In this document: piece after piece, positions 1 through 50,582 of the stretch | Layout: every line of letters starts with the position of its first letter | Position numbering within the stretch: position 1 is the first letter of the stretch | Assembly: GCA_964435235.1 (NCBI GenBank) | Contig: CAYSXZ010000057.1 | Location: 1 to 50,582 of the forward strand | Length of the DNA stretch: 50,582 nucleotides | DNA from: Candidatus Micrarchaeota archaeon | GTDB lineage: Archaea; Micrarchaeota; Micrarchaeia; Anstonellales; Bilamarchaeaceae | Direction: 5' to 3' | Made by a program: the position numbers and the translations under genes | The notes under the pieces: generated by a model | What the model was told of the DNA's origin: nothing | The model's input: only the letters and a program-made list of their open reading frames with translations | The model's database searches: none

Positions 1-3
1 TTA

Positions 4-201
4 TTATACTTTTCTATACTTCACAAGAATATCCGTAATATTTACATGGCTGACGAACATCCTTCTACAACAATATCTAGAGATGCCAAGTTCGTCGAGG
101 ACCACATCCGGGCTCTTCTCCTTCGTTAATTTTTTGTAATCTTCATAGAGATGACCGATGACCGCTCCACACGTAAAACATCTCACAGGGAATTCCAACA
201 T
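4..201 (-). CDS. rpoN: DNA-directed RNA polymerase subunit N (Rpb10 homologue)
   Basis: 65 aa. N-terminal PVRCFTCG and CCRRM zinc-binding motifs typical of RpoN/Rpb10. Sits at the end of the conserved archaeal L18e-L13-S9-RpoN cluster. Confidence 0.9.
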   Translation of the reverse strand: MLEFPVRCFTCGAVIGHLYEDYKKLTKEKSPDVVLDELGISRYCCRRMFVSHVNITDILVKYRKV

Positions 202-235
202 ATCACCTTATTCTTTTCATACGACATATACGTAT

Positions 236-736
236 CTATCTGTATGATTTTTGGTATCTTGCCCTCGCCTTCGGGCCGCGGAATTTCTTTGGTTCGACCC
301 TTCTTGTATCTTCAACGATAAGCGATCTGTCTATCGCAGCAAACTTTTCCTTCAGATTCATCTTATCGAAATACGCAACAAGCGCGCGTGCTATTGCTGT
401 TCGCGCAGCCTGCGCCTGCCCCATAACTCCTCCACCGGTAACTGAAACATTTATGTCTATTTCATTTGCTTCAGGCCCGATGTATCTTAATGGTTCCATT
501 ATTATTTCTTTTATATAACTATTATTGAAAGATGTTAAGTTTTTATGATTTATTCTTATTACGCCACGACCGCTTCTTATCCTGGCTCTTGCTTTGCTTT
601 CCTTTCTTTTTCCTCTTGATATAACTATCTTTTCTTTTGCAATCTTTTTCTTAATGGATTTTTTCTTCTGAGGCATAGTTGCTTTCTTTTCCTTCTTTGT
701 TTCTTCTTTTGATTCGGTTTCAAGATTTTCAACCAT
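236..736 (-). CDS. rps9: 30S ribosomal protein S9 (uS9) with Lys-rich N-terminal extension
   Basis: C-terminal GGGVMGQAQAARTAIARAL ... DTRRVEPKKFRGPKARARYQKSYR is the uS9 signature. Conserved cluster position. Confidence 0.92.
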   Translation of the reverse strand: MVENLETESKEETKKEKKATMPQKKKSIKKKIAKEKIVISRGKRKESKARARIRSGRGVIRINHKNLTSFNNSYIKEIIMEPLRYIGPEANEIDINVSVTGGGVMGQAQAARTAIARALVAYFDKMNLKEKFAAIDRSLIVEDTRRVEPKKFRGPKARARYQKSYR

Positions 737-740
737 AATA

Positions 741-1172
741 TCAACTCTTTATCATTTTGTATCCCATCATTTCGCATAATTTTTGGACAGTTATATGTGG
801 GGACACACCATCATATTTTTTAATTGCAATTTCTCCGGCTTTAAGCTCTTTTGGGTTGCCGCTGTAAACAATTATTCTTTTGTACGCTGATTTTCCCCTC
901 GCAGTTTTCCATGGTAACATCCCCCTTATCATCCGCTTGATAAGCATATGCGGCACTCTCGGCCATTTAGGAGATAGCTCTGGGTTTCCAGTATGTTTAG
1001 CTCTTCTTCTTTGTAAATATCTTTCTACGATAACACTTGGATTTCCAGTAAGTACGATTTTTTCAGCATTTATAACGCGAATTTCTTCTCCGCTAAGAGC
1101 CTTTTTAGCAACAAACGTTGCCATCCTTCCAAAAATAACGTTTGTTCCATCTATAACTATCATTGTTATCAC
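741..1172 (-). CDS. rpl13: 50S ribosomal protein L13 (uL13)
   Basis: VIDGTNVIFGRMA ... MLPWKTARG motifs and position between L18e and S9. The start could instead be the ATG at 1163. Confidence 0.9.
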   Translation of the reverse strand: MITMIVIDGTNVIFGRMATFVAKKALSGEEIRVINAEKIVLTGNPSVIVERYLQRRRAKHTGNPELSPKWPRVPHMLIKRMIRGMLPWKTARGKSAYKRIIVYSGNPKELKAGEIAIKKYDGVSPHITVQKLCEMMGYKMIKS

Positions 1173-1544
1173 CTATTTGATCACGATGACTTCTCTTCCG
1201 TTTGGGTTTGATTTGTAAAGACTTTCTATCGAAATCGCTTTTCCGCCAGCATTCGCTATGATCCTTTTTGCACTATCGCTAAATGAAAACGCTGCGATTG
1301 TAATCTTTTTGGAAAGATTTCCAGAACCGAGTACCTTTCCAGGTACTATCACCGTTCCATTTTCTAGTCCATATCTATCTATCTTACTAAGATTAACTTC
1401 TACCTTCTTCCTTCTAGGCTTGGAAAGTTCGCAAGCGACCTTTTTCCATATTGGTTTCCCGTCCTTTAATAGAGTTTCTATCAGTGATAACAAGGTTGGA
1501 TTCTCTTTTCGAGATTTAATTCTCTTTATGTTTGTTCTCTTCAT
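1173..1544 (-). CDS. rpl18e: 50S ribosomal protein L18e
   Basis: 123 aa. NPTLLSLIETL ... IWKKVA ... LSKPRRKKVEVNLSKI pattern of archaeal L18e. Directly abuts the rpl13 start. Confidence 0.88.
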   Translation of the reverse strand: MKRTNIKRIKSRKENPTLLSLIETLLKDGKPIWKKVACELSKPRRKKVEVNLSKIDRYGLENGTVIVPGKVLGSGNLSKKITIAAFSFSDSAKRIIANAGGKAISIESLYKSNPNGREVIVIK

Positions 1545-1664
1545 CGAAAATCACCCGGCTCGCCTTCTTGTATAAAGAAGACTAACGCCAAAAAGCACAA
1601 ATATTTAAATGGCGAAGGTTTTAAAAAGAATGTTTCAAACAAAATCAAATTTTGAGAAGTACTC

Positions 1665-2237
1665 ATGGGGGCTTTGTACGTGGGCAGGTATTATCTAGAT
1701 ATAGAAACATACTCGAAAGGTTCGAAACCAAACCCCCTATTCGATGAAATAATAACCATTCAATTTCAGCAAATAGACGCTCATGGCGAACCAATAGGTA
1801 ATCTTCAAATATTAAAAGGATGGGAATCGTCAGAAGAACACATAGTAAGGCGGTTCTATACAAGATTTATACAGAACCGCGGGACATGGGATTTTATTCC
1901 AGTTGGTTTTAACCTAAACTTTGAATTCGATTTTTTCGAATCTAAAATTATGAAGTATATAGGGGAAAAGGAACCGAGTTTCTATAATAAACCATACATA
2001 GACCTAAAGCATCTTACCATCCTTCTGAACAATGGAAGATTTAAGGGTTCCAGTCTTCGCAGGTTTAGCACAAAACAATATGATGGCAGCGTGATAAAAG
2101 AATATTACGAAAATAGGGATTATGCGGCTATCGAGAGATACATAAAAAACGAGGCCGAGGCATTTATAGACTTTTACAGAAGGATAATAAGAAATTCAGA
2201 AAAATGGAGGGCGGATCTTGGCGTATATAATTTCTAG
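1665..2237 (+). CDS. RNase H-like (DEDD-type) 3'-5' exonuclease domain protein
   Basis: YLDIET near the N-terminus resembles the ExoI DxE motif of PolB-like/RNase H-fold exonucleases. 190 aa. Family assignment is by motif only. Confidence 0.5.
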   Translation: MGALYVGRYYLDIETYSKGSKPNPLFDEIITIQFQQIDAHGEPIGNLQILKGWESSEEHIVRRFYTRFIQNRGTWDFIPVGFNLNFEFDFFESKIMKYIGEKEPSFYNKPYIDLKHLTILLNNGRFKGSSLRRFSTKQYDGSVIKEYYENRDYAAIERYIKNEAEAFIDFYRRIIRNSEKWRADLGVYNF

Positions 2238-3457
2238 AACGTATTGGCTATCTGAGAGAGCATTACTAAGAACAGAGCAAACAATATTAAGCCAGAAATA
2301 AGATGTAGTTCTCTTATGTACTTTTCCTTCATCTCGCTTACTTCCTCGATATTGGTCTTTCCGATGTAGATGACGATCGTAATTATAACCATTGGCATTA
2401 CAAAAACTATATTGTAAAGTATTAGATACATAAGCAGTTTCAACGTTACTGCTTTTGAAAGCATTCCCAGAACCATGAGATATGGACCTGAAGAACATGG
2501 TAGTAGAAATATCGAACAGATAAGTGCAATAATAGCCGTTAATAGCAGTATAAAAATATTCTTAAGCAATTTTCCATTCGTTTCTTCTTTATTGTTATCT
2601 TCACCTGCTGCCTTGAGTTTTTTAAATGCATTCTTGAGAATTGGTCTTAGAAACATCGGCATCTCCACTGCAAAGAATCCTGGCTTATAATTAAAATAAG
2701 CATTAAATTCCATAAGAGAAAGTATGAACGCAGCGCCGGTTACTATTTTATAAAAGATGTTTGCTGCATCCGTACTCACAACAAAATAATGTATCCCTAG
2801 CCCCATAAGAAAATATGATATAAAAACCACTCCTATGAAAATACTAGCGGCGAGGAGCATCAGTCTTCCACCCCTAATCATAAGTATTGTTCCAAGGAGC
2901 AGCACCATAACTGTAATGGTGCATGGATTTATAGAATCAACTATCGCAGCCCCTATTAATGTAACTAGAGTAAGCTGACTTGTTACATCTCTTTCCTCTA
3001 TCGGACTAAAAGACCATTGTGTAAAAATACCACTTAGTGTCGTATTTGCAATGTGCTCCTCTATTATCTCTTTCATCCTTTCCTTGTCGACTTCGCCAAT
3101 TATCATAGAGCGATTTTCGAGCAGTAATGTTGGTACCCCGCCTTCGTTTGGATCTTTTCCAAACCGTATGTAAAGATCGAACATTTCCTGACGATTTTTT
3201 GCATCTAAATATACCTCCTTTTTCACTATATTCAAATTATACTCTAATTTTAGTTCCTCAAGAAGCGTATCCATACGCGCACAGTGAGGGCAGCCAGCGC
3301 CATAATAGACTGTTATATCTATACTCTTACTTTCGTAGTTATTTGTGTTATCAGCAACAACTCCAAAAGAAACAGAAGTTATGCTAACTGAGATGATAAT
3401 AAAAATGAGCGACAAATATAATGGTCTCAAAAAAGATAGCATAAAATCAGCATTCAC
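2234..3457 (-). CDS. Membrane thiol:disulfide oxidoreductase: thioredoxin-fold domain fused to a CcdA/DsbD-like transmembrane domain
   Basis: N-terminal signal/TM, CPHC redox motif, then a polytopic region with the DSINPCT motif typical of CcdA/DsbD. 4-nt overlap with upstream metK. Confidence 0.75.
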
Positions 3458-4614
3458 AATCTCACCTCTTCTCTAAGCATGTCCGCCATATCTGTTTTTT
3501 CCCATGTGAAATCCGGGTCCTCGCGACCAAAGTGTCCATAGGCAGCAGTTTTCCTGTATATAGGTCTTAAGAGGTCGAGACGTTTGATCATATCAGTAGG
3601 TTTAAAGGAGAAATGTTTTAAAACGAGTTGCTCTATCTTTTCCACCGGTATCTTATTTGTTCCTCTCGTGTCTATAAATACCGAAAGCGGCTTTGCTACC
3701 CCAATAACATATGCAATTTGAATTTCGCATTCGTCTGCAAGACCTGCAGCAACTATATTTTTTGCTACGTATCTGGCCATATATGCTCCAGAACGGTCAA
3801 CCTTCGATGGATCCTTTCCAGAGAAACAACCCCCGCCATGGTGCCCTCTTCCGCCATACGTGTCAACTATTATTTTTCTTCCAGTTACTCCAGAATCGCC
3901 ACTCGGTCCTCCTATAACAAACCTTCCAGTACCGTTAACGTGAATGATCGTTTCGTCATCGAACCATTTTCCACAGACTGGCTTGATGACATGCTTCGTG
4001 ATGTCCTCTCTTATCTGCTCAAGCGATACCTCAGGATCGTGCTGAGCAGCGACAACAACTGTATGAACCCTACTCGGTTTGTGATCTACATACTCGATCG
4101 TTACCTGTGTTTTTCCGTCTGGTCTAAGATATTTAAGCGTGCCATTCTTTCTCACCTGCGCAAGCCTAAATGCCATCTCATGGGCGAGCTGAATTGGAAG
4201 GGGCATAAGTTGCGGTGTCTCGTTTGTCGCATATCCAAACATTATCCCTTGATCCCCAGCCCCTTGTTCTCTTCCTTCACCAGCGTTAACCCCCTGTGCT
4301 ATATCCGGGGATTGTTCATGGATCGAGACGATAGTCCCGCAGGAATGGCAGTCGAACATGTATTCTGGAGAGGTGTATCCTATGTCCCTTATGACGTTGC
4401 GTGCTACCTCAGCAACGTTTACATACCCTTTCGTTGTAACCTCACCCATAACCATTACAAGACCAGTGGTGACGGCTGTTTCAACAGCAACCCGAGAGTT
4501 CGGATCCTGCTTTAGCATCTCATCAAGAATTGCATCGCTTATCTGGTCGCATATCTTATCTGGATGACCCTCTGTCACCGATTCCGACGAAAAAAGGTAT
4601 CTTTTTGTTGACAT
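3454..4614 (-). CDS. metK: S-adenosylmethionine synthetase, bacterial/eukaryotic type
   Basis: [34 protein letters not shown] and [19 protein letters not shown] are classic MetK signatures. Confidence 0.95.
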
Positions 4615-4722
4615 TTTTTCTCAACCCTCATTTATTTTTATTTTATTTTTATTTATTTCTTCTTTTCTTTTGTGATAACATTTTTTAAAAACTTTTACTA
4701 TGATTATTTCGCAGTGGTGCCT

Positions 4723-5148
4723 ATGGGAGATGAAGAAGATGAAGAGATAGCAGAGGAATACAAAGGGCCTGAAAAGGAAGAGCCAGTATACGAAGAAGAA
4801 ACTCCAGATATAGAAAGAGGGCAAAATGAGCCAGGTGCAGACATTGATAAATTGACAAACCTAATATGGAATTTTAGACGCGCGATCGAAAATTTGGACC
4901 ATCTCATAAATACTCTTAAAAGCGCTGTTGACGAAAAACAAAAGGCAGAGATAAAAGAGCAGATAATAGATGCTAGAAAGAGAGTTTTAGATGCAAAGAA
5001 GGAGTTAGATGACTACAGGTTGCAATTTAAGGATGCTGCTCCTTCTATGGGGGAGCTTGAACTAAATCTTCTAAAGCAAGAGGAGTTAGCACTTGCTGAT
5101 GCAGAAAAAATCTTAAAAGAAGGAAAAACAAAAAGAAGAAAAAAATAG
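4723..5148 (+). CDS. Acidic coiled-coil hypothetical protein
   Basis: ORF 4672-5148. The likely start is the ATG at 4723 (MGDEEDEE). Highly charged E/K-rich, no recognisable family. Confidence 0.45.
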   Translation: MGDEEDEEIAEEYKGPEKEEPVYEEETPDIERGQNEPGADIDKLTNLIWNFRRAIENLDHLINTLKSAVDEKQKAEIKEQIIDARKRVLDAKKELDDYRLQFKDAAPSMGELELNLLKQEELALADAEKILKEGKTKRRKK

Positions 5149-5159
5149 AAAACGAAAAA

Positions 5160-5717
5160 GTGATGCCGATGCAGACACTCGAGGCGATAGAAAAAAGACA
5201 TTCGGTACGCGATTTTCTTAATAAAGCAGTTGAGAATGAGAAGATAATTTCTATTCTTGATGCTGCGATACGTGCACCATCTGGTATGAATAGGCAGCCG
5301 TGGTATTTTCTTGTGATTGCAGAAGAAGAAAATAAGAAGAAGGTACTATCTGCAATCGCGAGCTATAACCGTTGGATGAGCAAAGCGCCGGTAATAATTA
5401 TTGCATTTGCAGACAGTTCCGCCTTTTATGGAAGAGAGGAGCAGAAGACGTATCTTCTTGATATTGGACTTGCAATAGAAAATTTGCTCTTGGCTGCGAC
5501 CGATCTAGGGCTTGGCGCATGCGTTACTATTGGCTTTTCTGCCGAAAAGCTGCAAAAGGCGTTGGAGATACCGAAGAGGTTCATACCGATAGCCGTTATC
5601 CCTGTAGGGTACGAATCTGATGAAAAATTTGCTGATGTATTAATCAAAGAAGTTACACATTCAATAAATAAGAAAAAGAAATTTGAGGAAGTAGTATCAT
5701 TCGAAAAAATAGATTAA
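5160..5717 (+). CDS. Nitroreductase family protein
   Basis: LEAIEKRHSVRDF N-terminus, PSGMNRQPW and GLGAC motifs typical of the NADH oxidase/nitroreductase fold. Confidence 0.85.
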   Translation: MMPMQTLEAIEKRHSVRDFLNKAVENEKIISILDAAIRAPSGMNRQPWYFLVIAEEENKKKVLSAIASYNRWMSKAPVIIIAFADSSAFYGREEQKTYLLDIGLAIENLLLAATDLGLGACVTIGFSAEKLQKALEIPKRFIPIAVIPVGYESDEKFADVLIKEVTHSINKKKKFEEVVSFEKID

Positions 5718-6418
5718 ACATGCTTCCTGACATCTATCGCTTTACCAGTTGGTATCTTCTTCATGTTTTTTATAAGGTCTATTATTTCCAGTGCAACATC
5801 TTCCGGAACATGTTCTGCGGGCTGGCTTGATATCTGCTCCCACATCTTTGTCTGAGTCGAAGTTGGGCATATCGCATAAACCTTTATCCCCTCTCGCTCG
5901 AGTTCTTGTGCAAGAGATTCTGTAAAACCAATTACGCCAAACTTTGTTGCGCAATAAACAGCTAGATCAGCATATCCATGTTTTCCAGCTACCGATGATA
6001 TGTTTAGTATAAGCCCATCTTTCTGCTTTCGCATATACGGAATAACTTCTTTTGTGCAGTGCATAAGGCCAATAAGATTTACGTTCACTATCGCGTCTAC
6101 CATATCATCAGGCATTTCCGCAAACGACCCATAATGAAGAATGCCCGCGTTGTTTACTAAGATATTTATCCTTCCGAATTTCTCAATTGTTTTATCAAAC
6201 ATGTTTCTTATATCCGCAAGTTTTGTAACATCTGCCTGAACTAGAAGTACCTTTCCACCGATTTTGTTTATTCTCTTTGCTATCTCCTCGAGCTCTGAAA
6301 TCACCCGGCCAGCGATGACAACTGCTGCGCCGTTTTTTGCTAATTCAAGTGCTATCGCAGCCCCTATCCCTCTTCCTCCTCCAGTAACTACCGCAACCTT
6401 TTTATCTAAAAGTTTCAT
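5714..6418 (-). CDS. Short-chain dehydrogenase/reductase (FabG-like)
   Basis: KVAVVTGGGRGIGAAIA Rossmann motif, NNAG, and YCATKFG catalytic YxxxK. The start is taken at the ATG at 6418 (MKLLDKK). Confidence 0.88.
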   Translation of the reverse strand: MKLLDKKVAVVTGGGRGIGAAIALELAKNGAAVVIAGRVISELEEIAKRINKIGGKVLLVQADVTKLADIRNMFDKTIEKFGRINILVNNAGILHYGSFAEMPDDMVDAIVNVNLIGLMHCTKEVIPYMRKQKDGLILNISSVAGKHGYADLAVYCATKFGVIGFTESLAQELEREGIKVYAICPTSTQTKMWEQISSQPAEHVPEDVALEIIDLIKNMKKIPTGKAIDVRKHV

Positions 6419-6456
6419 AAGAATAAGAAAACAAAACAAAACTTTTAAAGACAGTA

Positions 6457-7095
6457 TTAAAACTTCCTACTATTCGTCAACTTATCAGATCTGGTTCGCG
6501 GTCTTTCTTTTCGAATTTGGAAAATCTTTTTTATGTCCTCATCAATCGAAGAAGGTTTTACTACTTTTGGTCCTGAGCTGTCGTTGAGTTTTGCAAGCAT
6601 CTTCCCAATATTCTTTTTCAGCACCTCTGGCGTCTTTTGATTTTCTAAAATCCTTTCGAATTCATGTTGCAACAATTCTTTATTAACTCCGTTTTCATCT
6701 TTAAGACCAACGAGTGCGGCTGCAGCTTCTGAGCGTACTCGAACGTCCTCATTTTCAGAAACCAGAAGACGAAAGAGCTTCGCAGTAAACGGCGATGGGT
6801 TTGTCATCTTAAGCCCGACAATACCGCCATATTTTGTTGCGCTATTATCGTCATCAAGCATCAGACTAAATGAAGCAAGTAGGGTAGCGTCGTCCCTGCC
6901 TAACATATCTACTAAAGCCTTTGCGAGCGCCTCGCAGACCATAAAATTCTTTTCAGCAAACATCATTTCGATAAATTTTTCTTCGAACTGAACCATTCCC
7001 TGCTCTCCTGCTGCAGTTATAACTATTGTTTTATCGAACCATTTCACATTCGGATTGTTAATTTTCTCTAATATCTCTTTTTCACTCATGGCCAT
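6457..7095 (-). CDS. HEAT/PBS-lyase-like repeat protein
   Basis: Repeated helical units such as DVRVRSEAAAALVGLKD resemble HEAT_2 repeats. Function unknown. Confidence 0.5.
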   Translation of the reverse strand: MAMSEKEILEKINNPNVKWFDKTIVITAAGEQGMVQFEEKFIEMMFAEKNFMVCEALAKALVDMLGRDDATLLASFSLMLDDDNSATKYGGIVGLKMTNPSPFTAKLFRLLVSENEDVRVRSEAAAALVGLKDENGVNKELLQHEFERILENQKTPEVLKKNIGKMLAKLNDSSGPKVVKPSSIDEDIKKIFQIRKERPRTRSDKLTNSRKF

Positions 7096-7215
7096 AATAA
7101 ATAATGTGCTAGAAAGGTTTTAAAAGTGTTTTCTAATCGAACAATCAGCGGCCTGACTGCAATATTTGCGTGGATAATAAGCAACCTTTATAATTTTAAC
7201 ATAAAGAAAATATCG

Positions 7216-7821
7216 ATGCTTAAGCAGAACGAAAGATTGAAAGAGATCCAAGTTAAAATTGGGGAAATCTTTTCATTTATTCCTCTTAGCCCTAATCAAT
7301 GGACCATAATTTCCATAGTAGTTGCAATAACAGGTGCGTACGAAATAATAACAGTCAATCTTATTTATGGTCTTTTTCTCTTTGTCATAGCAGGAGCAAT
7401 CGATATGTTAGATGGGGCGATTGCAAGAGCGCGAGGAGAAGAAACAAAACTAGGAGCTTTTCTGGATGGGGTATGTGACAGGTTTGTAGAAGCGTTATTT
7501 CTCTTCGCAATGATGTTTTATCCATTACCATTCATATGGCTTGACTCGAAAATCTGGCTTGCTCTTCTCATTTTTTTTGGTAGTTGTATGCCGTCTTATG
7601 TAAGGGCATATGCTGACCATACAGGAGTGCTAAGCCATGAAGAGGCAAAAAAGCTAGGAGGGGTATTTGAAAGAAGCGAGAGAATAATTCTTCTTGCCTT
7701 AGGAATGTCTGCCGGGATACTAATTTCGATGGATTATTTTGTTTATTCTGTAATAATCGCCATAATCCTCTCGATAATAACTGTGATTCAAAGAACTTGT
7801 GTGATAGCAAGAAAAGCATAG
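7216..7821 (+). CDS. CDP-alcohol phosphatidyltransferase family protein (archaeal lipid head-group synthase)
   Basis: DMLDGAIARARGEETKLGAFLDGVCDR matches DGx2ARx8Gx3Dx3D. Polytopic membrane protein. Start chosen at the ATG at 7216 (the ORF opens at 7126 with GTG). Confidence 0.85.
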   Translation: MLKQNERLKEIQVKIGEIFSFIPLSPNQWTIISIVVAITGAYEIITVNLIYGLFLFVIAGAIDMLDGAIARARGEETKLGAFLDGVCDRFVEALFLFAMMFYPLPFIWLDSKIWLALLIFFGSCMPSYVRAYADHTGVLSHEEAKKLGGVFERSERIILLALGMSAGILISMDYFVYSVIIAIILSIITVIQRTCVIARKA

Positions 7822-7916
7822 GTTTAAATATTACCATTGAGCCAATAATAACAGGAACCCATTGATCGGCTTTTGGCTGAGTTTGAATGGGTTAGTATAA
7901 AATAGGTGAATATAGA

Positions 7917-8072
7917 ATGGGAGAAAGTGAAGGCGGATACGGCCGCGAAAGGAAGATGTACGATGCAGTCTGTGCAAAGTGCGGACAGCCTTGCCAGGTG
8001 CCGTTCCAGCCTACTGAAGGAAGACCGGTCTATTGTAGAAACTGCTATAGACCAAGAAGACCAAGATACTAA
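7917..8072 (+). CDS. Small CxxC-x17-CxxC zinc-ribbon protein (51 aa)
   Basis: Hand-translated: MGESEGGYGRERKMYDAVCAKCGQPCQVPFQPTEGRPVYCRNCYRPRRPRY. CxxC, exactly 17 residues, then CxxC. Below the ORF-track size cutoff and in a different frame from the listed ORF 7906-8331. Confidence 0.75.
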   Translation: MGESEGGYGRERKMYDAVCAKCGQPCQVPFQPTEGRPVYCRNCYRPRRPRY

Positions 8073-8172
8073 AATAAAGGATGATGTTTATTTTAGGAAT
8101 ATTGGCGGATTAATGTTCTTTTGTTTTTTGATTTTATTTGATACTGAGATATCTTCGGTATCTAGTGATAAT

Positions 8173-8331
8173 ATGTTTGAAGGCGATAACAGTTGCGCTG
8201 TATGTAAAAAGGAATTAGACGAAAAGGAACGTGTTTATAGAAAAAGCCTCGTAGGAAAAACTTACACATTCTGCAAGAAATGTTTAGAAACAAAAAAAGA
8301 AGAGGTGCAAAAAATTCTGGAGCAGGATTAG
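8173..8331 (+). CDS. Small zinc-ribbon-like protein (52 aa)
   Basis: C-terminal part of ORF 7906-8331: MFEGDNSCAVCKKEL...TFCKKCLETKKEE with two CxxC pairs. The start is uncertain (8113 or 8173). Confidence 0.4.
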   Translation: MFEGDNSCAVCKKELDEKERVYRKSLVGKTYTFCKKCLETKKEEVQKILEQD

Positions 8332-9177
8332 TTATTCATGCGTTGTTACGAGGAACGCCCACCAAGGCCCTTGCTCTCTTTCCACAATCCCGCTTTGAGC
8401 ATGCACCCGTGCTTGTATAGGTAGTTCTACATCAAACAGCCAGAGAAGTTTGCCTGATCTTGTACCGTTTATATCATAATATGGATTTTCATTCTCTACA
8501 GTTAGCTGTACAGCATCTATTCTCTTCAATCTTATTCGCTCATGGAGTTGCGCTGGAGTAATTGTCACTGCAGTTTCATTCTCGCCAATAAGTATCCTAT
8601 CATTGAACAGACGAACCGTTTCCCTTGTTCTTACTATCGTACCATTCTCTTCTATTTCAATTTCCTCTTCTTTCGTTGAATTTATTTTAAAAACGTGCTC
8701 TCTTTCTTCAAGCCTCACCCTAACCGGCATTGTCGCATTAAGTGGTATGGTTTCGTTCTCAACATTAATTACGTGCGTTCGTGCGATTATACTTACAATC
8801 TGCCCTTGTGGAACTTCGAGCGCGCCACTCTTTCTCTGTTCTATTATCTCACGCACTTCAGTTGCAATGCCAACGCTAGTTTCACTTCCTACTGCCTGAC
8901 CTTCTCTCGTCCTTTTCCTCAGCGGTTCAGGCTCTCGCGGCTCTGGCAATGGAGATCTTCTTTCTTCAGGTGGAGCTACTCTTTCTGGTCTGCAATCCTC
9001 TGGACATGTTTCTGCTGTTTCCGGACACGGACAACCTATCGCCGTGCACACTATTTCTTGGCAGATTCCATCCCCGCACATGTCCCTACAGGTCTCGAGT
9101 GTTGCGTTGTCTCTAGGAATTGCCATGGCTGTTCCAAAAACCAACAAAAGCCCTAATAACATTAAAATTCCTTTCAT
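8332..9177 (-). CDS. Secreted Cys-rich hypothetical protein
   Basis: Signal peptide MKGILMLLGLLLVFGTAMA, then CRDMCGDGICQEIVCTAIGCPCPETAETCPEDC. No family recognised. Confidence 0.6.
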   Translation of the reverse strand: MKGILMLLGLLLVFGTAMAIPRDNATLETCRDMCGDGICQEIVCTAIGCPCPETAETCPEDCRPERVAPPEERRSPLPEPREPEPLRKRTREGQAVGSETSVGIATEVREIIEQRKSGALEVPQGQIVSIIARTHVINVENETIPLNATMPVRVRLEEREHVFKINSTKEEEIEIEENGTIVRTRETVRLFNDRILIGENETAVTITPAQLHERIRLKRIDAVQLTVENENPYYDINGTRSGKLLWLFDVELPIQARVHAQSGIVEREQGPWWAFLVTTHE

Positions 9178-9208
9178 AGGATCATCCCTTGTTTTACTAT
9201 TGTCTTTA

Positions 9209-9970
9209 CTACTTTGAATAATTATTTTTAAACTTTGGTAGCAAACGCAAGAATCTCATCGCATCGTCGTACATTGACATGTTGTTAAAGAGGACGTAAC
9301 ATTCTCTGCACTTCAACGAAAGTGCTTTTCTCTTTATTTTCGCTAGTTCTTCATCAGAAAAAACATACTGATACATTGTTGGTCTTCCAAATCCATGCAA
9401 TCTAAAGTATGCTATGTTTTTCTTCCCAAAATATTGAGGTTCATTTCTCAGTGGGTCCACGCAATTTATAAGGTCGAATTCCTTACATAGCTCCTTTATC
9501 GTCTCTGGTTTTTCCCACCATCTTCCGCGCGGTTCCCAAGCTATCATCAAACTCTCTCTTTCTATTTTTCTGAAAAAATCACGCATCCTTTTAACATTCG
9601 CAGCGCTCGGCCCAAAGCCCGCCGGTGTTTGGAGAAGAAGCATCTTTGCTCTGAGGGCAGCGCAGATTTCCTTCATTCTTTCGAACGCCCAGAACGCTTC
9701 CTTTTCGAACGCTGCTTTGTGAGTGATTATCTGACTTGCCTTAACAGTAAATTCAAAATTTCTATTCTGCTTCCTTGCTTCCTCAAACCATCTTTCTGCA
9801 GTTGAAACCTTTGGAATTCTATAAAAGGTCGAATTTATTTCAACGAGCGAAAAGAGAGAGGCGTATGCAGAAAGGACAGATGGGAATTGCTCCTTCCAAT
9901 CATCGCCGAACCTTTCCTTTGGCATCAGATAGCCCCATCCACAGCAGCCTATTTTTATTGTGGGTTTCAT
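9209..9970 (-). CDS. DUF72 (UPF0759) family protein
   Basis: KIGCCGWGY ... NSTFYRIP ... FRLHG pattern characteristic of DUF72. Confidence 0.75.
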   Translation of the reverse strand: MKPTIKIGCCGWGYLMPKERFGDDWKEQFPSVLSAYASLFSLVEINSTFYRIPKVSTAERWFEEARKQNRNFEFTVKASQIITHKAAFEKEAFWAFERMKEICAALRAKMLLLQTPAGFGPSAANVKRMRDFFRKIERESLMIAWEPRGRWWEKPETIKELCKEFDLINCVDPLRNEPQYFGKKNIAYFRLHGFGRPTMYQYVFSDEELAKIKRKALSLKCRECYVLFNNMSMYDDAMRFLRLLPKFKNNYSK

Positions 9971-10006
9971 AAATCATATCCTTCTTCTATCCTTTTAAAA
10001 ATAGTT

Positions 10007-10579
10007 TCAAGCTGAAGGTGTGAAAATCGTCTTGCTTGCCATGATTATTAGGACGAGAGCAGTGGTGTGGAGAAGATATGCTATAATTGCAAATTTCTTC
10101 GCTGACATCTGTTTTATCGAAGCCATCATGGTAATGCCGATTTCCGTAGGCAGGGGTGAGCCGATTATGAGTGCCGCGACAACCAGGTAAAAGAATTTTT
10201 CAATCTGATGCAGAAAGCTTTTATCCTTACTTTTGAAGAATTTTTTTGTTGGTAGTTTTTCGATTTCATCCTTGAATTCGTACTTTATAAAAAAGAAGAG
10301 AAGGAGATCTGCAAGCAGTGCACCGAGGCTTGCGGCCAGAACTGCGAGAAGAAAATTCTCGTCTTTTGAAAGGACGAGCAGTATTGCAGTTGCGGGTACC
10401 GAAGTCAGACCGTAGACATAAAAAAATCCCGCGATAAATATACCAAAATATCCAAGTACAAGCAGATGCTCGTGAATGCCATCAACAGACGCTTCTTTGA
10501 ATATCAACCACGCAACAACAATACTGAGAATAAAGAGCAGTAGTTTCGGATATTTGAACCTAAACAATATTCTGTGCAT
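10007..10579 (-). CDS. Integral membrane hypothetical protein
   Basis: 190 aa with about five hydrophobic spans. No motif recognised. Confidence 0.55.
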   Translation of the reverse strand: MHRILFRFKYPKLLLFILSIVVAWLIFKEASVDGIHEHLLVLGYFGIFIAGFFYVYGLTSVPATAILLVLSKDENFLLAVLAASLGALLADLLLFFFIKYEFKDEIEKLPTKKFFKSKDKSFLHQIEKFFYLVVAALIIGSPLPTEIGITMMASIKQMSAKKFAIIAYLLHTTALVLIIMASKTIFTPSA

Positions 10580-10620
10580 GTCGAGTAATCTGTTCGCTAC
10601 TGTTTATATTTCTGCACTCT

Positions 10621-12102
10621 TTATCTGCCATAGACGCCTACGCCACTAAAGTTGAAGTCCAATTCGTAATAAGTATCAACTTTCAGAACATTCTCATGAA
10701 TCTTTCCTTCAGGGAATTCACCGCCGCTTGCAGGAACATCCAATTCCTTTGGTATCGCCCTTCCTGTTGGCACTTCTACTATTGTGGTCTCTTCTTCAAC
10801 TACCCTTCCTTCAGGAATTCGTTCAGATGAAACGAAATTGTCTATTACGACTCCGATAAGCCAGAATTTTATTCCATTAAGGAATCCCACGCCTTCGGTT
10901 GTTATCCGTTTCTCCTTAACTGCAGTAACGGGGCTTAATTCTCTTGAATGTATGGCATTAACCACTCCTATATCTGTAGTTACTTTGACCGTTGGATCGG
11001 CAACTGCTCCTGCATCCACTTCGTAAAGTTCCCCCTTATCTATCAAAAGATGATAAGTATTCCCTCCTGTTATTATGATGTTGATTCTTTCATTAGTCAA
11101 AAACTCGCGCAATGTTGGTACTATTCTTAACCCCTCAGTGTAGAAATTCCTTATCTTCTGGATTTCATCCTGTCTTGTGTGATCGTCCTCTGTTATCCCT
11201 TGTATCTTGCTGCTTACATATTTCGGTTCTTCCACGATTGTAAAGGTTACGCAGTCCCAGCAGCCTGTCTTGTAATTATAACAGCATTTTGCATCTGGGC
11301 CGCAGTTCGCTTGACAGTTTTCCTGGTCTGCGTATTCCCCATTTTCAGGAAAGCAGACCTTGCGATAGCAATGGCAGCAAACAGGACAGCAGTATTCAAA
11401 GCTTCTACAGCCACCAACCATCGGGTCGCACTGCTCGTTCTTATTCCTGTCGATAACTCCGTTTCCGCAGCAGCATCTATCTGGACAGGCAGTCGCCCCG
11501 CATATCTCGTTAACCGCTTCATCGATATTAGCCTGCGTTGGATTTGAATTCGGACCGCTTGTCTGGCACATCAACCCTCCATCGCAATCCTCAAGGCCAA
11601 TCATATGCCCAGCTTCGTGCGCAAAGTCCTTGTAGTGCTCGTCGTCCGGTTTGTTCGGGTCAACAGGCCTGCTCATTATGTTGGACCACCACCCTTTCTG
11701 GCTGTTACCTCCATTGCCCGTTGCAATTCCGTACATATATCCTAAGTAAAATTGCGCACCGGTCCAGTTCGTCTGGTTTCTTGGCGGATTATTGTTGTAA
11801 TCTGTAACTGTAATGCAGTGATAACCCGCAGGCGGGTTGTTCACGCAGTCAGCCGTCTTCGTTGTCTCGACCTTGAAGCTTACAGGACAGTTACAGTCTC
11901 CATATGTCCGGCCATTGGGGCCATTCCAGACATTTTCTATTTCGTTTTTCGCATTTTGTATATACGCATCATCTGCACCGGCAAAAGCGATTTTTATCGT
12001 TATGGTTATCTTGCAGTCATTAACTTCGCATGTGGTGCTGGCTCGTGATAAAGAAAAAAGCGACAGAAGCACAAATACGATAAGTAGTTTTCGAATATTC
12101 AT
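10621..12102 (-). CDS. Secreted zinc-metalloprotease-like protein with Cys-rich repeat region
   Basis: Signal peptide. HEAGHMIGLED (HExxHxxGxxD metzincin-like motif). CGNGVIDRNKNEQCD resembles the CGDG...ECD cysteine-rich repeat, followed by a dense Cys cluster. Confidence 0.65.
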   Translation of the reverse strand: MNIRKLLIVFVLLSLFSLSRASTTCEVNDCKITITIKIAFAGADDAYIQNAKNEIENVWNGPNGRTYGDCNCPVSFKVETTKTADCVNNPPAGYHCITVTDYNNNPPRNQTNWTGAQFYLGYMYGIATGNGGNSQKGWWSNIMSRPVDPNKPDDEHYKDFAHEAGHMIGLEDCDGGLMCQTSGPNSNPTQANIDEAVNEICGATACPDRCCCGNGVIDRNKNEQCDPMVGGCRSFEYCCPVCCHCYRKVCFPENGEYADQENCQANCGPDAKCCYNYKTGCWDCVTFTIVEEPKYVSSKIQGITEDDHTRQDEIQKIRNFYTEGLRIVPTLREFLTNERINIIITGGNTYHLLIDKGELYEVDAGAVADPTVKVTTDIGVVNAIHSRELSPVTAVKEKRITTEGVGFLNGIKFWLIGVVIDNFVSSERIPEGRVVEEETTIVEVPTGRAIPKELDVPASGGEFPEGKIHENVLKVDTYYELDFNFSGVGVYGR

Positions 12103-12175
12103 GAAAAATGCTTTTCAGAGAAGGTTTTTATTTATGTGTTTCCGAGAAAGTGGCTTACATTTCGACGCATTGGAA

Positions 12176-12709
12176 TCAATACTCTGCCTTGATTCTTGTC
12201 CAGAGCCTCTCTGCTTCCTCATCCGTATAATCATTTATTGGGTACCACACACTACCTGTCTTCAGCGTCCTGACAAGCATCGTTTTACCCTTCCAGTTCG
12301 GATTCCTGAACCATCTCTCGCTCTTGTTTCCTATCCCCTCTACAAGAAGAAAGCCCTCTTTGCTGTAAAATTCCTTGTGATACAATTCACCGGTTGAAAA
12401 ATCTACCTCATAAACTGTTTTGTTTGAACTAAAAGGTCCTTCGCCGTCTTTCCTACAATGCACGGCGCAGAACCCTTTCTTTTCTCTGACATTTACTTCT
12501 CTTCCCTTGGCCTTTTGCCTAACCAATTCTGTTATTTGGGAAATGCTGACTTCATTTTTTTCGTGCGAGCAGAGGGTGCTGCCTACCACAATATTTGTTG
12601 CGAAAAGCGTTATACCCATTTCGAGCAGAACCTTTTTCAGCGGTTTCTGTTCTCTATTTTTCCTTAACATCTCGATTTCTAACTTCGTAGCATTATAGCT
12701 AAGCTTCAT
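12176..12709 (-). CDS. Hypothetical protein
   Basis: 177-aa ORF with no recognisable motif. Confidence 0.45.
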   Translation of the reverse strand: MKLSYNATKLEIEMLRKNREQKPLKKVLLEMGITLFATNIVVGSTLCSHEKNEVSISQITELVRQKAKGREVNVREKKGFCAVHCRKDGEGPFSSNKTVYEVDFSTGELYHKEFYSKEGFLLVEGIGNKSERWFRNPNWKGKTMLVRTLKTGSVWYPINDYTDEEAERLWTRIKAEY

Positions 12710-12780
12710 GAAACATATATTTGTGTGAAAAGATTAAAAAAAGTTGCTTGTGTGAATCACGTGCGCACAAATTTTGTTGA

Positions 12781-13602
12781 TTACACCAAAGTAAGAAGGT
12801 TCACAAAACAGCTAGCAGCATCCTCAAAAAACTCCTTTCCGAATTTATAAATCTTTGATACATCTGGCATCATAGATTTTCTTATGTCTGTTTCTATGCG
12901 TTCGAAATTTTTCTCAGAGCTAATATACTCAATTGTTTTTTTAACAACCTCTTTTCTCCAACCCTCAAAACCATACGTCTCTGCTTTTTTTCGAAGTTCC
13001 TTGGCGGTCGGTAACTCTTTGAGTACGTTTTTTATATAAAGGATATCGAATAAATCCGTTCCTTTTAATGAATCCCTTTTATCAATACGATCAAGCGTTG
13101 CGACGATCTTGTCTGCAAATATCTCGCGAGGTTGTTCTACAAGAAGCGGATAAAATTCACCCTTTGTGATTATCGGAAATAGAGATATCTGATCCCCAAT
13201 TTCTATTACACCGCGTATCTCTGAATTTTTCTTCCAATACTTTATTCTCTCTACTACTTTCAAATTTTTGTTGTTGTTTCTCGCTTTTTCTACATTGTAT
13301 TCCTTTTCTAGCACGTCACAAATAGCACTAACAACCCACGTAAGGTTTACTTTTTTATCTTTTAAGACAAAATCGAGATCATACGAATACCGCGGCGAAG
13401 AGTATATAAAATGAAGTGCATTTCCTCCTTGAAAGACAATATTCTCTGAAAGATTCTTCTCTTTTGCTATCCTAAACGTAGCGTCCCTTGCGAGTTCCTC
13501 CTTTTCTCTAAGTACATTTATCTTTTGCTTTAATTGATGGGTAGATATTTTCATCACACCTCTATTGCATTTCTCGATATTAATAATATTACATGTTGCC
13601 AT
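12781..13602 (-). CDS. Nucleotidyltransferase AbiEii/AbiGii-like (type IV toxin family, DUF1814)
   Basis: FQGGNALHFIYSSPRYSYDLDFV matches the GG(T/N)AL...R.S.D(L/I)DF core of AbiEii nucleotidyltransferases. An alternative start is at 13554. Confidence 0.65.
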   Translation of the reverse strand: MATCNIINIEKCNRGVMKISTHQLKQKINVLREKEELARDATFRIAKEKNLSENIVFQGGNALHFIYSSPRYSYDLDFVLKDKKVNLTWVVSAICDVLEKEYNVEKARNNNKNLKVVERIKYWKKNSEIRGVIEIGDQISLFPIITKGEFYPLLVEQPREIFADKIVATLDRIDKRDSLKGTDLFDILYIKNVLKELPTAKELRKKAETYGFEGWRKEVVKKTIEYISSEKNFERIETDIRKSMMPDVSKIYKFGKEFFEDAASCFVNLLTLV

Positions 13603-13657
13603 ACTGTAATTCTATGTTGTAATATTTTAAAATGTATGCTTATTCTTTATTAATAAT

Positions 13658-14782
13658 ATGAACGAGATATTGAAGGTCGCAATTCTTGACTATACTCCGG
13701 TGGAGATAAAATACCGACAGGATGTAGTACGAAATATCCTTGTTTCAGCGATTAAAAGAGCTGTTCCAAACGGGTTTTTTGTCAGTCCCGACTACATCCG
13801 AGCGCTGCAGGAGGATTTACCGAAAGATAATTACGATATGATCCTAATAGGGGGCAGTCCGCTTTCGACTATAGAATATTCTAAGGATCTTGAGGTTGCA
13901 CTCGAGCAGGTGAATAGAGTAATTCGAACTGTTCCAACCTTCGGTATATGCTTTGGGCTTCACGTGATAGCAAAATTAGCTGGTGACAAACCAAAACCAA
14001 TAAACGAGTTTGAAGTTGGTTTAAGAGAGGTCGTATTGTACGAGGACATTGCTGGTGTAGGAAAAGCTGGCGATCATCTTATATTTCCTGTAAATCATTG
14101 CTGTAAAATAATGAACGGTAACAATGTGCTCAAGGTTTTGGCTGTAAGCAATGGTGGAATACAGATCGCAGACGCTACTGATTATTTTAATGGAAATCCA
14201 GTTATGGGTGTGCAATTTCACCCAGAATTTGCAATCACAGACGACGGGTGGAAGATGTTTAGGAAGATATATTCAAAAACACTTGAAGCGGTTTTAAGTG
14301 GGAAATGTAAAGAAATAACAATAAAGTCGTTTCTAAATCAACTTGACAACAAGGTCTTGAAAAGATTTAAGGGCCATATGGACATAGATTACCTAATTGA
14401 AAGTGGAAGACAACTTACAAAAGAACAAAAAGATCTTCTTATGAGCCCTTTCTATAACATTGATCACAGAAAAAAACTTTTGGGAAAGGTTGAAAGCGAA
14501 AGAAATTATCGCAAAATACAGCAAAACTGCATTTTGATATTGATGAGTTTTATAAAAAGGGCAATTGAGGTCAAGAACGAAAGGAAGATGTTAATATCAA
14601 AACAAGAGTGCAGCGGGTCTAGTAACGAACAACTCTTGATTCCAAAATTTATAGAAAAAGCTTCTGAAGACGACAAATATAAGATGGTAATCAGAAAAAT
14701 GCAGAAAAAGACTTCGCTGCGTACAGCAAAAAGGAATAATCCTTCCAAAAAATTTGATAACCAAATGAAGATTCCGTTATAA
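13658..14782 (+). CDS. Class I glutamine amidotransferase-like domain protein with long C-terminal extension
   Basis: FGICFGLH (nucleophile elbow GxCxG) and GVQFHPEF (His-Glu) in the N-terminal 200 aa. The C-terminal 170 aa are Lys-rich and unassigned. Confidence 0.65.
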   Translation: MNEILKVAILDYTPVEIKYRQDVVRNILVSAIKRAVPNGFFVSPDYIRALQEDLPKDNYDMILIGGSPLSTIEYSKDLEVALEQVNRVIRTVPTFGICFGLHVIAKLAGDKPKPINEFEVGLREVVLYEDIAGVGKAGDHLIFPVNHCCKIMNGNNVLKVLAVSNGGIQIADATDYFNGNPVMGVQFHPEFAITDDGWKMFRKIYSKTLEAVLSGKCKEITIKSFLNQLDNKVLKRFKGHMDIDYLIESGRQLTKEQKDLLMSPFYNIDHRKKLLGKVESERNYRKIQQNCILILMSFIKRAIEVKNERKMLISKQECSGSSNEQLLIPKFIEKASEDDKYKMVIRKMQKKTSLRTAKRNNPSKKFDNQMKIPL

Positions 14783-14960
14783 TGCTATTCTATTGAGATT
14801 GCTCGATGGACCACCACGCCCTTTTTTGTCACCTACCTTCCTTCTTAAGCATTTTAACAAAATTCATCTCTTCAGTGTTCTTCTTGACTACGAGGTCTTT
14901 TCATTAATGTTCGGGAACTCGCCCTATTACTACATTACTACTAGTTTTCTTATATTTCAT

Positions 14961-14993
14961 TTCAGTTGTCATTTTTTGTATAATTTCGAAAAA
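14961..14993. repeat. Direct repeat copy A flanking the Fic gene
   Basis: ttcagttgtcattttttgtataatttcgaaaaa. It recurs at 15961-15994 with a 1-nt indel. Confidence 0.9.
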
Positions 14994-15873
14994 GATATCT
15001 CTTGTACTCTTTAACGTATCTTTTGAAAAACCATTGTAAAAAGATTTCATCCATTTTTTTAATTTGTGCTCTTTCTAAAGCATTATAATAACCAACTCTT
15101 TTTTCATAGAGAATATTTAGCATTGGATATCCGTGTTTATGTAAAATAAAATTCATCATTAGCCTACTTATCCTTCCATTACCATCTGTAAATGGGTGTA
15201 TGGTCACAAATTTTAAATGTGCTAAAGCAGCTAATTCTACTGGATGCAATTTCTTCTTGTTTTTATTGTACCACCTAAAAAACTCTCTTAATAAAGGATA
15301 AATTTCAACTGGAAATGGTGGTGTAAATTTACTTCCTGATATAGCCACTTGATGTTCTCTAATCCTTCCAGCTATCTCTGGCTTGGATGCTTCAAACAAT
15401 TTTTTATGCCAATATAAAATAACTTGCAAAGTTAAGTCTTTCTCATATTGTAGCATTTCATAAAAGACCTTTTGATGTCCTTCTGCCTCTTTAACATCAT
15501 ACAAAGGTTTAAGCTTTGGTGTTATTCCTTTTTCCAGTAAATCTGCTGTTTCTCTTAACGTTAATTTTGAACCTTCTATTTTTTGTGTATCATAAGTAAA
15601 TCTGATTGAAAAAGTTTCAATTTCTTTTTCTCTTGCAGCTTTTGGTAATTGCTTAAACTCTTTAGAAAAATTTTTCTTTATTCTATCAAATAGCGGATAC
15701 CACTTCTCTCTATAAATTTCAGAAAGAAATTCTCTTTTTATTTCATCAATATTTTTTGGTAGTGTTTTGCCTATATATTTTTCCCTTTTCTCTACTTTTT
15801 TACCTTTTCTTATGGTGTGCTCTAAATAGTAATAAGTTTGTCTTCCTATAACTTTCTTTCTTATACTTACCAT
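14962..15873 (-). CDS. Fic/DOC family protein (AMPylase-type)
   Basis: HPFTDGNGRISRLMMNFIL is the canonical Fic motif HPFx(D/E)GNGRxxR. Start taken at the ATG at 15873 (MVSIRKK). An aaatttataaata TATA-like box lies about 25-35 nt upstream. Confidence 0.9.
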   Translation of the reverse strand: MVSIRKKVIGRQTYYYLEHTIRKGKKVEKREKYIGKTLPKNIDEIKREFLSEIYREKWYPLFDRIKKNFSKEFKQLPKAAREKEIETFSIRFTYDTQKIEGSKLTLRETADLLEKGITPKLKPLYDVKEAEGHQKVFYEMLQYEKDLTLQVILYWHKKLFEASKPEIAGRIREHQVAISGSKFTPPFPVEIYPLLREFFRWYNKNKKKLHPVELAALAHLKFVTIHPFTDGNGRISRLMMNFILHKHGYPMLNILYEKRVGYYNALERAQIKKMDEIFLQWFFKRYVKEYKRYLFRNYTKNDN

Positions 15874-15960
15874 AATAAAATTTACCCCTACATATTTATA
15901 AATTTTAGTATTTTTGATAAAAAGTAGAGATAAAGACAAAAGCTTTTTTAAGAATAAAAT

Positions 15961-15994
15961 TTCAGGTTGTCATTTTTTGTATAATTTCGAAAAA
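15961..15994. repeat. Direct repeat copy B flanking the Fic gene
   Basis: ttcaggttgtcattttttgtataatttcgaaaaa, matching 14961-14993. Confidence 0.9.
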
Positions 15995-16007
15995 ATAAAA
16001 GAAAAAA

Positions 16008-16229
16008 TCAGCAACCGCAGCTTCCTGAAAGAGATATACCGGCGACAAGTCCCATAGGATCTAGTGGTCCTTCGGACTCAGGCTTGTATTTCTCTAACTC
16101 TTTTGAAATTTTCTTTTCAGATGGCGTTTGTTGCTGAACCTTTGGTTTTTCCTTTACCATCTGGTTTGCTACAGTGCTTGCGTTCAAGGGCTTTCCATTA
16201 TTTCTGTTCATTCCTTTTGTATCTCTCAT
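16008..16229 (-). CDS. Small hypothetical protein with Cys-rich C-terminus (…GISLSGSCGC)
   Basis: 73-aa ORF with a 4-nt overlap with the upstream HTH ORF. No family recognised. Confidence 0.35.
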   Translation of the reverse strand: MRDTKGMNRNNGKPLNASTVANQMVKEKPKVQQQTPSEKKISKELEKYKPESEGPLDPMGLVAGISLSGSCGC

Positions 16230-16420
16230 ACAGCCTCACCTACTAATTCGCTGGAATTTACGACGCGCCATGCAGTCATTGTTGAGACGCCGGCAAAATC
16301 AGCAATCTTTCTAATTCCTAAATTACTGCTCCAATAAAGCTCCAAAATTAGATCCTTCTTTTTCTCATCAATTATTCTGGGTCTTCCTCTGTTATGGTCG
16401 CCACCTAAAAGAGAGACCAC
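16226..16420 (-). CDS. Small helix-turn-helix DNA-binding protein
   Basis: LGIRKIADFAGVSTMTAWRVV looks like a classic HTH (resolvase/transposase-type small HTH domain). 64 aa. Confidence 0.5.
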   Translation of the reverse strand: MVSLLGGDHNRGRPRIIDEKKKDLILELYWSSNLGIRKIADFAGVSTMTAWRVVNSSELVGEAV

Positions 16421-16510
16421 CTCTTTTCATTTTTCCTTGCCACATTTTTCACCTCCATTTTACTTCGTATATTATAATCAACATATTCTTATAAATCTAA
16501 CAAGAAAAAG

Positions 16511-16520
16511 TTTATAAATA
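16511..16520 (+). promoter_or_regulatory. Putative archaeal TATA box for tRNA-Arg
   Basis: aaaaag-tttataaata lies about 22-31 nt upstream of tRNA position 1. An identical 10-mer precedes the 23S leader. Confidence 0.55.
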
Positions 16521-16541
16521 AATGTATCAAAAGTTGCTCAC

Positions 16542-16628
16542 GCCCTCATAGTCTAGCCTGGATTTGCATATCAGAAAGGACACGGGCTTCCGGAGCCTGT
16601 GAGCTGGGTTCGAATCCCAGTGAGGGCG
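16542..16628 (+). tRNA. tRNA-Arg(CCG) with a 13-nt non-canonical intron in the D-loop
   Basis: Hand-folded. Acceptor gccctca/tgagggc plus discriminator g. D stem gtct/ggac. Anticodon stem cgggc/gcctg with loop ttCCGga. T arm ctggg-ttcgaat-cccag. It is 87 nt rather than about 74 because of the extra D-loop sequence. Confidence 0.85.
16564..16576 (+). other. Predicted 13-nt BHB intron in the tRNA-Arg D-loop
   Basis: Central helix ctgg (16558-61) / tcag (16571-74), with 3-nt bulges att and aaa. Cutting after the second bulge nt gives the D-arm GUCU-AGCCUGGAUA-GGAC. Confidence 0.6.
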
Positions 16629-16660
16629 TTTTAATTTTAAAATTAAATTGAAAAAATATT

Positions 16661-16673
16661 TTAGAAATTCCAA
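16661..16673. repeat. TTAGAAATTCCAA motif, copy 1
   Basis: Identical 13-mers at 16661, 17071 and 17904. Copies 1 and 2 share about 38 nt of extended similarity upstream of two small membrane-protein ORFs. Confidence 0.85.
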
Positions 16674-16696
16674 GATAGTATTAGAAAAGTGAGAAC

Positions 16697-17074
16697 ATGA
16701 AAATCAACTGGAAGGATTTCGGATTGGCTTTGGTTATTGGATTGATTGTGTGCATCAGCATCGCTTTAATTATTATAAGCGGTATCTTTGCCACTTTGAT
16801 GCTTGCCATTTTGATGATTGGCATCCCGCTTATGTTTTATTTCTTGAGGAATAAATCCGAAATATTAGAGGCAGGACTGATCTCTTTTCTTCTTGGAGTT
16901 ATTATATATTGGGTTGATTTATTGTTGTTCATTTCTATACCGAGAAATCCGAGAGATCCCATGATACTGTTGCCGAATCCGATCACTACGTCATTAAGTT
17001 TTGGAATCATAAGCACGATGATCGGTCTCATCATCTGGTTTGCAGTAAAAAAGTTAAAGTGGGAAAAATCTTAG
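16697..17074 (+). CDS. Small integral membrane protein
   Basis: 125 aa with four hydrophobic spans. Confidence 0.5.
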   Translation: MKINWKDFGLALVIGLIVCISIALIIISGIFATLMLAILMIGIPLMFYFLRNKSEILEAGLISFLLGVIIYWVDLLLFISIPRNPRDPMILLPNPITTSLSFGIISTMIGLIIWFAVKKLKWEKS

Positions 17075-17083
17075 AAATTCCAA
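17071..17083. repeat. TTAGAAATTCCAA motif, copy 2
   Basis: Overlaps the stop codon of ORF 16697-17074 and precedes ORF 17091-17312. Confidence 0.85.
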
Positions 17084-17090
17084 AAGACTG

Positions 17091-17312
17091 TTGGAAAATT
17101 TACTTGCTTTAATTATACAAATAGGTATGGCTTTCTCTGCGCTTTTTGTAGTGATATTTATAATAACGGGAATCGCCAGCTATTTCGGAGTCATGAAACT
17201 CATACTTTTCATCCCCTTTTTTCTCAGAATTTTTGAAATGCCGTGGATGATGGTCTTTACAAAATTGATCGCTTACACGCTTGCGGCTATTTTTGTGAAA
17301 ATTGGAAAATAA
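17091..17312 (+). CDS. Small integral membrane protein (TTG start)
   Basis: 73 aa with three hydrophobic spans. The start codon is non-ATG. Confidence 0.4.
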   Translation: MENLLALIIQIGMAFSALFVVIFIITGIASYFGVMKLILFIPFFLRIFEMPWMMVFTKLIAYTLAAIFVKIGK

Positions 17313-17395
17313 ATGGGCATTTGTTATTGCATAAATACCAATATAATAAACCAACCTTCCCTTTCATTTCCAGAATTTCAGTAATATATTATTAT

Positions 17396-17446
17396 AGTAA
17401 ACCTAATTTGTAAGCACGTGAACGGTTTCGGCAGTTACGGTTTACT
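17396..17446. repeat. Palindromic element 1 (agtaaacc ... ggtttact)
   Basis: 8-bp terminal inverted repeat around a 35-nt core containing cgtgaacgg. Preceded by atatattattata. Confidence 0.7.
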
Positions 17447-17553
17447 ACTGCAATATGATATGGAAAATCTGGAACACGCAATAAAGCTTGCACGGCAAAA
17501 GTCCCCGAAAAGATCGGAAAACGATCTGTTGGCATATATTATTATATCATATT

Positions 17554-17602
17554 AGTAAACCAAACCCGTGAAAACCGGCCCGTACGCGGCTTTTGGTTTA
17601 CT
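17554..17602. repeat. Palindromic element 2 (agtaaaccaaa ... tttggtttact)
   Basis: 11-bp terminal inverted repeat around a core containing cgtgaaaaccgg. Preceded by the same atatattattata box. Paralogous to element 1. Confidence 0.7.
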
Positions 17603-17849
17603 GATTAAGCAACCATTAGTTTTGCAGCATTAATACTGTGGGAGTTGCTACATAATTCTTACAGGTTTTTTCCGCGCGAAATACCGCAGTCAAAGCCCAG
17701 ACTATGCCGAAAAAAGAGAAACAGATATTTTATCGAGGTAAATTAAGAATGAATTCTGCTTCCATCTTCAAATTCATAACAATCCGCATCATATTCCTCT
17801 TCAAATCAAAATAAAATAGCATTATTAACCTTTATTACGAGAGAGAATT

Positions 17850-17888
17850 ATGAAAATCAGGAAAGCAACAAACAAAGATTTAGAATGA
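17850..17888 (+). pseudogene. Possible N-terminal remnant of a GNAT acetyltransferase gene
   Basis: atg aaa atc agg aaa gca aca aac aaa gat tta gaa tga = MKIRKATNKDLE*. This resembles typical GNAT N-termini. The reading frame ends 15 nt before motif copy 3. Confidence 0.3.
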
Positions 17889-17903
17889 TTATCTAAAACT
17901 CTT

Positions 17904-17916
17904 TTAGAAATTCCAA
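17904..17916. repeat. TTAGAAATTCCAA motif, copy 3
   Basis: Exact 13-mer between the GNAT-like remnant and the vapC stop. Confidence 0.85.
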
Positions 17917-17918
17917 AA

Positions 17919-18317
17919 CTATTTCAGTAGCTTGGCTTTTTCATAATATCTGAAATGGGGATCCTTTGAAACTATCAGGGCGTTTTCATTTTTTCCATGC
18001 ACCATAATCACGCAATCTGCCAGAGAAATTTCCTTGTCTTTCTTTTTTAAATCAGAATGTAGTTCTCCTGCTTTTTCTGCTACATCTTGATTTAAATCCA
18101 GTATCGTGCAATTTTGTTTTAGCACTCTTACAAACTTTGCCGGATCCTTGTTTGCTCTTCTTAATTTGCTGATTAATTCTGCCATAACTAACGCAGGTAT
18201 GAAATTTGATGTACCTTCGTCTATAAATAGTTCTTTTACTTCGCTACCGCTTTCGCTACCCAGAAAAAATTCTATTAGGGCAGATGTATCAAAGATTATG
18301 TTATTCTCTCCACTCAT
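17919..18317 (-). CDS. vapC: PIN-domain toxin VapC
   Basis: IIFDTSALIEFF N-terminus (first acidic residue) and conserved D/E later. 132 aa. Overlaps the upstream antitoxin ORF. Confidence 0.85.
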   Translation of the reverse strand: MSGENNIIFDTSALIEFFLGSESGSEVKELFIDEGTSNFIPALVMAELISKLRRANKDPAKFVRVLKQNCTILDLNQDVAEKAGELHSDLKKKDKEISLADCVIMVHGKNENALIVSKDPHFRYYEKAKLLK

Positions 18318-18555
18318 GCAGTCTATCCTCCCTGCAGCTCCAGCTTATTTTTGCACCCTTGATGGCTCCGAATATCGATAGAATCTCCTCTTTATTCTTC
18401 TTTTTCTTTTTATGAATGCTTGCCACTACTTTTTCGTTTGGGCCAAGACCTAATTCATCTCTGACTTCTGCAGGAATGAATATGGCAAGTGAATTGCCTA
18501 CTTGTTTTGTTACGGCTTCCAAAGTTACATTTTCCATATTATCACCATTTAACAT
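18301..18555 (-). CDS. vapB: AbrB/SpoVT-family antitoxin VapB
   Basis: VGNSLAIFIPAEVRDELGL is a SpoVT/AbrB swapped-hairpin motif. The start may be the ATG at 18537. The palindrome aacatgtt lies between a TATA-like box and the start. Confidence 0.8.
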   Translation of the reverse strand: MLNGDNMENVTLEAVTKQVGNSLAIFIPAEVRDELGLGPNEKVVASIHKKKKKNKEEILSIFGAIKGAKISWSCREDRLHEWRE

Positions 18556-18890
18556 GTATAATTAAACATGTTAAATTTATAAAGCTTTCTGCTAGATAGT
18601 AATATAGCCAACAAAAAGTACCCCGTGAGAAGCGTTTCAAAAGAGCTGGCTAATGCAATTACTGGATAGCGCAAATGAAATCATGGAAAGGACGACCATC
18701 GCTATTCCGAATATAAATCATTCCAATAACAAAAACCTTCTTTTCCACTCATCTCGGGTTTAGGCGGTAAAAGCTGCAGGGGAGAAAAAAACAGGATTGC
18801 TATATTTTTCTTCATATCTATCTACTCTTTACATCGTCGTCGTTGATTACGCGTCCGCTTGTCGCGCGTTTCATGCTTGAGCTCTTTCCC

Positions 18891-19538
18891 CTATTTTTCT
18901 TGCTTTCCCTTTTCCGTTTCCGACTTCTTTTCCTCTTCTTTTGCCACAATTGTACCTATTTGCTCTACAATTTCCTCCTCTGATATGAACTGGTAATTCG
19001 CCTTTCCGAATTTTTCATAGAACTTCTTCTGGTCTTCAAGCTTGGACGGTGTTTCAAGTATCTTTTCTATTCCCATCCATGTCATATACCATCCTAAAGG
19101 TACAAGAAGGATTTCCGGGAGTTTTAAAATGAAATCAGAATTGTGATTATACGTTGCAAGGAGTATAGTGGTCGATAGAATAACAAAACCTATGACTAGA
19201 TATATTCCGCCCTTCTCCTTCTGCTTCTTCAGCTCGTAATCTATACTCTTGAGTTGCATTGTAAAATAATCCTTCAGCCTTTTTTTGATGAGGGCCTCGG
19301 TCTTTGCGGAGCGGAGTGTAGCCGGTAGGGAGAATCTGACTTCGAAATTACCTTTTTTGTTCTCGATGTAGCGCTTTTGGACTTCCTTAAGAAAATCATC
19401 AGAGAGAAGCCTGGAGGAATATGGAGAAGGGTCGAAGTCGGAAAAGATATCGTCGTAGTTGTCCAGCGCAATGTGAACAAGATTGATGAACGCAGCAGGC
19501 TTCATTTCTTCTGCTGCTACTGCTTTCTTTATCTCCAT
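18891..19538 (-). CDS. Membrane hypothetical protein
   Basis: Likely start MEIKKAV at 19538. Two central TM spans. Divergent from padR. Confidence 0.5.
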   Translation of the reverse strand: MEIKKAVAAEEMKPAAFINLVHIALDNYDDIFSDFDPSPYSSRLLSDDFLKEVQKRYIENKKGNFEVRFSLPATLRSAKTEALIKKRLKDYFTMQLKSIDYELKKQKEKGGIYLVIGFVILSTTILLATYNHNSDFILKLPEILLVPLGWYMTWMGIEKILETPSKLEDQKKFYEKFGKANYQFISEEEIVEQIGTIVAKEEEKKSETEKGKQEK

Positions 19539-19591
19539 GGATTCATATGGGGCAGAAACCTTTAAATAATCTAATATGTAATATAACATAC

Positions 19592-19942
19592 ATGTCAGAT
19601 AATGCACATAAATACGAGTTAGGAACCTTTCAGATGCAAATATTATGGCTTCTAAAGAACGAACCTATGCATGGATATGCTATAATGAAAAAACTAGAAA
19701 ATATGAGAAGGGATAAAGTACAACACAGTACTCTTTATCCAGCATTACAGAAACTAACAAAAAGCGGATATATAGAAGTAAGAGAAAAGGGAGAGCGGCA
19801 GAAAAAGATCTATGCACTTACCCCTATCGGAAAGAGAATTATGGAAAAAAGTTGTGAGGATTTTGTACTTGCTTTTTCTGATATAATTCAAGACTATAAA
19901 TGCAGGAAATGCAATGTAAAAAATTGCGGTGAGAATGAATGA
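19592..19942 (+). CDS. PadR-family transcriptional regulator with C-terminal Cys cluster
   Basis: MHGYAIMKKLE ... STLYPALQKLTKSGYIE winged-helix PadR signature. C-terminus C-x19-CRKC-x4-C. 4-nt overlap (ATGA) with nifS. Confidence 0.85.
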   Translation: MSDNAHKYELGTFQMQILWLLKNEPMHGYAIMKKLENMRRDKVQHSTLYPALQKLTKSGYIEVREKGERQKKIYALTPIGKRIMEKSCEDFVLAFSDIIQDYKCRKCNVKNCGENE

Positions 19943-21144
19943 AGGTATATCTTGATCATGCTGCAACAACACCAGTAGACAAAAGAGTACTAGATGCAAT
20001 GCTACCGTATTTTAGTGAGAAATACGGAAATCCCTCCTCTATTTATGGTTTTTCAAGAGAAGCACGAGAGGCTATTGAAGAGGGGAGAACTGAGGTAGCA
20101 AGATTGATAGGCGCAGACCCCTCTGAAATAATTTTTACTTCTGGCGGTACAGAAGCAGACAACCTCGCCATAAAAGGAACGACGGCTGCGCATGAAGGAA
20201 AGCACATCATTACTTCTGCGATAGAGCACGCCGCAGTTCTTGCTACATGCGAAGCCCTTAAAAAACAAGGGTATGAGGTCACGTATGTTTCTGTAGATAA
20301 AGACGGCATAGTTTCTGTTAAAGAGATAGAAGACGCGATACGGGATGACACCGTTCTTATTACGATCATGCACGCAAACAACGAGATAGGGACGATACAG
20401 CCGATAGCAGAGATAGGTAAGATCGCGCATGAAAGGGGAATTGTTTTTCATACAGATGCTGTGCAAAGCATTGGGAAAGTACCTATAGACGTAAATGAAC
20501 TCAATGTCGATCTTCTTTCAATCTCTTCTCATAAAATTTACGGACCGAAAGGGATAGGAGCACTTTACGTAAGAAATGGCACGAATCTCGCACCGCTTCT
20601 TCATGGAGGTGGACACGAGCGTGGCATTCGCTCTGGCACGGAGAATGTTCCTGGTATTGTAGGATTTGGAACCGCTGCACAGATAGCTGCTAGAGAGATG
20701 AATTCTGATGCCGAAAGAACAAAAAGATTAAGAGACAGATTGATAGACGGAGCACTTGAAATAGAAAATAGTTGGCTTAATGGTAGCAGAGAAAAAAGAC
20801 TTCCAGGAAACGCAAATTTGGGATTCAGGTTTATAGAAGGGGAGGCACTTATTTTAGAGTTGGATGGTCATGGAATATATGCAAGTACTGGAAGTGCGTG
20901 CTCTTCAAGATCGCTTGAGCCAAGCCATGTATTAAGAGCGATAGGATTACCGCCTCATGAGTGCCACGGCTCTTTAAGAATGACTCTCGGAAAAGAAAAC
21001 ACAGAAGAGGAGATAGAATATGTTTTAGAAGTGCTTCCAAAGGTCGTAGAAAAACTTAGAAAGATATCTCCGTTCAAGAAAGATTTTGGCGAATACGAGA
21101 AATCGCTTCGAAAAAGCTCTGGAGGTAATACTCATGTACACTGA
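19939..21144 (+). CDS. iscS: Cysteine desulfurase (NifS/IscS type, class I)
   Basis: SSHKIYGPKGIGALY (PLP lysine), SGTENVPG, and the GSACSS active-site Cys loop. Confidence 0.93.
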   Translation: MKVYLDHAATTPVDKRVLDAMLPYFSEKYGNPSSIYGFSREAREAIEEGRTEVARLIGADPSEIIFTSGGTEADNLAIKGTTAAHEGKHIITSAIEHAAVLATCEALKKQGYEVTYVSVDKDGIVSVKEIEDAIRDDTVLITIMHANNEIGTIQPIAEIGKIAHERGIVFHTDAVQSIGKVPIDVNELNVDLLSISSHKIYGPKGIGALYVRNGTNLAPLLHGGGHERGIRSGTENVPGIVGFGTAAQIAAREMNSDAERTKRLRDRLIDGALEIENSWLNGSREKRLPGNANLGFRFIEGEALILELDGHGIYASTGSACSSRSLEPSHVLRAIGLPPHECHGSLRMTLGKENTEEEIEYVLEVLPKVVEKLRKISPFKKDFGEYEKSLRKSSGGNTHVH

Positions 21145-21505
21145 AAAACTTATGGAACATTTTAGAAACCCGAGGAATATGGGAAGAATGGAAAATGCAG
21201 ATGGCATCGGAAAGGTTGGAAATCCAGTATGCGGAGATGTTATGTATATTTACATAAAAGTAAAAGAGAACAGAATAGAAGATATAAAATTCGAGACATT
21301 TGGTTGTGCTGCGGCGATAGGAACGAGCAGCATGATTACAGAACTTGCAAAGGGTAAAACATTAGAAGAAGCTATGAAGATAACAAATAACGATGTGGCT
21401 AAAGAACTTGGTGGTCTGCCGCCTATAAAGATGCATTGTTCTGTTCTTGCAGCTGATGCCCTGAAAGCAGCAATAAATAACTATTTAGAAAAAAATAGAA
21501 AATGA
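21134..21505 (+). CDS. iscU: Fe-S cluster scaffold IscU/NifU N-terminal type
   Basis: HFRNPRNMG, GNPVCGD, FGCAAAIGTSS and MHCS motifs. ATG at 21134 overlaps the iscS end by 11 nt. Confidence 0.92.
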   Translation: MYTEKLMEHFRNPRNMGRMENADGIGKVGNPVCGDVMYIYIKVKENRIEDIKFETFGCAAAIGTSSMITELAKGKTLEEAMKITNNDVAKELGGLPPIKMHCSVLAADALKAAINNYLEKNRK

Positions 21506-21507
21506 GA

Positions 21508-21678
21508 TTAGAAAGTTTTTCCAAAGCCTTTTTTTATTAAGTCAACAAATAGTTTCTTAGGAAGCACGATAGAAACCGTGCATCCACACTTAGAACATCT
21601 AAAATTATTACCTTTATAATCAGAACGATCTGCTACTTTCCCGCAATTGCCACATATCTCAACAAAATTCTTGCTCAT
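21508..21678 (-). CDS. Small zinc-ribbon protein (56 aa)
   Basis: Hand-translated: MSKNFVEICGNCGKVADRSDYKGNNFRCSKCGCTVSIVLPKKLFVDLIKKGFGKTF. CxxC...CxxC. Below the ORF-track cutoff. Confidence 0.6.
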   Translation of the reverse strand: MSKNFVEICGNCGKVADRSDYKGNNFRCSKCGCTVSIVLPKKLFVDLIKKGFGKTF

Positions 21679-21688
21679 TTATAGTCCT

Positions 21689-21892
21689 CTATTTTATATT
21701 ATTTTCTCTTTTTTTAGTTTTTTCTTTACTCAGACCGTGGTTTTCTTGCAGTCTCTGTACGACCTTTTCATAATCTTTTAAAGGAACAGTCATTATCAAA
21801 TGACTACCGCATCTTGGACATGTGAATAAGTTTCTTTTTGTTGTCATCGATACCATTTTGCCACACTTTGCACATATTTCTACTTCTTCCAT
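21689..21892 (-). CDS. Small zinc-ribbon protein (67 aa)
   Basis: CAKCGK ... CPRCGS pairs. In tandem with the 56-aa zinc-ribbon ORF. Confidence 0.6.
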   Translation of the reverse strand: MEEVEICAKCGKMVSMTTKRNLFTCPRCGSHLIMTVPLKDYEKVVQRLQENHGLSKEKTKKRENNIK

Positions 21893-21899
21893 GTTTTTT

Positions 21900-22445
21900 T
21901 TACAGAGTAGGGCGTTTAAATATCTTTGTTTTTGCAGGCAGTATTATCAGGGAATCACATATGTAGGAAAATGTTTTTTCAAGATTTTTTTCTTCAGCAG
22001 GATAAGTATAAAATATTGAAAAAATCCGGTCGCCGGTGTAGAATATAAATCGTTTACCTGCAAATGTTCTTCCTTTATTTTCATACCAATAGGTAGCTGT
22101 GAAGCACGGATACCCCATAAATTTTGATGGACAAGCCTTGGCTATCATGCCAGAAGAGGAGGACTCTATCTCGTTCTTTGCGTATTTCTTAAAATTAAAC
22201 TTTAGAGGTATGATTGTTTCGACCCCTATTCTAATCTGCGAATTGCTTCTTTTTGAATGAAAAACTACTGCATACCCACCTTCATCTACTACTACAGGCG
22301 GGTCGTACTTCCAATCTTTAGGATAGAAAATCGAAAAATGACCATAAAAATCGTCGTAATTTTTAAAATGAGTCTTCTCAAATTCTGGCTCGCGCTGTTT
22401 ATATTTAAAAATATTTTTTACAGCATCTAAGAGACTTGGTTTCAT
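21900..22445 (-). CDS. Hypothetical protein
   Basis: 181-aa ORF packed tightly between dph5 and the zinc-ribbon ORFs. No motif recognised. Confidence 0.5.
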   Translation of the reverse strand: MKPSLLDAVKNIFKYKQREPEFEKTHFKNYDDFYGHFSIFYPKDWKYDPPVVVDEGGYAVVFHSKRSNSQIRIGVETIIPLKFNFKKYAKNEIESSSSGMIAKACPSKFMGYPCFTATYWYENKGRTFAGKRFIFYTGDRIFSIFYTYPAEEKNLEKTFSYICDSLIILPAKTKIFKRPTL

Positions 22446-22448
22446 TAG

Positions 22449-23162
22449 TTATTGTTTAAATGAAAATGCTTTCAAACATTCCTCTTCTATGGGATGGAGC
22501 TTCGCGGGAATAATAATAGAGAAGGGCGGCTTTCCAAGATCTTCTTTCTTGAGATCTTCTATTTTTCCGTACGTTATCTTTTCATCCTTCTCTCCGAGCC
22601 TTGAGAGAACTATGGCTTCCTCGAATTCTGAAAGCATTTGAAGGGCTGTCTTAGTATCCATAGGTTGTGGTTCTGTATCAAGTAAAACAAGGGTATGCAT
22701 ATTCATGCTCCTATTCGTTCTTATAACGTCAAGCGAAGACGTTGGCTTATAATTAGGCCGAGGATTTACAAGGGTAGCAGTTCTACCGAAGCGATAGATT
22801 TGGAGGCCAGTCTTACCTGGTCCTACAGTATAAATAGAAGAGTTATGAATTACTTTTACCTCTACGTTGCTCTTTCTTGCATCTAAAATAAGAGCAACAT
22901 GTGTTGTGGCAGTTAGTGGATCTCCGCTTGATAGAAGGGTAACATCCTTTTCCTTAGCTTTCCTGATAAGAAAATCGCTCTCTACTTCCTTTCGTTCTAT
23001 TATATTTACCTTTTTATTAATTTTTTTTTCTATCTCACTGATTTTTTCCTTTAAAGCTGGATTTGTGTAAACCTCCAAGTATACCTCTTCGCATTTTTTG
23101 AGTGCTGATAATCCTTCTAATGTGAGGTCCATTGATATGCCGGTTCCGATGAGATAGAGCAT
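22449..23162 (-). CDS. dph5: Diphthine synthase
   Basis: MLYLIGTGI ... tetrapyrrole-methylase fold with SGDPLTATTH, typical of archaeal Dph5. Confidence 0.88.
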   Translation of the reverse strand: MLYLIGTGISMDLTLEGLSALKKCEEVYLEVYTNPALKEKISEIEKKINKKVNIIERKEVESDFLIRKAKEKDVTLLSSGDPLTATTHVALILDARKSNVEVKVIHNSSIYTVGPGKTGLQIYRFGRTATLVNPRPNYKPTSSLDVIRTNRSMNMHTLVLLDTEPQPMDTKTALQMLSEFEEAIVLSRLGEKDEKITYGKIEDLKKEDLGKPPFSIIIPAKLHPIEEECLKAFSFKQ

Positions 23163-23263
23163 AAATAAAAACTCGCAGAAAAAAATTATTAATTGTTCTT
23201 TTTCTACAAAGCATCTATAGCCATAAACGAAAACATTATATTTGTTATTTGAGTAATATATTC

Positions 23264-24847
23264 ATGCAAAGGCAGATAGATGAGAAAAATAAAAAAGCGG
23301 ACGCAACAAACGGGAATGGAGAAAAGAGAAACGGTTTCTCCAGAATTGATCCTTACGCGCCAGAGCAGCACCTCTTTATGGATCTCCTAAAAAGATATCT
23401 TGTTGAAGAGCAGAAGTTTGGAATAGTTGACGGAGAGAAGGTGCGGGCTTTACAGAAAGACAAAGGGACTGTTATCTACGATAATGAGACCATATTCAAT
23501 CGTGCGCTTGGCGAAGATAAAAAACAATCAAATTTTTTTGTTTTTATGAGAAGGATAAAGGACGAAAGAGGGTCAAGTAAGGTGGAGGTTTATTTCTCAG
23601 ACCCAGAGGTAAAAAACGAACAAAACACTATAAATGAAAAAAAAGAAGACTATCTGATACGAGAAGTATTTGTTATGGGTGACGAAAATGACGCTGCTAG
23701 AAGAGTAGCAGAAAGAATCGCTAAGTGCGCTGAGAAAAAACCTAAAAACGAATACAGGAAAATATCCCACGGGCATTGGGGAAAGATAGGGGATAGATGG
23801 ATAGCAGATGATGGAGTCTCGCGTTTCGAAGATGTGATTAGAACAATGATGCTTTACCATATAGACTACGACGCGACGAGTCCACATAATTCATTTGAGG
23901 AAGAGGTTTTCGATTTTCTTTCGAATTTAGAAAAATTGATAGGTATAGAAAAGATACCGGCAACAGAACTTACGGCTGCTTTCCCTCCGGATGGTCCAAA
24001 TGGTCCCCATCTCCTTCTTTGGATGGCTGATAAAGAGACTGCAGCAGGAATAAAAAATGAAATTCTCGAGAGAAGAAAGAATCTAAAGATGATATCTTAC
24101 TTCTCCGGGATGACAATATGGGAGATGCTTCCTGTAATAGGAAAATACAGAGATGATAAAAAACTCGCTCTCGGTATAGCTCATCCGGCTAATTTTACTT
24201 CTAAAATATTACCAATTTATAATATTGGGTTATTAAGCGCGATCAAAAAAGGAAAGTTGGATATTTCCACCGTGGAACAGATTGTTGCTATGTCGGATTC
24301 GGTAGGGGCATGGAATCCGTGTATGAATGAAAACATTCCTTTAGATCCAACATTTTTCAAAGGATATGTAGCGCCTATGATTCATAGAAATTTAGGAATT
24401 AAGAGAATGACTACAAATGCCATCAACCTTGCATTTTCCTTCGAGATGAGAAATAAATACAATGTTTATACTCATTTTGATCCAGATGATCATACCACAA
24501 TGCCCATGAACTATGATTGCGGCGGGGATAAATACGGAATGGGATTTACGCAAATAATCGTACCGCCGAGAATTTATGAGGGGTTAAAGGCTAAACCAAA
24601 TTCTAGAGAACTTATAGAGATGATACGAAAAAGAGAAATTGTGATGAAGTCTGTTCAATATATAACAAAGACCAATGACGAGGTAAGAATAGCAAACTCG
24701 AGAAAGGACATTCCGATCGGAAAAGTAGAGTTATTTGAGAGATTAAAAAAGGCATCCATGCGAAGATACATAAATGCCCTTACAAATGATTTCTGGAATA
24801 TGTTATGGCATGGCGAATTCCATGAGATAGGAGATATGAAAGGATAA
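23264..24847 (+). CDS. Large hypothetical protein (about 527 aa)
   Basis: Long uninterrupted ORF (opens at 23249, first ATG at 23264). No family recognised by eye. Confidence 0.6.
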   Translation: MQRQIDEKNKKADATNGNGEKRNGFSRIDPYAPEQHLFMDLLKRYLVEEQKFGIVDGEKVRALQKDKGTVIYDNETIFNRALGEDKKQSNFFVFMRRIKDERGSSKVEVYFSDPEVKNEQNTINEKKEDYLIREVFVMGDENDAARRVAERIAKCAEKKPKNEYRKISHGHWGKIGDRWIADDGVSRFEDVIRTMMLYHIDYDATSPHNSFEEEVFDFLSNLEKLIGIEKIPATELTAAFPPDGPNGPHLLLWMADKETAAGIKNEILERRKNLKMISYFSGMTIWEMLPVIGKYRDDKKLALGIAHPANFTSKILPIYNIGLLSAIKKGKLDISTVEQIVAMSDSVGAWNPCMNENIPLDPTFFKGYVAPMIHRNLGIKRMTTNAINLAFSFEMRNKYNVYTHFDPDDHTTMPMNYDCGGDKYGMGFTQIIVPPRIYEGLKAKPNSRELIEMIRKREIVMKSVQYITKTNDEVRIANSRKDIPIGKVELFERLKKASMRRYINALTNDFWNMLWHGEFHEIGDMKG

Positions 24848-24983
24848 AAATGAATACAATACGCATGCGGAATCAGTAAATCCGAAAGTGAATAAAAAGC
24901 GTCGGTTGATTTGAACGCCTAGCGTTCGAGCGCTTTTGTTATAAAAGATGTTCGGACTCACTGCAGCCTACCGTTTCGAAACC

Positions 24984-24993
24984 TTTATAAATA
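24984..24993 (+). promoter_or_regulatory. Putative TATA box of the 23S rRNA transcription unit
   Basis: tttataaata, identical to the box upstream of tRNA-Arg. Located about 120 nt upstream of the 5' strand of the processing stem. Confidence 0.5.
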
Positions 24994-25112
24994 TAATATT
25001 CTCTAATATTGCCTGCAAACTGCTATTCCTATGAGCGTAGGATAACTACGCGATGGAAATACTAATAGAGCATTTGCTCTCTCCCTGTTTTTCAGGGAGT
25101 TAGAAGAGTGTG

Positions 25113-25185
25113 AAGAGATAACAGAAATATGGAAGATACTCATGAGAAGTCTTTGGTGATAATCATCAAGGACAGTGTAATGGGT
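25113..25185 (+). other. 5' strand of the pre-23S rRNA processing stem
   Basis: aagagataacagaaa..ggaagatac pairs with 28564-28590 (gtacttcc..ttttctgttatcttt). cagtgtaatgggt pairs with acccattactg at 28546-28556. Confidence 0.75.
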
Positions 25186-26078
25186 GGACAAAATTGCGAA
25201 ATTTTGTCCGCATTGGAAATCATCAAATTTTCAATGCAACTAGATATGCAAACCACCTAGAGGATGGCTAGGCTTATGCCCGCACGGTCACGCGGCAAGC
25301 TGCGATAAGCCTTGGGTAGCCGCAAGCAGGCTTTGAACCAAGGGTCTGACTGCGCACAGTAATGTGCAGCAACTCCCCGAAATGAAGCGTCTTAGTAGGG
25401 GAAGGAAAAGAAACCAATAGGGATCCGGTTAGTAACAGAGAGTGAAAGCCGGAGAGATCAAGCTGAATTCCTCTGCAGTAATGCAGAGGTAGATGTGGCG
25501 GGGTGCAACCTCCTTCTCATCCGAAGTTGCTTGGAACAGCGCACCTTAGCGGGTGATAGTCCCGTAGGAGAAGGAAGGAGGTGCTAACCAAGAAGAGTAG
25601 TGTCTCTTGGATAAGAGGCATGAAGATGGGTGTATCAACATCCAATTCTAAATATGGGGCATAAGACCGATAGCGAAACAGTAGCGCGAGCGAACGCCGA
25701 AAAGTACCCCGGAAGGGGTGTGAAAAGATCCTAAAACTAGGTGGTGACAGCATGATACGGCACGAAAGGGCAGGGCTGCAGAAGCGACCTCTGGTAACGG
25801 AGGAAGCGATGCAGTTTAACCAGTGTCGTGTCTTTCTTCTCGAAGCAAGAGCCAGGGAGTTTGTGGGCGTGGCGAGGCGAAAGCCGAAGCGAAAGCGAGT
25901 GTCCGCAGCGCAGCAATGCGTGAGGGACGTCGTGGTAACTCGCGACCAGTCACTCTCACAAGACCCGAAGCCATTGTGATCTACGCCCGAGCAGGACGAA
26001 GCCAACCTGACGGTTGGTGGAGGTCCGCAACTAGTGGTAGTATATTCTCCTTAGGTGACTTGGGTGTAGGGGTGATAG

Positions 26079-26123
26079 ACAACCTTTGTCCAGGTTTTTA
26101 GGAAGGGACAAAAGTTGGTCAGT
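26079..26123 (+). other. BHB mini-intron I1 (45 nt, loop AGGUUUUUAGGAAG), 23S domain II
   Basis: Central helix tgat (26073-76) / gtca (26118-21). Bulges aga and gtt. 12-position stem caacctttgtcc/ggacaaaagttg (one C-A mismatch). Removal leaves GGGGUGAUAG|UCCUGUCGAAC. Confidence 0.75.
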
Positions 26124-26970
26124 TCCTGTCGAACGTGGCAATAGCGGGTTCCCCTCGAAATGTGTCTCAGCACAGCGTCTCTGGAGAATGATGTGGAGGT
26201 AGAGCACTGATTAGACAGAGCGGTACCGAAAGGTATCACTGTCTTTTCAAACTCCGAATGCCACATCTTCGTAGAAGGAGGCAGTGGGGTTGCCGGAGTA
26301 AGTTTGGCGACCTATTCGTGAACGAACGTACGTAAGGTTAAGGACCCTAAATTCTGACTAAGTGTTAATCGCAAAGGAGTCTCCATTCGAAAACAACCGG
26401 GAGGTAGGCTTAGAAGCAGCCATCCTCTAAACAACGCGTAATAGCGGACCGGTCGAGAGTGCAGACTCTGAAGATTCACGGGACTAAGTCAGATTCCGAT
26501 ACCTTACCCAGGCCAAAAGCCTTGGACTAGGGGGGCGAACGGGAAGCGTAGAAGTTAGGCCGTGAGGTCTAATGGAGCGACCTGTTATGAATATCCTGGT
26601 GTTAGTAGCAGCATATCTGGATGAGAATTCCAGACACCTTATAGAGCAAGGTTTCCTCAGCCACGTTCTTCAGCTGAGGGTTAGGCGATCCTAAGAACTT
26701 AGGTAACTCCGAAAGTTCGAAATTAGGGAAGCCGGTTAATATTCCGGCCCTGCAGAGGTAGGTGCGGCAACGCGTGCCATTCTCTGACTCCTTTGGATAG
26801 GTGAAGCGGCTACGGCCGTCTGAGGAGAGTAAACTCGTGGAGTCTCATTATGAGGAGAAGCGGGCGAAACTCTAAGGGGAAACTTCATCGAATCCAGGGG
26901 ACCATGAAAAACGAGAATGGATCGATCCTCTGCAATCGTACCGAGAACTAGTACAGGTGCTCTAGCTGAA

Positions 26971-27017
26971 ATCCAAAGAACAGGTGTTCTTTGTCTGTCC
27001 TGTTTTTTGAACAGTAC
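26971..27017 (+). other. BHB mini-intron (47 nt, different loop UGUUCUUUGUCUGU)
   Basis: Central helix gctg (26965-68) / cagt (27012-15). Bulges aaa and aca. 13-position stem. Removal gives ACAGGUGCUCUAGCUGAA|AAGGCUAAGGUG, the same length as the reference ACAGGUGGUCAGGUAGAGAAUACCAAGGCG. Confidence 0.65.
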
Positions 27018-27239
27018 AAGGCTAAGGTGTGGCAGGATAACTCAGACAAGGGAACTCGGCAAGTTAGCCCCGTATCTTAGGTAGAAGGGGTGCCTTCGCA
27101 TCGGTATGCGGAGGTCGCAGTGACAAGGGGGGAGCGACTGTTTACCAAAAACACAGGTCATCGCAAAGCCGAAAGGCTGTGTATGATGGCTGACGCCTGC
27201 TCACTGCCAGTACCTGAACGTCCGTTTCAAAGCTTTGAA

Positions 27240-27270
27240 AGCGGGTGCTTTCAAAATTGCCCGCCAAGGC
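27240..27270 (+). other. Candidate 31-nt BHB intron near the helix-68 apex
   Basis: Central helix tttg (27234-37) / caag (27265-68). Bulges aaa and gcg. Inner helix gcgggt/tgcccgc. The mature sequence cannot be validated from memory. Confidence 0.3.
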
Positions 27271-27323
27271 GGACAACGGAAAGAAGGGCTGGTAAAGAGC
27301 GGGGGTAACTCTGACCCTCTTAA

Positions 27324-27360
27324 CATTCGGCTTCCTAGCTACTAGCCGAATGAAGAGAGA
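27324..27360 (+). other. 37-nt hairpin insertion splitting the universal CUUAA|GGUAGCG block (E. coli 1928/1929)
   Basis: ccctcttaa-[cattcggct tcctagctact agccgaatg aagagaga]-ggtagcg. Helix tctt/gaga, with a 2x2 internal loop in place of a clean 5' bulge (relaxed BHB). Confidence 0.6.
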
Positions 27361-27729
27361 GGTAGCGTAATACCTCGCCGCTTAATTGGCGGCTTGCATG
27401 AATGGCGTAACGACTCCCCCACTGTCCCTGTCTGGGACCTGGTGAACTCACTGTCCGGTGAAGATGCCGGAGACTTCCAGAGGGAAACGAAGACTCCATG
27501 GAGCTTTACCATAGCCTAATGTTGTGGTGCGAGGTTTGCTACCAAGAGTAAGTGGGAGCCATCGAAGCAATTCTTTCGGGAATTGTGGAGGCGAAAGTGT
27601 TACACCACTTAGTAGATCTTGCATTGCTTACCCGCAAGGGAACAGCGTTAGGTGGATGGTTCGGCTGGGGCGGTACGCCCTCGAGAAAGGAACAAGGGCG
27701 CCCAATGCTCTGCTCAGTCCGGTCAGAAA

Positions 27730-27772
27730 AAACTTTTCACAAGGTTTTTAGGAAATGGGAAAAGTTTTTGAA
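27730..27772 (+). other. BHB mini-intron I2 (43 nt, loop AAGGUUUUUAGGAAAU)
   Basis: Central helix caga (27724-27) / tttg (27767-70). Bulges aaa and aat. Removal gives UCCGGUCAGAAA|UCGGAUG, matching the archaeal GGGUCAGAAAUCC-type hairpin (about E. coli 2305-2311 by my count). Confidence 0.7.
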
Positions 27773-27940
27773 TCGGATGTAGAGGGTGAAAGACAAATGC
27801 AGGGCTGACTGTGTTCCTAAAAGCGTGGAACGCAGAGACGAAAGTCGGGCTTAGCGAACCTTGATATCCTTTTGATGGGGATTCAAGCTGTCAGACAAGC
27901 TACCCTGGAGGTAACAGGCTCGTCGCGGGCGAGAGTACAC

Positions 27941-28012
27941 AAAACTTTGCTTATGTTTTCTTAGGGCAAAGTTTTATCAAAGGTCCTTAGAGTAAAACTC
28001 AAGACCGTACAA
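27941..28012 (+). other. About 72-nt two-hairpin insertion at the helix-89 apex (E. coli 2477/2478)
   Basis: Helix gtac (27935-38) / gtac (28007-10) with bulges aca and aaa. Removal gives CGAGAGUACAC|AUCGAC versus E. coli CAAGAGUUCAUAUCGAC. The inner helix is not contiguous, so the boundaries are tentative. Confidence 0.5.
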
Positions 28013-28067
28013 ATCGACCCCGCGGTTTGGTACATCGCTGTCGGCTTGGGACATCCTGGTGGTGCAG

Positions 28068-28110
28068 ACGTTTTTTGCCAGATTTTTAGGAAGGGCAAAA
28101 ATCGGCATAA
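28068..28110 (+). other. BHB mini-intron I3 (43 nt, loop AGAUUUUUAGGAAG), helix-91 apex
   Basis: Central helix gtgc (28062-65) / gcat (28105-08). Bulges aga and aag. Removal gives CCUGGUGGUGCAG|GAGCCACCAAGG, 25 nt as in E. coli CCUGGGGCUGAAGUAGGUCCCAAGG. Confidence 0.75.
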
Positions 28111-28131
28111 GAGCCACCAAGGGTTGGGTTG

Positions 28132-28176
28132 ACATGAATTAGTCAGGTTTTTAGGAAGGGCTAATTCATGGCCCAA
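28132..28176 (+). other. BHB mini-intron I4 (45 nt, loop AGGUUUUUAGGAAG) inside the A-loop (helix 92)
   Basis: Central helix gggt (28126-29) / gccc (28171-74). Bulges tga and aat. 12-bp stem. Removal gives GGGUUGGGUUG|UUCAUCCAUUAAAG, which restores the UGUUC loop. Confidence 0.8.
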
Positions 28177-28282
28177 TTCATCCATTAAAGTCCCACATGA
28201 GCTGGGTTCAGTACGTCGCGAGACAGTACGGTAGTATCTTCTGGAAGCGTTGCCTCTTGAGAGGAAGGATCCTTGAGTACGA

Positions 28283-28325
28283 ACAGATTTTGTCAGGTTT
28301 TTAGGAAGGACAAAATCTGGTATAA
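28283..28325 (+). other. BHB mini-intron I5 (43 nt, loop AGGUUUUUAGGAAG) inside the sarcin-ricin loop (helix 95)
   Basis: Central helix gtac (28277-80) / gtat (28320-23). Bulges gaa and aag. 11-bp stem. Removal gives AGUACGA|GAGGAAC. Confidence 0.8.
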
Positions 28326-28545
28326 GAGGAACGGGGATCCGGCGCCTCTGGTTTACCGGTTGTGAATTGCACCGCCGGGCAGCTACGCGCCATGTCGATA
28401 AGACCTGAAAGCATCTAAGGTCGAAGCGACTCTCAAGACGAGGAGGCAAATGCCGCGGATAGCAGATCCGTTTGATAGGACCGGGGTGTAAGTGGTAAGG
28501 GAAACCGAGCCATTCAGCCTGCGGTTACTAAAGGCTTATTTCGAA

Positions 28546-28590
28546 ACCCATTACTGACCGTTGGGTACTTCCTTTTCTGTTATCTTTTTG
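28546..28590 (+). other. 3' strand of the pre-23S rRNA processing stem
   Basis: Complementary to 25113-25185 (see the 5' strand entry). Confidence 0.75.
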
Positions 28591-28711
28591 ACATTCTTCG
28601 ATTTTCTAATTTTCCGAAGTCAGTAAGTCAGTGAAGCCGATTACAATTACTATTTTAAATCTAACTTTTGAAAAGTAGTCATCTTTTCTTAGAACTTAGA
28701 GGGTAGATAAT

Positions 28712-31123
28712 ATGAAAAATATAATGTGGTTTAAAGAGCTAACAAAAAATAATTTGCTCGAGGCAGGAGGAAAGGGCGCGAATCTTGGTGAAATGTATGG
28801 GGCCGGTTTTCCTGTCCCTCCAGGATTTGTAGTAACAAGCGGTGCATATTTCAAACATCTTGATGCAAATAATCTCCGCGAGCCGATAACAAAGATTCTT
28901 ACTGGTCTTGATGTTAATGACCCAGAAGCATTGAACAGAGCATCAGAAGAAATAAAAAAACTCATAAAGGAAGGACAGATTCCAAAGGATGTTTATGACG
29001 ATATAATAAATGCTTACAGAAAATTAAACGAGATGGCTGGAAGACAAGTTTATGTCGCGGTAAGGTCGAGTGCAACGGCAGAAGACTTGCCTACTGCAAG
29101 CTTTGCTGGTCAGCAATCTACCTATCTAAATATTATTGGAGAGAAAGAAGTCGTGAATGCAGTTAAAGATTGTTGGGCATCGCTATTTGAACCGAGAGCC
29201 ATATTTTACAGAGTACAAAACAAGTTTGAACACATGAGAGTAGGGCTTGCCGCCGTTGTGCAGATGATGATCCAGAGCGAAAAGGCCGGCGTTGTCTTTA
29301 CAGTCGATCCGTTAACCCAAAATAAGGACATTATTTCTATAGAATCTGCATACGGACTCGGAGAGGTTGTTGTCAGTGGTTCCGTTACCCCAGACACCTA
29401 TAGAGTGAATAAAAATAACTTCGAGATAATCGATAAAAAGATAGCAAAACAACCATGGATGCTTGTAAAGGTAGAAGGAAAAAACAGGAAGGTTGAGATA
29501 AAGGACGAGATGCAAGGAAACCAAAAACTATCCGACACAGAAATAAAGGACCTAGCGAAGGTATCTGCAAGAATAGAAGAGTATTACGGCTTTCCACAGG
29601 ATATAGAATACGCGTTCGAAAAGGGGAATCTTTACATTGTACAATCAAGACCAATAACTACATTGAGTAAAAAAGCAGAGATACAGGAAAAGAAGCCTGA
29701 AGCCGTAGGGACGGCGGAGGAACGGAAAAGCGAGGAAACGAAAGCAAAAGGCGAAGGCAAGGTAAGCGAGACAAAGATCCTGTTGCAAGGGCTTGGAGCA
29801 TCCCCAGGTATCGGCATCGGTCCTGTCAAGATAATAAAGTCAGCACAGGAAATAAAAAGAATGGAAAGCGGAGACGTTCTAGTAACTGAGATGACAACGC
29901 CTGATTTTGTACCTGCGATGAAAAGGGCGGTTGCAATTGTAACAGACACTGGCGGAATGACTAGTCATGCAGCAATAGTTTCAAGAGAGCTTGGCGTTCC
30001 ATGTATTGTAGGCACACAAAAAGCAACAAGTATTTTGAAGGAAGGCCAGACCATAAGCGTTGATGGAACGCATGGTATTGTTTACGAAGGAGTGCTTGCG
30101 CAACCGGTAAAGAAGGAAGAGAAGGCCGCAGTAGTAGGCGGAGTTATATATCCACCGGCGACTGGAACTAAGATTTATGTAAATCTTGCTGATGTTGATC
30201 AAGCAGAAAGAATAGCTGCTATGCCTGTAGACGGTGTGGGTCTTCTTAGGGCCGAATTTATGATAGCAGATATAGGAACCCATCCAAAAAAATTGATAGA
30301 AGAGGGAAGACAGGAAGAGTTTATAGATAAGCTAGCAGCTGGCCTGAGAAGATTTGCGGCTGCTTTTTATCCACGACCAGTAATATATAGAGCAACTGAT
30401 TTCAAAACAAACGAATATAAAAATCTTAAAGGTGGGGAAAAGTACGAGCCCCACGAAGAAAATCCAATGATGGGATATCGCGGTGCGGCAAGATATATAA
30501 AAGAGCCAGAAGTATTTAAGATGGAATTAAAGGCAATAAAAAAGGTGAGAGACGAATACAATCTTAGAAACTTATGGCTTATGATCCCATTTGTAAGAAA
30601 GATCGGCGAACTACGCGCTATAAAACAAGCACTATATGAAGTTGGTATATACCGCACAAAGGATTTCAAACTCTGGATAATGATAGAAGTTCCAAGCACC
30701 GTATTCCTTATCGACAGGTTCTGCGAGGAAGGGATAGACGGGGTTTCTATAGGGAGCAACGACCTAACACAGCTAATACTAGGTATAGATAGGGATAACG
30801 CAACAATGGCGAAGGACTTTGACGAGAGGAACGAAGCTGTTCTGCGCGCTTTGCAAAAGGTAATAACTACATGCAATAAATATGGAGTAACCTGTTCGCT
30901 ATGCGGGCAGGCACCTAGTGTTTATCCAGAATTTGCTGAAAAGCTAGTTGAATATGGCATAACGAGCATTTCTGTTAATCCTGATGCGATAGAAAGAACA
31001 AGATGGATAGTACAAAGTGCAGAGCAGAAGATAATCTTAAAGAGACTTGCAAGACTTACTTCGCAAGGACCAACTGAGGAAAAATTAACTACACTCCAAG
31101 CAACATGGACAGGGGACGATTAG
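28712..31123 (+). CDS. ppsA: Phosphoenolpyruvate synthase (pyruvate, water dikinase)
   Basis: GGKGANLGEM ATP-grasp N-terminus, phosphohistidine motif TGGMTSHAAIVSRELGVPCIVG, and the C-terminal PEP-utilising GSNDLTQ motif. Confidence 0.95.
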   Translation: MKNIMWFKELTKNNLLEAGGKGANLGEMYGAGFPVPPGFVVTSGAYFKHLDANNLREPITKILTGLDVNDPEALNRASEEIKKLIKEGQIPKDVYDDIINAYRKLNEMAGRQVYVAVRSSATAEDLPTASFAGQQSTYLNIIGEKEVVNAVKDCWASLFEPRAIFYRVQNKFEHMRVGLAAVVQMMIQSEKAGVVFTVDPLTQNKDIISIESAYGLGEVVVSGSVTPDTYRVNKNNFEIIDKKIAKQPWMLVKVEGKNRKVEIKDEMQGNQKLSDTEIKDLAKVSARIEEYYGFPQDIEYAFEKGNLYIVQSRPITTLSKKAEIQEKKPEAVGTAEERKSEETKAKGEGKVSETKILLQGLGASPGIGIGPVKIIKSAQEIKRMESGDVLVTEMTTPDFVPAMKRAVAIVTDTGGMTSHAAIVSRELGVPCIVGTQKATSILKEGQTISVDGTHGIVYEGVLAQPVKKEEKAAVVGGVIYPPATGTKIYVNLADVDQAERIAAMPVDGVGLLRAEFMIADIGTHPKKLIEEGRQEEFIDKLAAGLRRFAAAFYPRPVIYRATDFKTNEYKNLKGGEKYEPHEENPMMGYRGAARYIKEPEVFKMELKAIKKVRDEYNLRNLWLMIPFVRKIGELRAIKQALYEVGIYRTKDFKLWIMIEVPSTVFLIDRFCEEGIDGVSIGSNDLTQLILGIDRDNATMAKDFDERNEAVLRALQKVITTCNKYGVTCSLCGQAPSVYPEFAEKLVEYGITSISVNPDAIERTRWIVQSAEQKIILKRLARLTSQGPTEEKLTTLQATWTGDD

Positions 31124-31124
31124 C

Positions 31125-31508
31125 TTGGTGTTAACCTACAAAAAAGGATCAAAGGCTGAAAGGGAGCTAATAGAATACTTTTTACAAAAAGGATATTCGG
31201 TAATAAGAGCTGCAGGAAGCGGAGTTAATTCTCTCAGCCCTGATATTCTCGCATTTAAACGCGGTATGCAGTTTGCATTTGAGTCAAAGGCAGTAGAGAA
31301 AGAAAACCTGAACATCGAACACAGACAGTTTATGAACCTTAAAAAATGGGAGGAGAATACTGGGATAACATGCTATGTGGCATGGAGGCATAGCGGAAGA
31401 CGATGGAGATTTATTCCACTTTCCCTATTCAACGAAAATAAAAAGAGTTTCGGTATTTCTTGGAAAACTGCTAGCGAAATTGGAAAACAATTGGAAGAAT
31501 TTGTTTGA
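31125..31508 (+). CDS. hjc: Holliday junction resolvase Hjc
   Basis: KGSKAERELIEYFLQKGYSVIRAAGSG ... DILAF ... FESKA matches the archaeal Hjc nuclease core (E..D..EXK). TTG/GTG start right after the ppsA stop. Confidence 0.88.
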   Translation: MVLTYKKGSKAERELIEYFLQKGYSVIRAAGSGVNSLSPDILAFKRGMQFAFESKAVEKENLNIEHRQFMNLKKWEENTGITCYVAWRHSGRRWRFIPLSLFNENKKSFGISWKTASEIGKQLEEFV

Positions 31509-31540
31509 ACCTATTTGTTTCTGCATTTTTAATTGCATTT

Positions 31541-32323
31541 TTAATATATCTGCTTGTTTATCTCTTTAGTTAGAAATTCTGCTTCCTTTACGGCTGCCTC
31601 GACTGGGTTGCCGCCTCTCTTTCTCCAAGCATATGCAATCCCTGAAGAAGAATTTACCCTATGAATGAATGGGTTTTCTTTTAACACTGAGAGAATTTCA
31701 AGAGAGCCACCTTGAGCACCAATTCCTGGAATAAGAAATGGAGTGTTATTACCAACAATGTTTACGACCTTTTGAAGGGCTTCCTGCGATGTAGCTCCCA
31801 CAACAATTCCAGCACCCCAGACGGCTGCTTTTCTGCAAATTTCTTCATATAGAAAAGAACCATTTTCAAGCCTTAATTCTTGAAAATCCTTCGCCCCAGG
31901 ATTGCTAGTCCTTCCGAGAAGATAAACAACCCTCCCATCGCGTAGAAAAGGCCTTACAGAATCTTCTCCCATGTAAGGAGAAACAGTTACGGCATCCGCC
32001 CCCCAGAAATCAAAAACCTCACGCGCGTAGGCTTCGCTGCTTTTTCCTATATCTCCTCTCTTTGCGTCTAATATAACAAATGTTTCTTTTATGTATCTGT
32101 CTATTATTTTCTTCAAGATTTTTAGGCCATTAAAACCCATAGCAGCAAAATACGCATAGTTTGGTTTTATTGCTGATATAAGTTTTCTTTCTATCAGCGC
32201 ATCAGCGATGGATGTGTAATATTTGTACACGTCTCTTTCCTCTCCAGTCGGGTCGATTCCAAAACAGAGAATCGAGTTGTTTTTCTTAGCAAGTTCCTCT
32301 AATTTCTTTACTAGTCCACTCAT
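31541..32323 (-). CDS. pyrF: Orotidine-5'-phosphate decarboxylase
   Basis: CFGIDP, DAKRGDIG and PGIGAQGG motifs. 4-nt overlap with pyrE. Confidence 0.9.
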   Translation of the reverse strand: MSGLVKKLEELAKKNNSILCFGIDPTGEERDVYKYYTSIADALIERKLISAIKPNYAYFAAMGFNGLKILKKIIDRYIKETFVILDAKRGDIGKSSEAYAREVFDFWGADAVTVSPYMGEDSVRPFLRDGRVVYLLGRTSNPGAKDFQELRLENGSFLYEEICRKAAVWGAGIVVGATSQEALQKVVNIVGNNTPFLIPGIGAQGGSLEILSVLKENPFIHRVNSSSGIAYAWRKRGGNPVEAAVKEAEFLTKEINKQIY

Positions 32324-33003
32324 AGCAGCACGACCTCTTTTGCACCGTACTTCTTGAAATACTCTTCTACCTTTCTAGCGATTTCGATGCCTGGCTGAAT
32401 CTTTTTGTATGCTAAGGGAAGAATTTCGGTTGCATCACTTAACGTCATATACCTCACACCAATCTCACTCATTGCTTCCTCCACAGTTCTACCATCATCA
32501 CGTTTTTCCAACCTATTTGTTAAACTCATAGCGGCGGATATGTCGACATTTGCTTTTCTAAGAGTTTCTATAGTCGAGATGAGCGAGCTACCGCTAGTAG
32601 TGACATCCTCTATTACTACTGTTTTTCCTTTTGGCATGCCGAGAAAAAATTTATCCTTCGGGTCGCCGTGTTCTTTTGGCTTTCCCCTTCCCATAGGAAG
32701 AGCATATCTTCCAGGAGCGTAGTCTTTTTGCTTCTTTGCCCATTTGAATTGCGTTATAATTGCGAGCTTGGTTGCACCTTCTGGAACGCCATAAAAGCAA
32801 TCTGGGTTGAGTTTTTGTTTTTTTACAAATGATATTATGAAATCTGTAAGTTTGTCAGTAAGATAAACGTCCTCGCTGACCGTCCTCCAATTGACGTACC
32901 AGTGCGACTCCCTTCCAGATTTTAGAGTTATTGGTTTTTCAAAAAATCCAACTACATTATTCTCAAGAATAAATTTATTGAATTCTTCTTTGCTGAAAAC
33001 CAT
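32320..33003 (-). CDS. pyrE: Orotate phosphoribosyltransferase
   Basis: PRPP-binding VVIEDVTTSGSS. Start placed at the ATG at 33003 (MVFSKEEF), which avoids overlap with the upstream gene. Confidence 0.88.
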   Translation of the reverse strand: MVFSKEEFNKFILENNVVGFFEKPITLKSGRESHWYVNWRTVSEDVYLTDKLTDFIISFVKKQKLNPDCFYGVPEGATKLAIITQFKWAKKQKDYAPGRYALPMGRGKPKEHGDPKDKFFLGMPKGKTVVIEDVTTSGSSLISTIETLRKANVDISAAMSLTNRLEKRDDGRTVEEAMSEIGVRYMTLSDATEILPLAYKKIQPGIEIARKVEEYFKKYGAKEVVLL

Positions 33004-33005
33004 CT

Positions 33006-34658
33006 CTACTTTCCTCCCGGGATCTTCTTTACAAATCTTGTATAAATAAACCATATCGCTAATAGCAACAATCCCCCTACAATACCAATAAATAATGGGT
33101 CGACGCCGGCCCGTGCAACGGTAAGCCAACGCACGTCATCGGTAAATCCAATCTTGCTAACCGTTAATTTATAAGAACCCGGTTCTTTCAGGGTGATGGT
33201 TATGTTCTTATTACCTGTGTAGTTTTTTCCATCTATACTAAGAGTGAATCTATCAACAGGAGAGCCGTCTTCTTTGCTATTTACGTATATAGTAAACGGT
33301 TTATCTTCTATAGGTTCTTCAGATTTAGTAATTATAAAAGAATCAAGAGGAGCGTTTGGATCCTTTACGACACTAACAGATGTATATACGCCTGTTTCTT
33401 CGCCGTTTCTATCAGCAACCTTACAGGATATTGTGTTAAGCCCATCCACCAATTCTCTGTTCGGGTCTATTATAAACATCCAACTTCCATTTTCGCTAGT
33501 ATTTGCTTCTACCCATCCAAGGTTATTTATGTTTACGTAGACTTGCTGCGAGCCGGTCTCTGAAACAGACCGTCCTTGTACAACTACTTCTTTTTTTCCT
33601 ACAAATGTGCCATCTACAGGAGAGTCTATAGAACAAGCCCTTTCAACTGTAAAGGAATATACAGAACCTTCAGAAGAACCTACAATTACTCTATTTTGAT
33701 AAAAAAGAGGAGAATCAACCCTTCCGCTTACAGAGTTTTTCCAAATTACATCACCGGACTCCGTATCTAGCGCATATAGATTACCGTCTGTGCAACCTAC
33801 GAACACGGCATTCCTAGCACCGATTATACCTTTTCCTGGTTGCGAAACTGAAGCCGTTGAAAGCTTAATCTTCCATTTGATGTTTCCGTCGGTAGCATCG
33901 ACCGCATAGAAATTACCATCTGTGCTCCCGAAAAATACAGTATTGTCTGCTAGAAGAGGTGTTGTTAGGACCCAACCGTTCGTAAGTACAGTCCACCTTT
34001 CGTAACCAGTATTTAGATTATATGCATGGAGCTTATTGTCTAATGCACCTACATAAACCATAGAGAGGGATTCGCTCGTAATTGGATTAGAATTCCAGAA
34101 ATTTCCAAAATCGAGTGATTTTTCCCATTGCTTTTTACCATCCAAATCAAGTTTTGTCAGAGTATCGCCGGCTCCGACAAGTAGATAGGTCGACTCTACA
34201 TCTAGAACTGTTGGTGGTTTTCTTGTTTCGTAAATTTTACTTCCCTCGCCGCTTTTTGTTATTCTATAAATACCATTCGATGTTGCTACATATAGATAGT
34301 TCGAATTAGAATCTATCGCATAAATATAGGTTGTATTGTAGAGCTTTTTTAAGTCGAGCTCCCATCTTATCTTCCCATCCTTTTCTATCCTTACTATCCT
34401 TCCGCTTGTTGCAGCGGATACGAGTTCCCCGTCGAATAAAGAGATATCTACAATCTTTTTTCCAACCAGAACATTCCAGACCTTCGCACCCGTCGAAGGA
34501 TTAATAGCATAAACTTTGCCGTCACCCGAACCAATGACAACATTCTTTTCAAAATAAACTGGTTTAGTAACTACCTCGCTGCCAACACTAATTTGCCACG
34601 CAAGAGAAGCAAAAGAGAAAGAAGCAAAGAGCAGTATAAGAAGGAGAATCTTCTTCAT
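33006..34658 (-). CDS. Secreted PQQ-like beta-propeller repeat protein with C-terminal membrane anchor
   Basis: Signal peptide. Repeated G.VYA.N..TG...W units (BamB/PQQ-like). C-terminal Ig-like region and a TM helix. Confidence 0.7.
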   Translation of the reverse strand: MKKILLLILLFASFSFASLAWQISVGSEVVTKPVYFEKNVVIGSGDGKVYAINPSTGAKVWNVLVGKKIVDISLFDGELVSAATSGRIVRIEKDGKIRWELDLKKLYNTTYIYAIDSNSNYLYVATSNGIYRITKSGEGSKIYETRKPPTVLDVESTYLLVGAGDTLTKLDLDGKKQWEKSLDFGNFWNSNPITSESLSMVYVGALDNKLHAYNLNTGYERWTVLTNGWVLTTPLLADNTVFFGSTDGNFYAVDATDGNIKWKIKLSTASVSQPGKGIIGARNAVFVGCTDGNLYALDTESGDVIWKNSVSGRVDSPLFYQNRVIVGSSEGSVYSFTVERACSIDSPVDGTFVGKKEVVVQGRSVSETGSQQVYVNINNLGWVEANTSENGSWMFIIDPNRELVDGLNTISCKVADRNGEETGVYTSVSVVKDPNAPLDSFIITKSEEPIEDKPFTIYVNSKEDGSPVDRFTLSIDGKNYTGNKNITITLKEPGSYKLTVSKIGFTDDVRWLTVARAGVDPLFIGIVGGLLLLAIWFIYTRFVKKIPGGK

Positions 34659-34662
34659 GTAC

Positions 34663-35136
34663 TCAGCCTTTCAGAAGAGAATCGTGTTTTCCGCTGTCTA
34701 TCTCTTTTATAATCTCTTTGCCGTTTTTTCCATCTATCGTTACCCCCAAACTAACGCAGGTACCACAGACCTCTTTAAGCGTAGCTTTTAAGTCTTTGCC
34801 GAGCGAATTGCCTTTTGACCTGGCTATTTTTACGGCTTGTTCTATAGAGATGTTGCCTCCTGGCGCTTCTCTATTACCAGCTCCTTTTTCTATGCCTGCC
34901 TCTCTTTTCACGAGTTCTGCAGTTGGTGGTGTTCCGACTTCGATACGAAATGATTTTTTATCTGTGTCCACTATTACTTTTATCGGAACCTTCATACCAG
35001 CAAAATCTTTTGTAGCCTCGTTTATCTTTGAAACTACCTGCCCACCGTTTATGCCTAAAGGTCCAAGCGCTGGACCTAACGGCGGACCTGCAGTTGCCTT
35101 TCCCCCATCTACTATTGCACTGATGATCTTTTCCAT
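34663..35136 (-). CDS. rpl11: 50S ribosomal protein L11 (uL11)
   Basis: AGPPLGPALGPLGING and PPTAELVK motifs. Confidence 0.93.
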   Translation of the reverse strand: MEKIISAIVDGGKATAGPPLGPALGPLGINGGQVVSKINEATKDFAGMKVPIKVIVDTDKKSFRIEVGTPPTAELVKREAGIEKGAGNREAPGGNISIEQAVKIARSKGNSLGKDLKATLKEVCGTCVSLGVTIDGKNGKEIIKEIDSGKHDSLLKG

Positions 35137-35524
35137 TTTAATCTCCCGGTAAATTAGAATAGAGTTGATTAGCCTTTGCTTGATTAGATTTATAAATATT
35201 AATTACAATAGCATAACGCCCATGCAAGGTGATCAAATATGGTTGCTGTACAAATATCTAATCAAATACCTAATACTACAAATACGCAAGCCATAAAACC
35301 TAGGTCTTCTGATAGGTTGTTTAGACACCCGCCTCTTTCGATACATGAAGAAAAGACAGAAAAAATAAGAAGACCGATGATATTCATTGTAAAGGACAAC
35401 ATTACTGAAGATCTGCGGGATCGGGTAAAAAAAGAAACAAAAAACGAAAACGAAAAAAATGACGCTGACTGGCAGTATGTAAAAAGACTCGAGCGTAAAT
35501 TTAAGATGGAAGAGCGAAAAACAG

Positions 35525-37261
35525 CTATTCAACTGTAATAGATTTTGCAAGATTTCTTGGCTTGTCCGGATTATTACCGCGAAGAACACTGACGTGATAT
35601 GCAAGAAGTTGAAGTGGTATTATCTCAGCAAATGGATAAAGGTCCTTATCTATTTTTGGTAGGGTAATAATATAATCGCTTACTTTTATTACGTCAGGAT
35701 TGTCAGTCACGCTTACAACTACCGCCCCTCTTGCCTTCGTCTCTTTAATACTTCCGATAATCTTCACTGCCGTTTCATCGTCAGGCGCTATAGCTATCAC
35801 TGGAACTCCACGTGTTATTAGACTAAGGGTTCCATGCTTCAATTCTCCGCTTGGATATGCTTCCGAATGAATATAAGATATTTCCTTGAATTTAAGAGAA
35901 CCTTCGTATGCAATTGGAACATTCAATCCCTTTCCTATGAAGAAGACATCATGTACATCCTTCAATTTTATAGCAATCTCCTTTATCTCCCTCTCCTTTT
36001 CGAGCATGTCTGATATTATCTTACTAAGTCCATTGAGTTTCTCCTTTGAGTAGACAAGCAGGTAAGCGACTGCTAGCTGTGCTGTGAATGTTTTGGTTGC
36101 TGCGACGCCTATCTCTGGACCAACGTTGAGATAAACCAAGGCGTCAGCCATTCTCGTAATGCTCGAACCGACAACGTTTGTTATTCCAAGAATCCTTGCT
36201 CCATTTTCCTTTGCGAATCTAACAGCCTGCAGAACATCAGCAGTCTCACCGCTTTGTGTTATTGCTACGACAAGCGTTTTATTATCCGGGCGAGCTATGA
36301 ACGAATAATCGCTTGCGATGAAAGCGTGGGCTAACTTTCCCTTTCTTGTAAGAAGATAACTCAAAAGAAGGCCAGCATGGTATGAAGTTCCACATGCAAT
36401 TATATCGATGCGTTCATAATTATCTATCAATTTTTTTGCCACGCTTACATCCGTCGCAAGAGTTTCATTAATAAAATGCCTTTGATCATTTATCTCTTTA
36501 AGCATGAAATGGGGGTAGCCTCCCTTTTCTGCCATCTCCATGTCCCAATCAACAACAACCGATTTTCTTTCCACTCTATTGCCAGAGATGTCTGATATTT
36601 TATAACCTGTTTTCGAAAGTATTGCTACATCGCCATCCTCAAGCGGAACAAAGGTTTTGGTATAATTGAGCATCGCTGGTATATCTGAAGCGCAGAACAT
36701 CTCCCCTTTTCCTACACCTATTATAAGCGGGCTTCCGTTCCTAGCTGCATATATTCTTTTTATATCCTCTGCAAATATTGCTAGTATGGCATAAGTACCC
36801 TTTACTCTTGCGAGAGATTTTATGAAGGCATAGAATGGTTTATCTGTTTTTAATTGCTCTTCTATGAGATGCGCTATTATTTCAGAATCAGTGTCGGATG
36901 AAAATTTATGTCCCTTTGCAGCAAGTTCTTCCTTTAGTTCGATATAATTTTCGATAACTCCGTTATGCACTAATGTAACGGATTTTTTGCAGTCAAAATG
37001 CGGGTGTGCATTTTCTCTGCATGGAGCGCCATGAGTAGCCCATCTTGTATGCCCAATGCCAACGTGGCCATCTAATGTCATAAAACCAAGATCAACTGAG
37101 ACTTGCGATACGCTGCCTTTGTCTTTTCTTATTTCTAAACTATATTCGTTTGCAACCGCAACGCCAACGGAATCATAACCGCGATATTCGAGGTGTTTAA
37201 GTCCTTTTACTAGTACGTCTGAAGCCCTTTTCCCTCCTACGTACCCTATGATACCGCACAA
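35525..37261 (-). CDS. glmS: Glutamine--fructose-6-phosphate aminotransferase (isomerising)
   Basis: CGIIGYVG N-terminal nucleophile, two SIS domains, C-terminal NLAKSITVE. The start must be the TTG at 37261, immediately before the Cys codon. Confidence 0.93.
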   Translation of the reverse strand: MCGIIGYVGGKRASDVLVKGLKHLEYRGYDSVGVAVANEYSLEIRKDKGSVSQVSVDLGFMTLDGHVGIGHTRWATHGAPCRENAHPHFDCKKSVTLVHNGVIENYIELKEELAAKGHKFSSDTDSEIIAHLIEEQLKTDKPFYAFIKSLARVKGTYAILAIFAEDIKRIYAARNGSPLIIGVGKGEMFCASDIPAMLNYTKTFVPLEDGDVAILSKTGYKISDISGNRVERKSVVVDWDMEMAEKGGYPHFMLKEINDQRHFINETLATDVSVAKKLIDNYERIDIIACGTSYHAGLLLSYLLTRKGKLAHAFIASDYSFIARPDNKTLVVAITQSGETADVLQAVRFAKENGARILGITNVVGSSITRMADALVYLNVGPEIGVAATKTFTAQLAVAYLLVYSKEKLNGLSKIISDMLEKEREIKEIAIKLKDVHDVFFIGKGLNVPIAYEGSLKFKEISYIHSEAYPSGELKHGTLSLITRGVPVIAIAPDDETAVKIIGSIKETKARGAVVVSVTDNPDVIKVSDYIITLPKIDKDLYPFAEIIPLQLLAYHVSVLRGNNPDKPRNLAKSITVE

Positions 37262-37385
37262 TATAATCACACTCCAAACACGACAACGTAACGACGACAA
37301 TACGATGATGCCAAAATGTAATGATATCGATAGCAATATTATTTAAAGAGTTAGGGAATAATTAATTTCTCTTTAATGCGTCTTA

Positions 37386-37970
37386 ATGCGTCTGTCGAAG
37401 GGTGAGAAAATGATTGGTAAGATTGAATCGCAGAGGCTTTTGGATGGAAATAAAAGATATGTGGAAAATAAACTGACCGAAAAGAATATGCCCGAAACTA
37501 GAAAGCAACTCGTGTCTGGTCAGCATCCTTTTGCTACGGTGATAACATGCTCGGATTCCAGAGTTGTACCATCATACATATTCGACACGAATATCGGCGA
37601 GATATTCAAAATAGAAACTGCTGGGAATGTCCTAGATAAGGTTTCATTAGGAAGCCTAGAATATGGCGTAGACCACCTTAATACTCCGCTCGTCGTTATC
37701 CTCGCGCACACAAAGTGTGGCGCAGTTACTGCTGCATGCAGCGGAGGGCATGCTGAAGGAAACATCGCAACGATCGTAAAGAAGATAAAACCAGCAGCGA
37801 AAAAGGCAAAGAACGATATAGAAAAAGCAACAGATATAAACGCAATAAGAGTGAAAGAAGAGATATTGAGAAAGAGCGCTATTACAAAGAAAAGGGTTGA
37901 GGAAGGAAGAGTAAAAATTGTTGTTATGAAATATGACCTCGATACAGGAGAGGTAAAACTACTGGAGTAA
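37386..37970 (+). CDS. Beta-class carbonic anhydrase
   Basis: CSDSRV and HTKCGAV zinc-ligand motifs. The start may be the ATG at 37410. Confidence 0.88.
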   Translation: MRLSKGEKMIGKIESQRLLDGNKRYVENKLTEKNMPETRKQLVSGQHPFATVITCSDSRVVPSYIFDTNIGEIFKIETAGNVLDKVSLGSLEYGVDHLNTPLVVILAHTKCGAVTAACSGGHAEGNIATIVKKIKPAAKKAKNDIEKATDINAIRVKEEILRKSAITKKRVEEGRVKIVVMKYDLDTGEVKLLE

Positions 37971-37974
37971 TCAA

Positions 37975-39192
37975 ATGGCTGAAAAAACCAAGAGCGAGAA
38001 GCTTTACGAATTAAAAAAATGGGTGCGAACCCTTTCTGGATATATGGGCAGCGGAACGCAACTCATATCTGTCTACATACCCGCAGGCTCTCCGGTACAT
38101 GAGATGAGTAATAAATTAAGAGAAGAGATGAGTCAAGCAAGCAATATAAAGTCAAAGCAGACAAGGACAAATGTTTTAGGGGCGTTAGAAAGAATAATAA
38201 ACTACCTCAAACTTTTCAGACAAACGCCGCCAAACGGGCTTGCGGTATTCGCAGGAAACATTTCTGACAATCCGGCAAAAGTGGACATACAACTTTTTTC
38301 TATAGAACCGCCAGAACCGTTAAGGATAGGAGCGTATAGGTGCGATTCGAAATTCTTTCTCGAGCCGCTTCAGAATATGACTGAGACCAAGGATAGTTAT
38401 GGAGTAGTTGTGATGGATGGAAGAGAAGCAACCATCGCAATAATTCGTGGTACCGAAACAAGAATAATAAAGAAACTTACGTCAACAGCTCACGCTAAGA
38501 TAAGAAAGGGTGGGCAAAGTGCTCGAAGATATGAGCGCCTCATAGAGGAAAGCATAGAAAAGTATTACAAACGAGTCGGAGAAAGCATGGATGAAGCATT
38601 TCTTGGTAAGGTAAAGGGAGTTATAATAGGAGGACCTGGACCAACAAAAGATTTCTTCGTAAAGATGAGTCCCTTCAATTATCAGATAAAGGTGTTGGGC
38701 GTAGTTGATACAGGATATACAGATGAGTACGGGGTGCGTGAAGTTCTTGAAAAGAGTGAAAGTATATTGGCAGAACAAGAAGCAGTAAAAGAAAAGATGC
38801 TTGTGGACAAATTTATAAAAGAGGTTGTGGGCGAAGGACTTGCTACTTATGGTGAGAAACAGGTTCGCGAGGCGATAGAAACAAAACAGGCGGAAAGGAT
38901 TTTGCTTTCAGAAGGACTTGATTACATAATTGCAGAATACAAATGCCTATCGTGTAACTATATTGAGAGAAAGATAACTAGAGAAAAACCAGCTGAGAGG
39001 ATAATTTGCAAGAAATGTAATTCTGAAATGCGACTTGAAAATCAAAAATTGCTTATAGATGACCTCGAAGAGCTTGCAAAGCAGAATGAAATACCGGTAG
39101 AGATAATATCCACAAATACAACAGAAGGCGCTCAGTTCTTGGCAGGATTTGGAGGGATTGGCGCTTTCTTGAGATACAAAACAAGGTCTTAA
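37975..39192 (+). CDS. prf1: Peptide chain release factor aRF1
   Basis: NIKS stop-codon recognition motif, the GGQSARR peptidyl-hydrolysis motif, and a C-terminal zinc-ribbon insertion (CLSC...CKKC). Confidence 0.93.
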   Translation: MAEKTKSEKLYELKKWVRTLSGYMGSGTQLISVYIPAGSPVHEMSNKLREEMSQASNIKSKQTRTNVLGALERIINYLKLFRQTPPNGLAVFAGNISDNPAKVDIQLFSIEPPEPLRIGAYRCDSKFFLEPLQNMTETKDSYGVVVMDGREATIAIIRGTETRIIKKLTSTAHAKIRKGGQSARRYERLIEESIEKYYKRVGESMDEAFLGKVKGVIIGGPGPTKDFFVKMSPFNYQIKVLGVVDTGYTDEYGVREVLEKSESILAEQEAVKEKMLVDKFIKEVVGEGLATYGEKQVREAIETKQAERILLSEGLDYIIAEYKCLSCNYIERKITREKPAERIICKKCNSEMRLENQKLLIDDLEELAKQNEIPVEIISTNTTEGAQFLAGFGGIGAFLRYKTRS

Positions 39193-39199
39193 CTCTTTT

Positions 39200-39736
39200 T
39201 CATTTTTGTCTAAGACCGCACTGTCCTATGCCGTAATTCTCATTAACTCCGATTATTGCTGCTTTTGTGTAATATGTAGTATTAGAACCTTCCCTTATGT
39301 AAAGGCTGACGCTGTCAGGTCTATTAAGGATTTTTATACAGTTGCTTATTGTTTCTTTTTCAGTTTTTTCACTAATTCCTATATAGCAATCCTTGGCGTC
39401 AATAGACATATAGGTAACATCCCTTCCTGCAAAAGGAGCACTAGAAGCAAAATCTATGCCGCATTGCAAGATATTTCTTTTGACGATATCACTTGAAACA
39501 TTTCTTACATCCATTACGATATATGTCTTATTTGCAGTTCTAAATAGTTCAAGAAATGTTTCTTTGTTTATTTCTTGGCCCTTTTGAAACGTCTGTGAGC
39601 TACCATTTTCCAGAAAAAACAATCCGAAGAGTATAACCACTGCTACACCGAGTAGGAATACGATTATGGTCTTTACATCTCCTGATATCTCCATAATATC
39701 ACTCCTAGTTATTTGAATATTGTTGAAAGTGGACAC
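39200..39736 (-). CDS. Membrane-anchored hypothetical protein
   Basis: 178 aa with a single N-terminal TM. Overlaps the end of the upstream 710-aa ORF, so they are probably co-transcribed. Confidence 0.5.
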   Translation of the reverse strand: MSTFNNIQITRSDIMEISGDVKTIIVFLLGVAVVILFGLFFLENGSSQTFQKGQEINKETFLELFRTANKTYIVMDVRNVSSDIVKRNILQCGIDFASSAPFAGRDVTYMSIDAKDCYIGISEKTEKETISNCIKILNRPDSVSLYIREGSNTTYYTKAAIIGVNENYGIGQCGLRQK

Positions 39737-41841
39737 GCTGTGTAATAATCAGAAGGTGCATAAATCTCAGCTTTATTTAAATATGCTGTATAAAGTTTTG
39801 GCGCTTCAAGAGTTCCTGATGGATTGAGATAGATTACAGAATCCATGGCGTCTATCTCTCTGAGGCATGCGTCTAAGGTGGTTGAAGACGTGGTCGAACC
39901 CGAGGTTTTTATGCAGTTTCCTGCTCCTTCAAGGCTGTAGATGACTACTGTTTTGTTATTTTCTGCTATTGATTTTGCAACTGCTGCTCCGCAGGACCCC
40001 ATTGCTGTTTTTTGGGTTTCGGTTGCAAGAGCAGTGTCTACAACCACTGCAACGTTTTGCCTTTCGTTTAGGTCTACGAGAAACTCGTCTAATGTGGCAT
40101 GGGTGGACGTTTTTTGCATCATAACGAAGAGCATACTGGCGAATATCGCGATAACTATCGCCCCAAGTAAGAAACCGACTATAACAACGTACTTCATCTT
40201 CGAATAATTATATATCTTTATGAAGTAAAGGAAGAGAAGGAGCAGTATAGCAGTAAGAGAAAGGAAGACAAACAAACTAAAACCGCCAAAAACAATATTC
40301 TTGTTTTCCGGTATCTCCTTGACATTTGTAATGTTTGTTCTCGTTGCCAACGCTGCTATTCCACTATTAACCTTTCTTGCAAAACCTCTAAAATACAACA
40401 TTACCTTAGACATGCTTCCTGATTCTGCAGTTCCAAGAAGTGCCTGTTCTTCTTCAGCTAAGCGAATATAATTAGCTTTAAGTTCCTCGTATTCTGCAGG
40501 TGGTAAACCATTACCAAATCTTTTATTAAGTTCTGTAAAATTTTCTTTTATACCTGCGAGTTTTTCACTCTCGATCGGCCCTAGGTCTTTGGTGCTAATT
40601 TCAAAAAATATCATCTCTGCATAATTCTTTGCTGCCAGAGTCTCGTTGTAGATTTGATACATCGAAACGGCCGATTGCCGTACGTTGCTCACGAGTGCTG
40701 AATATTCTTCTATGTCGGCATCCAGTCCGGTAAAGTTCCCACTCCCTATGTCGCTTCTTATTTTTGTTCGAAGCTCGCTTAATCGCTCTATTTTCATGTT
40801 GAAAGATGTGTTTGCCACGAATGTTGATACGTTTCTTGCATAGCTCTCCACTACAAGTCCCTCTCTTTCTATCGGCGTAAACAACGTATCGTAATAAGAC
40901 GCCTTCGTTTGATTCTGGAAATGCTCAAGCCTAGTTATTGTATTATTATAGATAGTAGAAGATATCTGGGAATAGGATGCGAACGGTCTTACCTTTTCGG
41001 AGAGTGCATCAGTTTTCGTTTCCAATTCAGCAAGAACATTCTGGTCAAGATCGAAAGAAGGACAAAGAGCGTAGCATCTTAAATGACACGCACTTCTGTC
41101 TGCGCTATCGTTAAGGCGGGGAGTTCTAAATATTGTAGATTCTATGTCGTTTGCATACGTCCTAAGCGTAGGTATGGATGTTTTTAGGTATTCGATAGCT
41201 TCCACTATCGTGTCCCTATTCGCATTCCCTAGTTTCTCACTAATGTTCTGAAGGATAGAATCAGTACCATAACTCGCATAGGAAAATTGTTTAAGCGGCG
41301 CAAGCAATGGCTGATAAGAGCCTATTCCAAGTGCTTCACTGTACGCCTGATAAAGAAGTTTTGCGTTCATATCACATGAGGCATCATCGTGGCACCAAAG
41401 CTTCTCTCCGTTTACATCTACTCTCTTATCTGTAAAGAGAACTTCCCTGCATTTGTATTCTTCCATATTTTTCCAATCGTAACCGTTGTTTCTGCTCTCG
41501 TTGTATTTCCTTATCAAATCGTTTAGTTCATTCAACTCTTGTTGCGTCGGATAGTAGCGTTCTGAATAATAGTTATAAATGACAGCAGAGATTTCAGAGC
41601 TATCATTTACTATATTTCCGTTTTTAAGAAGGAAGGTAGGTGCACCGTTAAAATAAATTATAGAATAGGAAGTTCCGTTAGATGTGAAATCTTCTGATGT
41701 AACTGTAACAGTTCCAGTTCCTTCCGTAGCATAAAAATAATTAGATGCCACAAAAGGAAAAACAATCCCAGTCAACAGGAGTATTACTCCTAAGATAACA
41801 ACGAAATTCGGGCGCATCATAAGATAGCTATAAGAGAACAA
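39709..41841 (-). CDS. Large extracellular/membrane hypothetical protein
   Basis: 710 aa with an N-terminal TM, a long Asn/Ser/Tyr-rich ectodomain, and two TM helices around residues 520-580. No family recognised. Confidence 0.55.
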   Translation of the reverse strand: MFSYSYLMMRPNFVVILGVILLLTGIVFPFVASNYFYATEGTGTVTVTSEDFTSNGTSYSIIYFNGAPTFLLKNGNIVNDSSEISAVIYNYYSERYYPTQQELNELNDLIRKYNESRNNGYDWKNMEEYKCREVLFTDKRVDVNGEKLWCHDDASCDMNAKLLYQAYSEALGIGSYQPLLAPLKQFSYASYGTDSILQNISEKLGNANRDTIVEAIEYLKTSIPTLRTYANDIESTIFRTPRLNDSADRSACHLRCYALCPSFDLDQNVLAELETKTDALSEKVRPFASYSQISSTIYNNTITRLEHFQNQTKASYYDTLFTPIEREGLVVESYARNVSTFVANTSFNMKIERLSELRTKIRSDIGSGNFTGLDADIEEYSALVSNVRQSAVSMYQIYNETLAAKNYAEMIFFEISTKDLGPIESEKLAGIKENFTELNKRFGNGLPPAEYEELKANYIRLAEEEQALLGTAESGSMSKVMLYFRGFARKVNSGIAALATRTNITNVKEIPENKNIVFGGFSLFVFLSLTAILLLLFLYFIKIYNYSKMKYVVIVGFLLGAIVIAIFASMLFVMMQKTSTHATLDEFLVDLNERQNVAVVVDTALATETQKTAMGSCGAAVAKSIAENNKTVVIYSLEGAGNCIKTSGSTTSSTTLDACLREIDAMDSVIYLNPSGTLEAPKLYTAYLNKAEIYAPSDYYTACPLSTIFK

Positions 41842-41928
41842 CTATTTAAATGTTCTTTATACCGCTTAGGGTGCTCTTTAATCAAGAATAAGCAAAAATT
41901 TTAAACATTTTCAAATATAAACATAAAC

Positions 41929-42951
41929 ATGTCGATGGGGGGCGTGAACAACAAAAAACTTATGCTGCATTATTCAACGGCAAATTTAACAAAGAAAGAA
42001 AGAGGAATAGCGCAGGCTATTCTTCCTCTTCTTGAAGAAAAACTTGAGCATTCGGAACGAGTTAAGAAGAGCGCAGAAGAATTTCAAAAGATAGCAAAGA
42101 AGATTACGCGTTTCAGACTTTTTGAAACCCTTCGTAAGATGGGGTGGGAACCTAAAGATGCTTCTAAGACTGCACTTAATAGAGTAGTTCCAGACCTTAT
42201 ACCGAAGCGTACCATGGAGGAGGCGTGGGAGTTAGTTACGAAGAATATGGGTCTTGTAGACGCCGCAATAACTTACTCGAAATTGAATGATTATTTGAAA
42301 TGGGATAGTGAATATGTGCGAAGCATAATAATAGAACAGTTGTTCATGACGGCTCTTTACTGGGATAAAGAAAAAGGTGCGTTTTCTACGTATTTCTTTT
42401 CAACGATGAAAAAGTGCAGAAACCACCTAAGAGAGAAAGCGAGTCTGATACGATTGCCGATGCATGTAATCGGAAAACTGAATAGGATGGATATTGAAAA
42501 ACATAAAGAGCCAAACATCCGATCAAGCGAGCTTGCCAAACGCATGAATGTAAAGCCAGAAAAATTAAATGATCTAACGAAGCTGAAAAAAATACGTTAT
42601 GCAAAGGTATTAAATCTAAGCAGGCTTTTATATTCTGAGACAGATGAAAGCGATGATAAGATCTCGATGAGATTTAACTTAATAAAAGAAAACGAGCCAG
42701 ACTTAACCAATGCAATCGATCAAAAGAACCTAAAAAGAATTATCGAAAGAGTATTGAAGACTCTTGAACCACGCGAAGCAAAGGTTTTGAGGATGCGCTA
42801 CGATTTAGATGATGAAGGTGGAAAAACACTGGAAAAATGCGGTAATGAGTTTGGCGTTACTAGAGAAAGAGTAAGACAAATAGAAACTTGCGCACTTAAA
42901 AAACTCCGCCATTCGGCCTACTCTAAGATTCTCAGAGAATTTATTCTTTGA
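41929..42951 (+). CDS. Bacterial-type RNA polymerase sigma-70 family protein
   Basis: Region 2/3.0-like FSTYFFSTMKKCRNHLREKASLIRLPMHVIGKLNRM (compare [30 protein letters not shown]). Region 4.2-like LEPREAKVLRMRYDLDDEGGKTLEKCGNEFGVTRERVRQIETCALKKLRH. Confidence 0.85.
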   Translation: MSMGGVNNKKLMLHYSTANLTKKERGIAQAILPLLEEKLEHSERVKKSAEEFQKIAKKITRFRLFETLRKMGWEPKDASKTALNRVVPDLIPKRTMEEAWELVTKNMGLVDAAITYSKLNDYLKWDSEYVRSIIIEQLFMTALYWDKEKGAFSTYFFSTMKKCRNHLREKASLIRLPMHVIGKLNRMDIEKHKEPNIRSSELAKRMNVKPEKLNDLTKLKKIRYAKVLNLSRLLYSETDESDDKISMRFNLIKENEPDLTNAIDQKNLKRIIERVLKTLEPREAKVLRMRYDLDDEGGKTLEKCGNEFGVTRERVRQIETCALKKLRHSAYSKILREFIL

Positions 42952-42955
42952 ATAA

Positions 42956-43942
42956 TCATCTTTCTCGTTTTACTACAAAATCGGCTATCGATGTAAGAAT
43001 CCCTCTTCCTTTCTCATCTGTTATGCACTCAAGATTCTTTTTAGCTTCTTCTATGAATCGATATGCATGTTGCTGTGAATAATCTATAGATCCATATTTT
43101 CTGAAAAGATCTATCGCATATCTTATATCCTCTGTCTGGCTCGTATGCGATGAAAGTATATTAATTAATCTCTTCTTCTCATCTGACGTTGCATGCGCAA
43201 GGCAATGGACTACAATAAGAGTACGCTTGCCTTCTGTTATGTCTCCTCCAATCTCTTTTTGGTATTTGCTGAAATCACCTGCCACATTAAGAACGTCGTC
43301 TTGTATCTGAAAGGCCACTCCTATATTTTCTCCGAATTTCCTAAGTTCGGCGCATGTTCTCTTATTAGCCCCTCCGAGCATTGCACCGACTTCGCACGAA
43401 AGAGCTATGAGGGCCGCTGTCTTCTTTTTTATCATCTCAAAATATTCGTCTTCAGTGATGTCGAATCTTCCGCTATTCTCCCAATTAAGCTCCTGCCCCT
43501 GTCCTTCGACAACGTGTTTAAACGTTGAAGAGAACATTCTTTCAATGGCGCGAAATTTTCTACAGTCTAGCGGCGCATATGCAAGTTTATCCCATATGAT
43601 GGTATAAAGCGCATCTCCAGAATTAAGAGCAATAGGTACGCCATACAATCGATGAATGGTTGGTTCGCCGCGTCTGAATTGCGAATCGTCTTCTATGTCA
43701 TCATGGATAAGAGTAAAATTGTGAAACATTTCTATAAGAGCTGCCGGGAAAATGATTTCCTTACCTTTACCACCAACGGCATGATAGCAACTGATTGCAA
43801 GTGCCGGTCGTATCCTCTTCCCTCCCCGCTTTATGAAAGGAAAAAGCATACCATATATCTCCTTCGGTTCGTTCTCTAGCATCTTCTCGATTTCTTTCTC
43901 TACTTCCATCAATTCGGCAGCGATAGGTTCGTAAAAGTTCAT
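42956..43942 (-). CDS. idsA: Polyprenyl (geranylgeranyl) diphosphate synthase
   Basis: First DDxxD region LIHDDIEDDS and second FQIQDDVLN. Confidence 0.9.
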   Translation of the reverse strand: MNFYEPIAAELMEVEKEIEKMLENEPKEIYGMLFPFIKRGGKRIRPALAISCYHAVGGKGKEIIFPAALIEMFHNFTLIHDDIEDDSQFRRGEPTIHRLYGVPIALNSGDALYTIIWDKLAYAPLDCRKFRAIERMFSSTFKHVVEGQGQELNWENSGRFDITEDEYFEMIKKKTAALIALSCEVGAMLGGANKRTCAELRKFGENIGVAFQIQDDVLNVAGDFSKYQKEIGGDITEGKRTLIVVHCLAHATSDEKKRLINILSSHTSQTEDIRYAIDLFRKYGSIDYSQQHAYRFIEEAKKNLECITDEKGRGILTSIADFVVKRER

Positions 43943-44046
43943 AGAGAAATAAATCTATCAAAACCTTTATTAATTCTTTATTTTATTTATAGTACAGAAT
44001 AAAATAATAACCAACGCTTCTATCTTTTGCGCTTTCGGGTGGGTTT

Positions 44047-46092
44047 GTGGAAAACGAAGACATCTCTTCTATGGTATCCTTCTTCCATGATTTTTTTACG
44101 ACAGGATATAAAAAAAGAGTAAATGAACTCGAGATCTCCTATCCGGATAAAAAAAGTCTATATGTAAATTATAGCGAGTTTGAAAGGGAGTTTCCAGAAA
44201 TAGCTGATCTTCTCATAAAAAAGCCAGATGTTGTGATAAGGGCAGCTGAACAAGCGCTCGCTGAATTGAAACCCTACATACCAGGCGGAATAAAATTTGA
44301 ACCGCATGTTAGATTTGTTAATCTTCAATCTGATATATTTCTTATTGAGCATCTGAGTTCGGCAAACATAAACGAATTCGTCGCGTTTAAGGGAGTAGTT
44401 ACAAGAAGAGCTGATGTGATGCATAAAGTAAAAATTGCAGTTTACAGATGCGCTATGTGCAATTCAGAGATAAGGATTCCTGTTGATAGATCGTTTATTC
44501 CACCTAGGAGATGCAACGAATGTAAGAAAGTAGGTACAATGAGGCAGGACGAGGAAAGAAGCACATATGTAGATATTCAGCGCGCAGAGGTGCAGGAACT
44601 TCTTGAAAGAGTTAGGGGTGGTGCCCCTGCTGCTCGCGTAGAACTGCTTCTCGAAGACGACCTTGTTAATTCAATAGCGCCAGGAGATAATATAGAAATC
44701 GCTGGAATAATGAGGCTTAAACAGGCGATAAAGCTGAGACAGAAACAAGAACTTGTGTACGGCAGATATATCGAAGTGAATAGCACTAAAAGCCTTCAGA
44801 GGGATTTTGAGGAAATAGAAATAACAAAAGAGGATGAGGCACGAATAAAGGAACTTTCCAAGGATCCTAATATAAGAGATTACATCGTAAAATCTATAGC
44901 GCCGTCTATATACGGACATGATGAAGTGAAGTTGGCGCTTGCGCTTCAGCTCTTTGGTGGAACGAAAGGAAAAACACTAAAAGGCGGTGCGCCTATTAGA
45001 GACGACATCCACATTCTTCTTATCGGGGATCCAGGTTTGGCAAAGACCCGCTTTTTGCTAAGCGTTAACAAACTTGCTCCAAAAAGTATTTATGTCAGCG
45101 GAAAATCAGTAAGCGGAGTTGGACTTACCGTAAGTGCTGAGAAAGACGAACTTAGCGAAGGTGGCTGGACTCTGAAAGCAGGTGCGATAGTACTCGCCAG
45201 TGGTGGCTCAGTCCAGATAGACGAGTTTGACAAAATTGCAGAAGAAGACAGGTCTGCTCTGCATGAAGCACTTGAAACTCAAACTGTTTCTGTGGCCAAG
45301 GCAGGCATAGTCGCAAAGTTCAAAGCTAAGACATCTGTACTTGCAGCGGCTAATCCTAAATATGGAAGATTTGACCAGACTAAAAATCTTGCTGAGCAAT
45401 TCGACGTTCCGCCCACCTTGCTTTCTCGTTTTGACCTTATATTCCCAATAGTAGATGTTCTTGATGAGGAAAAGGATCTAAAACTCGCAGAGCACATACT
45501 TTCAATCCACAGAGGGGAAGAAAATACCGAAGAGGAAATACCCATTATAGAGACTGAACTAATTAGGAAATATATATCATATGCGAGGAGACATTGCTAC
45601 CCTAAGCTTACTAGGGAAGCATCAGAAAAAATAGAAGAATTCTACGTTCAATTGAGAAGAAAAAGCAAAGAGGCCGGCTCAGTGGCGATAACGCCAAGAT
45701 ATTTGGAAGGACTTGTAAGGCTCGCGGAAGCAAATGCAAAAATTAGATTGAGCGACACTGTAGATGCAGAAGATGCTGAAGTAGCGATAAAATTGTTTAA
45801 CTACGTTATGAAACAAATAATGATAGACCGAGAAACAGGTATGCTAGATGTAGATGTCGTAACAACCGGCAAGCCAAAATCAGCACGAGATAAGATGCAA
45901 AAGATAGACACAGTAAGAGAGATAATAAAGGAGCATTTGAAGCATGAGGATAGTGCAGATATCGAAGAAGTAGTCAGTGATGCTGCCTCATACGGCATAG
46001 AGGAAGACGAAACAAGAAGAATAATATCTGAGTTACTCAGACGCGGAGAGCTTTACGAAAAGGAGCAAGGTCATGTTAGAATTGTGAGGTAG
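44047..46092 (+). CDS. mcm: Replicative helicase MCM
   Basis: N-terminal zinc finger CAMC...CNEC, Walker A LLIGDPGLAKT, Walker B IDEFDK, arginine finger SRFDLIF. GTG start. Confidence 0.95.
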   Translation: MENEDISSMVSFFHDFFTTGYKKRVNELEISYPDKKSLYVNYSEFEREFPEIADLLIKKPDVVIRAAEQALAELKPYIPGGIKFEPHVRFVNLQSDIFLIEHLSSANINEFVAFKGVVTRRADVMHKVKIAVYRCAMCNSEIRIPVDRSFIPPRRCNECKKVGTMRQDEERSTYVDIQRAEVQELLERVRGGAPAARVELLLEDDLVNSIAPGDNIEIAGIMRLKQAIKLRQKQELVYGRYIEVNSTKSLQRDFEEIEITKEDEARIKELSKDPNIRDYIVKSIAPSIYGHDEVKLALALQLFGGTKGKTLKGGAPIRDDIHILLIGDPGLAKTRFLLSVNKLAPKSIYVSGKSVSGVGLTVSAEKDELSEGGWTLKAGAIVLASGGSVQIDEFDKIAEEDRSALHEALETQTVSVAKAGIVAKFKAKTSVLAAANPKYGRFDQTKNLAEQFDVPPTLLSRFDLIFPIVDVLDEEKDLKLAEHILSIHRGEENTEEEIPIIETELIRKYISYARRHCYPKLTREASEKIEEFYVQLRRKSKEAGSVAITPRYLEGLVRLAEANAKIRLSDTVDAEDAEVAIKLFNYVMKQIMIDRETGMLDVDVVTTGKPKSARDKMQKIDTVREIIKEHLKHEDSADIEEVVSDAASYGIEEDETRRIISELLRRGELYEKEQGHVRIVR

Positions 46093-46096
46093 TTAG

Positions 46097-46927
46097 ATGA
46101 GCCGGATCATACTTTCTATCGTCGCATTTTTTATATTATCCCAGATTATAGGAATTTATACTGGTATTGCTGTGCTGAACGACCTTTATTTCAACCCGTA
46201 TGTAAACATGCTCGTCGTTACCACGGATTCAGCGAATCCGACCAATGCAATATTTTTTATGTTGTATGTTGTATTGGGCGCTGTTGTAATGATAGTGTTA
46301 ATAAGAAAATTCATGCTTCATCTGATTTTTAGAGTAATTGAATTTATTTTACTCTCTACAGCATCCTCTATCGTCTTCTATTCTTTTCTAAGGATTTTTT
46401 ATGGATATGAGTTAAGCATGTTAGGTGGAATTTTTCTAGGTCTTCTACTTGCGTCTATAAAACTTTTGAGTCCTGCGTTCAAAAATCTTGCTGCTATTCT
46501 TGCAACTGGAGGCGTAGGAGTAATATTTGGAATTTCGTTGACACCGCTCCCGGCCATTATCTTCCTTGTTTTGCTTTCGCTTTATGATTACATAGCAGTT
46601 TTTAAGACAAGGCACATGATCGAATTCGCAGAATTTATAGTAAAAAAAGACCTTGCCTTTACTGTAACGTCAAAAGCGGTTATCGAAGGAAAGGAAAGAA
46701 GGCTTGATTTAGGCACTGGCGACTTGATAGCACCAATAATTCTTGAGGTCTCCACGCTCGCTTACCTTCCCGGGGCAACCCTTTTCGTCTTTCTGGGTGC
46801 AGTCATCTCTCTTGTTGTTTTTCTTCTTCTCGTTTGGAAGAGAAAGGTTGTTCTTCCTGCTCTCCCACCACTAGTCTTTGGGATGCTTCTATTTATGGTT
46901 ATAGGAAAGGCTTTAGGATTTTATTGA
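46097..46927 (+). CDS. Presenilin/signal-peptide-peptidase-like intramembrane aspartyl protease (A22 family)
   Basis: Polytopic, with the LYDYIAVF (YD), GTGDLIAP (GxGD) and LPALPP (PAL) motifs in the canonical order. Confidence 0.85.
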   Translation: MSRIILSIVAFFILSQIIGIYTGIAVLNDLYFNPYVNMLVVTTDSANPTNAIFFMLYVVLGAVVMIVLIRKFMLHLIFRVIEFILLSTASSIVFYSFLRIFYGYELSMLGGIFLGLLLASIKLLSPAFKNLAAILATGGVGVIFGISLTPLPAIIFLVLLSLYDYIAVFKTRHMIEFAEFIVKKDLAFTVTSKAVIEGKERRLDLGTGDLIAPIILEVSTLAYLPGATLFVFLGAVISLVVFLLLVWKRKVVLPALPPLVFGMLLFMVIGKALGFY

Positions 46928-46954
46928 TTACTGAGCAAAAGAGAAAAGGAATAA

Positions 46955-49711
46955 TTATTCAATGATGATTGCTGGTTTGTTTGGCATAGCATTCTTTGCT
47001 TTTTCATGTTTCGCTTCATGGTCCATAAGAACCTCGACATTACATAAGAATTCTGTTGCAAAGAAAGATTTTGCCTCCTTAAGGATTTCTAACTCTTCTT
47101 CTGTACTCATTATGTCTTGGAGTACGTAGATATTCTTTATCAGCGGCTTAAAGAATACTGGAATGTCTCTTATATATCGCTTCAGCAAAGGATCCTCTCG
47201 CGCAACTTTCATAGCTTTTTCAAACGATCTCTCTTTTTTGAGCAGTTCGTATGCCTTTCTCTTCCAGTCTCCAGCAACGCATATTGTTATTTTCTCAGGC
47301 ATCTTTCTTGTTTTTGTTTTTACAAGTGTGGCTATCTTTTCAATATCATCCCTTGTCTGTTTAACAAATTCTTCCGCTCTTTCTATATCATCATCAATTA
47401 CGTTTTCGTTGGCCTGAGGAAATTTCTCAAAGTCTACAAAGGTATTATGCCCAAGTCTCTCCCAAAACTCGTTTGCAATGTGCGGCATAAAAGGTGAAAT
47501 TGCTATCGTCCATTTTTCGAATATTTCTCTCAGATTCTTTTTATCAGCCCTTTTTATGTACCACTTCAAATCGGTTATAAAATCGTAGAAAAGTTCCATA
47601 GAAAGCCTGCGGAGGTCTAGCGTCTCATAAAACATTTCAGCATTCTTCAACCTACGATTGAACCGAGAGAGCATCCATCTATCTACCCTACTCATTGCCT
47701 GTTCCTTTTCCTTTGCCTTTATGGTTTCTTCGAGAAGTTCTTCTATAAATGTTACCCTCGATTTTACCCCTTCTGCGACGGTTTTGTTAAAATCGGTATC
47801 GCTAAGAAGGTCTGCTCCGCTGACAACAGAAAATCTTATTATATCTGCACCGTACTCGGAAATTGCCTTTCGTAATGGAAGGATGTTGCCCATACTTTTG
47901 CTCATCTTCATACCGTCCATTAAAACAAAGCCATTTGTGACTATCTGCTTAGGCCAAAACCTCTTTTCGAATATTGCCACATGATTAAAAACAAAAAGTG
48001 TAAGATGATTTCTCAATAAATCGCCTGCGCTATGCCTCGAATCGAGTGGATACCAGTACAGAAAGCTATCGCGTAATTTTTTCATTTTCGGGGTTCCGTT
48101 TCCTTTTCCAAGAAAAACATAATCAAAAAATTCTTGTGTGAGTTCACTCTCATCGAAATCTGAAAGAAGATGAGATATTGTGTAATATGCCATATATATT
48201 GTAGAATCTGCAAGCGCCTCTATCATCTTGCTTTCATCAAACGGAAAATGCGTTCCTAAACCTTTTGCCCTCGTGCACGGTCTTGTCTTTAACCAATCCA
48301 CCGTGTAGAGAAGAACATTCTTCGTTTCTTCGGGAATGATGCTCATAGAATTTATACATTCTTTTGCCTTTTCCTTCCAATCCGGTTTGCCGTAATCTAT
48401 GAACCATTGGTCCTGAAGGAGGTTAACAACGATCTTTTCTCCGCATCTACAGTACAAAGGAGCGTTTGCAAGTACGTAAATTTGGAATGCATTACCTTCT
48501 GCTACTAAATCCTCGCCGACCTTTTCTTTCGCTTCTATCACAGGCATACCTTTGTATCTTCCTACAAGCATTTTACCTTCGTGTGCTTCCCTCCTATAAA
48601 TTTCTTTTGTTGCTTTTTCTGCAAGCGGGTCGTTCTGATTCTTTACATTCATCCTCTCTACTTCTTCTTTAGCAGGTGCCTTTCCATAACCTGGAAGCTC
48701 TATTACTTGAGGCATTTCTATGCCCGCATTTCCTAAATCACGAAGTGCAAGGTAGTCGTATGGTGCGTGTGCGGGAACAGACATCACTATGCCTGTGCCT
48801 ATCTCTTCGTTTACAAAACTTGCCGGATAGACAGGAACTAATGCGCCAGTAGCTGGATTTTTCGCTTTCATCTTCAGCAACTTCTCTGCCGAGACGTCTT
48901 CCACGATATTAATTTCTAGCTGATAACTAAGAAGCTCGGCTGCCTTTTTCGCTAAATAAACAAACTCCCCGTTCAACCTTGCTCTCACGTATTTTACTTT
49001 TTGGTTAATCCATATGTTCGTAACACCGTAAATCGTCTCAGGTCTATAAGTTGTTACTATGAAAGAGCCGCTTCCGTCTTCGGAAGCAAATTTAATGATA
49101 GTAACGCGCTCAAGCTCAGGATCGATGTCTCCTTTTGTATCATGCGCACTAACTGCCTGCTTATCATTTGGACACCATGCAATAGGATATTCGCCCTTAA
49201 CCAGATAACCAAGTTCTTTAAGCTTGCGAAATTGCCACTGAATAAAACGATTGAATTTAGGGTCGGATGAATAGAATTTTCTTCTCCAATCTATGCTGTA
49301 GCCCATTTCTCGCATTCCTTCCTCTATCTCCTTGGAAAAATACATAACGAGCCCTTCAGGGTCTGCGAGCGTCTTTGCCTTTTCTTCAGAAATACCATAG
49401 ATGGCCGAGAAAACCTTGATAACTTCTGGGTCGCGTTCTGCAATCCTTTGCGCCATTGCTATCACAGGAGTACCTGTAACATGGAAGCCCATCGGAAAGA
49501 GAACATTGTATCCCTTCAGCCTTAAATATCTTACATAAATATCAGTAGTGGTATACGTTCTGGCGTGGCCGATGTGCTGAGGAGAATTTGGATAGGGAAA
49601 GGCAGCTGTAATGAATTTTTTTTGCCGCATGTCCGGTTCTGTCTCAAAGCATCTTTTCTCTTCCCACAACTTATTCCACTTCTTTTCAATCCTATTGACA
49701 GCCATAACCAT
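46955..49711 (-). CDS. leuS: Leucyl-tRNA synthetase, archaeal type
   Basis: HIGH motif PNSPQHIGHARTY and the KMSKS motif. Archaeal/eukaryal-type domain order. 918 aa. Confidence 0.93.
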   Translation of the reverse strand: MVMAVNRIEKKWNKLWEEKRCFETEPDMRQKKFITAAFPYPNSPQHIGHARTYTTTDIYVRYLRLKGYNVLFPMGFHVTGTPVIAMAQRIAERDPEVIKVFSAIYGISEEKAKTLADPEGLVMYFSKEIEEGMREMGYSIDWRRKFYSSDPKFNRFIQWQFRKLKELGYLVKGEYPIAWCPNDKQAVSAHDTKGDIDPELERVTIIKFASEDGSGSFIVTTYRPETIYGVTNIWINQKVKYVRARLNGEFVYLAKKAAELLSYQLEINIVEDVSAEKLLKMKAKNPATGALVPVYPASFVNEEIGTGIVMSVPAHAPYDYLALRDLGNAGIEMPQVIELPGYGKAPAKEEVERMNVKNQNDPLAEKATKEIYRREAHEGKMLVGRYKGMPVIEAKEKVGEDLVAEGNAFQIYVLANAPLYCRCGEKIVVNLLQDQWFIDYGKPDWKEKAKECINSMSIIPEETKNVLLYTVDWLKTRPCTRAKGLGTHFPFDESKMIEALADSTIYMAYYTISHLLSDFDESELTQEFFDYVFLGKGNGTPKMKKLRDSFLYWYPLDSRHSAGDLLRNHLTLFVFNHVAIFEKRFWPKQIVTNGFVLMDGMKMSKSMGNILPLRKAISEYGADIIRFSVVSGADLLSDTDFNKTVAEGVKSRVTFIEELLEETIKAKEKEQAMSRVDRWMLSRFNRRLKNAEMFYETLDLRRLSMELFYDFITDLKWYIKRADKKNLREIFEKWTIAISPFMPHIANEFWERLGHNTFVDFEKFPQANENVIDDDIERAEEFVKQTRDDIEKIATLVKTKTRKMPEKITICVAGDWKRKAYELLKKERSFEKAMKVAREDPLLKRYIRDIPVFFKPLIKNIYVLQDIMSTEEELEILKEAKSFFATEFLCNVEVLMDHEAKHEKAKNAMPNKPAIIIE

Positions 49712-49816
49712 GCTTAGTGATTAGTTATTGATACTTTTATAAAACATTCCTTAGAAATCCATCTACAAAGAAAGAGAAGAACTACATTACATTCGCTCTA
49801 TTTATTGAATCCGGAG

Positions 49817-50582
49817 ATGAGCGATATGAGAAAGGAAGATGAATTTGGATTCGAGAAGATCATAGAAGTTTACGACCAGAAGACTGGGATGCAAGGTGTT
49901 TGCGTCATCCACAACACGGCGCGTGGACCTGGAAAAGGCGGGGTAAGAATGGTTCCTGATGTTACGACAGAAGAGGTCATGGGACTTGCAAGGGCAATGA
50001 CATGGAAGAATGCGATGGCTGACCTACCGTTTGGCGGAGCAAAGAGTGGAATAAAAGCCGACCCAAAAAATATGACAAAACAACAAAAGGAAGAGATCGT
50101 TCGCGCGTTTGCAAGAAAAATTGCTGATATCATACCTGATGAATATATAGCAGGACCAGATATGAACATGACAGAGGTGGAAATGGCGTACATCGCAGAT
50201 GAATTGAACGATTCTCGTGCTGCTACCGGAAAGCCGATTGAGATGGGCGGGTTGCCGCATGAATTGGGAAGCACTGGTTATGGTGTTGCGCTTGCTACAA
50301 AAATTGCGGTGGAGCACACAGGAAAAAATATTGAAGGAATGAAGGTTGCAATAGAAGGATTCGGAAATGTTGGAACATTCACGATGAAATTCCTAACAGA
50401 AATGGGAGCAAAGGTCGTTGCGGTCTCGGATTCTAAAGGTACGATATATAACGAGAATGGATTAGATTATGAGAGGCTTATCGCTACGAAAGAGAAAAAG
50501 GGAACCGTCACTGCATATGAAGGAAGTATTCTTGGAAATAAAGATATATTTGAATTGAATATCGATATATTAATACCAGGGG
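49817..50582 (+). CDS. Glu/Leu/Phe/Val dehydrogenase family protein (likely glutamate dehydrogenase), 3'-truncated by the window edge
   Basis: Hand-translated from the ATG at 49817: MSDMRKEDEFGFEKIIEVYDQKTG...ARGPGKGGVRM...LPFGGAKSGIKADP...GFGNVGTF. Catalytic Lys region and Rossmann GxGxxG. Absent from the ORF track because no stop lies within the window. Confidence 0.85.
   Translation, partial: MSDMRKEDEFGFEKIIEVYDQKTGMQGVCVIHNTARGPGKGGVRMVPDVTTEEVMGLARAMTWKNAMADLPFGGAKSGIKADPKNMTKQQKEEIVRAFARKIADIIPDEYIAGPDMNMTEVEMAYIADELNDSRAATGKPIEMGGLPHELGSTGYGVALATKIAVEHTGKNIEGMKVAIEGFGNVGTFTMKFLTEMGAKVVAVSDSKGTIYNENGLDYERLIATKEKKGTVTAYEGSILGNKDIFELNIDILIPG

Follow-up and report, generated by a model that had tools for sequence, protein, structure and literature searches.

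A 13-nt D-loop intron in a Micrarchaeota tRNA-Arg(CCG) gene, probably removed by an epsilon2-type splicing endonuclease

The window analysed here, a stretch of 50,582 nt from a small Micrarchaeia archaeon, carries at positions 16542-16628 of its forward strand a genuine arginine tRNA gene, tRNA-Arg(CCG), of a Micrarchaeota-type archaeon. The gene is interrupted in the D-loop by the 13-nt insert ttgcatatcagaa (16564-16576, + strand). The insert breaks an otherwise complete tRNA, and its removal restores the canonical cloverleaf. We consider it highly probable (about 0.9) that the insert is an intron at position 20a/21 which is removed by an epsilon2 endonuclease and RtcB to give mature tRNA-Arg(CCG). 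According to the proposed pathway, the tRNA would be transcribed with the 13-nt intron between D-loop nucleotides 20a and 21, and in the precursor a 4-bp helix would form between the exon nucleotides C17-U17a-G18-G19 and the UCAG at the intron's 3′ end. This helix would position each splice site two nucleotides beyond the 3′ end of one of its strands (AU↓U and AA↓A), the epsilon2 endonuclease would cleave both sites, and RtcB would ligate the exons. Splicing would thus yield a tRNA of 74 nt whose D-loop is the normal AGCCUGGAUA.

The gene starts with the acceptor stem GCCCTCA/TGAGGGC followed by U8 and A9. The D stem, GTCT (16551-16554) with GGAC (16578-16581), encloses a D-loop of 23 nt (16555-16577). 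The anticodon arm reads CGGGC-TTCCGGA-GCCTG with the anticodon CCG at 16590-16592, and is followed by a variable region of 4 nt and the T arm CTGGG-TTCGAAT-CCCAG. The discriminator G is nucleotide 16628, and CCA is not encoded in the gene. The 5′ exon (16542-16563, + strand) supplies nucleotides 1-20a, namely the 5′ strand of the acceptor stem, U8 A9, GUCU and the D-loop portion AGCCUGGAU. The 3′ exon (16577-16628, + strand) runs from A21 through GGAC, the anticodon arm, the variable region, the T arm and the 3′ strand of the acceptor stem to the discriminator G. The original prediction had named this gene tRNA-Arg(CCG) and described a 23-nt D-loop in which a CTGG/TCAG helix is flanked by the 3-nt stretches att and aaa. 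The identity was confirmed by a covariance model of intronless tRNA-Arg genes and by ARAGORN on the spliced sequence, and the loop, the helix and both flanks were all found on inspection of the sequence.

Intron boundaries were determined by comparison with related genes. A BLAST search of 40 related genomes supplied tRNA-Arg genes whose anticodon is CCG or GCG. A MAFFT alignment of eight tRNA-Arg genes contains a single 13-column gap, between GGAT and AGGAC, in the six intronless relatives. Eight tRNA-Arg genes of relatives, all of them intronless, served to build a covariance model of 74 positions on which the cloverleaf was imposed. Searched against 16542-16628, it matched at all of its positions 1-74 with 83.4 bits and an E value of about 1e-17, and it placed one insertion, 14 nt against 1 expected, directly after GGAU (net 13 nt). 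Deletion of 16564-16576 leaves GTCT-AGCCTGGATA-GGAC, a D-arm that is shared, with small variants, by six relatives without a D-loop intron. When excisions within the D-loop were scanned, only the predicted one combined four of four helix pairs in the bulge register with the D-loop of the relatives; a junction moved by one nucleotide either way produces GGAAA or GGATT, which is not the family D-loop. Since the intronless orthologues and a model free of any motif fix the boundaries, the junction is known independently of the splice motif. The intron is also marked by differences that fall only in its loop when the gene is compared with a near-identical metagenome copy. Thus the excision of 16564-16576 put forward in the original prediction agrees to the nucleotide with the intronless orthologues and the covariance model, and the D-arm expected from it, GUCU-AGCCUGGAUA-GGAC, is the one present in intronless relatives. 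The spliced sequence, with the 13 nt removed, is called an ordinary tRNA-Arg(ccg) by ARAGORN.

The splice motif lies around a central helix of four base pairs, three of them Watson-Crick and one G.U. Its 5′ strand, CUGG (16558-16561, + strand), is exonic and corresponds to C17 U17a G18 G19. Its 3′ strand, UCAG (16571-16574, + strand), is intronic. Next to the 5′ strand is the "bulge" AUU (16562-16564, + strand), with a predicted 5′ splice site at 16563/16564, and next to the 3′ strand is the "bulge" AAA (16575-16577, + strand), with a predicted 3′ splice site at 16576/16577. In each "bulge", which lies 3′ to its helix strand, the predicted cut follows the second of the three unpaired nucleotides. 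The gene had been proposed to obey the same bulge-helix-bulge (BHB) rule as other elements of this DNA. The cut geometry does agree with that rule, but the motif is not a strict bulge-helix-bulge; its class is relaxed bulge-helix-loop. An inner helix, as in the strict hBHBh′ form, is absent, and the 5′ site is within a 9-nt hairpin loop, AUUUGCAUA. The 3′ AAA is opposite the unpaired A14 G15 C16 and hence is not a true bulge. Strict hBHBh′ motifs are the substrate of alpha4 and alpha′2 endonucleases, and the window intron is outside that class.

Formation of the central helix gains just 3.3 kcal/mol in the computed energy of the precursor cloverleaf, and the unconstrained minimum-energy fold has a slightly different inner pairing, which is not conserved in a genome of the same genus (G005). 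Such a relaxed motif and such an alternative fold would fit removal of the insert at other junctions, or by a mechanism other than a BHB-type endonuclease. We regard this as extremely improbable. Only cuts at GGAT↓...↓AGGAC yield the D-loop AGCCUGGAUA of the relatives, the same rule gives the correct product of a tRNA-Pro(CGG) gene described below, and 13 nt, judged from length alone, falls far below what a self-splicing fold would need.

Homologous inserts at the same site further support the endonuclease-spliced intron. In the six aligned copies the 4-bp helix CUGG/YCAG is paired in all 24 of 24 cells; two copies have UCAG as the 3′ strand and four have CCAG. Interior length differs between copies (5-17 nt), as does that of the whole insert (12-24 nt). 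All five tRNA-Arg copies have AUU as the 5′ flank and tRNA-Pro has UUU, and the 3′ flank AAA is invariant in all six. Over the eight pairs of the D stem and central helix, pairing falls from 97.9% to 19-52% when the partner strand is slid by 1 to 3 columns. No two-sided covariation was seen in the central helix, a test that is uninformative because the 5′ strand CUGG is the conserved exon D-loop C17-U17a-G18-G19, which is invariant.

The genome G005 (GenBank JAWCKZ01, "Candidatus Bilamarchaeaceae archaeon"; Micrarchaeia, Anstonellales) is of the same genus as the host. Its tRNA-Arg gene is interrupted at this site by 12 nt, within the sequence CTGG-ATT-GGATG-CCAG-AAA-GGAC; compared with the window gene, the G.U pair of the helix is G-C, both 3-nt flanks are kept, and the loop is different. 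Two metagenomic tRNA-Arg(GCG) genes (L069 and L070) have introns of 21 and 14 nt at this site, and the former contains an inner hairpin, GTGC-GCAA-GCAC. The host genome (G000) itself contains a second case. Its tRNA-Pro(CGG) gene (G000:C24:8618-8715; L063:1485-1582) contains, at this same site of the D-loop, an intron of 24 nt arranged as CTGG-TTT-[6-bp hairpin]-CCAG-AAA with an inner helix of 6 bp. Applied to this intron, the cut rule gives GGCT-AACCTGGTTA-GACT, and an intronless orthologue with precisely this D-arm is present in the same-genus genome G002. The D stem of this tRNA-Pro(CGG) is very weak, as has been published for tRNA-Pro(CGG) of ARMAN-2.

The positions of introns in tRNA-Arg(CCG) differ across four species of the genus (L002:1405-1575, minus strand; L007:1501-1625; L017:1501-1629). 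The host gene has the D-loop intron only, G005 has the D-loop intron and a T-loop intron of roughly 84 nt, G002 has only a T-loop intron of roughly 50 nt, and G003 has only a 55-nt intron at 37/38. BLAST found no tRNA-Arg(CCG) gene in G001, G004 and G006, where the gene may be more fragmented or unassembled.

The G18 and G19 residues of a tRNA make the elbow contacts with the T-loop. A small extra hairpin that stayed in the mature tRNA, with an enlarged D-loop, would also be expected to show a conserved helix and a variable loop, but it would sequester these two residues. Within one genus the insert is present or absent, with the D-loop unchanged whenever it is absent, and its length ranges as given above. 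Each helix strand has precisely 3 nt after it, the number that the endonuclease needs; inserts occur at many other tRNA positions of the genome, and the genome's enzyme has a close homologue, ARMAN-2 EndA (PDB 4FZ2), that cuts such motifs in vitro. Retention of the 13 nt is therefore very unlikely, and removal as an intron is the reading followed below.

Standard tRNA finders do not call the intact gene. ARAGORN returned "tRNA-???", and the Rfam tRNA model gave a partial match of 18.4 bits in a sensitive scan, against a gathering score of 29. The host genome also has another arginine tRNA gene, tRNA-Arg(UCG) (G000:C63:2371-2487). By wobble this tRNA could read CGG, and the tRNA-Arg(CCG) gene need not be essential. 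Both facts would suit a decaying pseudogene broken by a small insertion, with CGG read by tRNA-Arg(UCG). Against such decay, every stem is intact, the covariance model scores the gene at 83.4 bits, and the stem changes relative to G005 are compensatory or preserve pairing. The same follows from two metagenome contigs (L067/L068) whose exons are identical to those of the window gene at 74 of 74 positions. Only two differences occur in the 87 nt, both within the 6-nt intron loop (TGCATA versus CGCAGA). The flanks of this relative have diverged: 182 of 205 aligned columns are identical in the 200-nt upstream region, and the downstream region is much more diverged. No second copy of tRNA-Arg(CCG) was found by BLAST in the host assembly (0.95 Mb, 66 contigs, about 92% complete). 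With the conserved promoter-like box described next, these observations make a pseudogene most improbable.

The gene sits in an intergenic gap between small ORFs, and a T-run lies 3′ of it. Upstream, at 16508-16520 on the + strand, is a promoter-like box of archaeal type, AAGTTTATAAATA, the sole exact match in the window; a search of the window with at most one mismatch gave 3 matches against 0.4 expected. The TATA-like portion, TTTATAAATA (16511-16520), ends 22 nt upstream of tRNA nucleotide 1. The box is almost identical in the metagenome relative L067/L068, and we infer that it would serve as the promoter.

ARAGORN proved too permissive as a judge of excisions, calling tRNA-Arg(ccg) in 378 of 2394 arbitrary ones, and was dropped as evidence in that role; a genome-wide census of excisions based on it was mostly noise and was discarded. 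A loose pattern, CTGGNTT...YCAGAAAGRM, was searched in 176 genomes of the order and gave 42 hits versus 11 in a reversed control. Among 30 fetched hits and the window site, with eleven other hits outside this count, only four were in tRNA genes: the window gene, the host tRNA-Pro, the G005 gene and an unclear tRNA-Met case in G083. The last case (L043; G083:C28:619-659, minus strand) concerns a tRNA-Met-like gene with an insert of the pattern CTGG-ATT...TCAG-AAA. This insert lies 3′ of the D-arm, where the anticodon stem begins, and no sensible spliced product could be derived by eye. A stricter pattern gave two sites outside tRNA genes, L066 and L071, the second of them in a Geobacteraceae genome, which were taken as chance.

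The host genome encodes both enzymes of the proposed pathway. A protein of 394 aa (G000:C3; L031:1210-2391, minus strand) aligned over its full length with ARMAN-2 EndA (PDB 4FZ2 chain A) with an E value of 7.1e-129, residues 7-394 of the query against 5-387. The motifs FRIYFPG, WVHS, SVKKTF and GTYK are conserved. The counterparts of Y236, H251, K282 and R275, as well as Y160 and K161 of the specificity loop, are all kept; in the published work Y236, H251 and K282 are assigned as catalytic residues, and roles are also given for R275 and for Y160/K161 of the ARMAN-specific loop (PMC12397907). Pfam recognised the catalytic domain PF01974 in two stretches and the N-terminal domain PF02778 once. 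By these sequence features the protein is a three-unit (alphaN-alpha-betaC) epsilon2 splicing endonuclease. A full-length epsilon2 enzyme was present in 40 of the 41 relatives searched. In the crystal structure of ARMAN-2 EndA with RNA, the scissile phosphate is between bulge nucleotides two and three (PMC12397907), and in vitro the same enzyme cuts an intron of 13 nt that has a relaxed (hBH/BHL) motif (PMC3239211). The RtcB ligase is also encoded in the host genome (465 bits). Cleavage and ligation of the tRNA-Arg(CCG) precursor would be carried out by these two proteins.

The RtcB sequence is contained in a 987-aa open frame (G000:C22:186-3008), in which the Pfam match is in two halves, 1-50 and 47-426, about 1.45 kb apart; the split is probably due to an intein. 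A second protein with an endonuclease domain, of 170 aa (G000:C52:13673-13915; L032:1459-1968, minus strand), matches PF01974 with 38.5 bits and has a weak match to M. jannaschii EndA (PDB 1A79).

What is typical of protein-spliced non-canonical introns in archaea is found for the window gene: the cloverleaf is restored, the helix and cut geometry are present, and the genome has genes for a broad-specificity endonuclease and a ligase. Most tRNA genes of the host are interrupted, with about 6 of 33 Rfam tRNA matches contiguous and intron-free. Interrupted examples are located in the host genome at C11:1585-1715, C59:14246-14321, C36:8763-8836, C39:7450-7626 and C28:10130-10247. In many host tRNA genes the D-loop contains an insert that fits AGCTCAG↓AGC...↓TGGTAGAGC, and additional introns frequently accompany it. 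Tandem repeats occur on the flanks of several tRNA genes (G000:C43:1130-1480, C1:10050-10180, C20:23065-23190, C24:8520-8617, C52:60-620, C39:7320-7450 and the 3′ flanks in C23/C28). Each unit of these repeats is a copy of the 5′ or 3′ acceptor end of the tRNA plus a hairpin, and the leader and trailer copies seem able to pair mutually.

The tRNA intron had also been offered as independent support for a rule, cutting after the second bulge nucleotide, that was used for elements in the 23S rRNA gene of the window. As support for the rule of this organism's enzyme the claim holds, but excision of the 23S elements is not thereby shown. The rule itself coincides with the cleavage geometry published for ARMAN-2 EndA (PMC12397907). 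Five candidate 23S mini-introns are located at 26079-26123, 26971-27017, 27324-27360, 27730-27772 and 28068-28110 of the window. Each has four of four central-helix pairs in the register of the tRNA intron, an agreement that is circular because the 23S coordinates were picked using the cut rule. The loop AGGTTTTTAGGAAG occurs exactly in two of the candidates and with one or two base differences in two more. The match to the Rfam LSU model exceeds the length of that model by about 330 nt.

For annotation, the failure of ARAGORN and Rfam means that the arginine CGG decoder would be logged as missing from this genome. As the junction is fixed by intronless orthologues, it offers a clean calibration of the endonuclease splice rule, which helps to judge the 23S candidates. 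The intron is one more case of fast turnover within one genus, and it opens no new question. The mini-introns at 20a/21 in tRNA-Arg(CCG), tRNA-Arg(GCG) and tRNA-Pro(CGG) all terminate in YCAG-AA. It is conceivable, although we think it unlikely, that they form one mobile family, as opposed to a set of independent insertions, and spread from one tRNA gene to another with the near-universal CUGG of the D-loop as a ready-made half of the splice helix. If that were true, the pairing of G18-G19 would keep the elbow of the precursor open until splicing, which could act as a checkpoint of folding or quality control.

The closest known system is that of ARMAN-2 (Candidatus Micrarchaeum acidiphilum; Fujishima et al. 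2011, PMC3239211; Hirata et al. 2012, PMC3488258; Miyata et al. 2025, PMC12397907), which belongs to the same class of archaea as the host. Disrupted tRNA genes of Micrarchaeota and the epsilon2 enzyme have been in print since 2011 (PMC3239211). The host has a full-length homologue of the three-unit enzyme with conserved catalytic residues and loop Tyr-Lys, and both organisms have many tRNA genes with interruptions at non-canonical positions. The window intron shares its length of 13 nt and its motif class, relaxed hBH/BHL, with the intron of pre-tRNA-Cys(GCA), the substrate of the published in-vitro assay. However, that intron is in the T-loop (59/60) whereas the window intron is in the D-loop (20a/21), and the host is from another order, its kin being labelled Anstonellales, Bilamarchaeaceae. 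The 3′ bulge of the window intron also differs in that it faces three unpaired nucleotides, with no direct stacking on an outer helix.

Non-canonical introns are likewise known from Thermoproteales and other Crenarchaeota, where they are processed by an (alpha-beta)2 endonuclease (Marck and Grosjean 2003; Sugahara et al. 2008; PMC4090602, PMC4033280), and position 20/21 is among the known non-canonical intron sites of archaeal tRNA (PMC4090602). The original prediction had stated that non-canonical positions and very short introns are known in some archaeal lineages, which is correct: both D-loop introns at 20/21 and 13-nt introns have been published for archaea, Micrarchaeota among them (PMC4090602, PMC3239211). 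As in the present case, the crenarchaeal introns have relaxed HBh′/hBH motifs, can occur more than once in a gene, are gained and lost rapidly among closely related organisms, and recur in similar form in different isoacceptors. The Crenarchaeota are another phylum, and their enzyme is an alpha-beta heterotetramer whereas that of the host would be, by homology, an epsilon2 homodimer. Hidden D-arm introns of Asgard archaea, as described in a 2026 preprint (bioRxiv 10.64898/2026.10.13.758758), are also overlooked by standard finders and have BHB-type boundaries. They were likewise recognised by comparison with compact relatives, in a lineage different from that of the host. The window gene is a new, well-supported example of a phenomenon whose existence, position and enzyme are already published.

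What the first reader, a model, noticed from the sequence alone, without database searches (positions are those of the whole stretch)
26079..28325. Five 43-45 nt BHB mini-introns in 23S rRNA share a near-identical 14-nt apical loop
**What is seen.** Five insertions lie at 26079-26123, 27730-27772, 28068-28110, 28132-28176 and 28283-28325. All have the same layout: 1 nt, an 8-12 bp stem, a loop AG(G/A)UUUUUAGGAA(G/A), the returning stem strand, then a 6-nt tail.

**BHB fit.** In every case the 4 nt before a 3-nt 5' bulge pair with the first 4 tail nt (tgat/gtca, caga/tttg, gtgc/gcat, gggt/gccc, gtac/gtat), and a 3-nt 3' bulge follows. This is the archaeal bulge-helix-bulge geometry. Cutting after the second nucleotide of each bulge restores conserved 23S blocks at the same length as the reference sequences I recall.

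**Why it stands out.** Stem sequences differ between copies but stay complementary (for example tgCc/gGca versus tgTc/gAca), while the loop is almost invariant. That pattern suggests selection on the loop itself. Possible roles are a protein-binding site, a mobility determinant, or a function of the excised and probably circularised 43-45 nt RNAs. I do not know of a described rRNA mini-intron family defined by a conserved loop.
Basis: partly seen in the sequence, partly recalled or inferred. Interest (0 to 1): 0.92.

Follow-up and report, generated by a model that had tools for sequence, protein, structure and literature searches.

The report
Mobile mini-introns sharing one loop
The 23S rRNA gene of this tiny symbiotic archaeon (Micrarchaeota) carries five 43-45 nt protein-free introns that share an almost identical 14-nt hairpin loop, and they belong to an apparently undescribed intron family that also sits in 16S and 23S genes of related lineages and seems to move between sites and between lineages.

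Summary
**Observation: confirmed.**
- Window 25236-28549 (+) is an archaeal 23S rRNA gene.
- Only that register gives a 4/4 bp central helix next to a 3-nt 5' bulge.
- Removing each insertion gives exactly the sequence found in relatives that lack it.
- Two independent assemblies carry the same 3.7 kb.

**New findings.**
- The gene holds nine mini-introns in all, every one in a terminal hairpin loop. Sites include the sarcin-ricin loop.
- The organism is a Micrarchaeota (DPANN) archaeon.
- Within Micrarchaeota, the same loop was found only in rRNA genes (16S and 23S), flanked by unrelated but complementary stems. 91.7% of stem positions pair and 11 of 12 pairs show changes on both sides.
- Among the window's five copies, stems are 48% identical and loops 94%.
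- Presence is patchy. I1 and I2 are missing from a 98%-identical relative, yet they are 86/88 identical in an 84%-identical one. This suggests lateral transfer.
- Where orthologous loops have decayed, the splice-site ends are kept. The loop is therefore not needed for splicing.

**Best reading.** These are relaxed bulge-helix-bulge (BHB) introns, cut by the splicing endonuclease. They form a mobile, ORF-less family whose loop is a selected cis element of unknown partner. No RNA data were available.

The parts
25236..28549 (+). Archaeal 23S rRNA gene, host of all the introns. 2893 nt of exon (52.7% GC) and 421 nt of mini-introns (38.7% GC).
   Evidence: Rfam RF02540, 2260.8 bits, full length 1-2987. 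Composition.
26079..26123 (+). Intron I1, 45 nt, loop family A. BHB parts: central helix [UGAU], 5' bulge (AG|A), 12-nt stem, loop 26092-26105 AGGUUUUUAGGAAG, returning stem, tail [GUCA], 3' bulge (GU|U). Sits in a 3-bp hairpin loop of domain II.
   Evidence: Absent in L004, L008 and L009 with junction GGGGTGATAG|TCCTGTCG. Present 44/45 identical in L174. The same site is occupied in L068 by an intron with a different stem.
27730..27772 (+). Intron I2, 43 nt, loop family A. BHB parts: [CAGA](AA|A), stem, loop 27742-27755 AGGUUUUUAGGAAA, stem, [UUUG](AA|U).
   Evidence: Absent in L004, L177, L008, L009 and L068. Present 42/43 identical in L174.
28068..28110 (+). Intron I3, 43 nt, loop family A. 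BHB parts: [GUGC](AG|A), stem, loop 28080-28093 AGAUUUUUAGGAAG, stem, [GCAU](AA|G). Sits in a hairpin loop of domain V (helix 91 by my recollection of E. coli numbering).
   Evidence: Orthologues occur in L004/L177 (loop decayed to AGGUUUUCGAAG), L174 (with a compensatory exon/tail change), L199 and L077 (loop remodelled). Absent in L008, L009 and L068.
28132..28176 (+). Intron I4, 45 nt, loop family A. BHB parts: [GGGU](UG|A), 12-bp stem, loop 28145-28158 AGGUUUUUAGGAAG, stem, [GCCC](AA|U). Sits in the GGGUUG|UUCAUCC hairpin loop (A-loop, helix 92, by my recollection).
   Evidence: z = -5.05. Present only in the window and L004/L177, where the loop has one change, A to G.
28283..28325 (+). 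Intron I5, 43 nt, loop family A. BHB parts: [GUAC](GA|A), 11-bp stem, loop 28295-28308 AGGUUUUUAGGAAG, stem, [GUAU](AA|G). Interrupts the sarcin-ricin loop sequence AGUACGA|GAGGAAC.
   Evidence: z = -4.12. Present only in the window and L004/L177. All other relatives read GAGTACGAGAGGAAC.
26971..27017 (+). Intron X2, 47 nt, without the family-A loop. It has two small hairpins, one with a U6 loop. BHB parts: [GCUG](AA|A) ... [CAGU](AC|A).
   Evidence: Present only in the window.
27228..27273 (+). Intron X3, about 46 nt, a second mini-intron family (AAAGCUUUGAAAnCGGGnGnUUUCAAAAUUGCCCGC). The boundaries are ambiguous and no canonical BHB register was found.
   Evidence: Shared with L004. L004 has a second copy, about 85% identical by eye, at a different 23S site (after window position 27171).
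27323..27359 (+). Intron X4, 37 nt. BHB parts: [CUCU](UA|A), hairpin, [AGAG](AG|A), between CCCUCUUA and AGGUAGCG.
   Evidence: The site is empty in L174 and L077 and holds different introns in L004, L009 and L008.
27941..28012 (+). Intron X6, 72 nt, with two hairpins; the first has a U-rich loop (UUAUGUUUUCUUAGG). BHB parts: [GUAC](AC|A) ... [GUAC](AA|A).
   Evidence: The site is occupied in all relatives except L174, which reads GAGAGTACACATCGACC.

Best explanation
The five elements are ORF-less archaeal BHB-type introns in the single-copy-like 23S rRNA gene of a Micrarchaeota (DPANN) archaeon.

**Splicing (inferred from known enzymology).** In the pre-rRNA, each intron extends a native rRNA hairpin into a long hairpin. 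From base to tip this reads: exon stem, a 4-bp helix between the last exon nucleotides and the intron tail, a 3-nt 5' bulge, a 10-13 bp intron stem, and the 14-nt loop. The splicing endonuclease cuts after the second nucleotide of each bulge or loop. In this phylum that enzyme is the broad-specificity epsilon2 EndA. RtcB then joins the exons, and the intron is released, probably as a 43-45 nt circle.

**Family and mobility (shown by comparison).** The five belong to a family defined by the loop AGGUUUUUAGGAAG, with consensus 5'-AC...YC-loop-GR...G-NNNN-AA-3'. The family occupies many terminal hairpin loops of both 16S and 23S rRNA in several Micrarchaeota lineages. Its members come and go between close relatives. 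At least I1 and I2 appear to have been exchanged recently between lineages whose 23S exons are only 84% identical.

**Role of the loop (inferred, least certain).** The loop is kept by selection while the stems turn over, so it is a functional cis element. Copies whose loop has decayed keep perfect BHB ends and stay in place. The loop is therefore most likely not needed for splicing. It more likely serves the element's propagation or handling by an unknown trans-acting factor, acting on the RNA or on the excised circle.

**How sure each step is (my estimates).** BHB introns removed by EndA: about 0.9. Loop under selection: about 0.8. Lateral or intragenomic mobility: about 0.65. Loop as a propagation or handling signal rather than a splicing signal: about 0.35-0.4. 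The overall confidence given is for the composite.
For: **Introns.**
- The host is an intact 23S rRNA.
- Insertions map to terminal hairpin loops in the model's consensus structure.
- There is a unique 4/4 register at each intron.
- Predicted folds reproduce central helix, 3-nt 5' bulge, stem and open 14-nt loop.
- Relatives show precise absence at the predicted junctions.
- A compensatory U-A to G-C change between exon and intron tail occurs in L174 I3.
- I5 splits the sarcin-ricin loop sequence.
- Two other assemblies carry identical sequence.

**Enzyme.**
- Micrarchaeota EndA is the epsilon2 type with relaxed BHB specificity, and it cleaves between the second and third bulge nucleotides (PMC3239211, PMC3488258, PMC12397907).

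**Family.**
- PpsA homologues named by their sources point to Micrarchaeota/Bilamarchaeaceae.
- A genome-wide scan with the 18-nt loop pattern gave 85 loci. Every Micrarchaeota hit (L030, L048, L053, L068 with two matches, L077) lies inside a 16S or 23S gene and has a flanking stem. Most of the other hits, nearly all in bacteria, lack a stem; two non-Micrarchaeota loci (L014, L093) show 9-10 flanking pairs.
- On 18 sequences, 91.7% of stem cells pair and 11 of 12 pairs show double-sided changes. The covariation score is 0.879, against 0.243 for shuffles (0 of 500 reach it) and at most 0.153 for slid controls.
- Among the window's five copies, stems are 48% identical and loops 94%.

**Mobility.**
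- Exon identities: window to L004 97.9%, window to L174 84.3%.
- I1 and I2 are absent in L004, L008 and L009. In L174 they are 86/88 identical, while the 100-nt flanks on each side total 345/400 (binomial P about 4.5e-5).
- I3, which appears vertically inherited, is 37/43 identical.
- A second family (X3) has two copies, about 85% identical by eye, at different sites in L004.

**Loop not needed for splicing.**
- L004 and L077 I3 orthologues have changed loops but identical ACG... and ...GGCAUAA ends.
Against: - There are no RNA data. Splicing, ligation and circularisation are inferred.
- The outer helix is weak (0-3 bp), so the 3' site is not a clean bulge in four of the five.
- The wider family was found by searching with the loop itself. 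Loop invariance outside the window is therefore partly built in by how members were found.
- The lateral-transfer inference rests on two introns and one metagenomic contig (L174). Very strong purifying selection plus several losses is not strictly excluded.
- No trans-acting factor, reverse transcriptase or endonuclease was identified, and no EndA or RtcB gene lies in the window.
- The loop matches no known protein-binding RNA motif that I could recognise. The mobility-determinant step is therefore a hypothesis.
Confidence: 0.55

Rival explanations
1. The loop helps the host or the splicing reaction. It would be a protein-binding or RNA-chaperone handle that keeps the long pre-rRNA hairpin presented to EndA or aids ribosome assembly. 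One candidate is a U-tract-binding Sm-like protein on GGUUUUUAGG. On this view the loop is selected for efficient processing and not for spread.
For: The loop is single-stranded in every predicted fold. It has a constant G-G-U5-A-G-G core that is also present in loop variant B, GGGUUUUUAGGCACGUR, in L077 and L053. The elements sit in functionally critical loops where fast, accurate removal matters. From general knowledge, archaeal Sm-like proteins bind oligo-U.
Against: I3 orthologues in L004 and L077 have lost the loop sequence yet keep intact BHB ends and persist. Four other mini-introns in the same gene lack the loop. Archaeal EndA is known to need only the BHB. No tandem G.A K-turn/K-loop signature or C/D boxes are present by inspection.
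Confidence: 0.22
2. The excised 43-45 nt circular RNAs are the functional product. Made in step with rRNA, they would display the conserved loop at very high copy number as a small regulatory, decoy or sponge RNA.
For: BHB excision followed by RtcB ligation commonly yields stable circular introns in archaea (PMC3326292, listed). The length is uniform at 43-45 nt. The intron-derived bulge nucleotides are conserved (first nucleotide A, last two usually AA), so all circles would share the same junction.
Against: No expression data exist. No convincing target was found. The best complement in the 23S is 9 nt (UUCCUAAAA at 27817-27825), which is within chance expectation. Single copies lose the loop without loss of the intron.
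Confidence: 0.12
3. The loop has no function. Its similarity reflects recent common descent or gene conversion among copies, and the stems differ only because they had to adapt to each site.
For: Only the ends need to match the exon context. Orthologous comparison between the window and L004 shows similar change rates in loop and stem: I4 has 1 loop change and 0 stem changes, I5 has 0 and 1, and I3 has many in both.
Against: The inner stems do not contact exons, yet they are almost unrelated between sites (down to 4% identity) and covary, while loops stay at least 86% identical. The same loop occurs in 16S and 23S of distinct lineages whose 23S exons are 76% identical to the window's (L068).
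Confidence: 0.08
4. These are not spliced introns. They would be retained expansion segments, intervening sequences cut out without religation (fragmented rRNA), or a decaying pseudogene or assembly artefact.
For: Nothing positive beyond the absence of RNA data. Fragmented rRNAs do exist in other small-genome lineages such as CPR bacteria (PMC11270868, listed).
Against: The exons score 2260 bits over the full model. The insertions split the sarcin-ricin loop and other terminal hairpin loops of domain V. The BHB geometry and the compensatory change fit EndA processing. Three assemblies agree.
Confidence: 0.03

Closest known systems
Short, non-coding BHB introns of crenarchaeal rRNA genes (Thermoproteales 16S and 23S; Jay & Inskeep 2015, PMC4496867; from memory, Kjems & Garrett 1991 for 23S)
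   Same: They lie in highly conserved rRNA positions. They have a BHB core at the exon-intron junctions and no ORF. They are presumably cut by the tRNA splicing endonuclease. Their distribution among relatives is patchy.
   Different: [quoted passage not shown] Here the conserved part is the apical loop, shared across many different sites and across both rRNAs. The introns are very uniform in length (43-48 nt), and nine sit in one gene. The host is a DPANN archaeon with an epsilon2 EndA.
tRNA intron transposition in Thermoproteales (Fujishima et al. 2010, cited from memory; discussed in PMC4090602 and PMC3488258, listed)
   Same: Related BHB introns occur at different positions and genes within a genome. 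This implies intron gain by duplication or transposition without a homing endonuclease.
   Different: The hosts here are rRNAs rather than tRNAs. Similarity is confined to the loop, whereas the separate X3 family is similar along its whole length. There is also evidence for between-lineage transfer.
Homing-endonuclease-bearing archaeal rRNA introns (for example the Desulfurococcus mobilis I-DmoI intron; Aagaard et al. 1995, cited in PMC4496867)
   Same: They are BHB introns in 23S rRNA that spread laterally into intron-less alleles at the same site.
   Different: Those carry a LAGLIDADG ORF that drives DNA-level homing. A 43-45 nt element cannot encode one. Relatives L004, L008 and L068 do carry large introns at other 23S sites, and L006-L008 have a LAGLIDADG ORF there.
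MITEs and other non-autonomous mobile elements
   Same: They are small, multi-copy and ORF-less, with an inverted-repeat stem and a conserved cis sequence that could be recognised in trans.
   Different: There is no target-site duplication, since the junctions are exact. The inverted repeats differ between copies. The element is removed at the RNA level, and insertion is restricted to rRNA hairpin loops.

Membership tests
Archaeal BHB (bulge-helix-bulge) introns | Located in a stable-RNA gene (tRNA or rRNA), with removal restoring the functional sequence | tested here: met
   All five lie inside the 23S rRNA gene. The spliced products equal the sequences of intron-less relatives.
Archaeal BHB (bulge-helix-bulge) introns | A 4-bp central helix flanked on opposite strands by two 3-nt bulges, with the splice sites in the bulges | tested here: inconclusive
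   The central helix is 4/4 and the 5' bulge is 3 nt in all five, in a unique register. The 3' bulge is clean only in I1 (outer helix 3 bp). In I2-I5 the outer helix is 0 bp directly adjacent, so the 3' site lies in an internal loop or looser region. This is a relaxed BHB/BHL form of the kind accepted by the epsilon2 and (alpha-beta)2 enzymes (PMC12397907).
Archaeal BHB (bulge-helix-bulge) introns | Evolutionary maintenance of the exon-intron pairing | tested here: met
   In L174 I3, exon GUGC becomes GGGC together with intron tail GCAU becoming GCCU (U-A to G-C). This is a single case.
Archaeal BHB (bulge-helix-bulge) introns | Cleavage by splicing endonuclease EndA and exon ligation by RtcB | not testable with these tools
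   No RNA or enzyme data are available, and neither gene lies in the window.
Homing-endonuclease (LAGLIDADG) rRNA introns | An intron-encoded endonuclease ORF | tested here: not met
   At 43-45 nt there is no room for an ORF.
Group I introns | The conserved catalytic core (P3-P9), detectable by covariance model | tested here: not met
   Rfam finds only LSU rRNA over the region, apart from two noise hits at E of 2 or more. The elements are far too short.
Box C/D sRNA-bearing introns or K-turn/K-loop (L7Ae) motifs | C (RUGAUGA) and D (CUGA) boxes, or tandem sheared G.A pairs next to a 3-nt bulge or loop | tested here: not met
   By inspection of the loop AGGUUUUUAGGAAG and its closing pairs, there are no boxes and no 5'-GA/5'-GA arrangement in K-loop register. 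Rfam gives no hit.
MITE-like DNA transposons | Terminal inverted repeats conserved between copies, plus a target-site duplication | tested here: not met
   Stems differ between copies (48% identity). Comparison of filled and empty sites shows no duplication.

The most novel reading that the evidence does not exclude
Micrarchaeota rRNA genes are colonised by non-autonomous mobile BHB mini-introns. These spread between rRNA hairpin loops and between lineages by a pathway that needs no intron-encoded homing endonuclease. Candidates are reverse splicing into exposed loops, or capture by a trans-acting factor. The conserved 14-nt loop GGUUUUUAGGAAG would be the cis signal recognised by that unknown machinery. 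If so, this would be a tractable natural system for the long-open question of how archaeal (and, by extension, tRNA-type) introns are gained.
Probability: 0.3. Interest if true: 0.85.

Novelty: new variant of a known kind. Interest (0 to 1): 0.68.

Why it matters
**The open question.** It is poorly understood how protein-spliced (BHB) introns arise and spread when they carry no homing endonuclease. The main precedent is sequence similarity among tRNA introns in Thermoproteales.

**What this locus offers.**
- One rRNA gene carries nine mini-introns.
- One family can be recognised by an invariant loop across 16S and 23S and across lineages.
- Filled and empty sites are clear in close relatives.
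- Near-identical copies occur in a distant relative.

Together these make gain, loss and transfer directly observable. They also point to a defined 14-nt RNA element that can be mutated, used as bait or tracked.

**Practical consequences.**
- These introns interrupt conserved stretches of the 16S and 23S genes, which are the kind of region used for universal primers and probes.
- They lengthen and complicate rRNA genes in DPANN metagenome-assembled genomes. This affects detection and classification.

Tried and rejected
1. **Assembly artefact: rejected.** Two other assemblies are 100% identical over 3.7 kb.
2. **Copies elsewhere in the window (tRNA, mRNA, intergenic): none.** Neither the pattern search nor the covariance model found any.
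3. **Known RNA family for the element: none.** Rfam found nothing at the gathering or E-value thresholds.
4. **K-turn/K-loop, C/D box or sarcin-ricin-like motif in the loop: no fit.** This was checked by inspection, register by register.
5. **Loop pairing with the rRNA: not significant.** The best complement is 9 nt, UUCCUAAAA at 27817-27825. My estimate of the chance probability is about 0.07, so I did not pursue it.
6. **Stem derived from flanking exon (a templated origin): not general.** I4 has AATTCAT repeated across its 3' junction, but the other four show nothing similar.
7. **Mini-intron as a deletion remnant of the large ORF-bearing introns of relatives: no support.** There is no loop motif inside the large introns of L004 or L008.
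8. **Viral carriers: none.** One hit for loop A in IMG/VR has no stem. Four hits for loop B are one phage terminator hairpin.
9. **EndA, RtcB or a candidate loop-binding protein in the window: none.** Pfam scans of 30 ORFs found nothing relevant.
10. **Metagenome scan: limited value.** It added only L174, L177, L199, L201 and L211.


Full report
**What is at the coordinates.** Rfam places a complete archaeal large-subunit rRNA at window 25236-28549 on the + strand (2260.8 bits, model 1-2987). Local cmscan alignments show nine places where the sequence has 37-72 extra bases relative to the model. Every one falls in the unpaired tip of a model hairpin. Their alignment shows an invariant core, AG.UUUUUAGGAA, between stems that differ. 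The degenerate 14-mer occurs exactly five times in 50.6 kb, only here and only on the rRNA strand. A covariance model of stem plus loop finds no further copy in the window.

**Are they BHB introns?** I slid each proposed intron by 1-2 nt either way and scored the bulge-helix-bulge rule: four exon bases, a 3-nt bulge, the intron stem, four tail bases pairing with the exon bases, and a second 3-nt bulge.
- Minimum-energy folds recover the same central helix, the 3-nt 5' bulge, a 10-12 bp stem and an open 14-nt loop.
- The outer exon-exon helix is weak, at 3 bp in I1 and 0 bp directly adjacent in the others. The 3' splice site is therefore in an internal loop or looser region, not a clean bulge.
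- This is a relaxed BHB. Micrarchaeota are the lineage in which the three-unit epsilon2 endonuclease with broad substrate range was discovered (PMC3239211, PMC3488258).

**Comparative proof of the boundaries.** The gene downstream of the rRNA is a PEP synthase. Its homologues are named Micrarchaeota/Bilamarchaeaceae by their sources, and several relatives keep the 23S-ppsA arrangement.
- Two other assemblies carry the window's rRNA region at 100% identity.
- In multiple alignments, each intron is either present or cleanly absent.
- The empty sites read exactly as the predicted spliced products, for example GGGGTGATAG|TCCTGTCG, GGTGCAG|GAGCCACC and GAGTACGA|GAGGAAC.
- The last of these is the sarcin-ricin loop sequence. 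A retained 43-nt insert there, or in the neighbouring terminal hairpin loops of domain V, is not compatible with a working ribosome.
- In contig L174, the I3 orthologue shows exon GUGC changed to GGGC together with intron tail GCAU changed to GCCU. This is a compensatory change in the central helix.

**The family is wider than the window.** A scan of 185,579 species-representative genomes for YCAGRTTTTTAGGAAGGR returned 85 loci.
- Most are chance hits, nearly all in bacteria, with no flanking complementarity. Two non-Micrarchaeota loci (L014, L093) show 9-10 flanking pairs.
- Every hit in Micrarchaeota lies inside a 16S gene (L030, L048, L053) or a 23S gene (L068 with two matches, L077), and each has a stem of unrelated sequence. 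L030 carries a second copy with an A-U closing pair, found by a looser loop search.
- On 18 sequences aligned in register, 91.7% of stem cells pair and 11 of 12 pairs show changes on both sides. The covariation score is 0.879, against 0.243 for shuffles (0 of 500 reach it) and at most 0.153 for slid controls.
- Among the window's five copies, stems are 48% identical and loops 94%.
- Beyond the loop, the family shares a 5' AC, a C-G pair closing the loop, and a tail ending in AA.
- A weaker covariance-model hit revealed a loop variant, GGGUUUUUAGGCACGUR, in a 23S gene (L077) and a 16S gene (L053). The common core is therefore GGUUUUUAGG.
- Caveat: outside the window, members were found through the loop itself, so their loop identity is partly built in by how they were found.

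**Gain, loss and transfer.** Exon identity to the window is 97.9% for L004, 88-89% for L008, L009 and L077, 84.3% for L174 and 76.3% for L068. The distribution of introns does not follow this order.

| Intron | Present in | Absent in |
|---|---|---|
| I1 | window, L174; same site in L068 with a different stem | L004, L008, L009 |
| I2 | window, L174 | L004, L177, L008, L009, L068 |
| I3 | window, L004/L177, L174, L199, L077 | L008, L009, L068 |
| I4, I5 | window, L004/L177 | all others |

- In L174, I1 and I2 are 44/45 and 42/43 identical to the window's copies. The 100-nt exon flanks on each side total only 345/400, and differences begin within 12 nt of I2.
- At the exon divergence rate, two or fewer differences in 88 nt has a probability of about 4.5e-5.
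- I3 is 37/43 identical between the same two contigs, as expected for vertical descent.
- The simplest reading is recent lateral transfer of I1 and I2 into the same sites.
- Independent support for mobility of such elements comes from a second family (X3 in the window). It has two copies, about 85% identical by eye, at different 23S sites in L004, only one of which is shared with the window.
- A third family (GACGA...GCGGAA) recurs at two sites in L174/L077 and L009.

**What the loop is for.**
- It is not required for persistence or, by inference, for splicing. I3 orthologues in L004/L177 (AGGUUUUCGAAG) and L077 (stem CAGUUCG, U6 loop) have lost it, while their ACG... start and ...GGCAUAA tail are unchanged. 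Four other mini-introns in the gene also lack it.
- It matches no Rfam family. By inspection it has no K-turn/K-loop, C/D-box or S-turn signature.
- Its best complement in the 23S is 9 nt, which is within chance.
- It places a U5 tract in each copy. The 2893 nt of exon contain no run of five or more T, while the 421 nt of intron contain eight.
- I therefore favour a cis element serving the element's own propagation or handling by an unknown trans factor. Rivals are a host-side processing handle and a function of the excised circles. None could be tested here.

**Comparison with what is known.**
- BHB introns in archaeal rRNA, including short non-coding ones, are well known (PMC4496867).
- Introns in Micrarchaeota 16S genes have been noted (PMC5498576).
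- Group I and BHB introns co-occur in Micrarchaeota rRNA genes (PMC6125680).
- Transposition of tRNA introns was inferred in Thermoproteales.
- I found no report of a mini-intron family defined by a conserved apical loop, spanning both rRNAs, with evidence of lateral transfer. The library searched is incomplete.

**Verdict.**
- The finding is a new variant of a known kind, of solid specialist interest.

Noticed in passing
window 26971-27017, 27228-27273, 27323-27359, 27941-28012: There are four more mini-introns (47, about 46, 37 and 72 nt) in the same 23S gene, making nine in all. Every one lies in a terminal hairpin loop of the rRNA model. Three have a 4/4 BHB register. X3 has none at the expected boundaries.
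   Followed up: partly
L004 about 7620-7666 and about 7720-7766; window 27228-27273: A second mini-intron family (AAAGCUUUGAAAnCGGGnGnUUUCAAAAUUGCCCGC) has two copies, about 85% identical by eye, at different 23S sites in L004. Only one is shared with the window. This looks like a recent intragenomic transposition.
   Followed up: partly
L174 and L077 (insertion after window position 27684); L009 (after window position 26428): A third recurring mini-intron type of 42-54 nt (AAACnCnnGACGA...GGCGGAAnGnGG) occurs at two different 23S sites in three lineages.
   Followed up: no
L077 6595-6632 (-) and L053 314-351 (+): A loop variant B, GGGUUUUUAGGCACGU(G/A), sits on unrelated 11-bp stems in a 23S gene and a 16S gene. 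It shares the GGUUUUUAGG core with the window's loop.
   Followed up: partly
window 25236-28549: The spliced exons (2893 nt) contain no run of five or more T and only two runs of four. The introns (421 nt) contain eight runs of five or more T. Oligo-T tracts are archaeal termination signals, so each family-A loop places a potential pause or termination signal inside the rRNA gene.
   Followed up: partly
window 16541-16629 (+): ARAGORN calls a tRNA with an undetermined anticodon. By eye it is a tRNA-Arg (anticodon loop UUCCGGA) with about 13-15 extra bases in the D-loop, which suggests a short intron at a non-canonical position. It does not carry the family-A loop. Rfam gave no tRNA hit at E of 0.1 or below.
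   Followed up: partly
window 1-50582: The 23S gene stands alone, with no 16S or 5S rRNA gene in the 50 kb. The rRNA genes are therefore unlinked, and ppsA-hjc lies directly downstream. This arrangement is conserved in relatives L004 and L006-L008.
   Followed up: partly
L004 about 7802-7960 and 8057-8731; L008 about 8080-8880; L068 (three insertions of 640-710 nt): Relatives carry large introns at 23S sites just after window positions 27306 and 27395 (and 27911 in L068). L006-L008 have a LAGLIDADG-like ORF there. The window has none of these. I did not determine whether they are BHB or group I introns.
   Followed up: no
window 12781-13602 (-), 14962-15939 (-), 17919-18317 (-): AbiEii-type nucleotidyltransferase toxin, Fic/DOC and PIN-domain genes cluster around the tRNA gene. 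This may be a small defence or toxin-antitoxin island.
   Followed up: no
window 41929-42951 (+): A 340-aa protein has a C-terminal Sigma-70 region 4 helix-turn-helix domain (E = 8.7e-17). This is unusual for an archaeal genome.
   Followed up: no
window 27817-27825: The 23S hairpin sequence UUCCUAAAA is complementary to 9 nt of the intron loop (UUUUAGGAA). I judged this compatible with chance.
   Followed up: partly

Follow-up and report, generated by a model that had tools for sequence, protein, structure and literature searches.

Short introns bounded by bulge–helix–bulge (BHB) motifs are a known kind of insertion in archaeal rRNA genes. Closest to the element described here are the introns of the 'HP' class in the 16S rRNA genes of Thermoproteales, which are hairpins of less than 50 nt that carry no ORF (Jay and Inskeep 2015, PMC4496867). 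As the accessible parts of that report present them, these introns resemble ours in size (<50 nt), in the absence of an ORF, in forming a simple hairpin with a BHB core at the junctions, and in occupying conserved rRNA sites with several copies per gene. They differ in host and in number, because the HP introns are found in 16S rRNA, whereas the present intron resides at site 2532/2533 of a 23S rRNA in Micrarchaeota (DPANN) and belongs to a far higher intron load. Moreover, HP structures are described in those parts of the report as not generally conserved within loci, whereas one apical loop recurs here across sites and genera. A second precedent comes from the same phylum and the same host genes, in that BHB introns occur in the SSU and LSU rRNAs of Micrarchaeota/DPANN beside group I introns at LSU positions 1923, 1931, and 2593 (Nawrocki, Jones and Eddy 2018, PMC6125680). 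In its accessible sections, that work compiles group I introns and indicates BHB introns only in a figure, whereas our subject is a mini-intron family with a conserved loop. In our literature search, neither a DPANN rRNA mini-intron family whose apical loop is conserved nor an intron at LSU 2532/2533, a site that is not searchable as a term, came to light.

Transposing tRNA-intron families of Thermoproteales were reportedly described by Fujishima et al. in 2010. Like the elements examined here, those families place related BHB introns at many stable-RNA sites per genome, implying self-copying, but their conservation extends over the whole intron, whereas the hosts here are rRNAs and conservation is concentrated in the loop. 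A whole-genome motif search found no member of our loop family in the tRNA genes of this genome. The expression 'intron transposition' occurs in the accessible portion of PMC4090602. With regard to processing, the epsilon2 endonuclease of ARMAN-2 cuts BHB motifs in vitro, whether strict or relaxed, according to the available parts of two reports (PMC3239211, PMC3488258). The present system is similar in that the predicted enzyme is of the same type and the 3′ side of the intron would need relaxed-motif cutting, but the substrates described in those parts of the papers are pre-tRNAs, whereas here they would be rRNA mini-introns.

We propose, with a probability of about 0.85, that the 43 nt described below are an archaeal BHB mini-intron that belongs to the short hairpin class and interrupts the apex of 23S rRNA helix 91 (E. 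coli 2532/2533). An initial annotation made from the sequence alone had arrived at the same assignment, which is now supported by the intron-less product, the BHB flanks, the encoded enzymes, the sibling inserts, and the variable presence of the insert among relatives. The helix-91 copy itself adds site 2532/2533 and one member to a known kind of intron but no new principle; the new part is the conserved U5 loop.

A 43-nt insert interrupts helix 91 of the 23S rRNA gene

The window (the whole stretch of DNA that was analyzed, 50,582 nt) belongs to a 0.95 Mb (946 kb) draft genome of a Candidatus Micrarchaeota archaeon of the order Anstonellales, which comprises 66 contigs and is 91.7% complete. 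A whole-genome match search identified one LSU rRNA gene, and this gene carries the insert:

25236..28549, + strand: host 23S (LSU) rRNA gene (Rfam RF02540, 2260.8 bits, model positions 1–2987)
28068..28110, + strand: helix-91 insert, 43 nt, at the apex of the helix, E. coli 2532/2533, letters ACGTTTTTTGCCAGATTTTTAGGAAGGGCAAAAATCGGCATAA

The gene is 3314 nt long compared with the 2987 positions of the model and contains nine short inserts of 37 to 72 nt each, as measured against intron-less relatives. In the Infernal alignment, the last 850 nt of the gene include hairpin-loop blocks of 44, 74, 45, 48, and 49 letters where the model has 1 to 6, and the helix-91 loop is given 45 letters versus 2 in the model. 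Excision of nucleotides 28068–28110 leaves CCTGGTGGTGCAGGAGCCACCAAGG, a 25-nt sequence that matches, letter for letter, the helix-91 hairpin of three intron-less relatives (G003, G022, and G032). Because a shift of the boundaries by even one base in either direction alters this product, the boundaries of the insert are unique. Numbering throughout is based on alignment with E. coli rrlH of NC_000913.3, in which the 25 nt of the spliced hairpin align with positions 2520–2544 with zero gaps and the insert falls between 2532 and 2533. The earlier claim that removal restores a 25-nt hairpin of the E. coli length therefore holds in the gap-free alignment with rrlH, and the alignment of helix 91 across related archaea that had been suggested as a check recovers the exact intron-less product in the three relatives named above.

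Introns of groups I and II were absent at threshold from the window, in which LSU rRNA was the sole family to reach its gathering score, and a permissive Rfam scan of positions 28050–28130 gave a best E value of 1.6, which is at chance level. Because no such family reaches threshold and a ribozyme core could not be accommodated in 43 nt, we do not assign the insert to a self-splicing class.

The insert boundaries form a relaxed BHB motif

Every insert boundary was tested for a 3-4-3 BHB. At helix 91, the following elements were identified by parsing the motif and by enforcing the fold (a slash denotes a predicted cut):

28062..28065, + strand: central BHB helix, 5′ strand (exon GUGC), partner 28105–28108, 4/4 pairs
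28066..28068, + strand: 5′ bulge AG/A, predicted cut between 28067 and 28068 (BHB parse and enforced fold)
28069..28079, + strand: intron stem (h′), 5′ arm, partner 28094–28104, 10 pairs plus a U-U mismatch (28071 versus 28102)
28080..28093, + strand: 14-nt apical loop AGAUUUUUAGGAAG, a G-to-A variant of the family loop AGGUUUUUAGGAAG
28094..28104, + strand: intron stem (h′), 3′ arm, partner of 28069–28079
28105..28108, + strand: central BHB helix, 3′ strand (intron GCAU), partner of 28062–28065
28109..28111, + strand: 3′ bulge AA/G, predicted cut between 28110 and 28111, relaxed side

The intron has the H-B-h′ half of the motif, with a 4-bp central helix (GUGC/GCAU), a 3-nt 5′ bulge, and an 11-position intron stem, and the sibling copies likewise carry a 5′ bulge of the form AG/A, UG/A, or GA/A. 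The strict hBHBh′ arrangement (3-4-3) needed by alpha4 and alpha′2 endonucleases was not found at helix 91, where no pair adjoins the 3′ bulge (h = 0) and where the best enforced BHB fold places the 3′ cut inside six unpaired nucleotides (AAGAGC). Because of this 6-nt 3′ bulge and the lack of an outer helix, we classify the motif as a relaxed BHB that is strict on its 5′ half only. The apical loop at 28080–28093 reads AGATTTTTAGGAAG and departs from the family loop by a G-to-A change at position 3, and the intron stem has a single T-T mismatch (28071 versus 28102); both of these deviations had been noted previously, and both are present.

Enforcing the BHB yields a fold of −21.6 kcal/mol, 3.8 kcal/mol short of the −25.4 kcal/mol of the free local fold, which retains the mature helix-91 stem and carries the extra hairpin on top. 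When the local sequences of the siblings in helices 92 and 95 are folded freely, by contrast, the minimum-energy structure is the BHB form.

Sibling inserts interrupt indispensable parts of the same gene

Besides the helix-91 copy, the 23S rRNA gene contains the following inserts:

26079..26123, + strand: sibling mini-intron, 45 nt, family loop, E. coli 784/785; site also occupied in G005 and G032
26971..27017, + strand: 47-nt mini-intron of a third family, E. coli 1633/1634, H 4/4, h′ 12 pairs
27220..27265, + strand: 46-nt insert near E. coli 1855, approximate boundaries, 22/30 identity, H 2/4
27323..27359, + strand: 37-nt insert, E. coli 1927/1928, boundary ambiguous by 1 nt
27730..27772, + strand: sibling mini-intron, 43 nt, loop AGGUUUUUAGGAAA, E. 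coli 2311/2312, boundary ambiguous by at most 2 nt (A runs)
27941..28012, + strand: 72-nt two-hairpin intron in the helix-89 loop, E. coli 2477/2478, different loop
28132..28176, + strand: sibling mini-intron, 45 nt, family loop, in the A loop of helix 92, E. coli 2553/2554
28283..28325, + strand: sibling mini-intron, 43 nt, family loop, in the sarcin-ricin loop of helix 95, E. coli 2660/2661

The family loop, almost unchanging, is present in five of the nine inserts of the gene. For the four siblings that share it with the helix-91 copy, we observed 4/4 central pairs, 10 to 12 stem pairs, and boundaries that agree with the intron-less sequence, in keeping with the previous statement that the helix-91 insert has the architecture of its family members. 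Removal of the helix-92 and helix-95 siblings yields sequences that are found in intron-less relatives. With one of them inside the A loop (2553/2554) and the other inside the sarcin-ricin loop (2660/2661), removal of these siblings must be obligatory.

The total load amounts to 19 inserts (9 in 23S and 10 in 16S rRNA), and one relative (G014) carries about 59 (about 35 and 24, respectively). Two of the other inserts merit separate mention. The helix-89 intron represents a separate intron family whose sequence is common to inserts in a tRNA-Phe gene of the same genome, and the site at E. coli 1927/1928 holds inserts of 44–706 nt in relatives.

RNA contigs are consistent with splicing at helix 91

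Evidence at the RNA level was sought in 24 metatranscriptome runs, each of which contained less than one-third of the sampled words; contigs were used, and four runs were examined in detail. All four contain contigs with zero mismatches to the exon segments 27650–27726 (77 nt) and 27789–27912 (124 nt). Because these segments differ from all 24 relatives compared by at least six and at least nine letters, respectively, the organism itself or a near-identical strain is probably present in the four runs.

In run X2, a contig with a depth of 68 joins nucleotide 28067 to 28111, skipping exactly 43 nt with 21 nt on its shorter side, and the loose end of this contig continues past the helix-92 insert as well. 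The same joint could be attributed to an intron-less relative such as G003, whose DNA encodes nearly the same sequence. Other RNA contigs skip exactly 72 nt at the helix-89 insert and carry mismatches typical of relatives, a contig that skips the 43 nt in helix 95 has six mismatches in its flanks, and one joining contig has a helix-91 3′ strand of the G006 type. On the basis of such mismatches or of the different helix-91 strand, we rejected the longer joining contigs as RNA of the organism itself and attribute them to relatives. The five intron interiors within 27650–28450 have zero cover in the four runs, and this missing cover is not counted as evidence. Taken together, the RNA contigs are consistent with splicing without constituting proof of it.

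Relatives argue against an expanded helix 91

We compared 25 full-length LSU rRNA genes from 41 related genomes, leaving out five genomes with partial or fragmented matches. Helix 91 is uninterrupted in 19 of the 25 genes, and its loop is interrupted in the other six at two adjacent positions. The inserts in G005 (40 nt) and G014 (46 nt) lie at the identical helix-91 nucleotide and have the ends AC...GGCATAA in common, with unrelated interiors, and those in G011, G019, and G007 lie about 2 nt downstream in the loop, as placed by eye. Within the genus, the number of 23S inserts of at least 15 nt varies widely (G003, 0; G006, 0; G001, 2; G000, 9; G005, 10). The helix-91 pattern suggests that interiors may be swapped at fixed intron sites.

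These data bear on the possibility that this organism merely has a longer helix 91 and that the extra hairpin is kept in the mature ribosome, which is the reading that the initial annotation had named as its refutation and which we judge to be very unlikely. Some observations would accommodate it, because the free local fold preserves the mature stem beneath the extra hairpin, a hairpin apex can in principle accept an extension, and the joining contigs may derive from relatives. However, rRNA expansion segments are homologous across related lineages, whereas the insert is missing from 19 of the 25 genes, including those of G001, G003, and G006 from the same genus, and the inserts that G005 and G014 have at this nucleotide are unrelated in their interiors, a pattern foreign to the evolution of expansion segments. 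Furthermore, the ends of the insert share their BHB geometry with siblings in the A loop and the sarcin-ricin loop that could not be retained, and an RNA contig joins the exons across the site. Removal of the helix-91 hairpin as a BHB mini-intron therefore remains our preferred reading.

The genome encodes predicted splicing enzymes

A relaxed BHB intron needs a broad-specificity endonuclease and a ligase, and candidates for both are encoded in this genome. The splicing endonuclease is a 391-aa protein with two tRNA_int_endo matches inside one 396-codon frame, and its entire length aligns with the ARMAN-2 epsilon2 EndA structure 4fz2 (E 8.8e-129); from sequence, we predict it to be a broad-specificity enzyme of the epsilon2 type. 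An RtcB ligase is also encoded (465 bits); its frame has 987 codons, and the match is broken by a gap the size of an intein. A second ORF with an endonuclease domain (170 aa, C52) was considered as a possible correlate of the introns and set aside. This ORF does not track the introns, because it is present in 23 of 24 genomes of the same family whatever their intron load.

The ligase and the siblings are also relevant to whether the exons are rejoined. Bacterial intervening sequences are excised to leave a nicked 23S rRNA, and a comparable excision without religation would leave this 23S rRNA nicked at helix 91, an outcome that we consider highly improbable. Its appeal is that a nick at the apex of a hairpin might be tolerated and that permuted archaeal (Thermococcales) 23S rRNA occurs within 50S particles, according to the accessible parts of the sources (10.64898/2026.03.23.713588, PMC12918454). 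It is opposed by the presence of an RtcB gene, by the continuity of the X2 contig across the joint of 28067 and 28111, and by the sibling at 2660/2661, which sits in the sarcin-ricin loop. A single break in that loop inactivates ribosomes, and ligation must therefore work for this intron family. Excision followed by ligation thus remains the favored course for the helix-91 mini-intron.

The apical loop is conserved while the stems covary

A search of the window for AGGTTTTTAGGAAGG with up to two mismatches returned five matches, every one of them on the + strand and within the 23S rRNA gene, compared with 0.12 expected; none of 100 shuffles reached five. Across the whole genome, all four loop-motif matches with zero or one mismatch lie in the 23S rRNA gene. 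At two mismatches there are 10 matches in all versus 11 for a reversed control pattern, and those outside the 23S rRNA gene thus look like chance.

Relatives that carry the loop family are G005 and G032 (each in both 23S and 16S rRNA) and G290 and G014 (each in 16S rRNA). In a 401-genome sample of the phylum, the exact 15-mer has 16 matches in nine genomes versus three for the reversed control. Ten of the 16 lie in rRNA hairpins of four genomes; the other six have no hairpin or rRNA context and were dismissed as chance level. A scan of species-representative genomes gave 43 matches at 42 loci, of which six are rRNA hairpin copies, all in genomes already known to carry the family, and disclosed no further lineage; the remaining matches, mostly bacterial, were set aside as chance. 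The family numbers at least 15 members, distributed over 16S and 23S rRNA genes in five Anstonellales genomes from several genera.

To compare these copies, we used a gapless 36-column alignment of 15 copies (A2; 11 + 14 + 11 columns), which replaced an earlier alignment of 11 copies with exon flanks (A1) that was structurally inconsistent. Copies entered A2 if their loop matched with at most two mismatches and 8 or more of the 11 stem pairs were present, a selection that inflates both loop identity and the paired share. We also included one copy manually, and the set omits at least one irregular copy (G005 16S, site 482). In this alignment, 10 of the 14 loop columns are invariant and three more are at least 90% conserved. 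Both sides change in 10 of the 11 stem pairs. Paired cells make up 90.9% of this selection-inflated set versus 58.0% in shuffles (0/500 reach the observed value) and 30–53% when the partners are slid. Mean pairwise identity, in the same selection-inflated set, is 41.5% for stems and 94.7% for loops.

The loop AGGUUUUUAGGAAG is thus held nearly constant across 15 copies from five genomes, and at site 784/785 the copies of G000, G005, and G032 keep the loop on rewritten stems. Because copies that shared the loop through recent descent would be expected to share their stems as well, which they do not, the loop must be under constraint. Moreover, because the stems drift by compensatory change and the loop stays near constant, the loop must serve the RNA. 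We infer that it may be recognized by a trans factor or may be needed for the persistence, spread, or clearance of the element.

These results also refine what had been said of the loops. The view that invariant loops are meaningful is strengthened by the 10 invariant loop columns and the 10 of 11 stem pairs that change on both sides among the 15 copies. In contrast, the helix-91 loop had been called the single variant, but AGAUUUUUAGGAAG is identical (14/14) to the loops of two 16S copies in G014, which belongs to another genus (g9). The G-to-A change is not a sign of decay in the helix-91 copy. Because it recurs in another genus, this form of the loop is a tolerated or shared variant.

The prospect that the insert is a non-working feature, either an assembly artefact or part of a decaying rRNA gene copy, is close to nil: although the draft consists of 66 contigs and is 91.7% complete, the host is the only LSU rRNA gene found and scores 2260.8 bits over the whole model, independent genomes are interrupted at the very same nucleotide or contain further members of the loop family, and stem pairing is preserved by compensatory changes.

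A uridine-rich loop core extends beyond the family. Among the 70 short inserts (≤60 nt) of the 25 LSU rRNA genes, a T run of at least five lies in the central 18 nt of 33, and an A run does so in two; because this asymmetry is strand-specific, the excess of T runs is a property of the RNA. Alignment of 35 inserts on the run gives the consensus purine, U5-7, A, G, G/U, A, A. K-turns and K-loops need tandem sheared G-A pairs in a fitting order. A reading of the family loop as such a motif, made by eye, was rejected because its G-A order is incompatible with those pairs.

A possible Sm-like protein-binding site

Archaeal Sm-like proteins bind oligo-U, and intron-containing tRNAs copurify with Sulfolobus SmAP1, as stated in the accessible parts of PMC4500138. 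The eukaryotic Sm site is quoted as a purine-U5-GG element in the available portion of PMC5587771, which also describes that SmAP1 failed to bind the SmAP2 motif. One reading of our loop, purine-U5-AGGAAG, is that it constitutes a binding site for a Sm-like protein (SmAP1/Lsm) within a mobile mini-intron family. An Lsm ring would load on the hairpin and would either shape the BHB for the endonuclease or pass the excised circle to decay. This reading, which rests on motif comparison, strikes us as rather unlikely, and the failure of SmAP1 to bind the SmAP2 motif speaks against it. In a looser form, the same may apply to the purine-U5-7-AG loops that occur in half of the short 23S inserts of the lineage.

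The likeness to Sm sites and SmAP targets consists of a single-stranded purine-U5-purine-G core and is one of resemblance only. When the loop and closing bases of the copy at 27730 are compared with the Sulfolobus SmAP2 motif, 13 of 15 letters agree, 10 of them in a row, in what was a single post hoc comparison. Unlike in the SmAP2 motif system, the Lsm found here is of the SmAP1 type: one Lsm gene was found in the genome, encoding 74 aa, with E values of 2.6e-24 for AF-Sm1 (1i4k) versus 1.4e-6 for SmAP2 (4xq3). If the proposal were true, these would be archaeal introns that carry their own Sm site, and handling by Lsm would be relevant since about 19 introns are made in equal number with every rRNA pair.

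Proposed mechanism and implications

We infer a course of removal for the helix-91 mini-intron in which cutting, ligation, and circularization would follow from the fold. In the pre-rRNA, the exon GUGC (28062–28065) would pair with the intron GCAU (28105–28108), and the intron interior would fold into the 11-position stem capped by the 14-nt loop. This fold would expose the 5′ cut in the 3-nt bulge AG/A and the 3′ cut AA/G in a looser bulge of about 6 nt, both of which the epsilon2-type endonuclease is predicted to cleave. RtcB would then ligate the exons, restoring the 25-nt helix-91 hairpin, and would probably circularize the 43-nt intron.

A heavy rRNA intron load of this kind matters for rRNA-based surveys and primers. 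In addition, the 19 inserts here and the roughly 59 in one relative, some of them within the A loop and the sarcin-ricin loop, illustrate the number of interruptions that an essential rRNA can carry. Such constancy of the loop between insertion sites, between 16S and 23S rRNA, and between several genera, combined with a stem that is rewritten by compensatory changes, marks a functional RNA element rather than junk. If this loop binds a host factor or drives the spread of the element, it would bear on the part played by Sm-like proteins in archaeal intron handling, and it would offer a handle on how ORF-less archaeal introns multiply and persist.

Probable mini-introns beyond the 23S rRNA gene

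The 16S rRNA gene of the source genome also carries short inserts.

Contig C33, 27710–29629: 16S rRNA gene (locus L010)

This gene is 1920 nt in length, compared with the 1478 positions of the model, and, when judged against intron-less relatives, it contains 10 inserts of 39 to 45 nt each. Three of these have U5 loops akin to those of the 23S mini-intron family (for example, GGGTTTTTATGCAGG and AGTTTTTAGGTACG). Among the genomes compared, the heaviest insert load by a wide margin was observed in G014, a relative from the same family, wherein approximate counts, rather than boundary-by-boundary assignments, gave about 35 short inserts in the 23S rRNA gene (L034, 4589 nt) and about 24 in the 16S rRNA gene (L074, 2586 nt).

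A second mini-intron family, built as ...GCGACAGC-NCC-GATGTATGG-NG-ATGGAGCGC..., recurs at many sites in L010, L064, L074, and L034, which represent 16S and 23S rRNA genes of the source genome (G000), the related genome G005, and G014. Two more families, AGCTTTGAAA...CAAGGC... and ATCC...GAACAG..., are common to 16S rRNA, 23S rRNA, and one tRNA-Gln gene.

The first hairpin and linker of the 72-nt intron in helix 89 (27941–28012 of the window) are near-identical to inserts in a tRNA gene on a different contig of the source genome.

Contig C4, 6047–6304: tRNA-Phe gene with inserts matching the helix-89 intron

Because this match is nearly letter for letter, the helix-89 intron family is present in both rRNA and tRNA genes.

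Other insert sites in 23S rRNA genes

Parsing of a 46-nt insert near E. coli position 1855 (27220–27265 of the window) yielded neither a clean boundary nor a BHB motif (identity 22/30; central helix 2/4), and the surrounding helix also differs from that of relatives. At 1927/1928, the source genome has only a 37-nt insert, whereas inserts of 560 to 990 nt are present at equivalents of E. coli position ~1927 and at other sites in the 23S rRNA genes of relatives (L029, L032, L030, L017, L023, and L024). Presumably, each of these larger inserts is either an ORF-bearing BHB intron or a group I intron.

Endonuclease-domain and ligase ORFs

Two further features of the source genome are a second endonuclease-domain ORF and the frame that holds the RtcB ligase.

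Contig C52, 13631–14140, minus strand: second ORF with a tRNA_int_endo domain, 170 aa
Contig C22, 186–3008, plus strand: RtcB, open frame of 987 codons

The 170-aa ORF is additional to the epsilon-type enzyme. Of 24 genomes from the same family, 23 have it, and its presence is unrelated to intron load. The Pfam match of RtcB is interrupted by ~1450 nt, which is the size of an intein.

T runs in short inserts of 23S rRNA genes

Of the 70 short inserts from 25 LSU genes of relatives, 33 have at least five consecutive T residues near the centre, versus 2 with such a run of A. Stretches of five to seven T residues are similar to archaeal termination signals, and such termination-like runs are odd in the most heavily transcribed genes.

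Follow-up and report, generated by a model that had tools for sequence, protein, structure and literature searches.

A probable protein-spliced BHB mini-intron inside the A-loop of a Micrarchaeota 23S rRNA gene, and its kin at other sites of the same gene

The window analysed here, a stretch of 50,582 nucleotides from a Candidatus Micrarchaeota archaeon, holds on its forward strand, at 25236-28549, a complete gene for archaeal large-subunit rRNA, recognised by the Rfam covariance model for archaeal 23S rRNA (RF02540) with a score of 2260.8 bits over model positions 1-2987. No 16S gene lies within the window, the 23S gene being unlinked from it. Some 160 nt 3' of the 23S gene begins the gene for PEP synthase (PpsA), and this 23S-PpsA order (window 25236-31123; loci L006-L061) is kept across many Micrarchaeota genomes, from which it supplied 25 related 23S sequences for comparison. 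The nearest relatives of the PEP synthase, at 63-80% identity, come nearly all from Candidatus Micrarchaeota or Bilamarchaeaceae, the latter placed by the NCBI taxonomy in Microcaldota (Micrarchaeota) within the kingdom Nanobdellati, i.e. DPANN. The G+C content is around 39% for the genome and 51% for the rRNA.

Nine mini-insertions of 37-72 nt, which show as 37-74 extra bases in the covariance-model alignment, interrupt the 23S gene; they are numbered i1 to i9 below. The insertion at the A-loop, i8, occupies 45 nt at 28132-28176 of the forward strand. In the Rfam LSU alignment it appears as 48 bases in place of the three-base UUC of the helix-92 A-loop consensus, and a MAFFT alignment with the 25 Micrarchaeota genes places it at exactly 28132-28176. 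All 25 relatives read AGGGTTGGGTTG followed directly by TTCATCCAT(T/C)AA in the A-loop region, the same exons being present in the window 45 nt apart. The empty-site junction, GGGTTGGGTTG joined to TTCATCC, is identical in all of them, and since the flanking bases differ the boundary cannot slide. The initial annotation had proposed a 45-nt intron whose removal joins 28131 to 28177, and that junction proved exact, both by the 25 empty sites and by the bulge-helix-bulge (BHB) cut positions described below.

Excision of 28132-28176 yields GGGUUGGGUUG joined to UUCAUCC, which is the sequence of the 25 intron-less relatives and has the spacing of the Rfam consensus. The joined exons fold as a UGGGU/AUCCA stem closing a UGUUC loop, that is helix 92, bearing out the earlier statement that this region as encoded has no UGUUC A-loop and that removal of the 45 nt builds one. 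The string TGTTC occurs only twice in the encoded gene, at 26985 (inside another insertion) and at 27812 (in an unrelated hairpin); both lie outside any A-loop, so that an intact A-loop elsewhere in the gene, the alternative which the annotation itself had raised, was looked for and is not present. Alignment to the E. coli A-loop, GGCUGUUCGCC (containing Um2552 and G2553), positions i8 between the equivalents of G2553 and U2554. The earlier view that a working ribosome could not tolerate an insertion at this point is a reasonable one. The site falls within the invariant helix-92 loop, UGUUC, rather than at a variable helix tip, where a bacterial-type intervening sequence (IVS) or an expansion segment would be looked for. 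Two independent JGI metagenome assemblies contain this 23S sequence with full (100%) identity over 3314-3720 nt, so that the A-loop insertion is not an assembly artefact; in a third assembly, from Logan, identity is confined to the last 151 nt of the 23S gene, downstream of the insertion.

The ends of i8 have the form of a BHB splice motif. Exon 1 contributes the strand GGGU (28126-28129), which forms all four pairs, in exact register, with GCCC (28171-28174) near the 3' end of the intron; once spliced, the same exon strand is the 5' strand of helix 92. The 5' bulge UGA (28130-28132), unpaired in both the MFE and BHB conformers, has its predicted cut after G28131, coincident with the empty-site junction. 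The 3' bulge AAU (28175-28177) is assigned by register, with a predicted cut after A28176, and is closed by weak A-U and G-U pairs in the MFE structure of an isolated 81-nt fragment. Between the two, the arms CAUGAAUUAGUC (28133-28144) and GGCUAAUUCAUG (28159-28170) form a 12-bp inner stem h', present in the MFE structure (MFE z-score -3.15), and enclose a 14-nt apical loop, AGGUUUUUAGGAAG (28145-28158), that corresponds to invariant columns in the family alignment A1 and is near-invariant in the intron family discussed below. The BHB rule is thereby followed in the 4-bp helix GGGU/GCCC, in the opposite 3-nt bulges and in comparative junctions which fall after the second bulge base. The outer helix of the strict hBHBh' form is a different matter: a U28125/U28178 mismatch abuts the 3' bulge, and only an interrupted pairing of GGGU (28121-28124) with AUCC (28180-28183) is possible in the precursor. 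Energy evaluation of the BHB conformer and the exon fold underlie this pairing and the assignment of AUCC, in the mature molecule, to the 3' strand of helix 92. With its outer helix missing or interrupted, the i8 motif belongs to the relaxed HBh' type. In the isolated fold of the 81-nt RNA by itself, the BHB conformer reaches -20.5 kcal/mol against -25.8 for the MFE, making it 5.3 kcal/mol less stable; the MFE retains the 5' bulge.

The significance of the motif was assessed through a register test, which asks whether the 4-bp helix sits where the boundaries obtained from empty-site relatives demand. This holds for eight of the gene's nine insertions, the chance being 0.021 per register for random position pairs from the same gene, with 18 registers allowed. 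Searching the entire window de novo for BHB shapes was unspecific, giving 43 matches on the plus strand against 19-39 in shuffled sequence, and support for BHB therefore leans on the register test rather than on motif discovery. An automated check of the relatives found strict in-register BHB motifs in at least 14 of 32 mini-insertions, a figure that is a lower bound and not counter-evidence since the routine accepted only a flawless beginning of the stem and was sensitive to the edges of the alignment.

All nine insertions can be excised to give the consensus, and an in-register BHB helix is present in seven of the eight others. The first, i1 (45 nt, 26079-26123, forward strand like all those that follow), lies in a hairpin loop near position 903 of the Rfam model, has the central helix UGAU/GUCA and is matched by a homologous copy at the same site in the related gene L051. 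Comparison and register define i2 (47 nt, 26971-27017), which differs in sequence and has the helix GCUG/CAGU. The sole insertion lacking an in-register BHB is i3, 46 nt by comparison (27229-27274), for which the register is ambiguous; a 31-nt BHB intron (27240-27270) and the palindrome CAAAGCUUUG lie inside it, its site is also filled in L038 and L039, the L039 version being doubled to 88 nt, and the whole is perhaps a composite, with one intron nested in another. At the junction of CCCUCUUA and AGGUAGCG (about E. coli 1927/1928) stands i4 (37 nt, 27323-27359), a relaxed BHB with helix CUCU/AGAG and one extra unpaired A. Next come i5 (43 nt, 27730-27772; helix CAGA/UUUG), in which the loop has the variant form AAGGUUUUUAGGAAAU, and i6 (72 nt, 27941-28012), placed in the helix 89 loop by alignment and register, with two hairpins and the helix GUAC/GUAC. 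The loop of helix 91 holds i7 (43 nt, 28068-28110; helix GUGC/GCAU). Downstream of i8, the sarcin-ricin loop is interrupted by i9 (43 nt, 28283-28325), removal of which joins GAGUACGA to GAGGAACGG; this site is empty in the 25 relatives and in the metagenome contig L085, and filled in the contig L084.

Five of these insertions, i1, i5, i7, i8 and i9, have in common the loop (C)AGGUUUUUAGGAAGG, found as an exact TTTTTAGGAAGG at 26095, 28083, 28148 and 28298 and as a variant at 27745. The 3' tetranucleotide of each copy (GUCA, UUUG, GCAU, GCCC and GUAU, in the same order) complements its own exon target. A covariance model, R1, built on alignment A1, finds matches only in the 23S genes of the window, L084, L085 and L051 within around 1 Mb of Micrarchaeota DNA, and no Rfam family matches the mini-introns. 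In L051 four sites are occupied by members, and three of these are vacant in the window, which together with the five window sites places the family at no fewer than eight distinct 23S positions in four genomes. Homologous intron sequences are thus found at non-homologous host positions, as in a transposed BHB-intron family. The stems vary from member to member but do so in concert: pairing is kept in 96.7% of stem cells and double changes are seen in seven of nine pairs, the observed score being reached in none of 500 shuffles.

A run of five Ts is present in every family loop (28148-28152 in i8, with equivalents in i1, i5, i7 and i9); as oligo-T is an archaeal terminator signal, five such runs inside an rRNA gene are odd. 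A K-turn or K-loop was considered for the conserved loop and rejected, judged by eye, as the A-G, G-A, G-A stack beside the stem misfits the GA/AG consensus. The loop sequence UUUUAGGAA has a 9-nt complement in a 23S hairpin loop, UUCCUAAAA, at 27814-27822, and UAGGAAG of the family loop a 7-nt complement in the i4 loop, CUUCCUA, at 27331-27337. These could be kissing contacts, but both lie within chance, at about 0.1 by rough estimate.

The initial annotation had suggested comparing the site in related genomes, and besides the 25 empty examples a metagenome scan for both A-loop exons separated by 25-55 nt yielded two contigs of JGI Ga0078972, L084 and L085, each with a homologous 45-nt intron. 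Exon identity to the window is 98.9% for L084 and 89.4% for L085, compared with 91.7% for L051. The two orthologues show four substitutions, three in the stem, all of which preserve pairing, and one in the loop. The loop change is that of L084; in L085, G28136-C28167 is replaced by A-U and U28143-G28160 by C-G, and no pair is broken. The helix 91 intron offers a parallel at the splice motif itself, the central helix of i7 reading GUGC/GCAU in the window and GGGC/GCCU in L085, an exon change matched by an intron change. This compensatory change is direct comparative support for the predicted helix between exon and intron.

Occupancy of the sites does not follow host relatedness. L084 lacks i5 despite its 98.9% exon identity to the window; the exons are strongly constrained, and the intron complement of the two genomes is not the same. 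L051 is nearer to the window than is L085, yet its A-loop site has no intron, and the sequence nearest to L085, L033 (92.0%), has none of these introns. Window i7 is 86% identical to its counterpart in L085 (1922-1964) and only 72% to that in L084 (1084-1124), a pattern suggesting intron replacement or exchange. Occupancy so patchy and so at odds with relatedness is suggestive of mobility; by sequence comparison, introns seem to have been gained and lost and, probably, exchanged horizontally. Larger elements are also present in these genes: positions 1-451 of L084 hold a large intron with a LAGLIDADG_3 ORF, just before the equivalent of window 27397 (between GCA and TGAATGG), which the window lacks. 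LAGLIDADG ORFs occur as well in the 23S insertions of L039, L014 and L052, the LAGLIDADG-bearing insertions in the relatives measuring 225-909 nt; such ORFs are confined to these large elements.

We consider it highly probable that 28132-28176 is an archaeal BHB intron of a Micrarchaeota 23S gene, spliced by proteins and belonging to a family of ORF-less mini-introns. Its class, which the initial annotation left unnamed, is that of the protein-spliced BHB introns of archaea and not of self-splicing ones; the paralogous family with its conserved loop had likewise escaped that annotation. By analogy with archaeal splicing, from which we infer the reaction, i8 almost certainly undergoes cutting by the splicing endonuclease and religation of its exons. 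In the precursor, exon GGGU (28126-28129) would pair with intron GCCC (28171-28174), the 12-bp intron hairpin stacking on one side and the two bulges exposing the splice sites. The tRNA/rRNA splicing endonuclease would then cut between G28131 and A28132 and between A28176 and U28177, and an RtcB-type ligase would seal the exons and probably circularise the 45-nt intron. The freed GGGU could re-pair with AUCC (28180-28183), so forming helix 92 with its universal UGUUC A-loop. The family as a whole has reached at least eight sites of the 23S gene and would pass between lineages. Among the 30 ORFs scanned in the window there is no gene for EndA (the splicing endonuclease) or for RtcB or another ligase.

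Cleavage at the BHB might conceivably proceed with no religation of the exons, leaving a fragmented mature 23S as with bacterial IVS or the helix-98 excision of Pyrococcus furiosus. The latter provides one archaeal precedent for fragmentation (PMC7758197), and the ligation step in the present organism is deduced from other archaea. However, the P. furiosus case concerns a peripheral helix and was reported as the first archaeal example, whereas here the nick would fall between G2553 and U2554, inside a functional loop of five nucleotides, and nine such elements would divide the 23S into ten pieces; moreover BHB cleavage yields ends that are normally joined by the archaeal ligase (PMC4090602 and established knowledge). 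We judge fragmentation improbable. That mature rRNA should retain the 45 nt as an expansion segment is more improbable still. DPANN and Asgard rRNAs do have unusual insertions, which is nothing specific to this one, and retention would split a universally conserved A-loop with an element that is absent from 25 relatives having identical exons, whose boundaries follow the BHB cut rule and which has a similar counterpart inside the sarcin-ricin loop of the same gene.

At first sight nine insertions in one gene resemble damage, and a decaying, non-functional rDNA copy or an assembly chimera might be suspected. Against this, the sequence recurs unchanged in the two JGI assemblies and stands at the phylum's syntenic 23S-PpsA locus; at every conserved position the exons agree with the Rfam consensus, and they are nearly those of L084 while the introns vary, and every insertion can be removed to leave the consensus. 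We hold this to be very unlikely, on a par with retention. Least probable of all, to the point of being negligible, is a self-splicing group I or group II intron or other ribozyme: Micrarchaeota LSU genes do harbour group I introns (PMC6125680), but 45 nt is much too short, the structure is a single hairpin, and a search of 28060-28335 against Rfam families at E values up to 10 returned only the LSU model and chance matches, with no group I/II ribozyme core. Nor does i8, at 45 nt and with no ORF, encode a homing endonuclease.

A protein-spliced BHB intron has enzymatic precedent in the same phylum. The epsilon-2 endonuclease, found in ARMAN-2 (Candidatus Micrarchaeum acidiphilum) and crystallised from a Micrarchaeota species, cuts both strict and relaxed BHB motifs in vitro (PMC3239211, PMC12397907), relaxed motifs serving as substrates for epsilon-2 and (alpha-beta)2 enzymes alike (PMC3239211). 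In ARMAN-2, 56% of tRNA genes are interrupted (PMC3239211). The papers on ARMAN-2 treat tRNA and do not describe rRNA mini-introns, and the enzyme of the window's genome would be encoded outside the window. The window contains a tRNA-Arg(CCG) gene (16541-16629) that, likewise, has a D-loop insertion, of around 14 nt and at a non-canonical intron position; the gene is misread by ARAGORN and scores only 18.4 bits with the Rfam tRNA model. This insertion fits a host having a broad-specificity endonuclease of the epsilon-2 kind.

The archaeal rRNA BHB introns of Desulfurococcus mobilis, Staphylothermus marinus, Pyrobaculum, Aeropyrum and Thermoproteales 16S genes resemble i8 in occupying central conserved rRNA sites, in having the BHB at the exon-intron junction and in the switch of partners by exon bases after splicing. 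The differences are a DPANN micrarchaeon instead of a crenarchaeon as host, nine ORF-less introns in one gene, the position inside the A-loop and an apical loop conserved among members at different sites. Two short 23S introns of about 55 nt are said to have been described from S. marinus by Kjems and Garrett in 1991. The rRNA BHB introns of Crenarchaeota lie at conserved sites and vary in presence or absence between close relatives (PMC3608112, PMC4496867). In the Thermoproteales, Fujishima et al. 2010 are quoted as reporting near-identical short BHB introns at different positions and in different host RNAs of tRNA type, read as transposition with a mechanism probably at the DNA level (PMC4090602). 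The i8 family is alike in having similar short BHB introns at different positions, yet its sites lie within one rRNA gene and not in tRNA genes, its hairpin loop is the most conserved part and the 3' tetranucleotide of each copy pairs with its own target exon.

The group I and LAGLIDADG introns of DPANN LSU genes (Nawrocki, Jones & Eddy 2018) share with i8 the same genes and neighbouring conserved sites, but i8, with 45 nt, has neither a ribozyme core nor an endonuclease gene. BHB introns beside group I introns in DPANN LSU genes are mentioned in passing (PMC6125680), and 16S introns have been noted for ARMAN-2 and Mia14. Bacterial 23S IVS, processed by RNase III with no ligation, are likewise short hairpin insertions removed from the transcript; unlike i8, which stands in an invariant loop and has a BHB, they take the place of the tips of variable helices and leave the rRNA fragmented. 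In the full-text literature, a scope that takes in few of the older subscription papers, we found no account of a BHB mini-intron at either the A-loop or the sarcin-ricin loop, or of a family bearing this loop.

Protein-spliced introns can, on this evidence, occupy the very nucleotides that hold A-site tRNA and bind translation GTPases, so that ribosome function would depend on the tRNA-splicing machinery, with up to nine splices per 23S molecule. One loop, a co-varying stem, a target-matched 3' tetranucleotide and occupancy that differs at 99% exon identity make up a compact natural system, suited to the question of how ORF-less archaeal introns gain their sites, a question that the Thermoproteales tRNA introns pose as well. 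On the practical side, insertions of this kind defeat rRNA-based primers and probes for DPANN archaea, as well as the automated annotation of their rRNA.

The near-invariance of the 14-15-nt loop invites a speculation that we put forward tentatively, thinking it on balance unlikely: the loop may be a functional handle and more than a mark of common descent, the introns being non-autonomous mobile elements recognised through it by a trans-acting factor, either for insertion or for late splicing. Such a factor might insert the elements into rRNA sites where four exon bases pair with the 3' end; alternatively, it might keep the A-loop, sarcin-ricin loop, H89 and H91 of pre-ribosomes out of action up to a splicing step that comes late and is coordinated. 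If true, this would give a first handle on the spread of ORF-less BHB introns. In viral contigs, the one match to a scan for the loop with its flanks had no hairpin and was put down to chance. Elsewhere on this DPANN archaeal contig stand genes for an AbiEii-type toxin, for a Fic-domain protein and for a protein of 340 aa having a Sigma70 region 4 domain of bacterial type (12781-13602, 14962-15939 and 41929-42951).

Follow-up and report, generated by a model that had tools for sequence, protein, structure and literature searches.

The window, by which we mean the whole stretch of 50,582 nt that was analysed, carries an archaeal 23S (LSU) rRNA gene at 25236-28549 on the forward strand. This gene matches Rfam family RF02540 with 2260.8 bits over the full model (model positions 1-2987); it is 3314 nt long as encoded and 2893 nt long without the nine inserts described below. 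Just 3′ of the 23S gene lies a gene for PEP synthase (28712-31123), for which the best named relatives are from Candidatus Micrarchaeota and Bilamarchaeaceae, and which is also present on three further public contigs. The remaining genes of the window (coding among others for MCM, LeuRS, aRF1, Hjc and ribosomal proteins) are archaeal. By sequence affiliation, the 23S rRNA gene comes from a member of the Micrarchaeota, a phylum of DPANN archaea.

When the whole window was scanned at Rfam gathering thresholds, LSU rRNA was the only family matched, and an additional E-value scan of the region 15900-19000 gave no match. Genes for an AbiEii-type nucleotidyltransferase toxin, a Fic/DOC protein and a PIN-domain protein (12781-13602, 14962-15939, and 17919-18317) are clustered near a tRNA gene and may represent a small toxin-antitoxin or defence island. 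An ORF of 340 aa at 41929-42951 encodes a Sigma-70 region 4 domain of the bacterial type (E = 9e-17), an unusual finding in an archaeal genome.

The insert in the sarcin-ricin loop

The GAGA tetraloop of the sarcin-ricin loop (SRL) is universally conserved and contacts the translational GTPases. It is among the most conserved and the most fragile elements of the ribosome; a single alpha-sarcin cut or a single ricin depurination in the SRL kills translation. In the window, the SRL reads CCUUGAGUACGA (ending at 28282), followed by the 43 nt ACAGAUUUUGUCAGGUUUUUAGGAAGGACAAAAUCUGGUAUAA (28283-28325, forward strand), and continues with GAGGAACGGGGAUCC (from 28326). In the Rfam alignment, 49 bases stand against 6 of the model at this place (model position 2757). 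After removal of the inserts the product was aligned to E. coli rrlH, and AGUACGAGAGGACC was found to correspond to rrlH 2654-2667. In the intron-free gene, the final exon base is the equivalent of E. coli A2660 and the following base that of G2661. By sequence alone, a junction at G2659|A2660 yields the identical product, because the intron begins with A; we chose A2660|G2661 because this is the junction selected by the BHB register. The preliminary description had placed the split of the SRL at this same bond, and both the rrlH alignment and the BHB register agree with its coordinates and numbering. This SRL insert in H95 is designated I9 in the following.

Excision of the insert gives AGUACGAGAGGAAC. 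The proposal that removal restores the SRL exactly could be confirmed by comparison with relatives, whose 23S genes were found by synteny with PEP synthase. The uninterrupted sequence AGTACGAGAGGAAC occurs in six related Micrarchaeota 23S genes (L008-L010, L011, L019, L022), and the SRL of these more distant relatives is GAGTACGAGAGGAACGG, without interruption. Two of them (L008 and L011) were aligned in full and have a gap of exactly 43 nt relative to the window, with near-identical flanks. The insert is retained in a sister strain (L007), for which PEP synthase is 95% and the rRNA exons are 98.1% identical to those of the window, as well as in a further sample of that strain (L016). In both, there is a single substitution in the insert (GGAC to GGGC), by which a U-A pair of the hairpin becomes U.G. 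As relatives with matching flanks have an empty site, the SRL insert is, on this comparison, a recent and precise insertion in an otherwise normal SRL.

The minimum free energy (MFE) fold of the region 28268-28340 has -21.8 kcal/mol (z = -3.25), and none of 200 shuffled sequences was as stable. In this fold, and also in the geometry test, the exon strand GUAC (28277-28280, corresponding to G2655-C2658) pairs with the intron strand GUAU (28320-28323), forming a central helix of three Watson-Crick pairs and one G.U. On its 5′ side, this helix is flanked by the bulge GAA (28281-28283), which is unpaired in the MFE and the centroid folds and has its predicted cut after A28282. An inner helix of 11 bp (28284-28294 with 28309-28319) closes the 14-nt loop AGGUUUUUAGGAAG (28295-28308), and the central helix stacks directly on this hairpin along the 3′ strand. 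The corresponding 3′ bulge would be AAG (28324-28326), with a predicted cut after A28325. In archaea, each bulge of a BHB is cut after its second base, which leads to AGUACGA joined to GAGGAAC as the predicted product.

A BHB with a GUAC/GUAU helix and with GAA and AAG as bulges had been proposed for this site. The central helix and the GAA bulge were found as proposed, while the 3′ side is less regular. In the MFE fold it consists of a 2x2 internal loop (G28275 A28276 / A28324 A28325) closed by UCCUU/GAGGA; AAG forms a bulge only when it is closed by non-canonical pairs of the SRL stem. In the canonical register the outer helix h is non-Watson-Crick and starts with A.A and G.G, and it is either the UCCUU/GAGGA helix or the native H95 stem that could serve as an alternative outer helix. 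As modelled, the SRL insert is a relaxed BHB with its 3′ splice site outside of a cleanly closed 3-nt bulge, so that a broad-specificity endonuclease would be needed.

Nine mini-inserts and a paralogous family

The SRL insert is not an isolated case. Sectional alignments to the Rfam model revealed nine inserts of 37-72 nt in the 23S gene, among them the SRL insert, and five of the nine, again including that in the SRL, are paralogues. To place the junctions, we used the Rfam alignment together with empty sites in relatives. No empty site exists in close relatives for I6, and its junction was placed by using also the BHB register and the agreement with the E. coli length.

All nine inserts are on the forward strand of the window, and their sites are given here in E. 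coli numbering (Ec). I1 (26079-26123, 45 nt, Ec 784|785) has the helix UGAU/GUCA and the bulges AGA/GUU, belongs to the I9 family and is absent from L007 and L008. I2 (26971-27017, 47 nt, Ec 1633|1634), with the helix GCUG/CAGU, is absent from L007 and L008 and also from the Atabeyarchaeia genes L004 and L005, which are described below. I3 (27228-27273, 46 nt) is located in a hairpin loop near Ec 1878; its exact junction is uncertain by up to 3 nt, and the geometry test gave no canonical BHB register for it. I4 (27323-27359, 37 nt, Ec 1927|1928) is just 3′ of H69 and has the helix CUCU/AGAG with the bulges UAA/AGA. I5 (27730-27772, 43 nt, Ec 2311|2312), with the helix CAGA/UUUG, is a member of the I9 family that is restricted to the window's strain. 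I6 (27941-28012), at 72 nt the one with two hairpins, interrupts the H89 loop at Ec 2477|2478 and has the helix GUAC/GUAC. Two more members of the I9 family are I7 (28068-28110, 43 nt) in the H91 loop (Ec 2532|2533; helix GUGC/GCAU, bulges AGA/AAG) and I8 (28132-28176, 45 nt) in the A loop (H92; Ec G2553|U2554; helix GGGU/GCCC).

In eight of the nine inserts, I3 being the exception, the exon positions -5 to -2 pair with the intron positions -5 to -2. The background of this register test is 0.0205, and the chance of obtaining at least eight of nine is about 3e-11, with ambiguous placements allowed for. The eight exon tetramers are UGAU, GCUG, CUCU, CAGA, GUAC, GUGC, GGGU and GUAC, and for each the matching complement occurs in the respective intron; at the sequence level, this matching works as covariation for the central helix.

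Further features were noticed elsewhere in the window. A 54-nt insert with two hairpins (25186-25239) is located in the pre-23S 5′ leader and the 5′ end of the gene. L007 and L008 lack it (..AATGGGT|CTAGATATGC..), and it does not fit any canonical BHB register. In its first hairpin (GGACAAAAUUGCGAAAUUUUGUCC), the duplex of the I1/I9 inner helix recurs with the loop at the other end; about 0.01 matches of this kind are expected by chance. The 23S gene is flanked by a processing stem (25094-25144 with 28559-28607, and 25177-25185 with 28546-28554). A canonical BHB within this stem was considered and rejected, as the bulges are 3x1 and 1 nt rather than 3-4-3. At 16541-16629, ARAGORN predicts a tRNA of unknown type that was missed by Rfam; by eye it is tRNA-Arg(CCG), with a D-loop insert of about 13 nt (UUGCAUAUCAGAA) flanked by a CUGG/UCAG helix. 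This is a bulge-helix-loop mini-intron as described for ARMAN-2.

The five paralogues I1, I5, I7, I8 and I9 align end to end, the identity per column averaging 75%, and their loop is near-invariant. No other copy of the family core motif was found within the 50-kb window. In the alignment of the inner helices, 93% of the cells pair, and seven of nine pairs have been changed on both sides. None of 500 shuffles reaches the observed inner-helix pairing or covariation score, and structures that were slid by 1-3 columns pair in 36-62%.

The comparison with the sister strain L007 revealed that the set of introns is not stable. Three inserts (I1, I2 and I5) are missing in that strain, and two of these (I1 and I5) belong to the I9 family. 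Conversely, L007 has a 46-nt paralogue of I3 (AAAGCTTTGAAATCGGGCGATTTCAAAATTTGCCCGC...) that is absent from the window; it is found in another hairpin loop (a GAAA tetraloop), after the position matching 27171 of the window. I3 and this paralogue point to a second family of mobile mini-introns, for which the canonical BHB register does not fit. Of the shared introns, I8 and I9 have a single base difference each between the two strains, while only 15 of 37 positions (41%) are identical at the I4 site and 26 of 41 (63%) at the I7 site, in exons that are 98.1% identical. This divergence points to introns having been replaced at the I4 and I7 sites, or to gene conversion among copies of the family. 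As intron content differs between such close strains, introns must be turned over rapidly, and the conservation of the exons in spite of the differing intron content shows that the gene is under selection.

Judging from the sites occupied in the two strains, at least two families of ORF-less mini-introns have moved between sites. The five-member family that includes I9 has, on the same grounds, spread recently in hairpin loops of this rRNA and without a homing endonuclease, because two members are missing from the strain whose exons are 98% identical. With 43 nt, the SRL insert is too short for a homing endonuclease ORF, nor can any of the other mini-introns encode one. Our guess is that the family was spread by reverse splicing or gene conversion. 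A more far-reaching scenario, which we regard as speculative and unlikely, is that of a self-propagating mini-intron family that enters hairpin loops of rRNA at the RNA level, by a reversed endonuclease/ligase reaction or an equivalent of it, and in which each copy acquires 4 nt that are complementary to the exon upstream of it. The conserved 14-nt loop would then be recognised by a trans-acting factor, and the GTPase centre, A loop, H89 and H91 would be disabled until late splicing, which would constitute an assembly checkpoint, be this a by-product or a function. The locus represents a natural experiment on how BHB introns of archaea can spread when no homing endonuclease is involved, with five paralogues at five sites, two of them gained or lost between strains with 98% identical exons, and with each exon-pairing tetramer retuned to its site.

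A degenerate 24-mer of the family core, used to look for a viral or plasmid origin, had no match in IMG/VR. The 23S sequence UUCCUAAAAGC at 27814-27824 is complementary to the conserved loop of the introns (GUUUUUAGGAA) over 11 bp, one of them G.U. It was rejected as a base-pairing target of this loop, as equally good matches are no more frequent in the window than expected by chance.

Other types of mobile elements were encountered in the same group of organisms. The 23S gene of L007 has large inserts of 159 nt and 675 nt, and those of L008-L010 have a large insert with a LAGLIDADG ORF (about 730 nt in L008); all of these are absent from the window. Inteins are found in PEP synthase, GlmS and aRF1 of relatives (P0108, L019). 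The clade formed by the window strain and its relatives is rich in mobile elements.

A probable spliced intron and its alternatives

We consider it likely, with a probability of about 0.88, that 28283-28325 is an archaeal BHB intron of the Micrarchaeota 23S gene which is spliced by proteins and which is one of nine such introns and a member of a five-member paralogous family. In the precursor RNA, the exon segment GUAC (G2655-C2658) would pair with GUAU of the intron, and the splice sites would be presented in the 3-nt bulges GA|A and AA|G on both sides of a 4-bp helix that is stacked on an 11-bp hairpin. The tRNA/rRNA splicing endonuclease EndA, for which a broad-specificity type (epsilon2) is known in this phylum, would cut both sites. 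An RtcB-type ligase would then join the exons, so that the normal SRL is obtained, and the intron would probably be circularised. We infer cleavage, ligation and circularisation, as well as the enzymes involved, from the established processing of BHB introns in archaea. An organism with introns in the SRL, the A loop, H89 and H91 would be fully dependent on precise protein-catalysed splicing for working ribosomes.

Among the alternatives, the one that survives best is that the insert is excised and the exons are not rejoined, which would result in fragmented 23S rRNA as is the case for the RNase III-processed intervening sequences of bacteria. Fragmented rRNAs do exist in nature, and no ligase is encoded in the window; neither EndA nor RtcB was among its proteins when 47 ORFs from the 50-kb window were subjected to Pfam scans. 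We nevertheless consider fragmentation improbable. A break within the GAGA tetraloop resembles the damage inflicted by alpha-sarcin, which inactivates ribosomes, and nine breaks, including those in the A loop and H89, would divide the catalytic core into ten fragments. In addition, the structure is that of a BHB, the products of which are normal RtcB substrates in archaea, and the Rfam gathering scan found only LSU rRNA in the window.

The 43-nt hairpin might instead remain part of the mature rRNA and expand helix 95, since a stable hairpin within a hairpin loop extends the helix coaxially. This is very improbable, as the GAGA tetraloop that contacts the translational GTPases would be destroyed. 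Moreover, the 3′ end of the insert is complementary to G2655-C2658, and the bulged-G motif would be unfolded by this pairing. Eight independent sites share one BHB register, and close relatives with identical flanks are devoid of the insert.

Nine interruptions might also resemble decay, in which case this copy of the rRNA gene would be dead and the ribosome would be supplied by an intact copy elsewhere. There is hardly a case for this view when the exons, which score 2260 bits against the archaeal LSU model, are compared to the introns: the exons are 98.1% identical to those of the sister strain, while some introns at the same site have only 41-63% identity. The interruptions are precise insertions, eight of them with the BHB register, rather than random indels, and SRL introns have been kept in the sister strain and in two species of Atabeyarchaeia. 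A spurious ORF of 103 aa that spans the I6-I9 junctions of the spliced sequence was compared to 5.8 billion proteins, and the best match (85%) is, by its sequence, from a relative; this translated search, which provides weak evidence, detected neither a spliced cDNA nor an intron-less copy with the exons of the same strain.

That the insert is an assembly or chimera artefact can practically be dismissed: rRNA genes from metagenomes are often misassembled, and a Logan contig which spans the final 402 nt of the 23S gene breaks within the gene, but two JGI metagenome contigs from different samples, assembled separately, carry the whole rRNA gene with 100% identity to the window over 3800 nt, and the SRL insert recurs in two more samples, those of the sister strain (L007, L016). 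It is the occurrence of the identical gene on independent contigs, together with the Logan contig over the final 402 nt, which argues that the SRL insert is not artificial.

Several other types of element were considered and rejected. Self-splicing introns of group I or II require a catalytic core of hundreds of nucleotides, compared to the 43 nt found here, and the Rfam scan of the window matched only LSU rRNA. A mobile intron with its own homing endonuclease can be rejected as 43 nt leave no room for an ORF; in the relatives L008-L010, the LAGLIDADG ORF is located elsewhere in the 23S gene. Intervening sequences of the bacterial type occur in the variable stems H25 and H45, whereas the host here is an archaeon and the affected site a functional loop that is invariant; the ends of the insert form a BHB and not a plain long duplex. 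An rRNA expansion segment, which would be expected in a variable region and shared by relatives, does not apply to a universally conserved GAGA tetraloop, and the insert is absent from relatives with identical flanks.

Known systems and a second probable intron in the same tetraloop

The SRL intron is of a known kind (BHB), but its site is apparently unreported. No mention of an SRL intron was found in the literature searched, and we know of none in the SRL tetraloop from published site catalogues. The SRL site, the density of mini-introns in the functional core and the intragenic paralogous family appear to be new.

In tRNA genes of Thermoproteales, similar short BHB introns are found at different sites and are thus paralogous ("intron transposition"). 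The introns described here resemble these in that similar sequences occur at different sites, which implies spread without a homing endonuclease. They differ in being located in hairpin loops of a single rRNA gene, with an exon-pairing segment of 4 nt that differs in each copy.

BHB introns in rRNA of Thermoproteales and Desulfurococcales have long been known, and short ones (as in Staphylothermus and Thermoproteales) which consist only of a hairpin and lack an ORF have been catalogued for 16S rRNA (PMC4496867). As is the case for the rRNA introns from Desulfurococcus, Pyrobaculum, Aeropyrum and Staphylothermus, those of the window occupy highly conserved functional sites, have a BHB at their boundaries and are removed by proteins, the latter being deduced in our case. 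What differs is that the host is a DPANN archaeon, that the SRL, from which no intron is known to us in the literature, is among the sites, and that nine introns of 37-72 nt, five of them paralogous, are present in one gene.

For LSU rRNA of Micrarchaeota, BHB introns are shown in a figure by Nawrocki et al. 2018 (PMC6125680), beside group I introns at 1923, 1931 and 2593. While phylum and gene are the same, group I introns are the subject of that paper; the part of it available to us contains neither the SRL site nor families of mini-introns, and the window has no group I match.

The epsilon2 endonuclease of Micrarchaeum ARMAN-2, where 56% of the tRNA genes are interrupted, cleaves strict as well as relaxed BHBs (PMC3239211); this enzyme and tRNA introns with a relaxed BHB are also covered in PMC12397907. 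ARMAN-2 belongs to the same phylum, and relaxed cleavage is what the weak 3′ side of the SRL intron would need. However, that enzyme was assayed with tRNA substrates only (PMC3239211).

We performed a pattern scan for interrupted SRLs, covering 185,579 species (one genome each) and JGI metagenome contigs and demanding exact flanks and an insert of 25-55 nt. Matches in rRNA were found only in this Micrarchaeota lineage and in Atabeyarchaeia (Asgard), with the proviso that other variants could be missed by this pattern. The other matches (L006, L012, L017) are chance matches outside of rRNA. The Atabeyarchaeia insert occurs in two closed genomes (CP147779, CP147780) and on three metagenome contigs. 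Like I9, it is a mini-intron in the same GAGA tetraloop with a 4-bp central helix, and its removal restores AGUACGAGAGGAAC as well. However, it has only 34 nt and is unrelated in sequence to I9, with a perfect UACG/CGUA central helix and the 3-nt bulges AGA and AGA. By our reading of the sequences, the junction is at G2661|A2662, which is the bond cut by alpha-sarcin and lies one bond 3′ of the junction in Micrarchaeota. The three variants of the Atabeyarchaeia insert differ only at positions that are predicted to be unpaired.

Because length, sequence and junction are all different, we consider the Atabeyarchaeia intron an independent gain. The main interest of the present case lies in the evidence for a recent endonuclease-free spread of introns and in the fact that the SRL tetraloop was invaded twice, independently. 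In DPANN and Asgard genomes, genes of this kind cause annotation based on rRNA, primers and also phylogenetic placement to fail.

The two Atabeyarchaeia species share about 70% amino-acid identity (PMC11291895), and the presence of the SRL intron in both of them argues for its compatibility with long-term viability. The paper on these genomes describes extreme loads of tRNA introns, and there is no mention of 23S rRNA or of rRNA introns (PMC11291895). Additional inserts occur in the 23S genes of these organisms: one of 62-63 nt is common to Atabeyarchaeia-1 (L004, CP147779) and Atabeyarchaeia-2 (L005), while Atabeyarchaeia-1 has extra mini-inserts that Atabeyarchaeia-2 lacks, with lengths of 33, 32 and 106 nt, as well as one located at the I4 site.

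What the first reader, a model, noticed from the sequence alone, without database searches (positions are those of the whole stretch)
41929..42951. Full-length bacterial sigma-70-family protein encoded in an archaeal chromosome
The 340-aa product has recognisable sigma region 2 through 3.0 (FSTY...LIRLPMHV) and a very good region 4.2 HTH (GVTRERVRQIE..ALKKLRH). Its neighbours are unambiguously archaeal (aRF1, GGPP synthase, MCM), and the archaeal RNA polymerase (RpoN is in this window) has no known sigma interface. Possible explanations:
- Horizontal acquisition and reuse as a stand-alone DNA-binding regulator.
- A leftover from a virus or mobile element.
- A factor that acts on a bacterial partner's polymerase.

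The N-terminal roughly 100 aa are unique.
Basis: partly seen in the sequence, partly recalled or inferred. Interest (0 to 1): 0.75.

Follow-up and report, generated by a model that had tools for sequence, protein, structure and literature searches.

The report
Remodelled sigma-70 relic in Micrarchaeota
A tiny symbiotic archaeon (DPANN, Micrarchaeota) carries a real, selected gene descended from a bacterial sigma factor; it has kept its DNA-reading end but lost the residues bacterial sigmas use to grip and open DNA with bacterial RNA polymerase, so it most likely works as an optional DNA-binding regulator rather than a true sigma factor.

Summary
ORF 41929-42951 (+) encodes 340 aa, homologous to primary bacterial sigma-70 from region 2.1 to the C-terminus (hhalign 100%, E 4e-40). 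It lies in a Micrarchaeia (DPANN) chromosome, and no chimeric join is seen.

- **Family:** it belongs to a rare Micrarchaeota sigma-like family, seen in about 17 lineages. The family shares an N-terminal helical module with no match elsewhere.
- **Lost:** the beta-prime-binding residues of region 2.2 and the DNA-melting residues Y425, W433 and W434.
- **Kept:** the sigma-4 helix-turn-helix, with the -35-reading residues R584, E585, R588 and Q589.
- **Selected but optional:** dN/dS is 0.23 in one member pair. Four sister contigs (about 89% DNA identity, same gene order) lack the gene cleanly (1,084 bp against 14 bp, no repeats). In another relative it sits at a different locus.
- **Not found:** bacterial-type promoters and TTGACA are not enriched, and no viral copies turned up.

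Best reading: an old bacterial acquisition reused as an accessory DNA-binding regulator. Sigma-70 genes in DPANN were reported in 2021 with no mechanism. This is therefore a variant of a known oddity, and its function is untested.

The parts
41929..42951 (+). Sigma-70-derived gene, 340 aa (stop codon 42949-42951)
   Evidence: ORF. Sigma-70 homology. AF2 model with pLDDT 76 whose top Foldseek hits are all primary sigmas.
41977..42228 (+). Family-specific N-terminal helical module (aa 17-100; invariant E74, P75, P92, R94, T95, A99)
   Evidence: Conserved in all family members. An HMM of the block hits only family members among the 390 proteins fetched. Not aligned to bacterial region 1.2 by hhalign. 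Folds alone with pLDDT 80, and Foldseek finds no significant PDB match (best E 4.3). The last ~10 residues align weakly with the segment just before bacterial region 2.1.
42229..42438 (+). Remodelled sigma-2-like domain (aa 101-170, regions 2.1-2.4)
   Evidence: Aligned to E. coli sigma-70 from residue 378. N383, F427, S428, T429 and Y430 equivalents are kept. L402, Q406, E407, G408 and N409 are replaced. Y425 is deleted. W433/W434 become S158/T159. Q437/T440 become K162/R164. Pfam Sigma70_r2 does not hit.
42439..42612 (+). Sigma-3-like part (aa 171-228, regions 3.0-3.1; motif LIRLPMHV)
   Evidence: Aligned by HMMER and hhalign. H455 is kept as H179; E458 is G182. The region is poorly conserved across the family.
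42613..42711 (+). Acidic, variable linker in the place of region 3.2 (aa 229-261)
   Evidence: AF2 pLDDT below 50. Gap-rich and variable in the family.
42712..42948 (+). Sigma-4 domain (aa 262-340, regions 4.1-4.2 HTH plus a primary-sigma-type C-terminal tail)
   Evidence: Pfam Sigma70_r4, E 8.7e-17. R312, E313, R314, R316 and Q317 correspond to E. coli R584, E585, R586, R588 and Q589. L551, R562, F563, L598 and L607 equivalents are kept in 12-15 of 15 members.
41864..41928 (+). The gene's own upstream region, with a TATA-like box TTTAAACA at 41900-41907, 29 nt before the ATG
   Evidence: Sequence. A 7/8 match to the archaeal TATA consensus at -29; similar boxes at -30 and -32 in L004 and L047. 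That this is the promoter is an inference.
41864..42947 (.). 1,084-bp segment (upstream region plus ORF) present in the window but replaced by 14 bp in four sister contigs
   Evidence: Same gene order without sigma in L027-L030. blastn breakpoints at window 41863/41864 and 42947/42948, with flanks 88.5-89.8% identical. No terminal inverted repeats and no target-site duplication.
39709..41841 (-). Left flank: 710-aa membrane protein with no known family. Not part of the sigma unit; it marks the conserved boundary.
   Evidence: No Pfam or PADLOC hit. A 701-aa orthologue lies directly next to GGPPS in the sister contigs. Its TATA box (TTTAAATA on the - strand, 41843-41858) is in the conserved flank.
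42956..43942 (-). Right flank: polyprenyl (GGPP-type) synthase, convergent with sigma, with 4 bp between the two stop codons
   Evidence: PF00348, E 1.7e-71. A relative more than 90% identical (P0425) lies on the sister contigs.

Best explanation
The gene is a genuine chromosomal member of a small sigma-like family seen here only in Micrarchaeota. The family descends from a bacterial primary-type (group 1/2) sigma-70 acquired long ago. In its archaeal hosts it kept the sigma fold and an intact sigma-4 helix-turn-helix. It gained a new ~90-aa N-terminal helical module. It lost the residues that bind the bacterial beta-prime clamp helices and that melt the -10 element.

The most likely mechanism is as follows.
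- The gene is transcribed from its own archaeal TATA-type promoter.
- The protein binds a specific duplex DNA site through the sigma-4 recognition helix. In this copy that helix still reads like the -35-binding helix.
- It modulates archaeal TBP/TFB/RNAP-dependent transcription of a few targets, as other bacterial-type HTH regulators do in archaea.
- The remodelled sigma-2 domain and N-terminal module serve as a protein-interaction or effector surface.

The gene is dispensable: it is present or absent between close species and occupies different loci in different lineages.

**Shown:** homology, the family, the residue pattern, purifying selection, the archaeal context and the presence/absence polymorphism.
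**Inferred:** DNA binding, a regulatory role and the promoter.
For: - **Homology from region 2.1 to the C-terminus of primary sigmas:**
- **The family:** full-length relatives with the same N-block (E 1e-56 to 1e-30), well separated from bacterial hits.
- **Distribution:** every named or placed member is Ca. Micrarchaeota. These are P0129 and P0130 and 5 of 5 true hits in 185,579 GTDB species genomes. Five more true hits came from JGI metagenomes.
- **Archaeal neighbours in other loci:** Nop10, eIF2-alpha, PAC2, archaeal ThrRS editing domain, TrmB.
- **Host taxon:** Micrarchaeia / Anstonellales / Bilamarchaeaceae.
- **Long residence:** codon usage r = 0.89 and GC 0.383, like the neighbours. 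Sigma GC tracks host GC across 14 loci, r = 0.96.
- **Purifying selection:** dN/dS 0.23 at dS 0.45, measured on one pair of family members.
- **Residues kept:** sigma-4 -35-reading and core residues in 9-15 of 15 members, and all of them in the window copy.
- **Residues lost:** L402, Q406, E407, G408, N409, Y425, W433, W434, Q437 and T440, all invariant in 12 bacterial references, are replaced or deleted family-wide.
- **No bacterial-type promoters:** 36 sigma-70-type promoter matches against 44.4 +/- 6.5 expected. TTGACA count is below the permutation median.
- **Archaeal TATA-like box at -29**.
- **Accessory status:**
Against: - No binding site, target gene or expression data exist. The regulator role is an inference from which residues are conserved.
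- Sigma-4 alone binds DNA weakly in bacteria.
- Several members have altered recognition helices (L009, P0126) or lack the HTH altogether (L011). DNA binding through region 4.2 is therefore not universal in the family.
- The near-invariance of N383, F427, S428, T429 and Y430 equivalents, and of the new N-module, shows that sigma-2 has a selected function this model leaves vague.
- A distance tree on regions 2-4 did not recover strict family monophyly: 6/100 bootstraps, with one intruder, P0145. Single acquisition therefore rests on the shared N-block and the shared Y425 deletion.
Confidence: 0.5

Rival explanations
1. It is a true RNAP-binding specificity or initiation factor for the archaeal polymerase. 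The remodelled sigma-2 surface plus the new N-terminal module dock on the archaeal clamp coiled-coil (the site used by TFE and Spt4/5). Sigma-4 reads an upstream DNA element, giving an alternative promoter class.
For: - The whole sigma architecture (2.1 to 4.2), not just the HTH, has been preserved under purifying selection.
- Region 2.2 is not degenerate. It is replaced by a new, family-conserved motif (MFxAALYWD, with F139 in 15/15 and A142 in 14/15).
- The N-module has invariant residues.
- F419, E420, R423, S428, T429 and Y430 equivalents are conservatively kept. In my recollection of the literature these line the base-binding pocket of sigma-2.
- From general knowledge: the clamp coiled-coil is structurally conserved between bacterial and archaeal RNAP.
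Against: - The gene is dispensable between species at 89% nucleotide identity, which is unusual for a basal factor.
- No enrichment of -35/-10-like promoter pairs or of TTGACA.
- The Trp dyad and Y425, needed for melting, are gone.
- Region 3.2 is variable and disordered.
- No complex prediction could be run.
Confidence: 0.15
2. It is cargo of the flexible genome: a self-contained promoter-plus-gene cassette. It moves between Micrarchaeota genomes or comes from their viruses, and it acts in virus-host or inter-genome conflict rather than in housekeeping regulation.
For: - Clean 1,084-bp presence/absence between sister species.
- A different locus in relative L047, whose flanking genes are 60-75% identical in protein while the two sigmas are only ~33% identical.
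- Fast evolution: within-family distance 1.74 against 0.91 among bacterial sigmas.
- Toxin-antitoxin genes near some copies: HicA in L026, and PIN/RHH ~8 kb away in L004.
- Divergent 'rpoS' genes have been reported on DPANN viruses and a prophage (PMC12647753).
- The best PADLOC and NCBIfam match by E-value is MzaA, the sigma-domain protein of an anti-phage system.
Against: - No integrase, transposase, terminal inverted repeats or target-site duplication at the indel.
- No family member in IMG/VR by two DNA signatures and a protein scan.
- The MzaA match covers only the shared sigma C-terminus (110.7 bits against a cutoff of 800), and the neighbours have no defence-system hits.
- GC and codon usage are fully host-like in every lineage.
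- A simple deletion in the sister lineage explains the polymorphism equally well.
Confidence: 0.15
3. It is a decaying, functionless remnant of an old transfer from bacteria.
For: - Canonical sigma functional residues are lost.
- The gene is absent from sister species.
- One member (L011) has lost region 3 and the region 4.2 HTH.
- The family evolves fast.
Against: - Intact full-length ORFs in about 17 diverged lineages.
- dN/dS 0.23.
- Invariant family-specific residues, including a new N-terminal module that folds confidently.
- Its own TATA-like promoter.
Confidence: 0.05
4. It is exported to, or acts in, a bacterial partner and redirects that partner's RNA polymerase.
For: - DPANN archaea are episymbionts.
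- Sigma-4 flap-pocket and -35-reading residues are retained.
Against: - The region 2.2 residues that hold sigma on beta-prime are replaced family-wide, and the melting residues are lost.
- Cultured Micrarchaeota have archaeal (Thermoplasmatales) hosts (PMC8975820, abstract listed).
- No secretion genes are adjacent.
- No secretion signal is apparent from reading the N-terminal sequence; no signal-peptide predictor was run.
Confidence: 0.03
5. It is an assembly chimera or bacterial contamination inside an archaeal contig.
For: - The nearest relatives outside the family are bacterial RpoD.
- The segment is missing from sister contigs.
Against: - The segment is only 1,084 bp, with archaeal homology resuming within bases on both sides.
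- GC, GC3 and codon usage are the same as the host's.
- Relatives sit in other Micrarchaeota contigs from many samples.
- The same protein is recorded on a separate 13.3-kb contig. That contig length also appears for the window's exact LeuRS sequence and for an MCM cluster member. That these are one contig is an inference.
Confidence: 0.02

Closest known systems
Bacterial primary / primary-like sigma-70 factors (RpoD, SigA; groups 1-2)
   Same: - Homologous from region 2.1 to the C-terminus (hhalign 100%, E 4e-40).
- Same all-helical sigma-2 / sigma-3 / sigma-4 fold.
- Region 4.2 recognition helix TRERVRQIE and the primary-sigma C-terminal tail LRH..S..L..F are kept.
   Different: - No regions 1.1 or 1.2: no PF03979 or PF00140 hit, and RpoD equivalog scores are ~100 bits against cutoffs of 354-800.
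- A new N-terminal module.
- Region 2.2 beta-prime-binding residues replaced, Y425 deleted, W433/W434 lost, and the -12 and extended -10 readers changed.
- The host has archaeal RNAP.
- The gene is dispensable.
Sigma-70 homologues reported in DPANN archaea (fam00359, Castelle et al. 2021, PMC8204110)
   Same: - Sigma-70-class genes on contigs verified as DPANN.
- No anti-sigma partner.
- Mechanism stated as unclear.
   Different: - That report stresses Woesearchaeota. This family was found only in Micrarchaeota.
- I could not test whether it belongs to fam00359, because the supplements held here do not list it.
- The residue-level remodelling, the N-module and the presence/absence polymorphism are not mentioned in that paper's sigma passage.
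Stand-alone bacterial-type HTH regulators in archaea (TrmB, Lrp/AsnC, PadR, LuxR/GerE-like): 'works like', not membership
   Same: - Proposed mode of action: a bacterial-type HTH binds near an archaeal promoter and modulates TBP/TFB/RNAP.
- Sigma region 4 annotations co-occur with LuxR-type HTH annotations in archaeal proteins (PMC5413776).
   Different: - This protein keeps a full sigma-2 / sigma-3 scaffold upstream of the HTH.
- No ligand-binding domain is recognised.
- No DNA-binding data exist.
MzaA (sigma-70-domain protein of the MZA anti-phage system)
   Same: Best NCBIfam and PADLOC hit by E-value, over the sigma C-terminal half.
   Different: - 110.7 bits against an equivalog cutoff of 800.
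- Only model positions 545-714 of 726 match.
- The two upstream neighbours scanned against PADLOC gave no hit, and no other neighbour has a defence-related Pfam domain.
Divergent 'rpoS' auxiliary genes on DPANN viruses / prophage (Nat Commun 2025, PMC12647753)
   Same: Sigma-like genes, highly diverged from bacterial ones, linked to DPANN flexible genomes.
   Different: - The window copy lies between housekeeping genes, with no prophage features.
- No family member was found in IMG/VR.
- The sequence relationship to those viral genes is untested.

Membership tests
Sigma-70 family (sequence family) | Whole-protein score above the curated cutoff of a sigma-70 family model | tested here: met
   TIGR02937: 56.4 bits against a cutoff of 42.9. 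PF04545: 60.8 against 24.1.
Sigma-70 family (sequence family) | Region 2 domain present | tested here: inconclusive
   Pfam Sigma70_r2 does not hit the window protein or family members at E 0.01. hhalign and the PDB profile search do align regions 2.1-2.4, and the fold matches.
Functional sigma factor (bacterial holoenzyme subunit) | Region 2.2 residues that bind the beta-prime clamp helices (E. coli L402, D403, Q406, E407, N409, M413) | tested here: not met
   In the window these positions are E128, Y129, S132, I133, I135 and F139. Family-wide they are replaced, while L402, D403, Q406, E407, G408 and N409 are invariant in the 12 bacterial references. M413 varies among I/M/L in bacteria and is F in 15/15 family members.
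Functional sigma factor (bacterial holoenzyme subunit) | Region 2.3 aromatic residues for -10 melting (Y425, Y430, W433, W434) | tested here: not met
   Y425 is deleted in 15/15 members. W433/W434 are S158/T159 in the window, and only one W occurs at either position across the family. Y430 (Y155) and T429 are kept.
Functional sigma factor (bacterial holoenzyme subunit) | Region 4.2 HTH with -35-reading residues (R584, E585, R588, Q589) | tested here: met
   R312, E313, R316 and Q317 in the window. Kept in 9-12 of 15 family members.
Functional sigma factor (bacterial holoenzyme subunit) | A cognate bacterial-type core RNAP in the same genome | not testable with these tools
   Only 50.6 kb is available. 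It carries archaeal RpoN and no bacterial rpo gene. A complete genome is needed.
Functional sigma factor (bacterial holoenzyme subunit) | Sigma-70-type -35/-10 promoters in the genome | tested here: not met
   36 matches against 44.4 +/- 6.5 in shuffles over 31000-50582. TTGACA occurs 13 times in total and once in intergenic DNA, below the permutation median. The sample is small.
Group 1 primary sigma (RpoD/SigA equivalogs) | Regions 1.1 and 1.2 present, and an equivalog-level score | tested here: not met
   No PF03979 or PF00140 hit. Best RpoD equivalog score is 103.8 bits against a cutoff of 555. The N-terminus is not aligned to region 1.2.
DPANN sigma-70 homologues (Castelle et al. 2021) | Sigma-70-class gene on a contig whose other genes place it in DPANN archaea | tested here: met
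   Archaeal markers in the window. Cluster mates are named Ca. Bilamarchaeaceae, in Micrarchaeia.
DPANN sigma-70 homologues (Castelle et al. 2021) | Membership of their protein family fam00359 | not testable with these tools
   The supplements held here have no fam00359 entry.
MZA anti-phage system (MzaA) | Full-length MzaA match, and partner Mza genes adjacent | tested here: not met
   110.7 bits against a cutoff of 800, C-terminal region only. The 710-aa and 178-aa upstream neighbours have no PADLOC hits.
Mobile element / prophage cargo | Integrase or transposase, terminal repeats or target-site duplication, or viral homologues | tested here: not met
   No TIR or TSD at the 1,084-bp indel. 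The neighbours are housekeeping genes. No family member in the viral collection. PHROGs hits only the generic sigma family.

The most novel reading that the evidence does not exclude
A bacterial sigma factor was captured by Micrarchaeota and re-engineered to work with the archaeal, Pol II-like RNA polymerase. The new region 2.2 surface and the added N-terminal module would dock on the archaeal clamp. Sigma-4 would read an upstream element. The result would be an optional, sigma-style promoter-specificity subunit operating beside TBP and TFB.
Probability: 0.1. Interest if true: 0.9.

Novelty: new variant of a known kind. Interest (0 to 1): 0.5.

Why it matters
Sigma factors and the TBP/TFB system are the textbook divide between bacterial and archaeal/eukaryotic transcription initiation. 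A sigma descendant kept under selection for a long time in an archaeal lineage raises a concrete question: what can a sigma scaffold do without its polymerase?

This family gives that question specific, testable handles:
- which surfaces were kept (the sigma-4 DNA reader, and part of what I recall as the sigma-2 base pocket);
- which were rewritten (the beta-prime interface);
- which were added (the N-module).

If it is only a regulator, it is a clear case of domain reuse after inter-domain transfer in genome-reduced symbionts. If it touches archaeal RNAP, that would be a new mode of archaeal promoter selection.

The clean presence/absence between sister species also offers natural knock-out comparisons in metatranscriptomes.

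Tried and rejected
- **Word-indexed profile searches.** The full-family profile was swamped by bacterial RpoD through region 4. The N-block-only profile returned nothing. The family was instead found by the exhaustive HMMER search and by a hand-made degenerate DNA pattern.
- **Independent 13.3-kb contig carrying the same sigma.** Three look-ups found nothing on record. Independent-assembly support therefore rests only on cluster metadata.
- **N-block as diverged region 1.2.** Not supported by hhalign. Only the last ~10 residues align weakly with the pre-2.1 segment.
- **Fold of the N-module.** No PDB match.
- **Bacterial-type promoters or -35 hexamer enrichment.** None.
- **A universal partner gene (anti-sigma-like).** None. 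TrmB, SDR, PolX and HEAT-repeat neighbours each recur only in sub-clades.
- **Viral origin.** No viral homologues.
- **Defence system.** Only a generic match to the sigma part of MzaA.
- **Donor lineage.** Unresolved. Bacterial hits at 33-45% identity span Proteobacteria, Firmicutes, Actinobacteria and CPR.
- **Strict monophyly in an NJ tree of regions 2-4.** Not recovered: 6/100 bootstraps, one intruder.
- **fam00359 in the supplements of the 2021 paper.** Not found.
Full report
**1. Observation**

Several independent methods show sigma-70 homology:
- Pfam Sigma70_r4 hits aa 275-328 (E 8.7e-17).
- NCBIfam TIGR02937 scores 56.4 bits against a cutoff of 42.9, and RpoD_Cterm matches aa 146-339 (E 6.9e-28).
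- phmmer against PDB finds only sigma factors; the top hits are RpoD/SigA chains from holoenzyme structures, with isolated sigma-4 domains and RpoS lower in the list.
- The family profile aligns to E. coli sigma-70 residues 378-611.
- hhalign against 12 compact bacterial SigA/RpoD proteins gives probability 100%, E 4.1e-40, over query residues 100-340.

An AlphaFold2 model built from the family alignment is all-helical (pLDDT 76.4, pTM 0.56). Its 50 best Foldseek hits are all primary sigma factors, aligned over about 306-366 columns. TM-scores are about 0.3, probably because the domain arrangement of a free model differs from the holoenzyme-bound form. Pfam's region 2 and region 3 models do not reach E 0.01, either here or in other family members.

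**2. Host and contiguity**

The window is an ordinary archaeal chromosome segment. It carries:
- RpoN at 4-201 (-) and the L18e-L13-S9 operon;
- archaeal 23S rRNA, Hjc and L11;
- aRF1, MCM, a presenilin-type peptidase and LeuRS.

Proteins more than 90% identical to the window's SAM synthetase are named Candidatus Bilamarchaeaceae archaeon. That taxon sits in Archaea; Nanobdellati (DPANN); Micrarchaeia; Anstonellales.

The sigma gene's GC (0.383), GC3 (0.378) and codon usage (r = 0.89 with the other genes) are typical of the window. Its upstream region has TTTAAACA 29 nt before the ATG, a 7/8 match to the archaeal TATA consensus. That fits a leaderless archaeal transcript; this is an inference. 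Nothing suggests a chimeric join.

**3. The gene belongs to a family seen only in Micrarchaeota**

The word-indexed search found only the protein itself, then bacterial RpoD at about 35% identity over the C-terminal 55%. The exhaustive HMMER search of 1.84 billion cluster representatives found about a dozen proteins of 281-377 aa (E 7.7e-56 to 1.4e-29; the 541-aa P0128 and 281-aa P0132 in that range lack the N-block). Most match over most of their length, including the N-terminus, and they score well above the bacterial hits at about 1e-21.

- Eleven of these plus the query align with invariant E74, P75, P92, R94, T95, A99, N106, F139, T154 and L279. Their N-terminal consensus is EPxDAxxTxL..VVPDLLPxRTxxEAWxxVxENxGL.
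- An HMM of the N-block hits only these proteins among the 390 fetched.
- Two members are annotated by NCBI as 'sigma-70 family RNA polymerase sigma factor [Candidatus Micrarchaeota archaeon]'.
- A hand-made degenerate DNA pattern for the invariant block gave 17 hits in 185,579 GTDB species genomes. Five are Ca. Micrarchaeota MAGs and are true members by tblastn. Twelve are scattered bacteria with no similarity, in line with my rough estimate of about 17 chance matches.
- The same pattern gave 5 true members among 18 hits in JGI metagenomes.
- Other members' neighbourhoods are archaeal: Nop10, eIF2-alpha, PAC2, archaeal ThrRS editing domain, TrmB.
- Across 14 loci, sigma GC tracks the GC of the rest of the contig (r = 0.96 over a range of 0.35-0.57). 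That indicates long residence, not recent import from bacteria.

**4. What was kept and what was lost**

I aligned 15 family members with 12 bacterial references and used E. coli numbering; the offset was checked on FSTYATWW and TRERVRQIE. The functional roles given for individual residues come from my knowledge of the sigma-70 literature, not from a tool result.

| Region | E. coli residues | State in the family |
|---|---|---|
| 2.2, beta-prime clamp-helix contacts | L402, Q406, E407, G408, N409 (invariant in bacteria) | Replaced by E/D, S/Q, I/V, V/I and V/T/R. Window: E128, S132, I133, I134, I135 |
| 2.3, melting | Y425 | Deleted in 15/15 |
| 2.3, melting wedge | W433, W434 | Lost. Window: S158, T159 |
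| 2.4, -12 readers | Q437, T440 | Become basic residues |
| 3.0, extended -10 readers | H455, E458 | Kept in only 4 and 3 of 15 |
| 3.2 | linker | Variable and disordered |
| 2.1 and 2.3 | N383, F427, S428, T429, Y430 | Near-invariant |
| 2.2 (new motif) | M413, V416 positions | New conserved motif MFxAALYWD (F139 15/15, A142 14/15) |
| 4.1-4.2 | L551, R562, F563, R584, E585, R586, R588, Q589, L598, L607 | Kept in 15, 12, 14, 12, 9, 13, 11, 10, 12 and 12 of 15; the window has all but F563, which is Y291 (R312, E313, R314, R316, Q317) |

The primary-sigma C-terminal tail is also recognisable. The first ~90 residues are not aligned to bacterial region 1.2. They fold on their own (pLDDT 80, pTM 0.66) and have no significant PDB match (best E 4.3).

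**5. Selected but optional**

- The closest pair with DNA available (the L019 member and P0127, 80% identical) gives dN/dS = 0.23 at dS = 0.45.
- Four sister contigs carry a GGPPS more than 90% identical to the window's. They have the same gene order, LeuRS-SPP-MCM-GGPPS-701 aa-167 aa-aRF1-CA-GlmS-L11-PQQ, and no sigma gene.
- blastn puts the breakpoints at window 41863/41864 and 42947/42948, with flanks 88.5-89.8% identical. 1,084 bp (the upstream region plus the ORF) are replaced by 14 bp. There are no terminal inverted repeats and no target-site duplication.
- No protein 40-99% identical to the window's sigma appears among the 120 listed hits of the search of the 5.8-billion-sequence collection.
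- In a more distant relative (L047; SDR, CDP-alcohol transferase and two more genes syntenic at 60-75% protein identity), a sigma only ~33% identical lies between SDR and the transferase. The window has an unrelated 212-aa ORF in that slot.
- Neighbours recur only within sub-clades: TrmB divergently upstream (L010, L019, L026), SDR plus a ~250-aa unknown (L041, L047), and PolX plus HEAT-repeat proteins (L005, L025/L045).
- Whether the window gained the gene or the sisters lost it cannot be decided from these data.

**6. Tests of specific ideas**

- **Bacterial-type promoters.** Not enriched: 36 matches against 44.4 +/- 6.5 expected. TTGACA occurs 13 times, once in intergenic DNA, below the median of letter permutations.
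- **Virus or mobile element.** Two DNA signatures and a protein scan of IMG/VR found no member. PHROGs hits only the generic sigma family. No mobility genes are adjacent.
- **Defence system.** The MzaA match covers only the shared sigma C-terminus and is far below cutoff (110.7 bits against 800). The neighbours have no PADLOC hits.
- **Single origin.** An NJ tree of regions 2-4 places all 14 full-length members on one side of a split with one intruder (P0145). Strict monophyly has only 6/100 bootstraps. Within-family distance (1.74) is about twice that among the bacterial sigmas (0.91), so the data are saturated. The shared N-module and the shared Y425 deletion are the better evidence for one origin.

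**7. Interpretation**

The conservation pattern argues against a canonical sigma role, because the interface and melting residues are gone and no bacterial core polymerase is in sight. It also argues against decay, because of purifying selection, new conserved motifs and intact ORFs in about 17 lineages.

- **Regulator (confidence about 0.5).** The best-preserved functional surface is the sigma-4 HTH. The most economical mechanism is sequence-specific DNA binding that modulates archaeal TBP/TFB/RNAP transcription of a limited, dispensable regulon.
- **Archaeal RNAP factor (about 0.15).** The conserved, rewritten sigma-2 surface and the added N-module are not explained by the regulator model. 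They keep alive the more exciting reading that the protein docks on archaeal RNAP.
- **Flexible-genome or conflict role (about 0.15).** Patchy distribution, shifting loci and fast evolution keep this reading alive too.

**8. Relation to what is known**

Castelle et al. 2021 (PMC8204110) reported sigma-70 genes in DPANN genomes, especially Woesearchaeota. They ruled out mis-binning, found no anti-sigma factors and called the mechanism unclear. A 2025 study reports divergent 'rpoS' genes on DPANN viruses and a prophage (PMC12647753). NCBI already labels family members as sigma-70 family proteins.

The headline claim, a sigma in an archaeon, is therefore not new. What this analysis adds is:
- the definition of a sub-family found only in Micrarchaeota;
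- its residue-level remodelling;
- its new N-terminal module;
- its accessory, position-shifting behaviour.

I rate it a new variant of a known kind, with interest 0.5.

Noticed in passing
window 3454-4614 (-): The SAM synthetase is the bacterial/eukaryotic MetK type (PF00438, PF02772, PF02773). From my own knowledge, most archaea use a different, archaeal-type enzyme. This would be another bacterial-type gene in this DPANN genome. Its >90% cluster mates are named Ca. Bilamarchaeaceae.
   Followed up: partly
window 12781-18317: A low-GC patch (15001-16000, GC 0.278) holds a Fic/DOC gene at 14962-15939 (-) with GC 0.28 and GC3 0.20. It is flanked by an AbiEii toxin (12781-13602, -) and a PIN gene (17919-18317, -). 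This looks like a small toxin/defence islet, possibly foreign.
   Followed up: no
window 16541-16629 (+): ARAGORN calls an 89-nt tRNA-like gene with an undetermined anticodon. It is the only tRNA call in 50 kb, and it lies next to the low-GC islet.
   Followed up: no
window 25236-28549 (+): The archaeal 23S rRNA gene matches the full model (1-2987) but spans 3,314 nt, about 330 nt extra. No 16S or 5S rRNA was detected anywhere in the window, so the rRNA gene appears unlinked.
   Followed up: no
window 5714-7821; L047 1467-4722; L041 155-3289: The slot between the SDR gene and the CDP-alcohol phosphatidyltransferase gene is variable. The window has a 212-aa ORF with a weak HEAT match. Relatives L047 and L041 have a sigma-family gene plus a conserved ~250-aa protein of unknown function, and in L047 the block is inverted.
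   Followed up: partly
L011 6450-7358 (+): One Micrarchaeota family member (302 aa) keeps the N-terminal module, the sigma-2-like part and region 4.1. It lacks region 3 and the region 4.2 helix-turn-helix. This is a truncated or degenerating variant.
   Followed up: partly
L010 6367-7170; L019 4503-5264; L026 389-1150: A TrmB-family regulator lies divergently next to the sigma-like gene in three loci from two diverged sub-lineages. The TrmB proteins are 31% identical between the lineages. This may be a regulatory pairing.
   Followed up: partly
L005 11210-11590; L025 6798-8386; L041 2750-3289: Small HEAT-repeat proteins lie immediately downstream of, and co-oriented with, the sigma-like gene in several loci. 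They show no mutual BLAST similarity at 1e-4.
   Followed up: partly
window 39709-41841 (-) and 39200-39736 (-): A 710-aa membrane protein and a 178-aa protein next to the sigma gene have no above-threshold Pfam or PADLOC family (the 178-aa ORF has only a sub-cutoff DcuA_DcuB match). Both are conserved in the sister genomes, as 701-aa and 167-aa proteins.
   Followed up: no
L001 5800-10133; L003 1361-3779: Two short bacterial sigma factors that covered more of the query (P0067, P0091) sit in mobile-looking contexts. One is next to a 1,073-aa DEAD/ResIII helicase and YqaJ/DUF932 genes. The other is next to a phage-type integrase.
   Followed up: no
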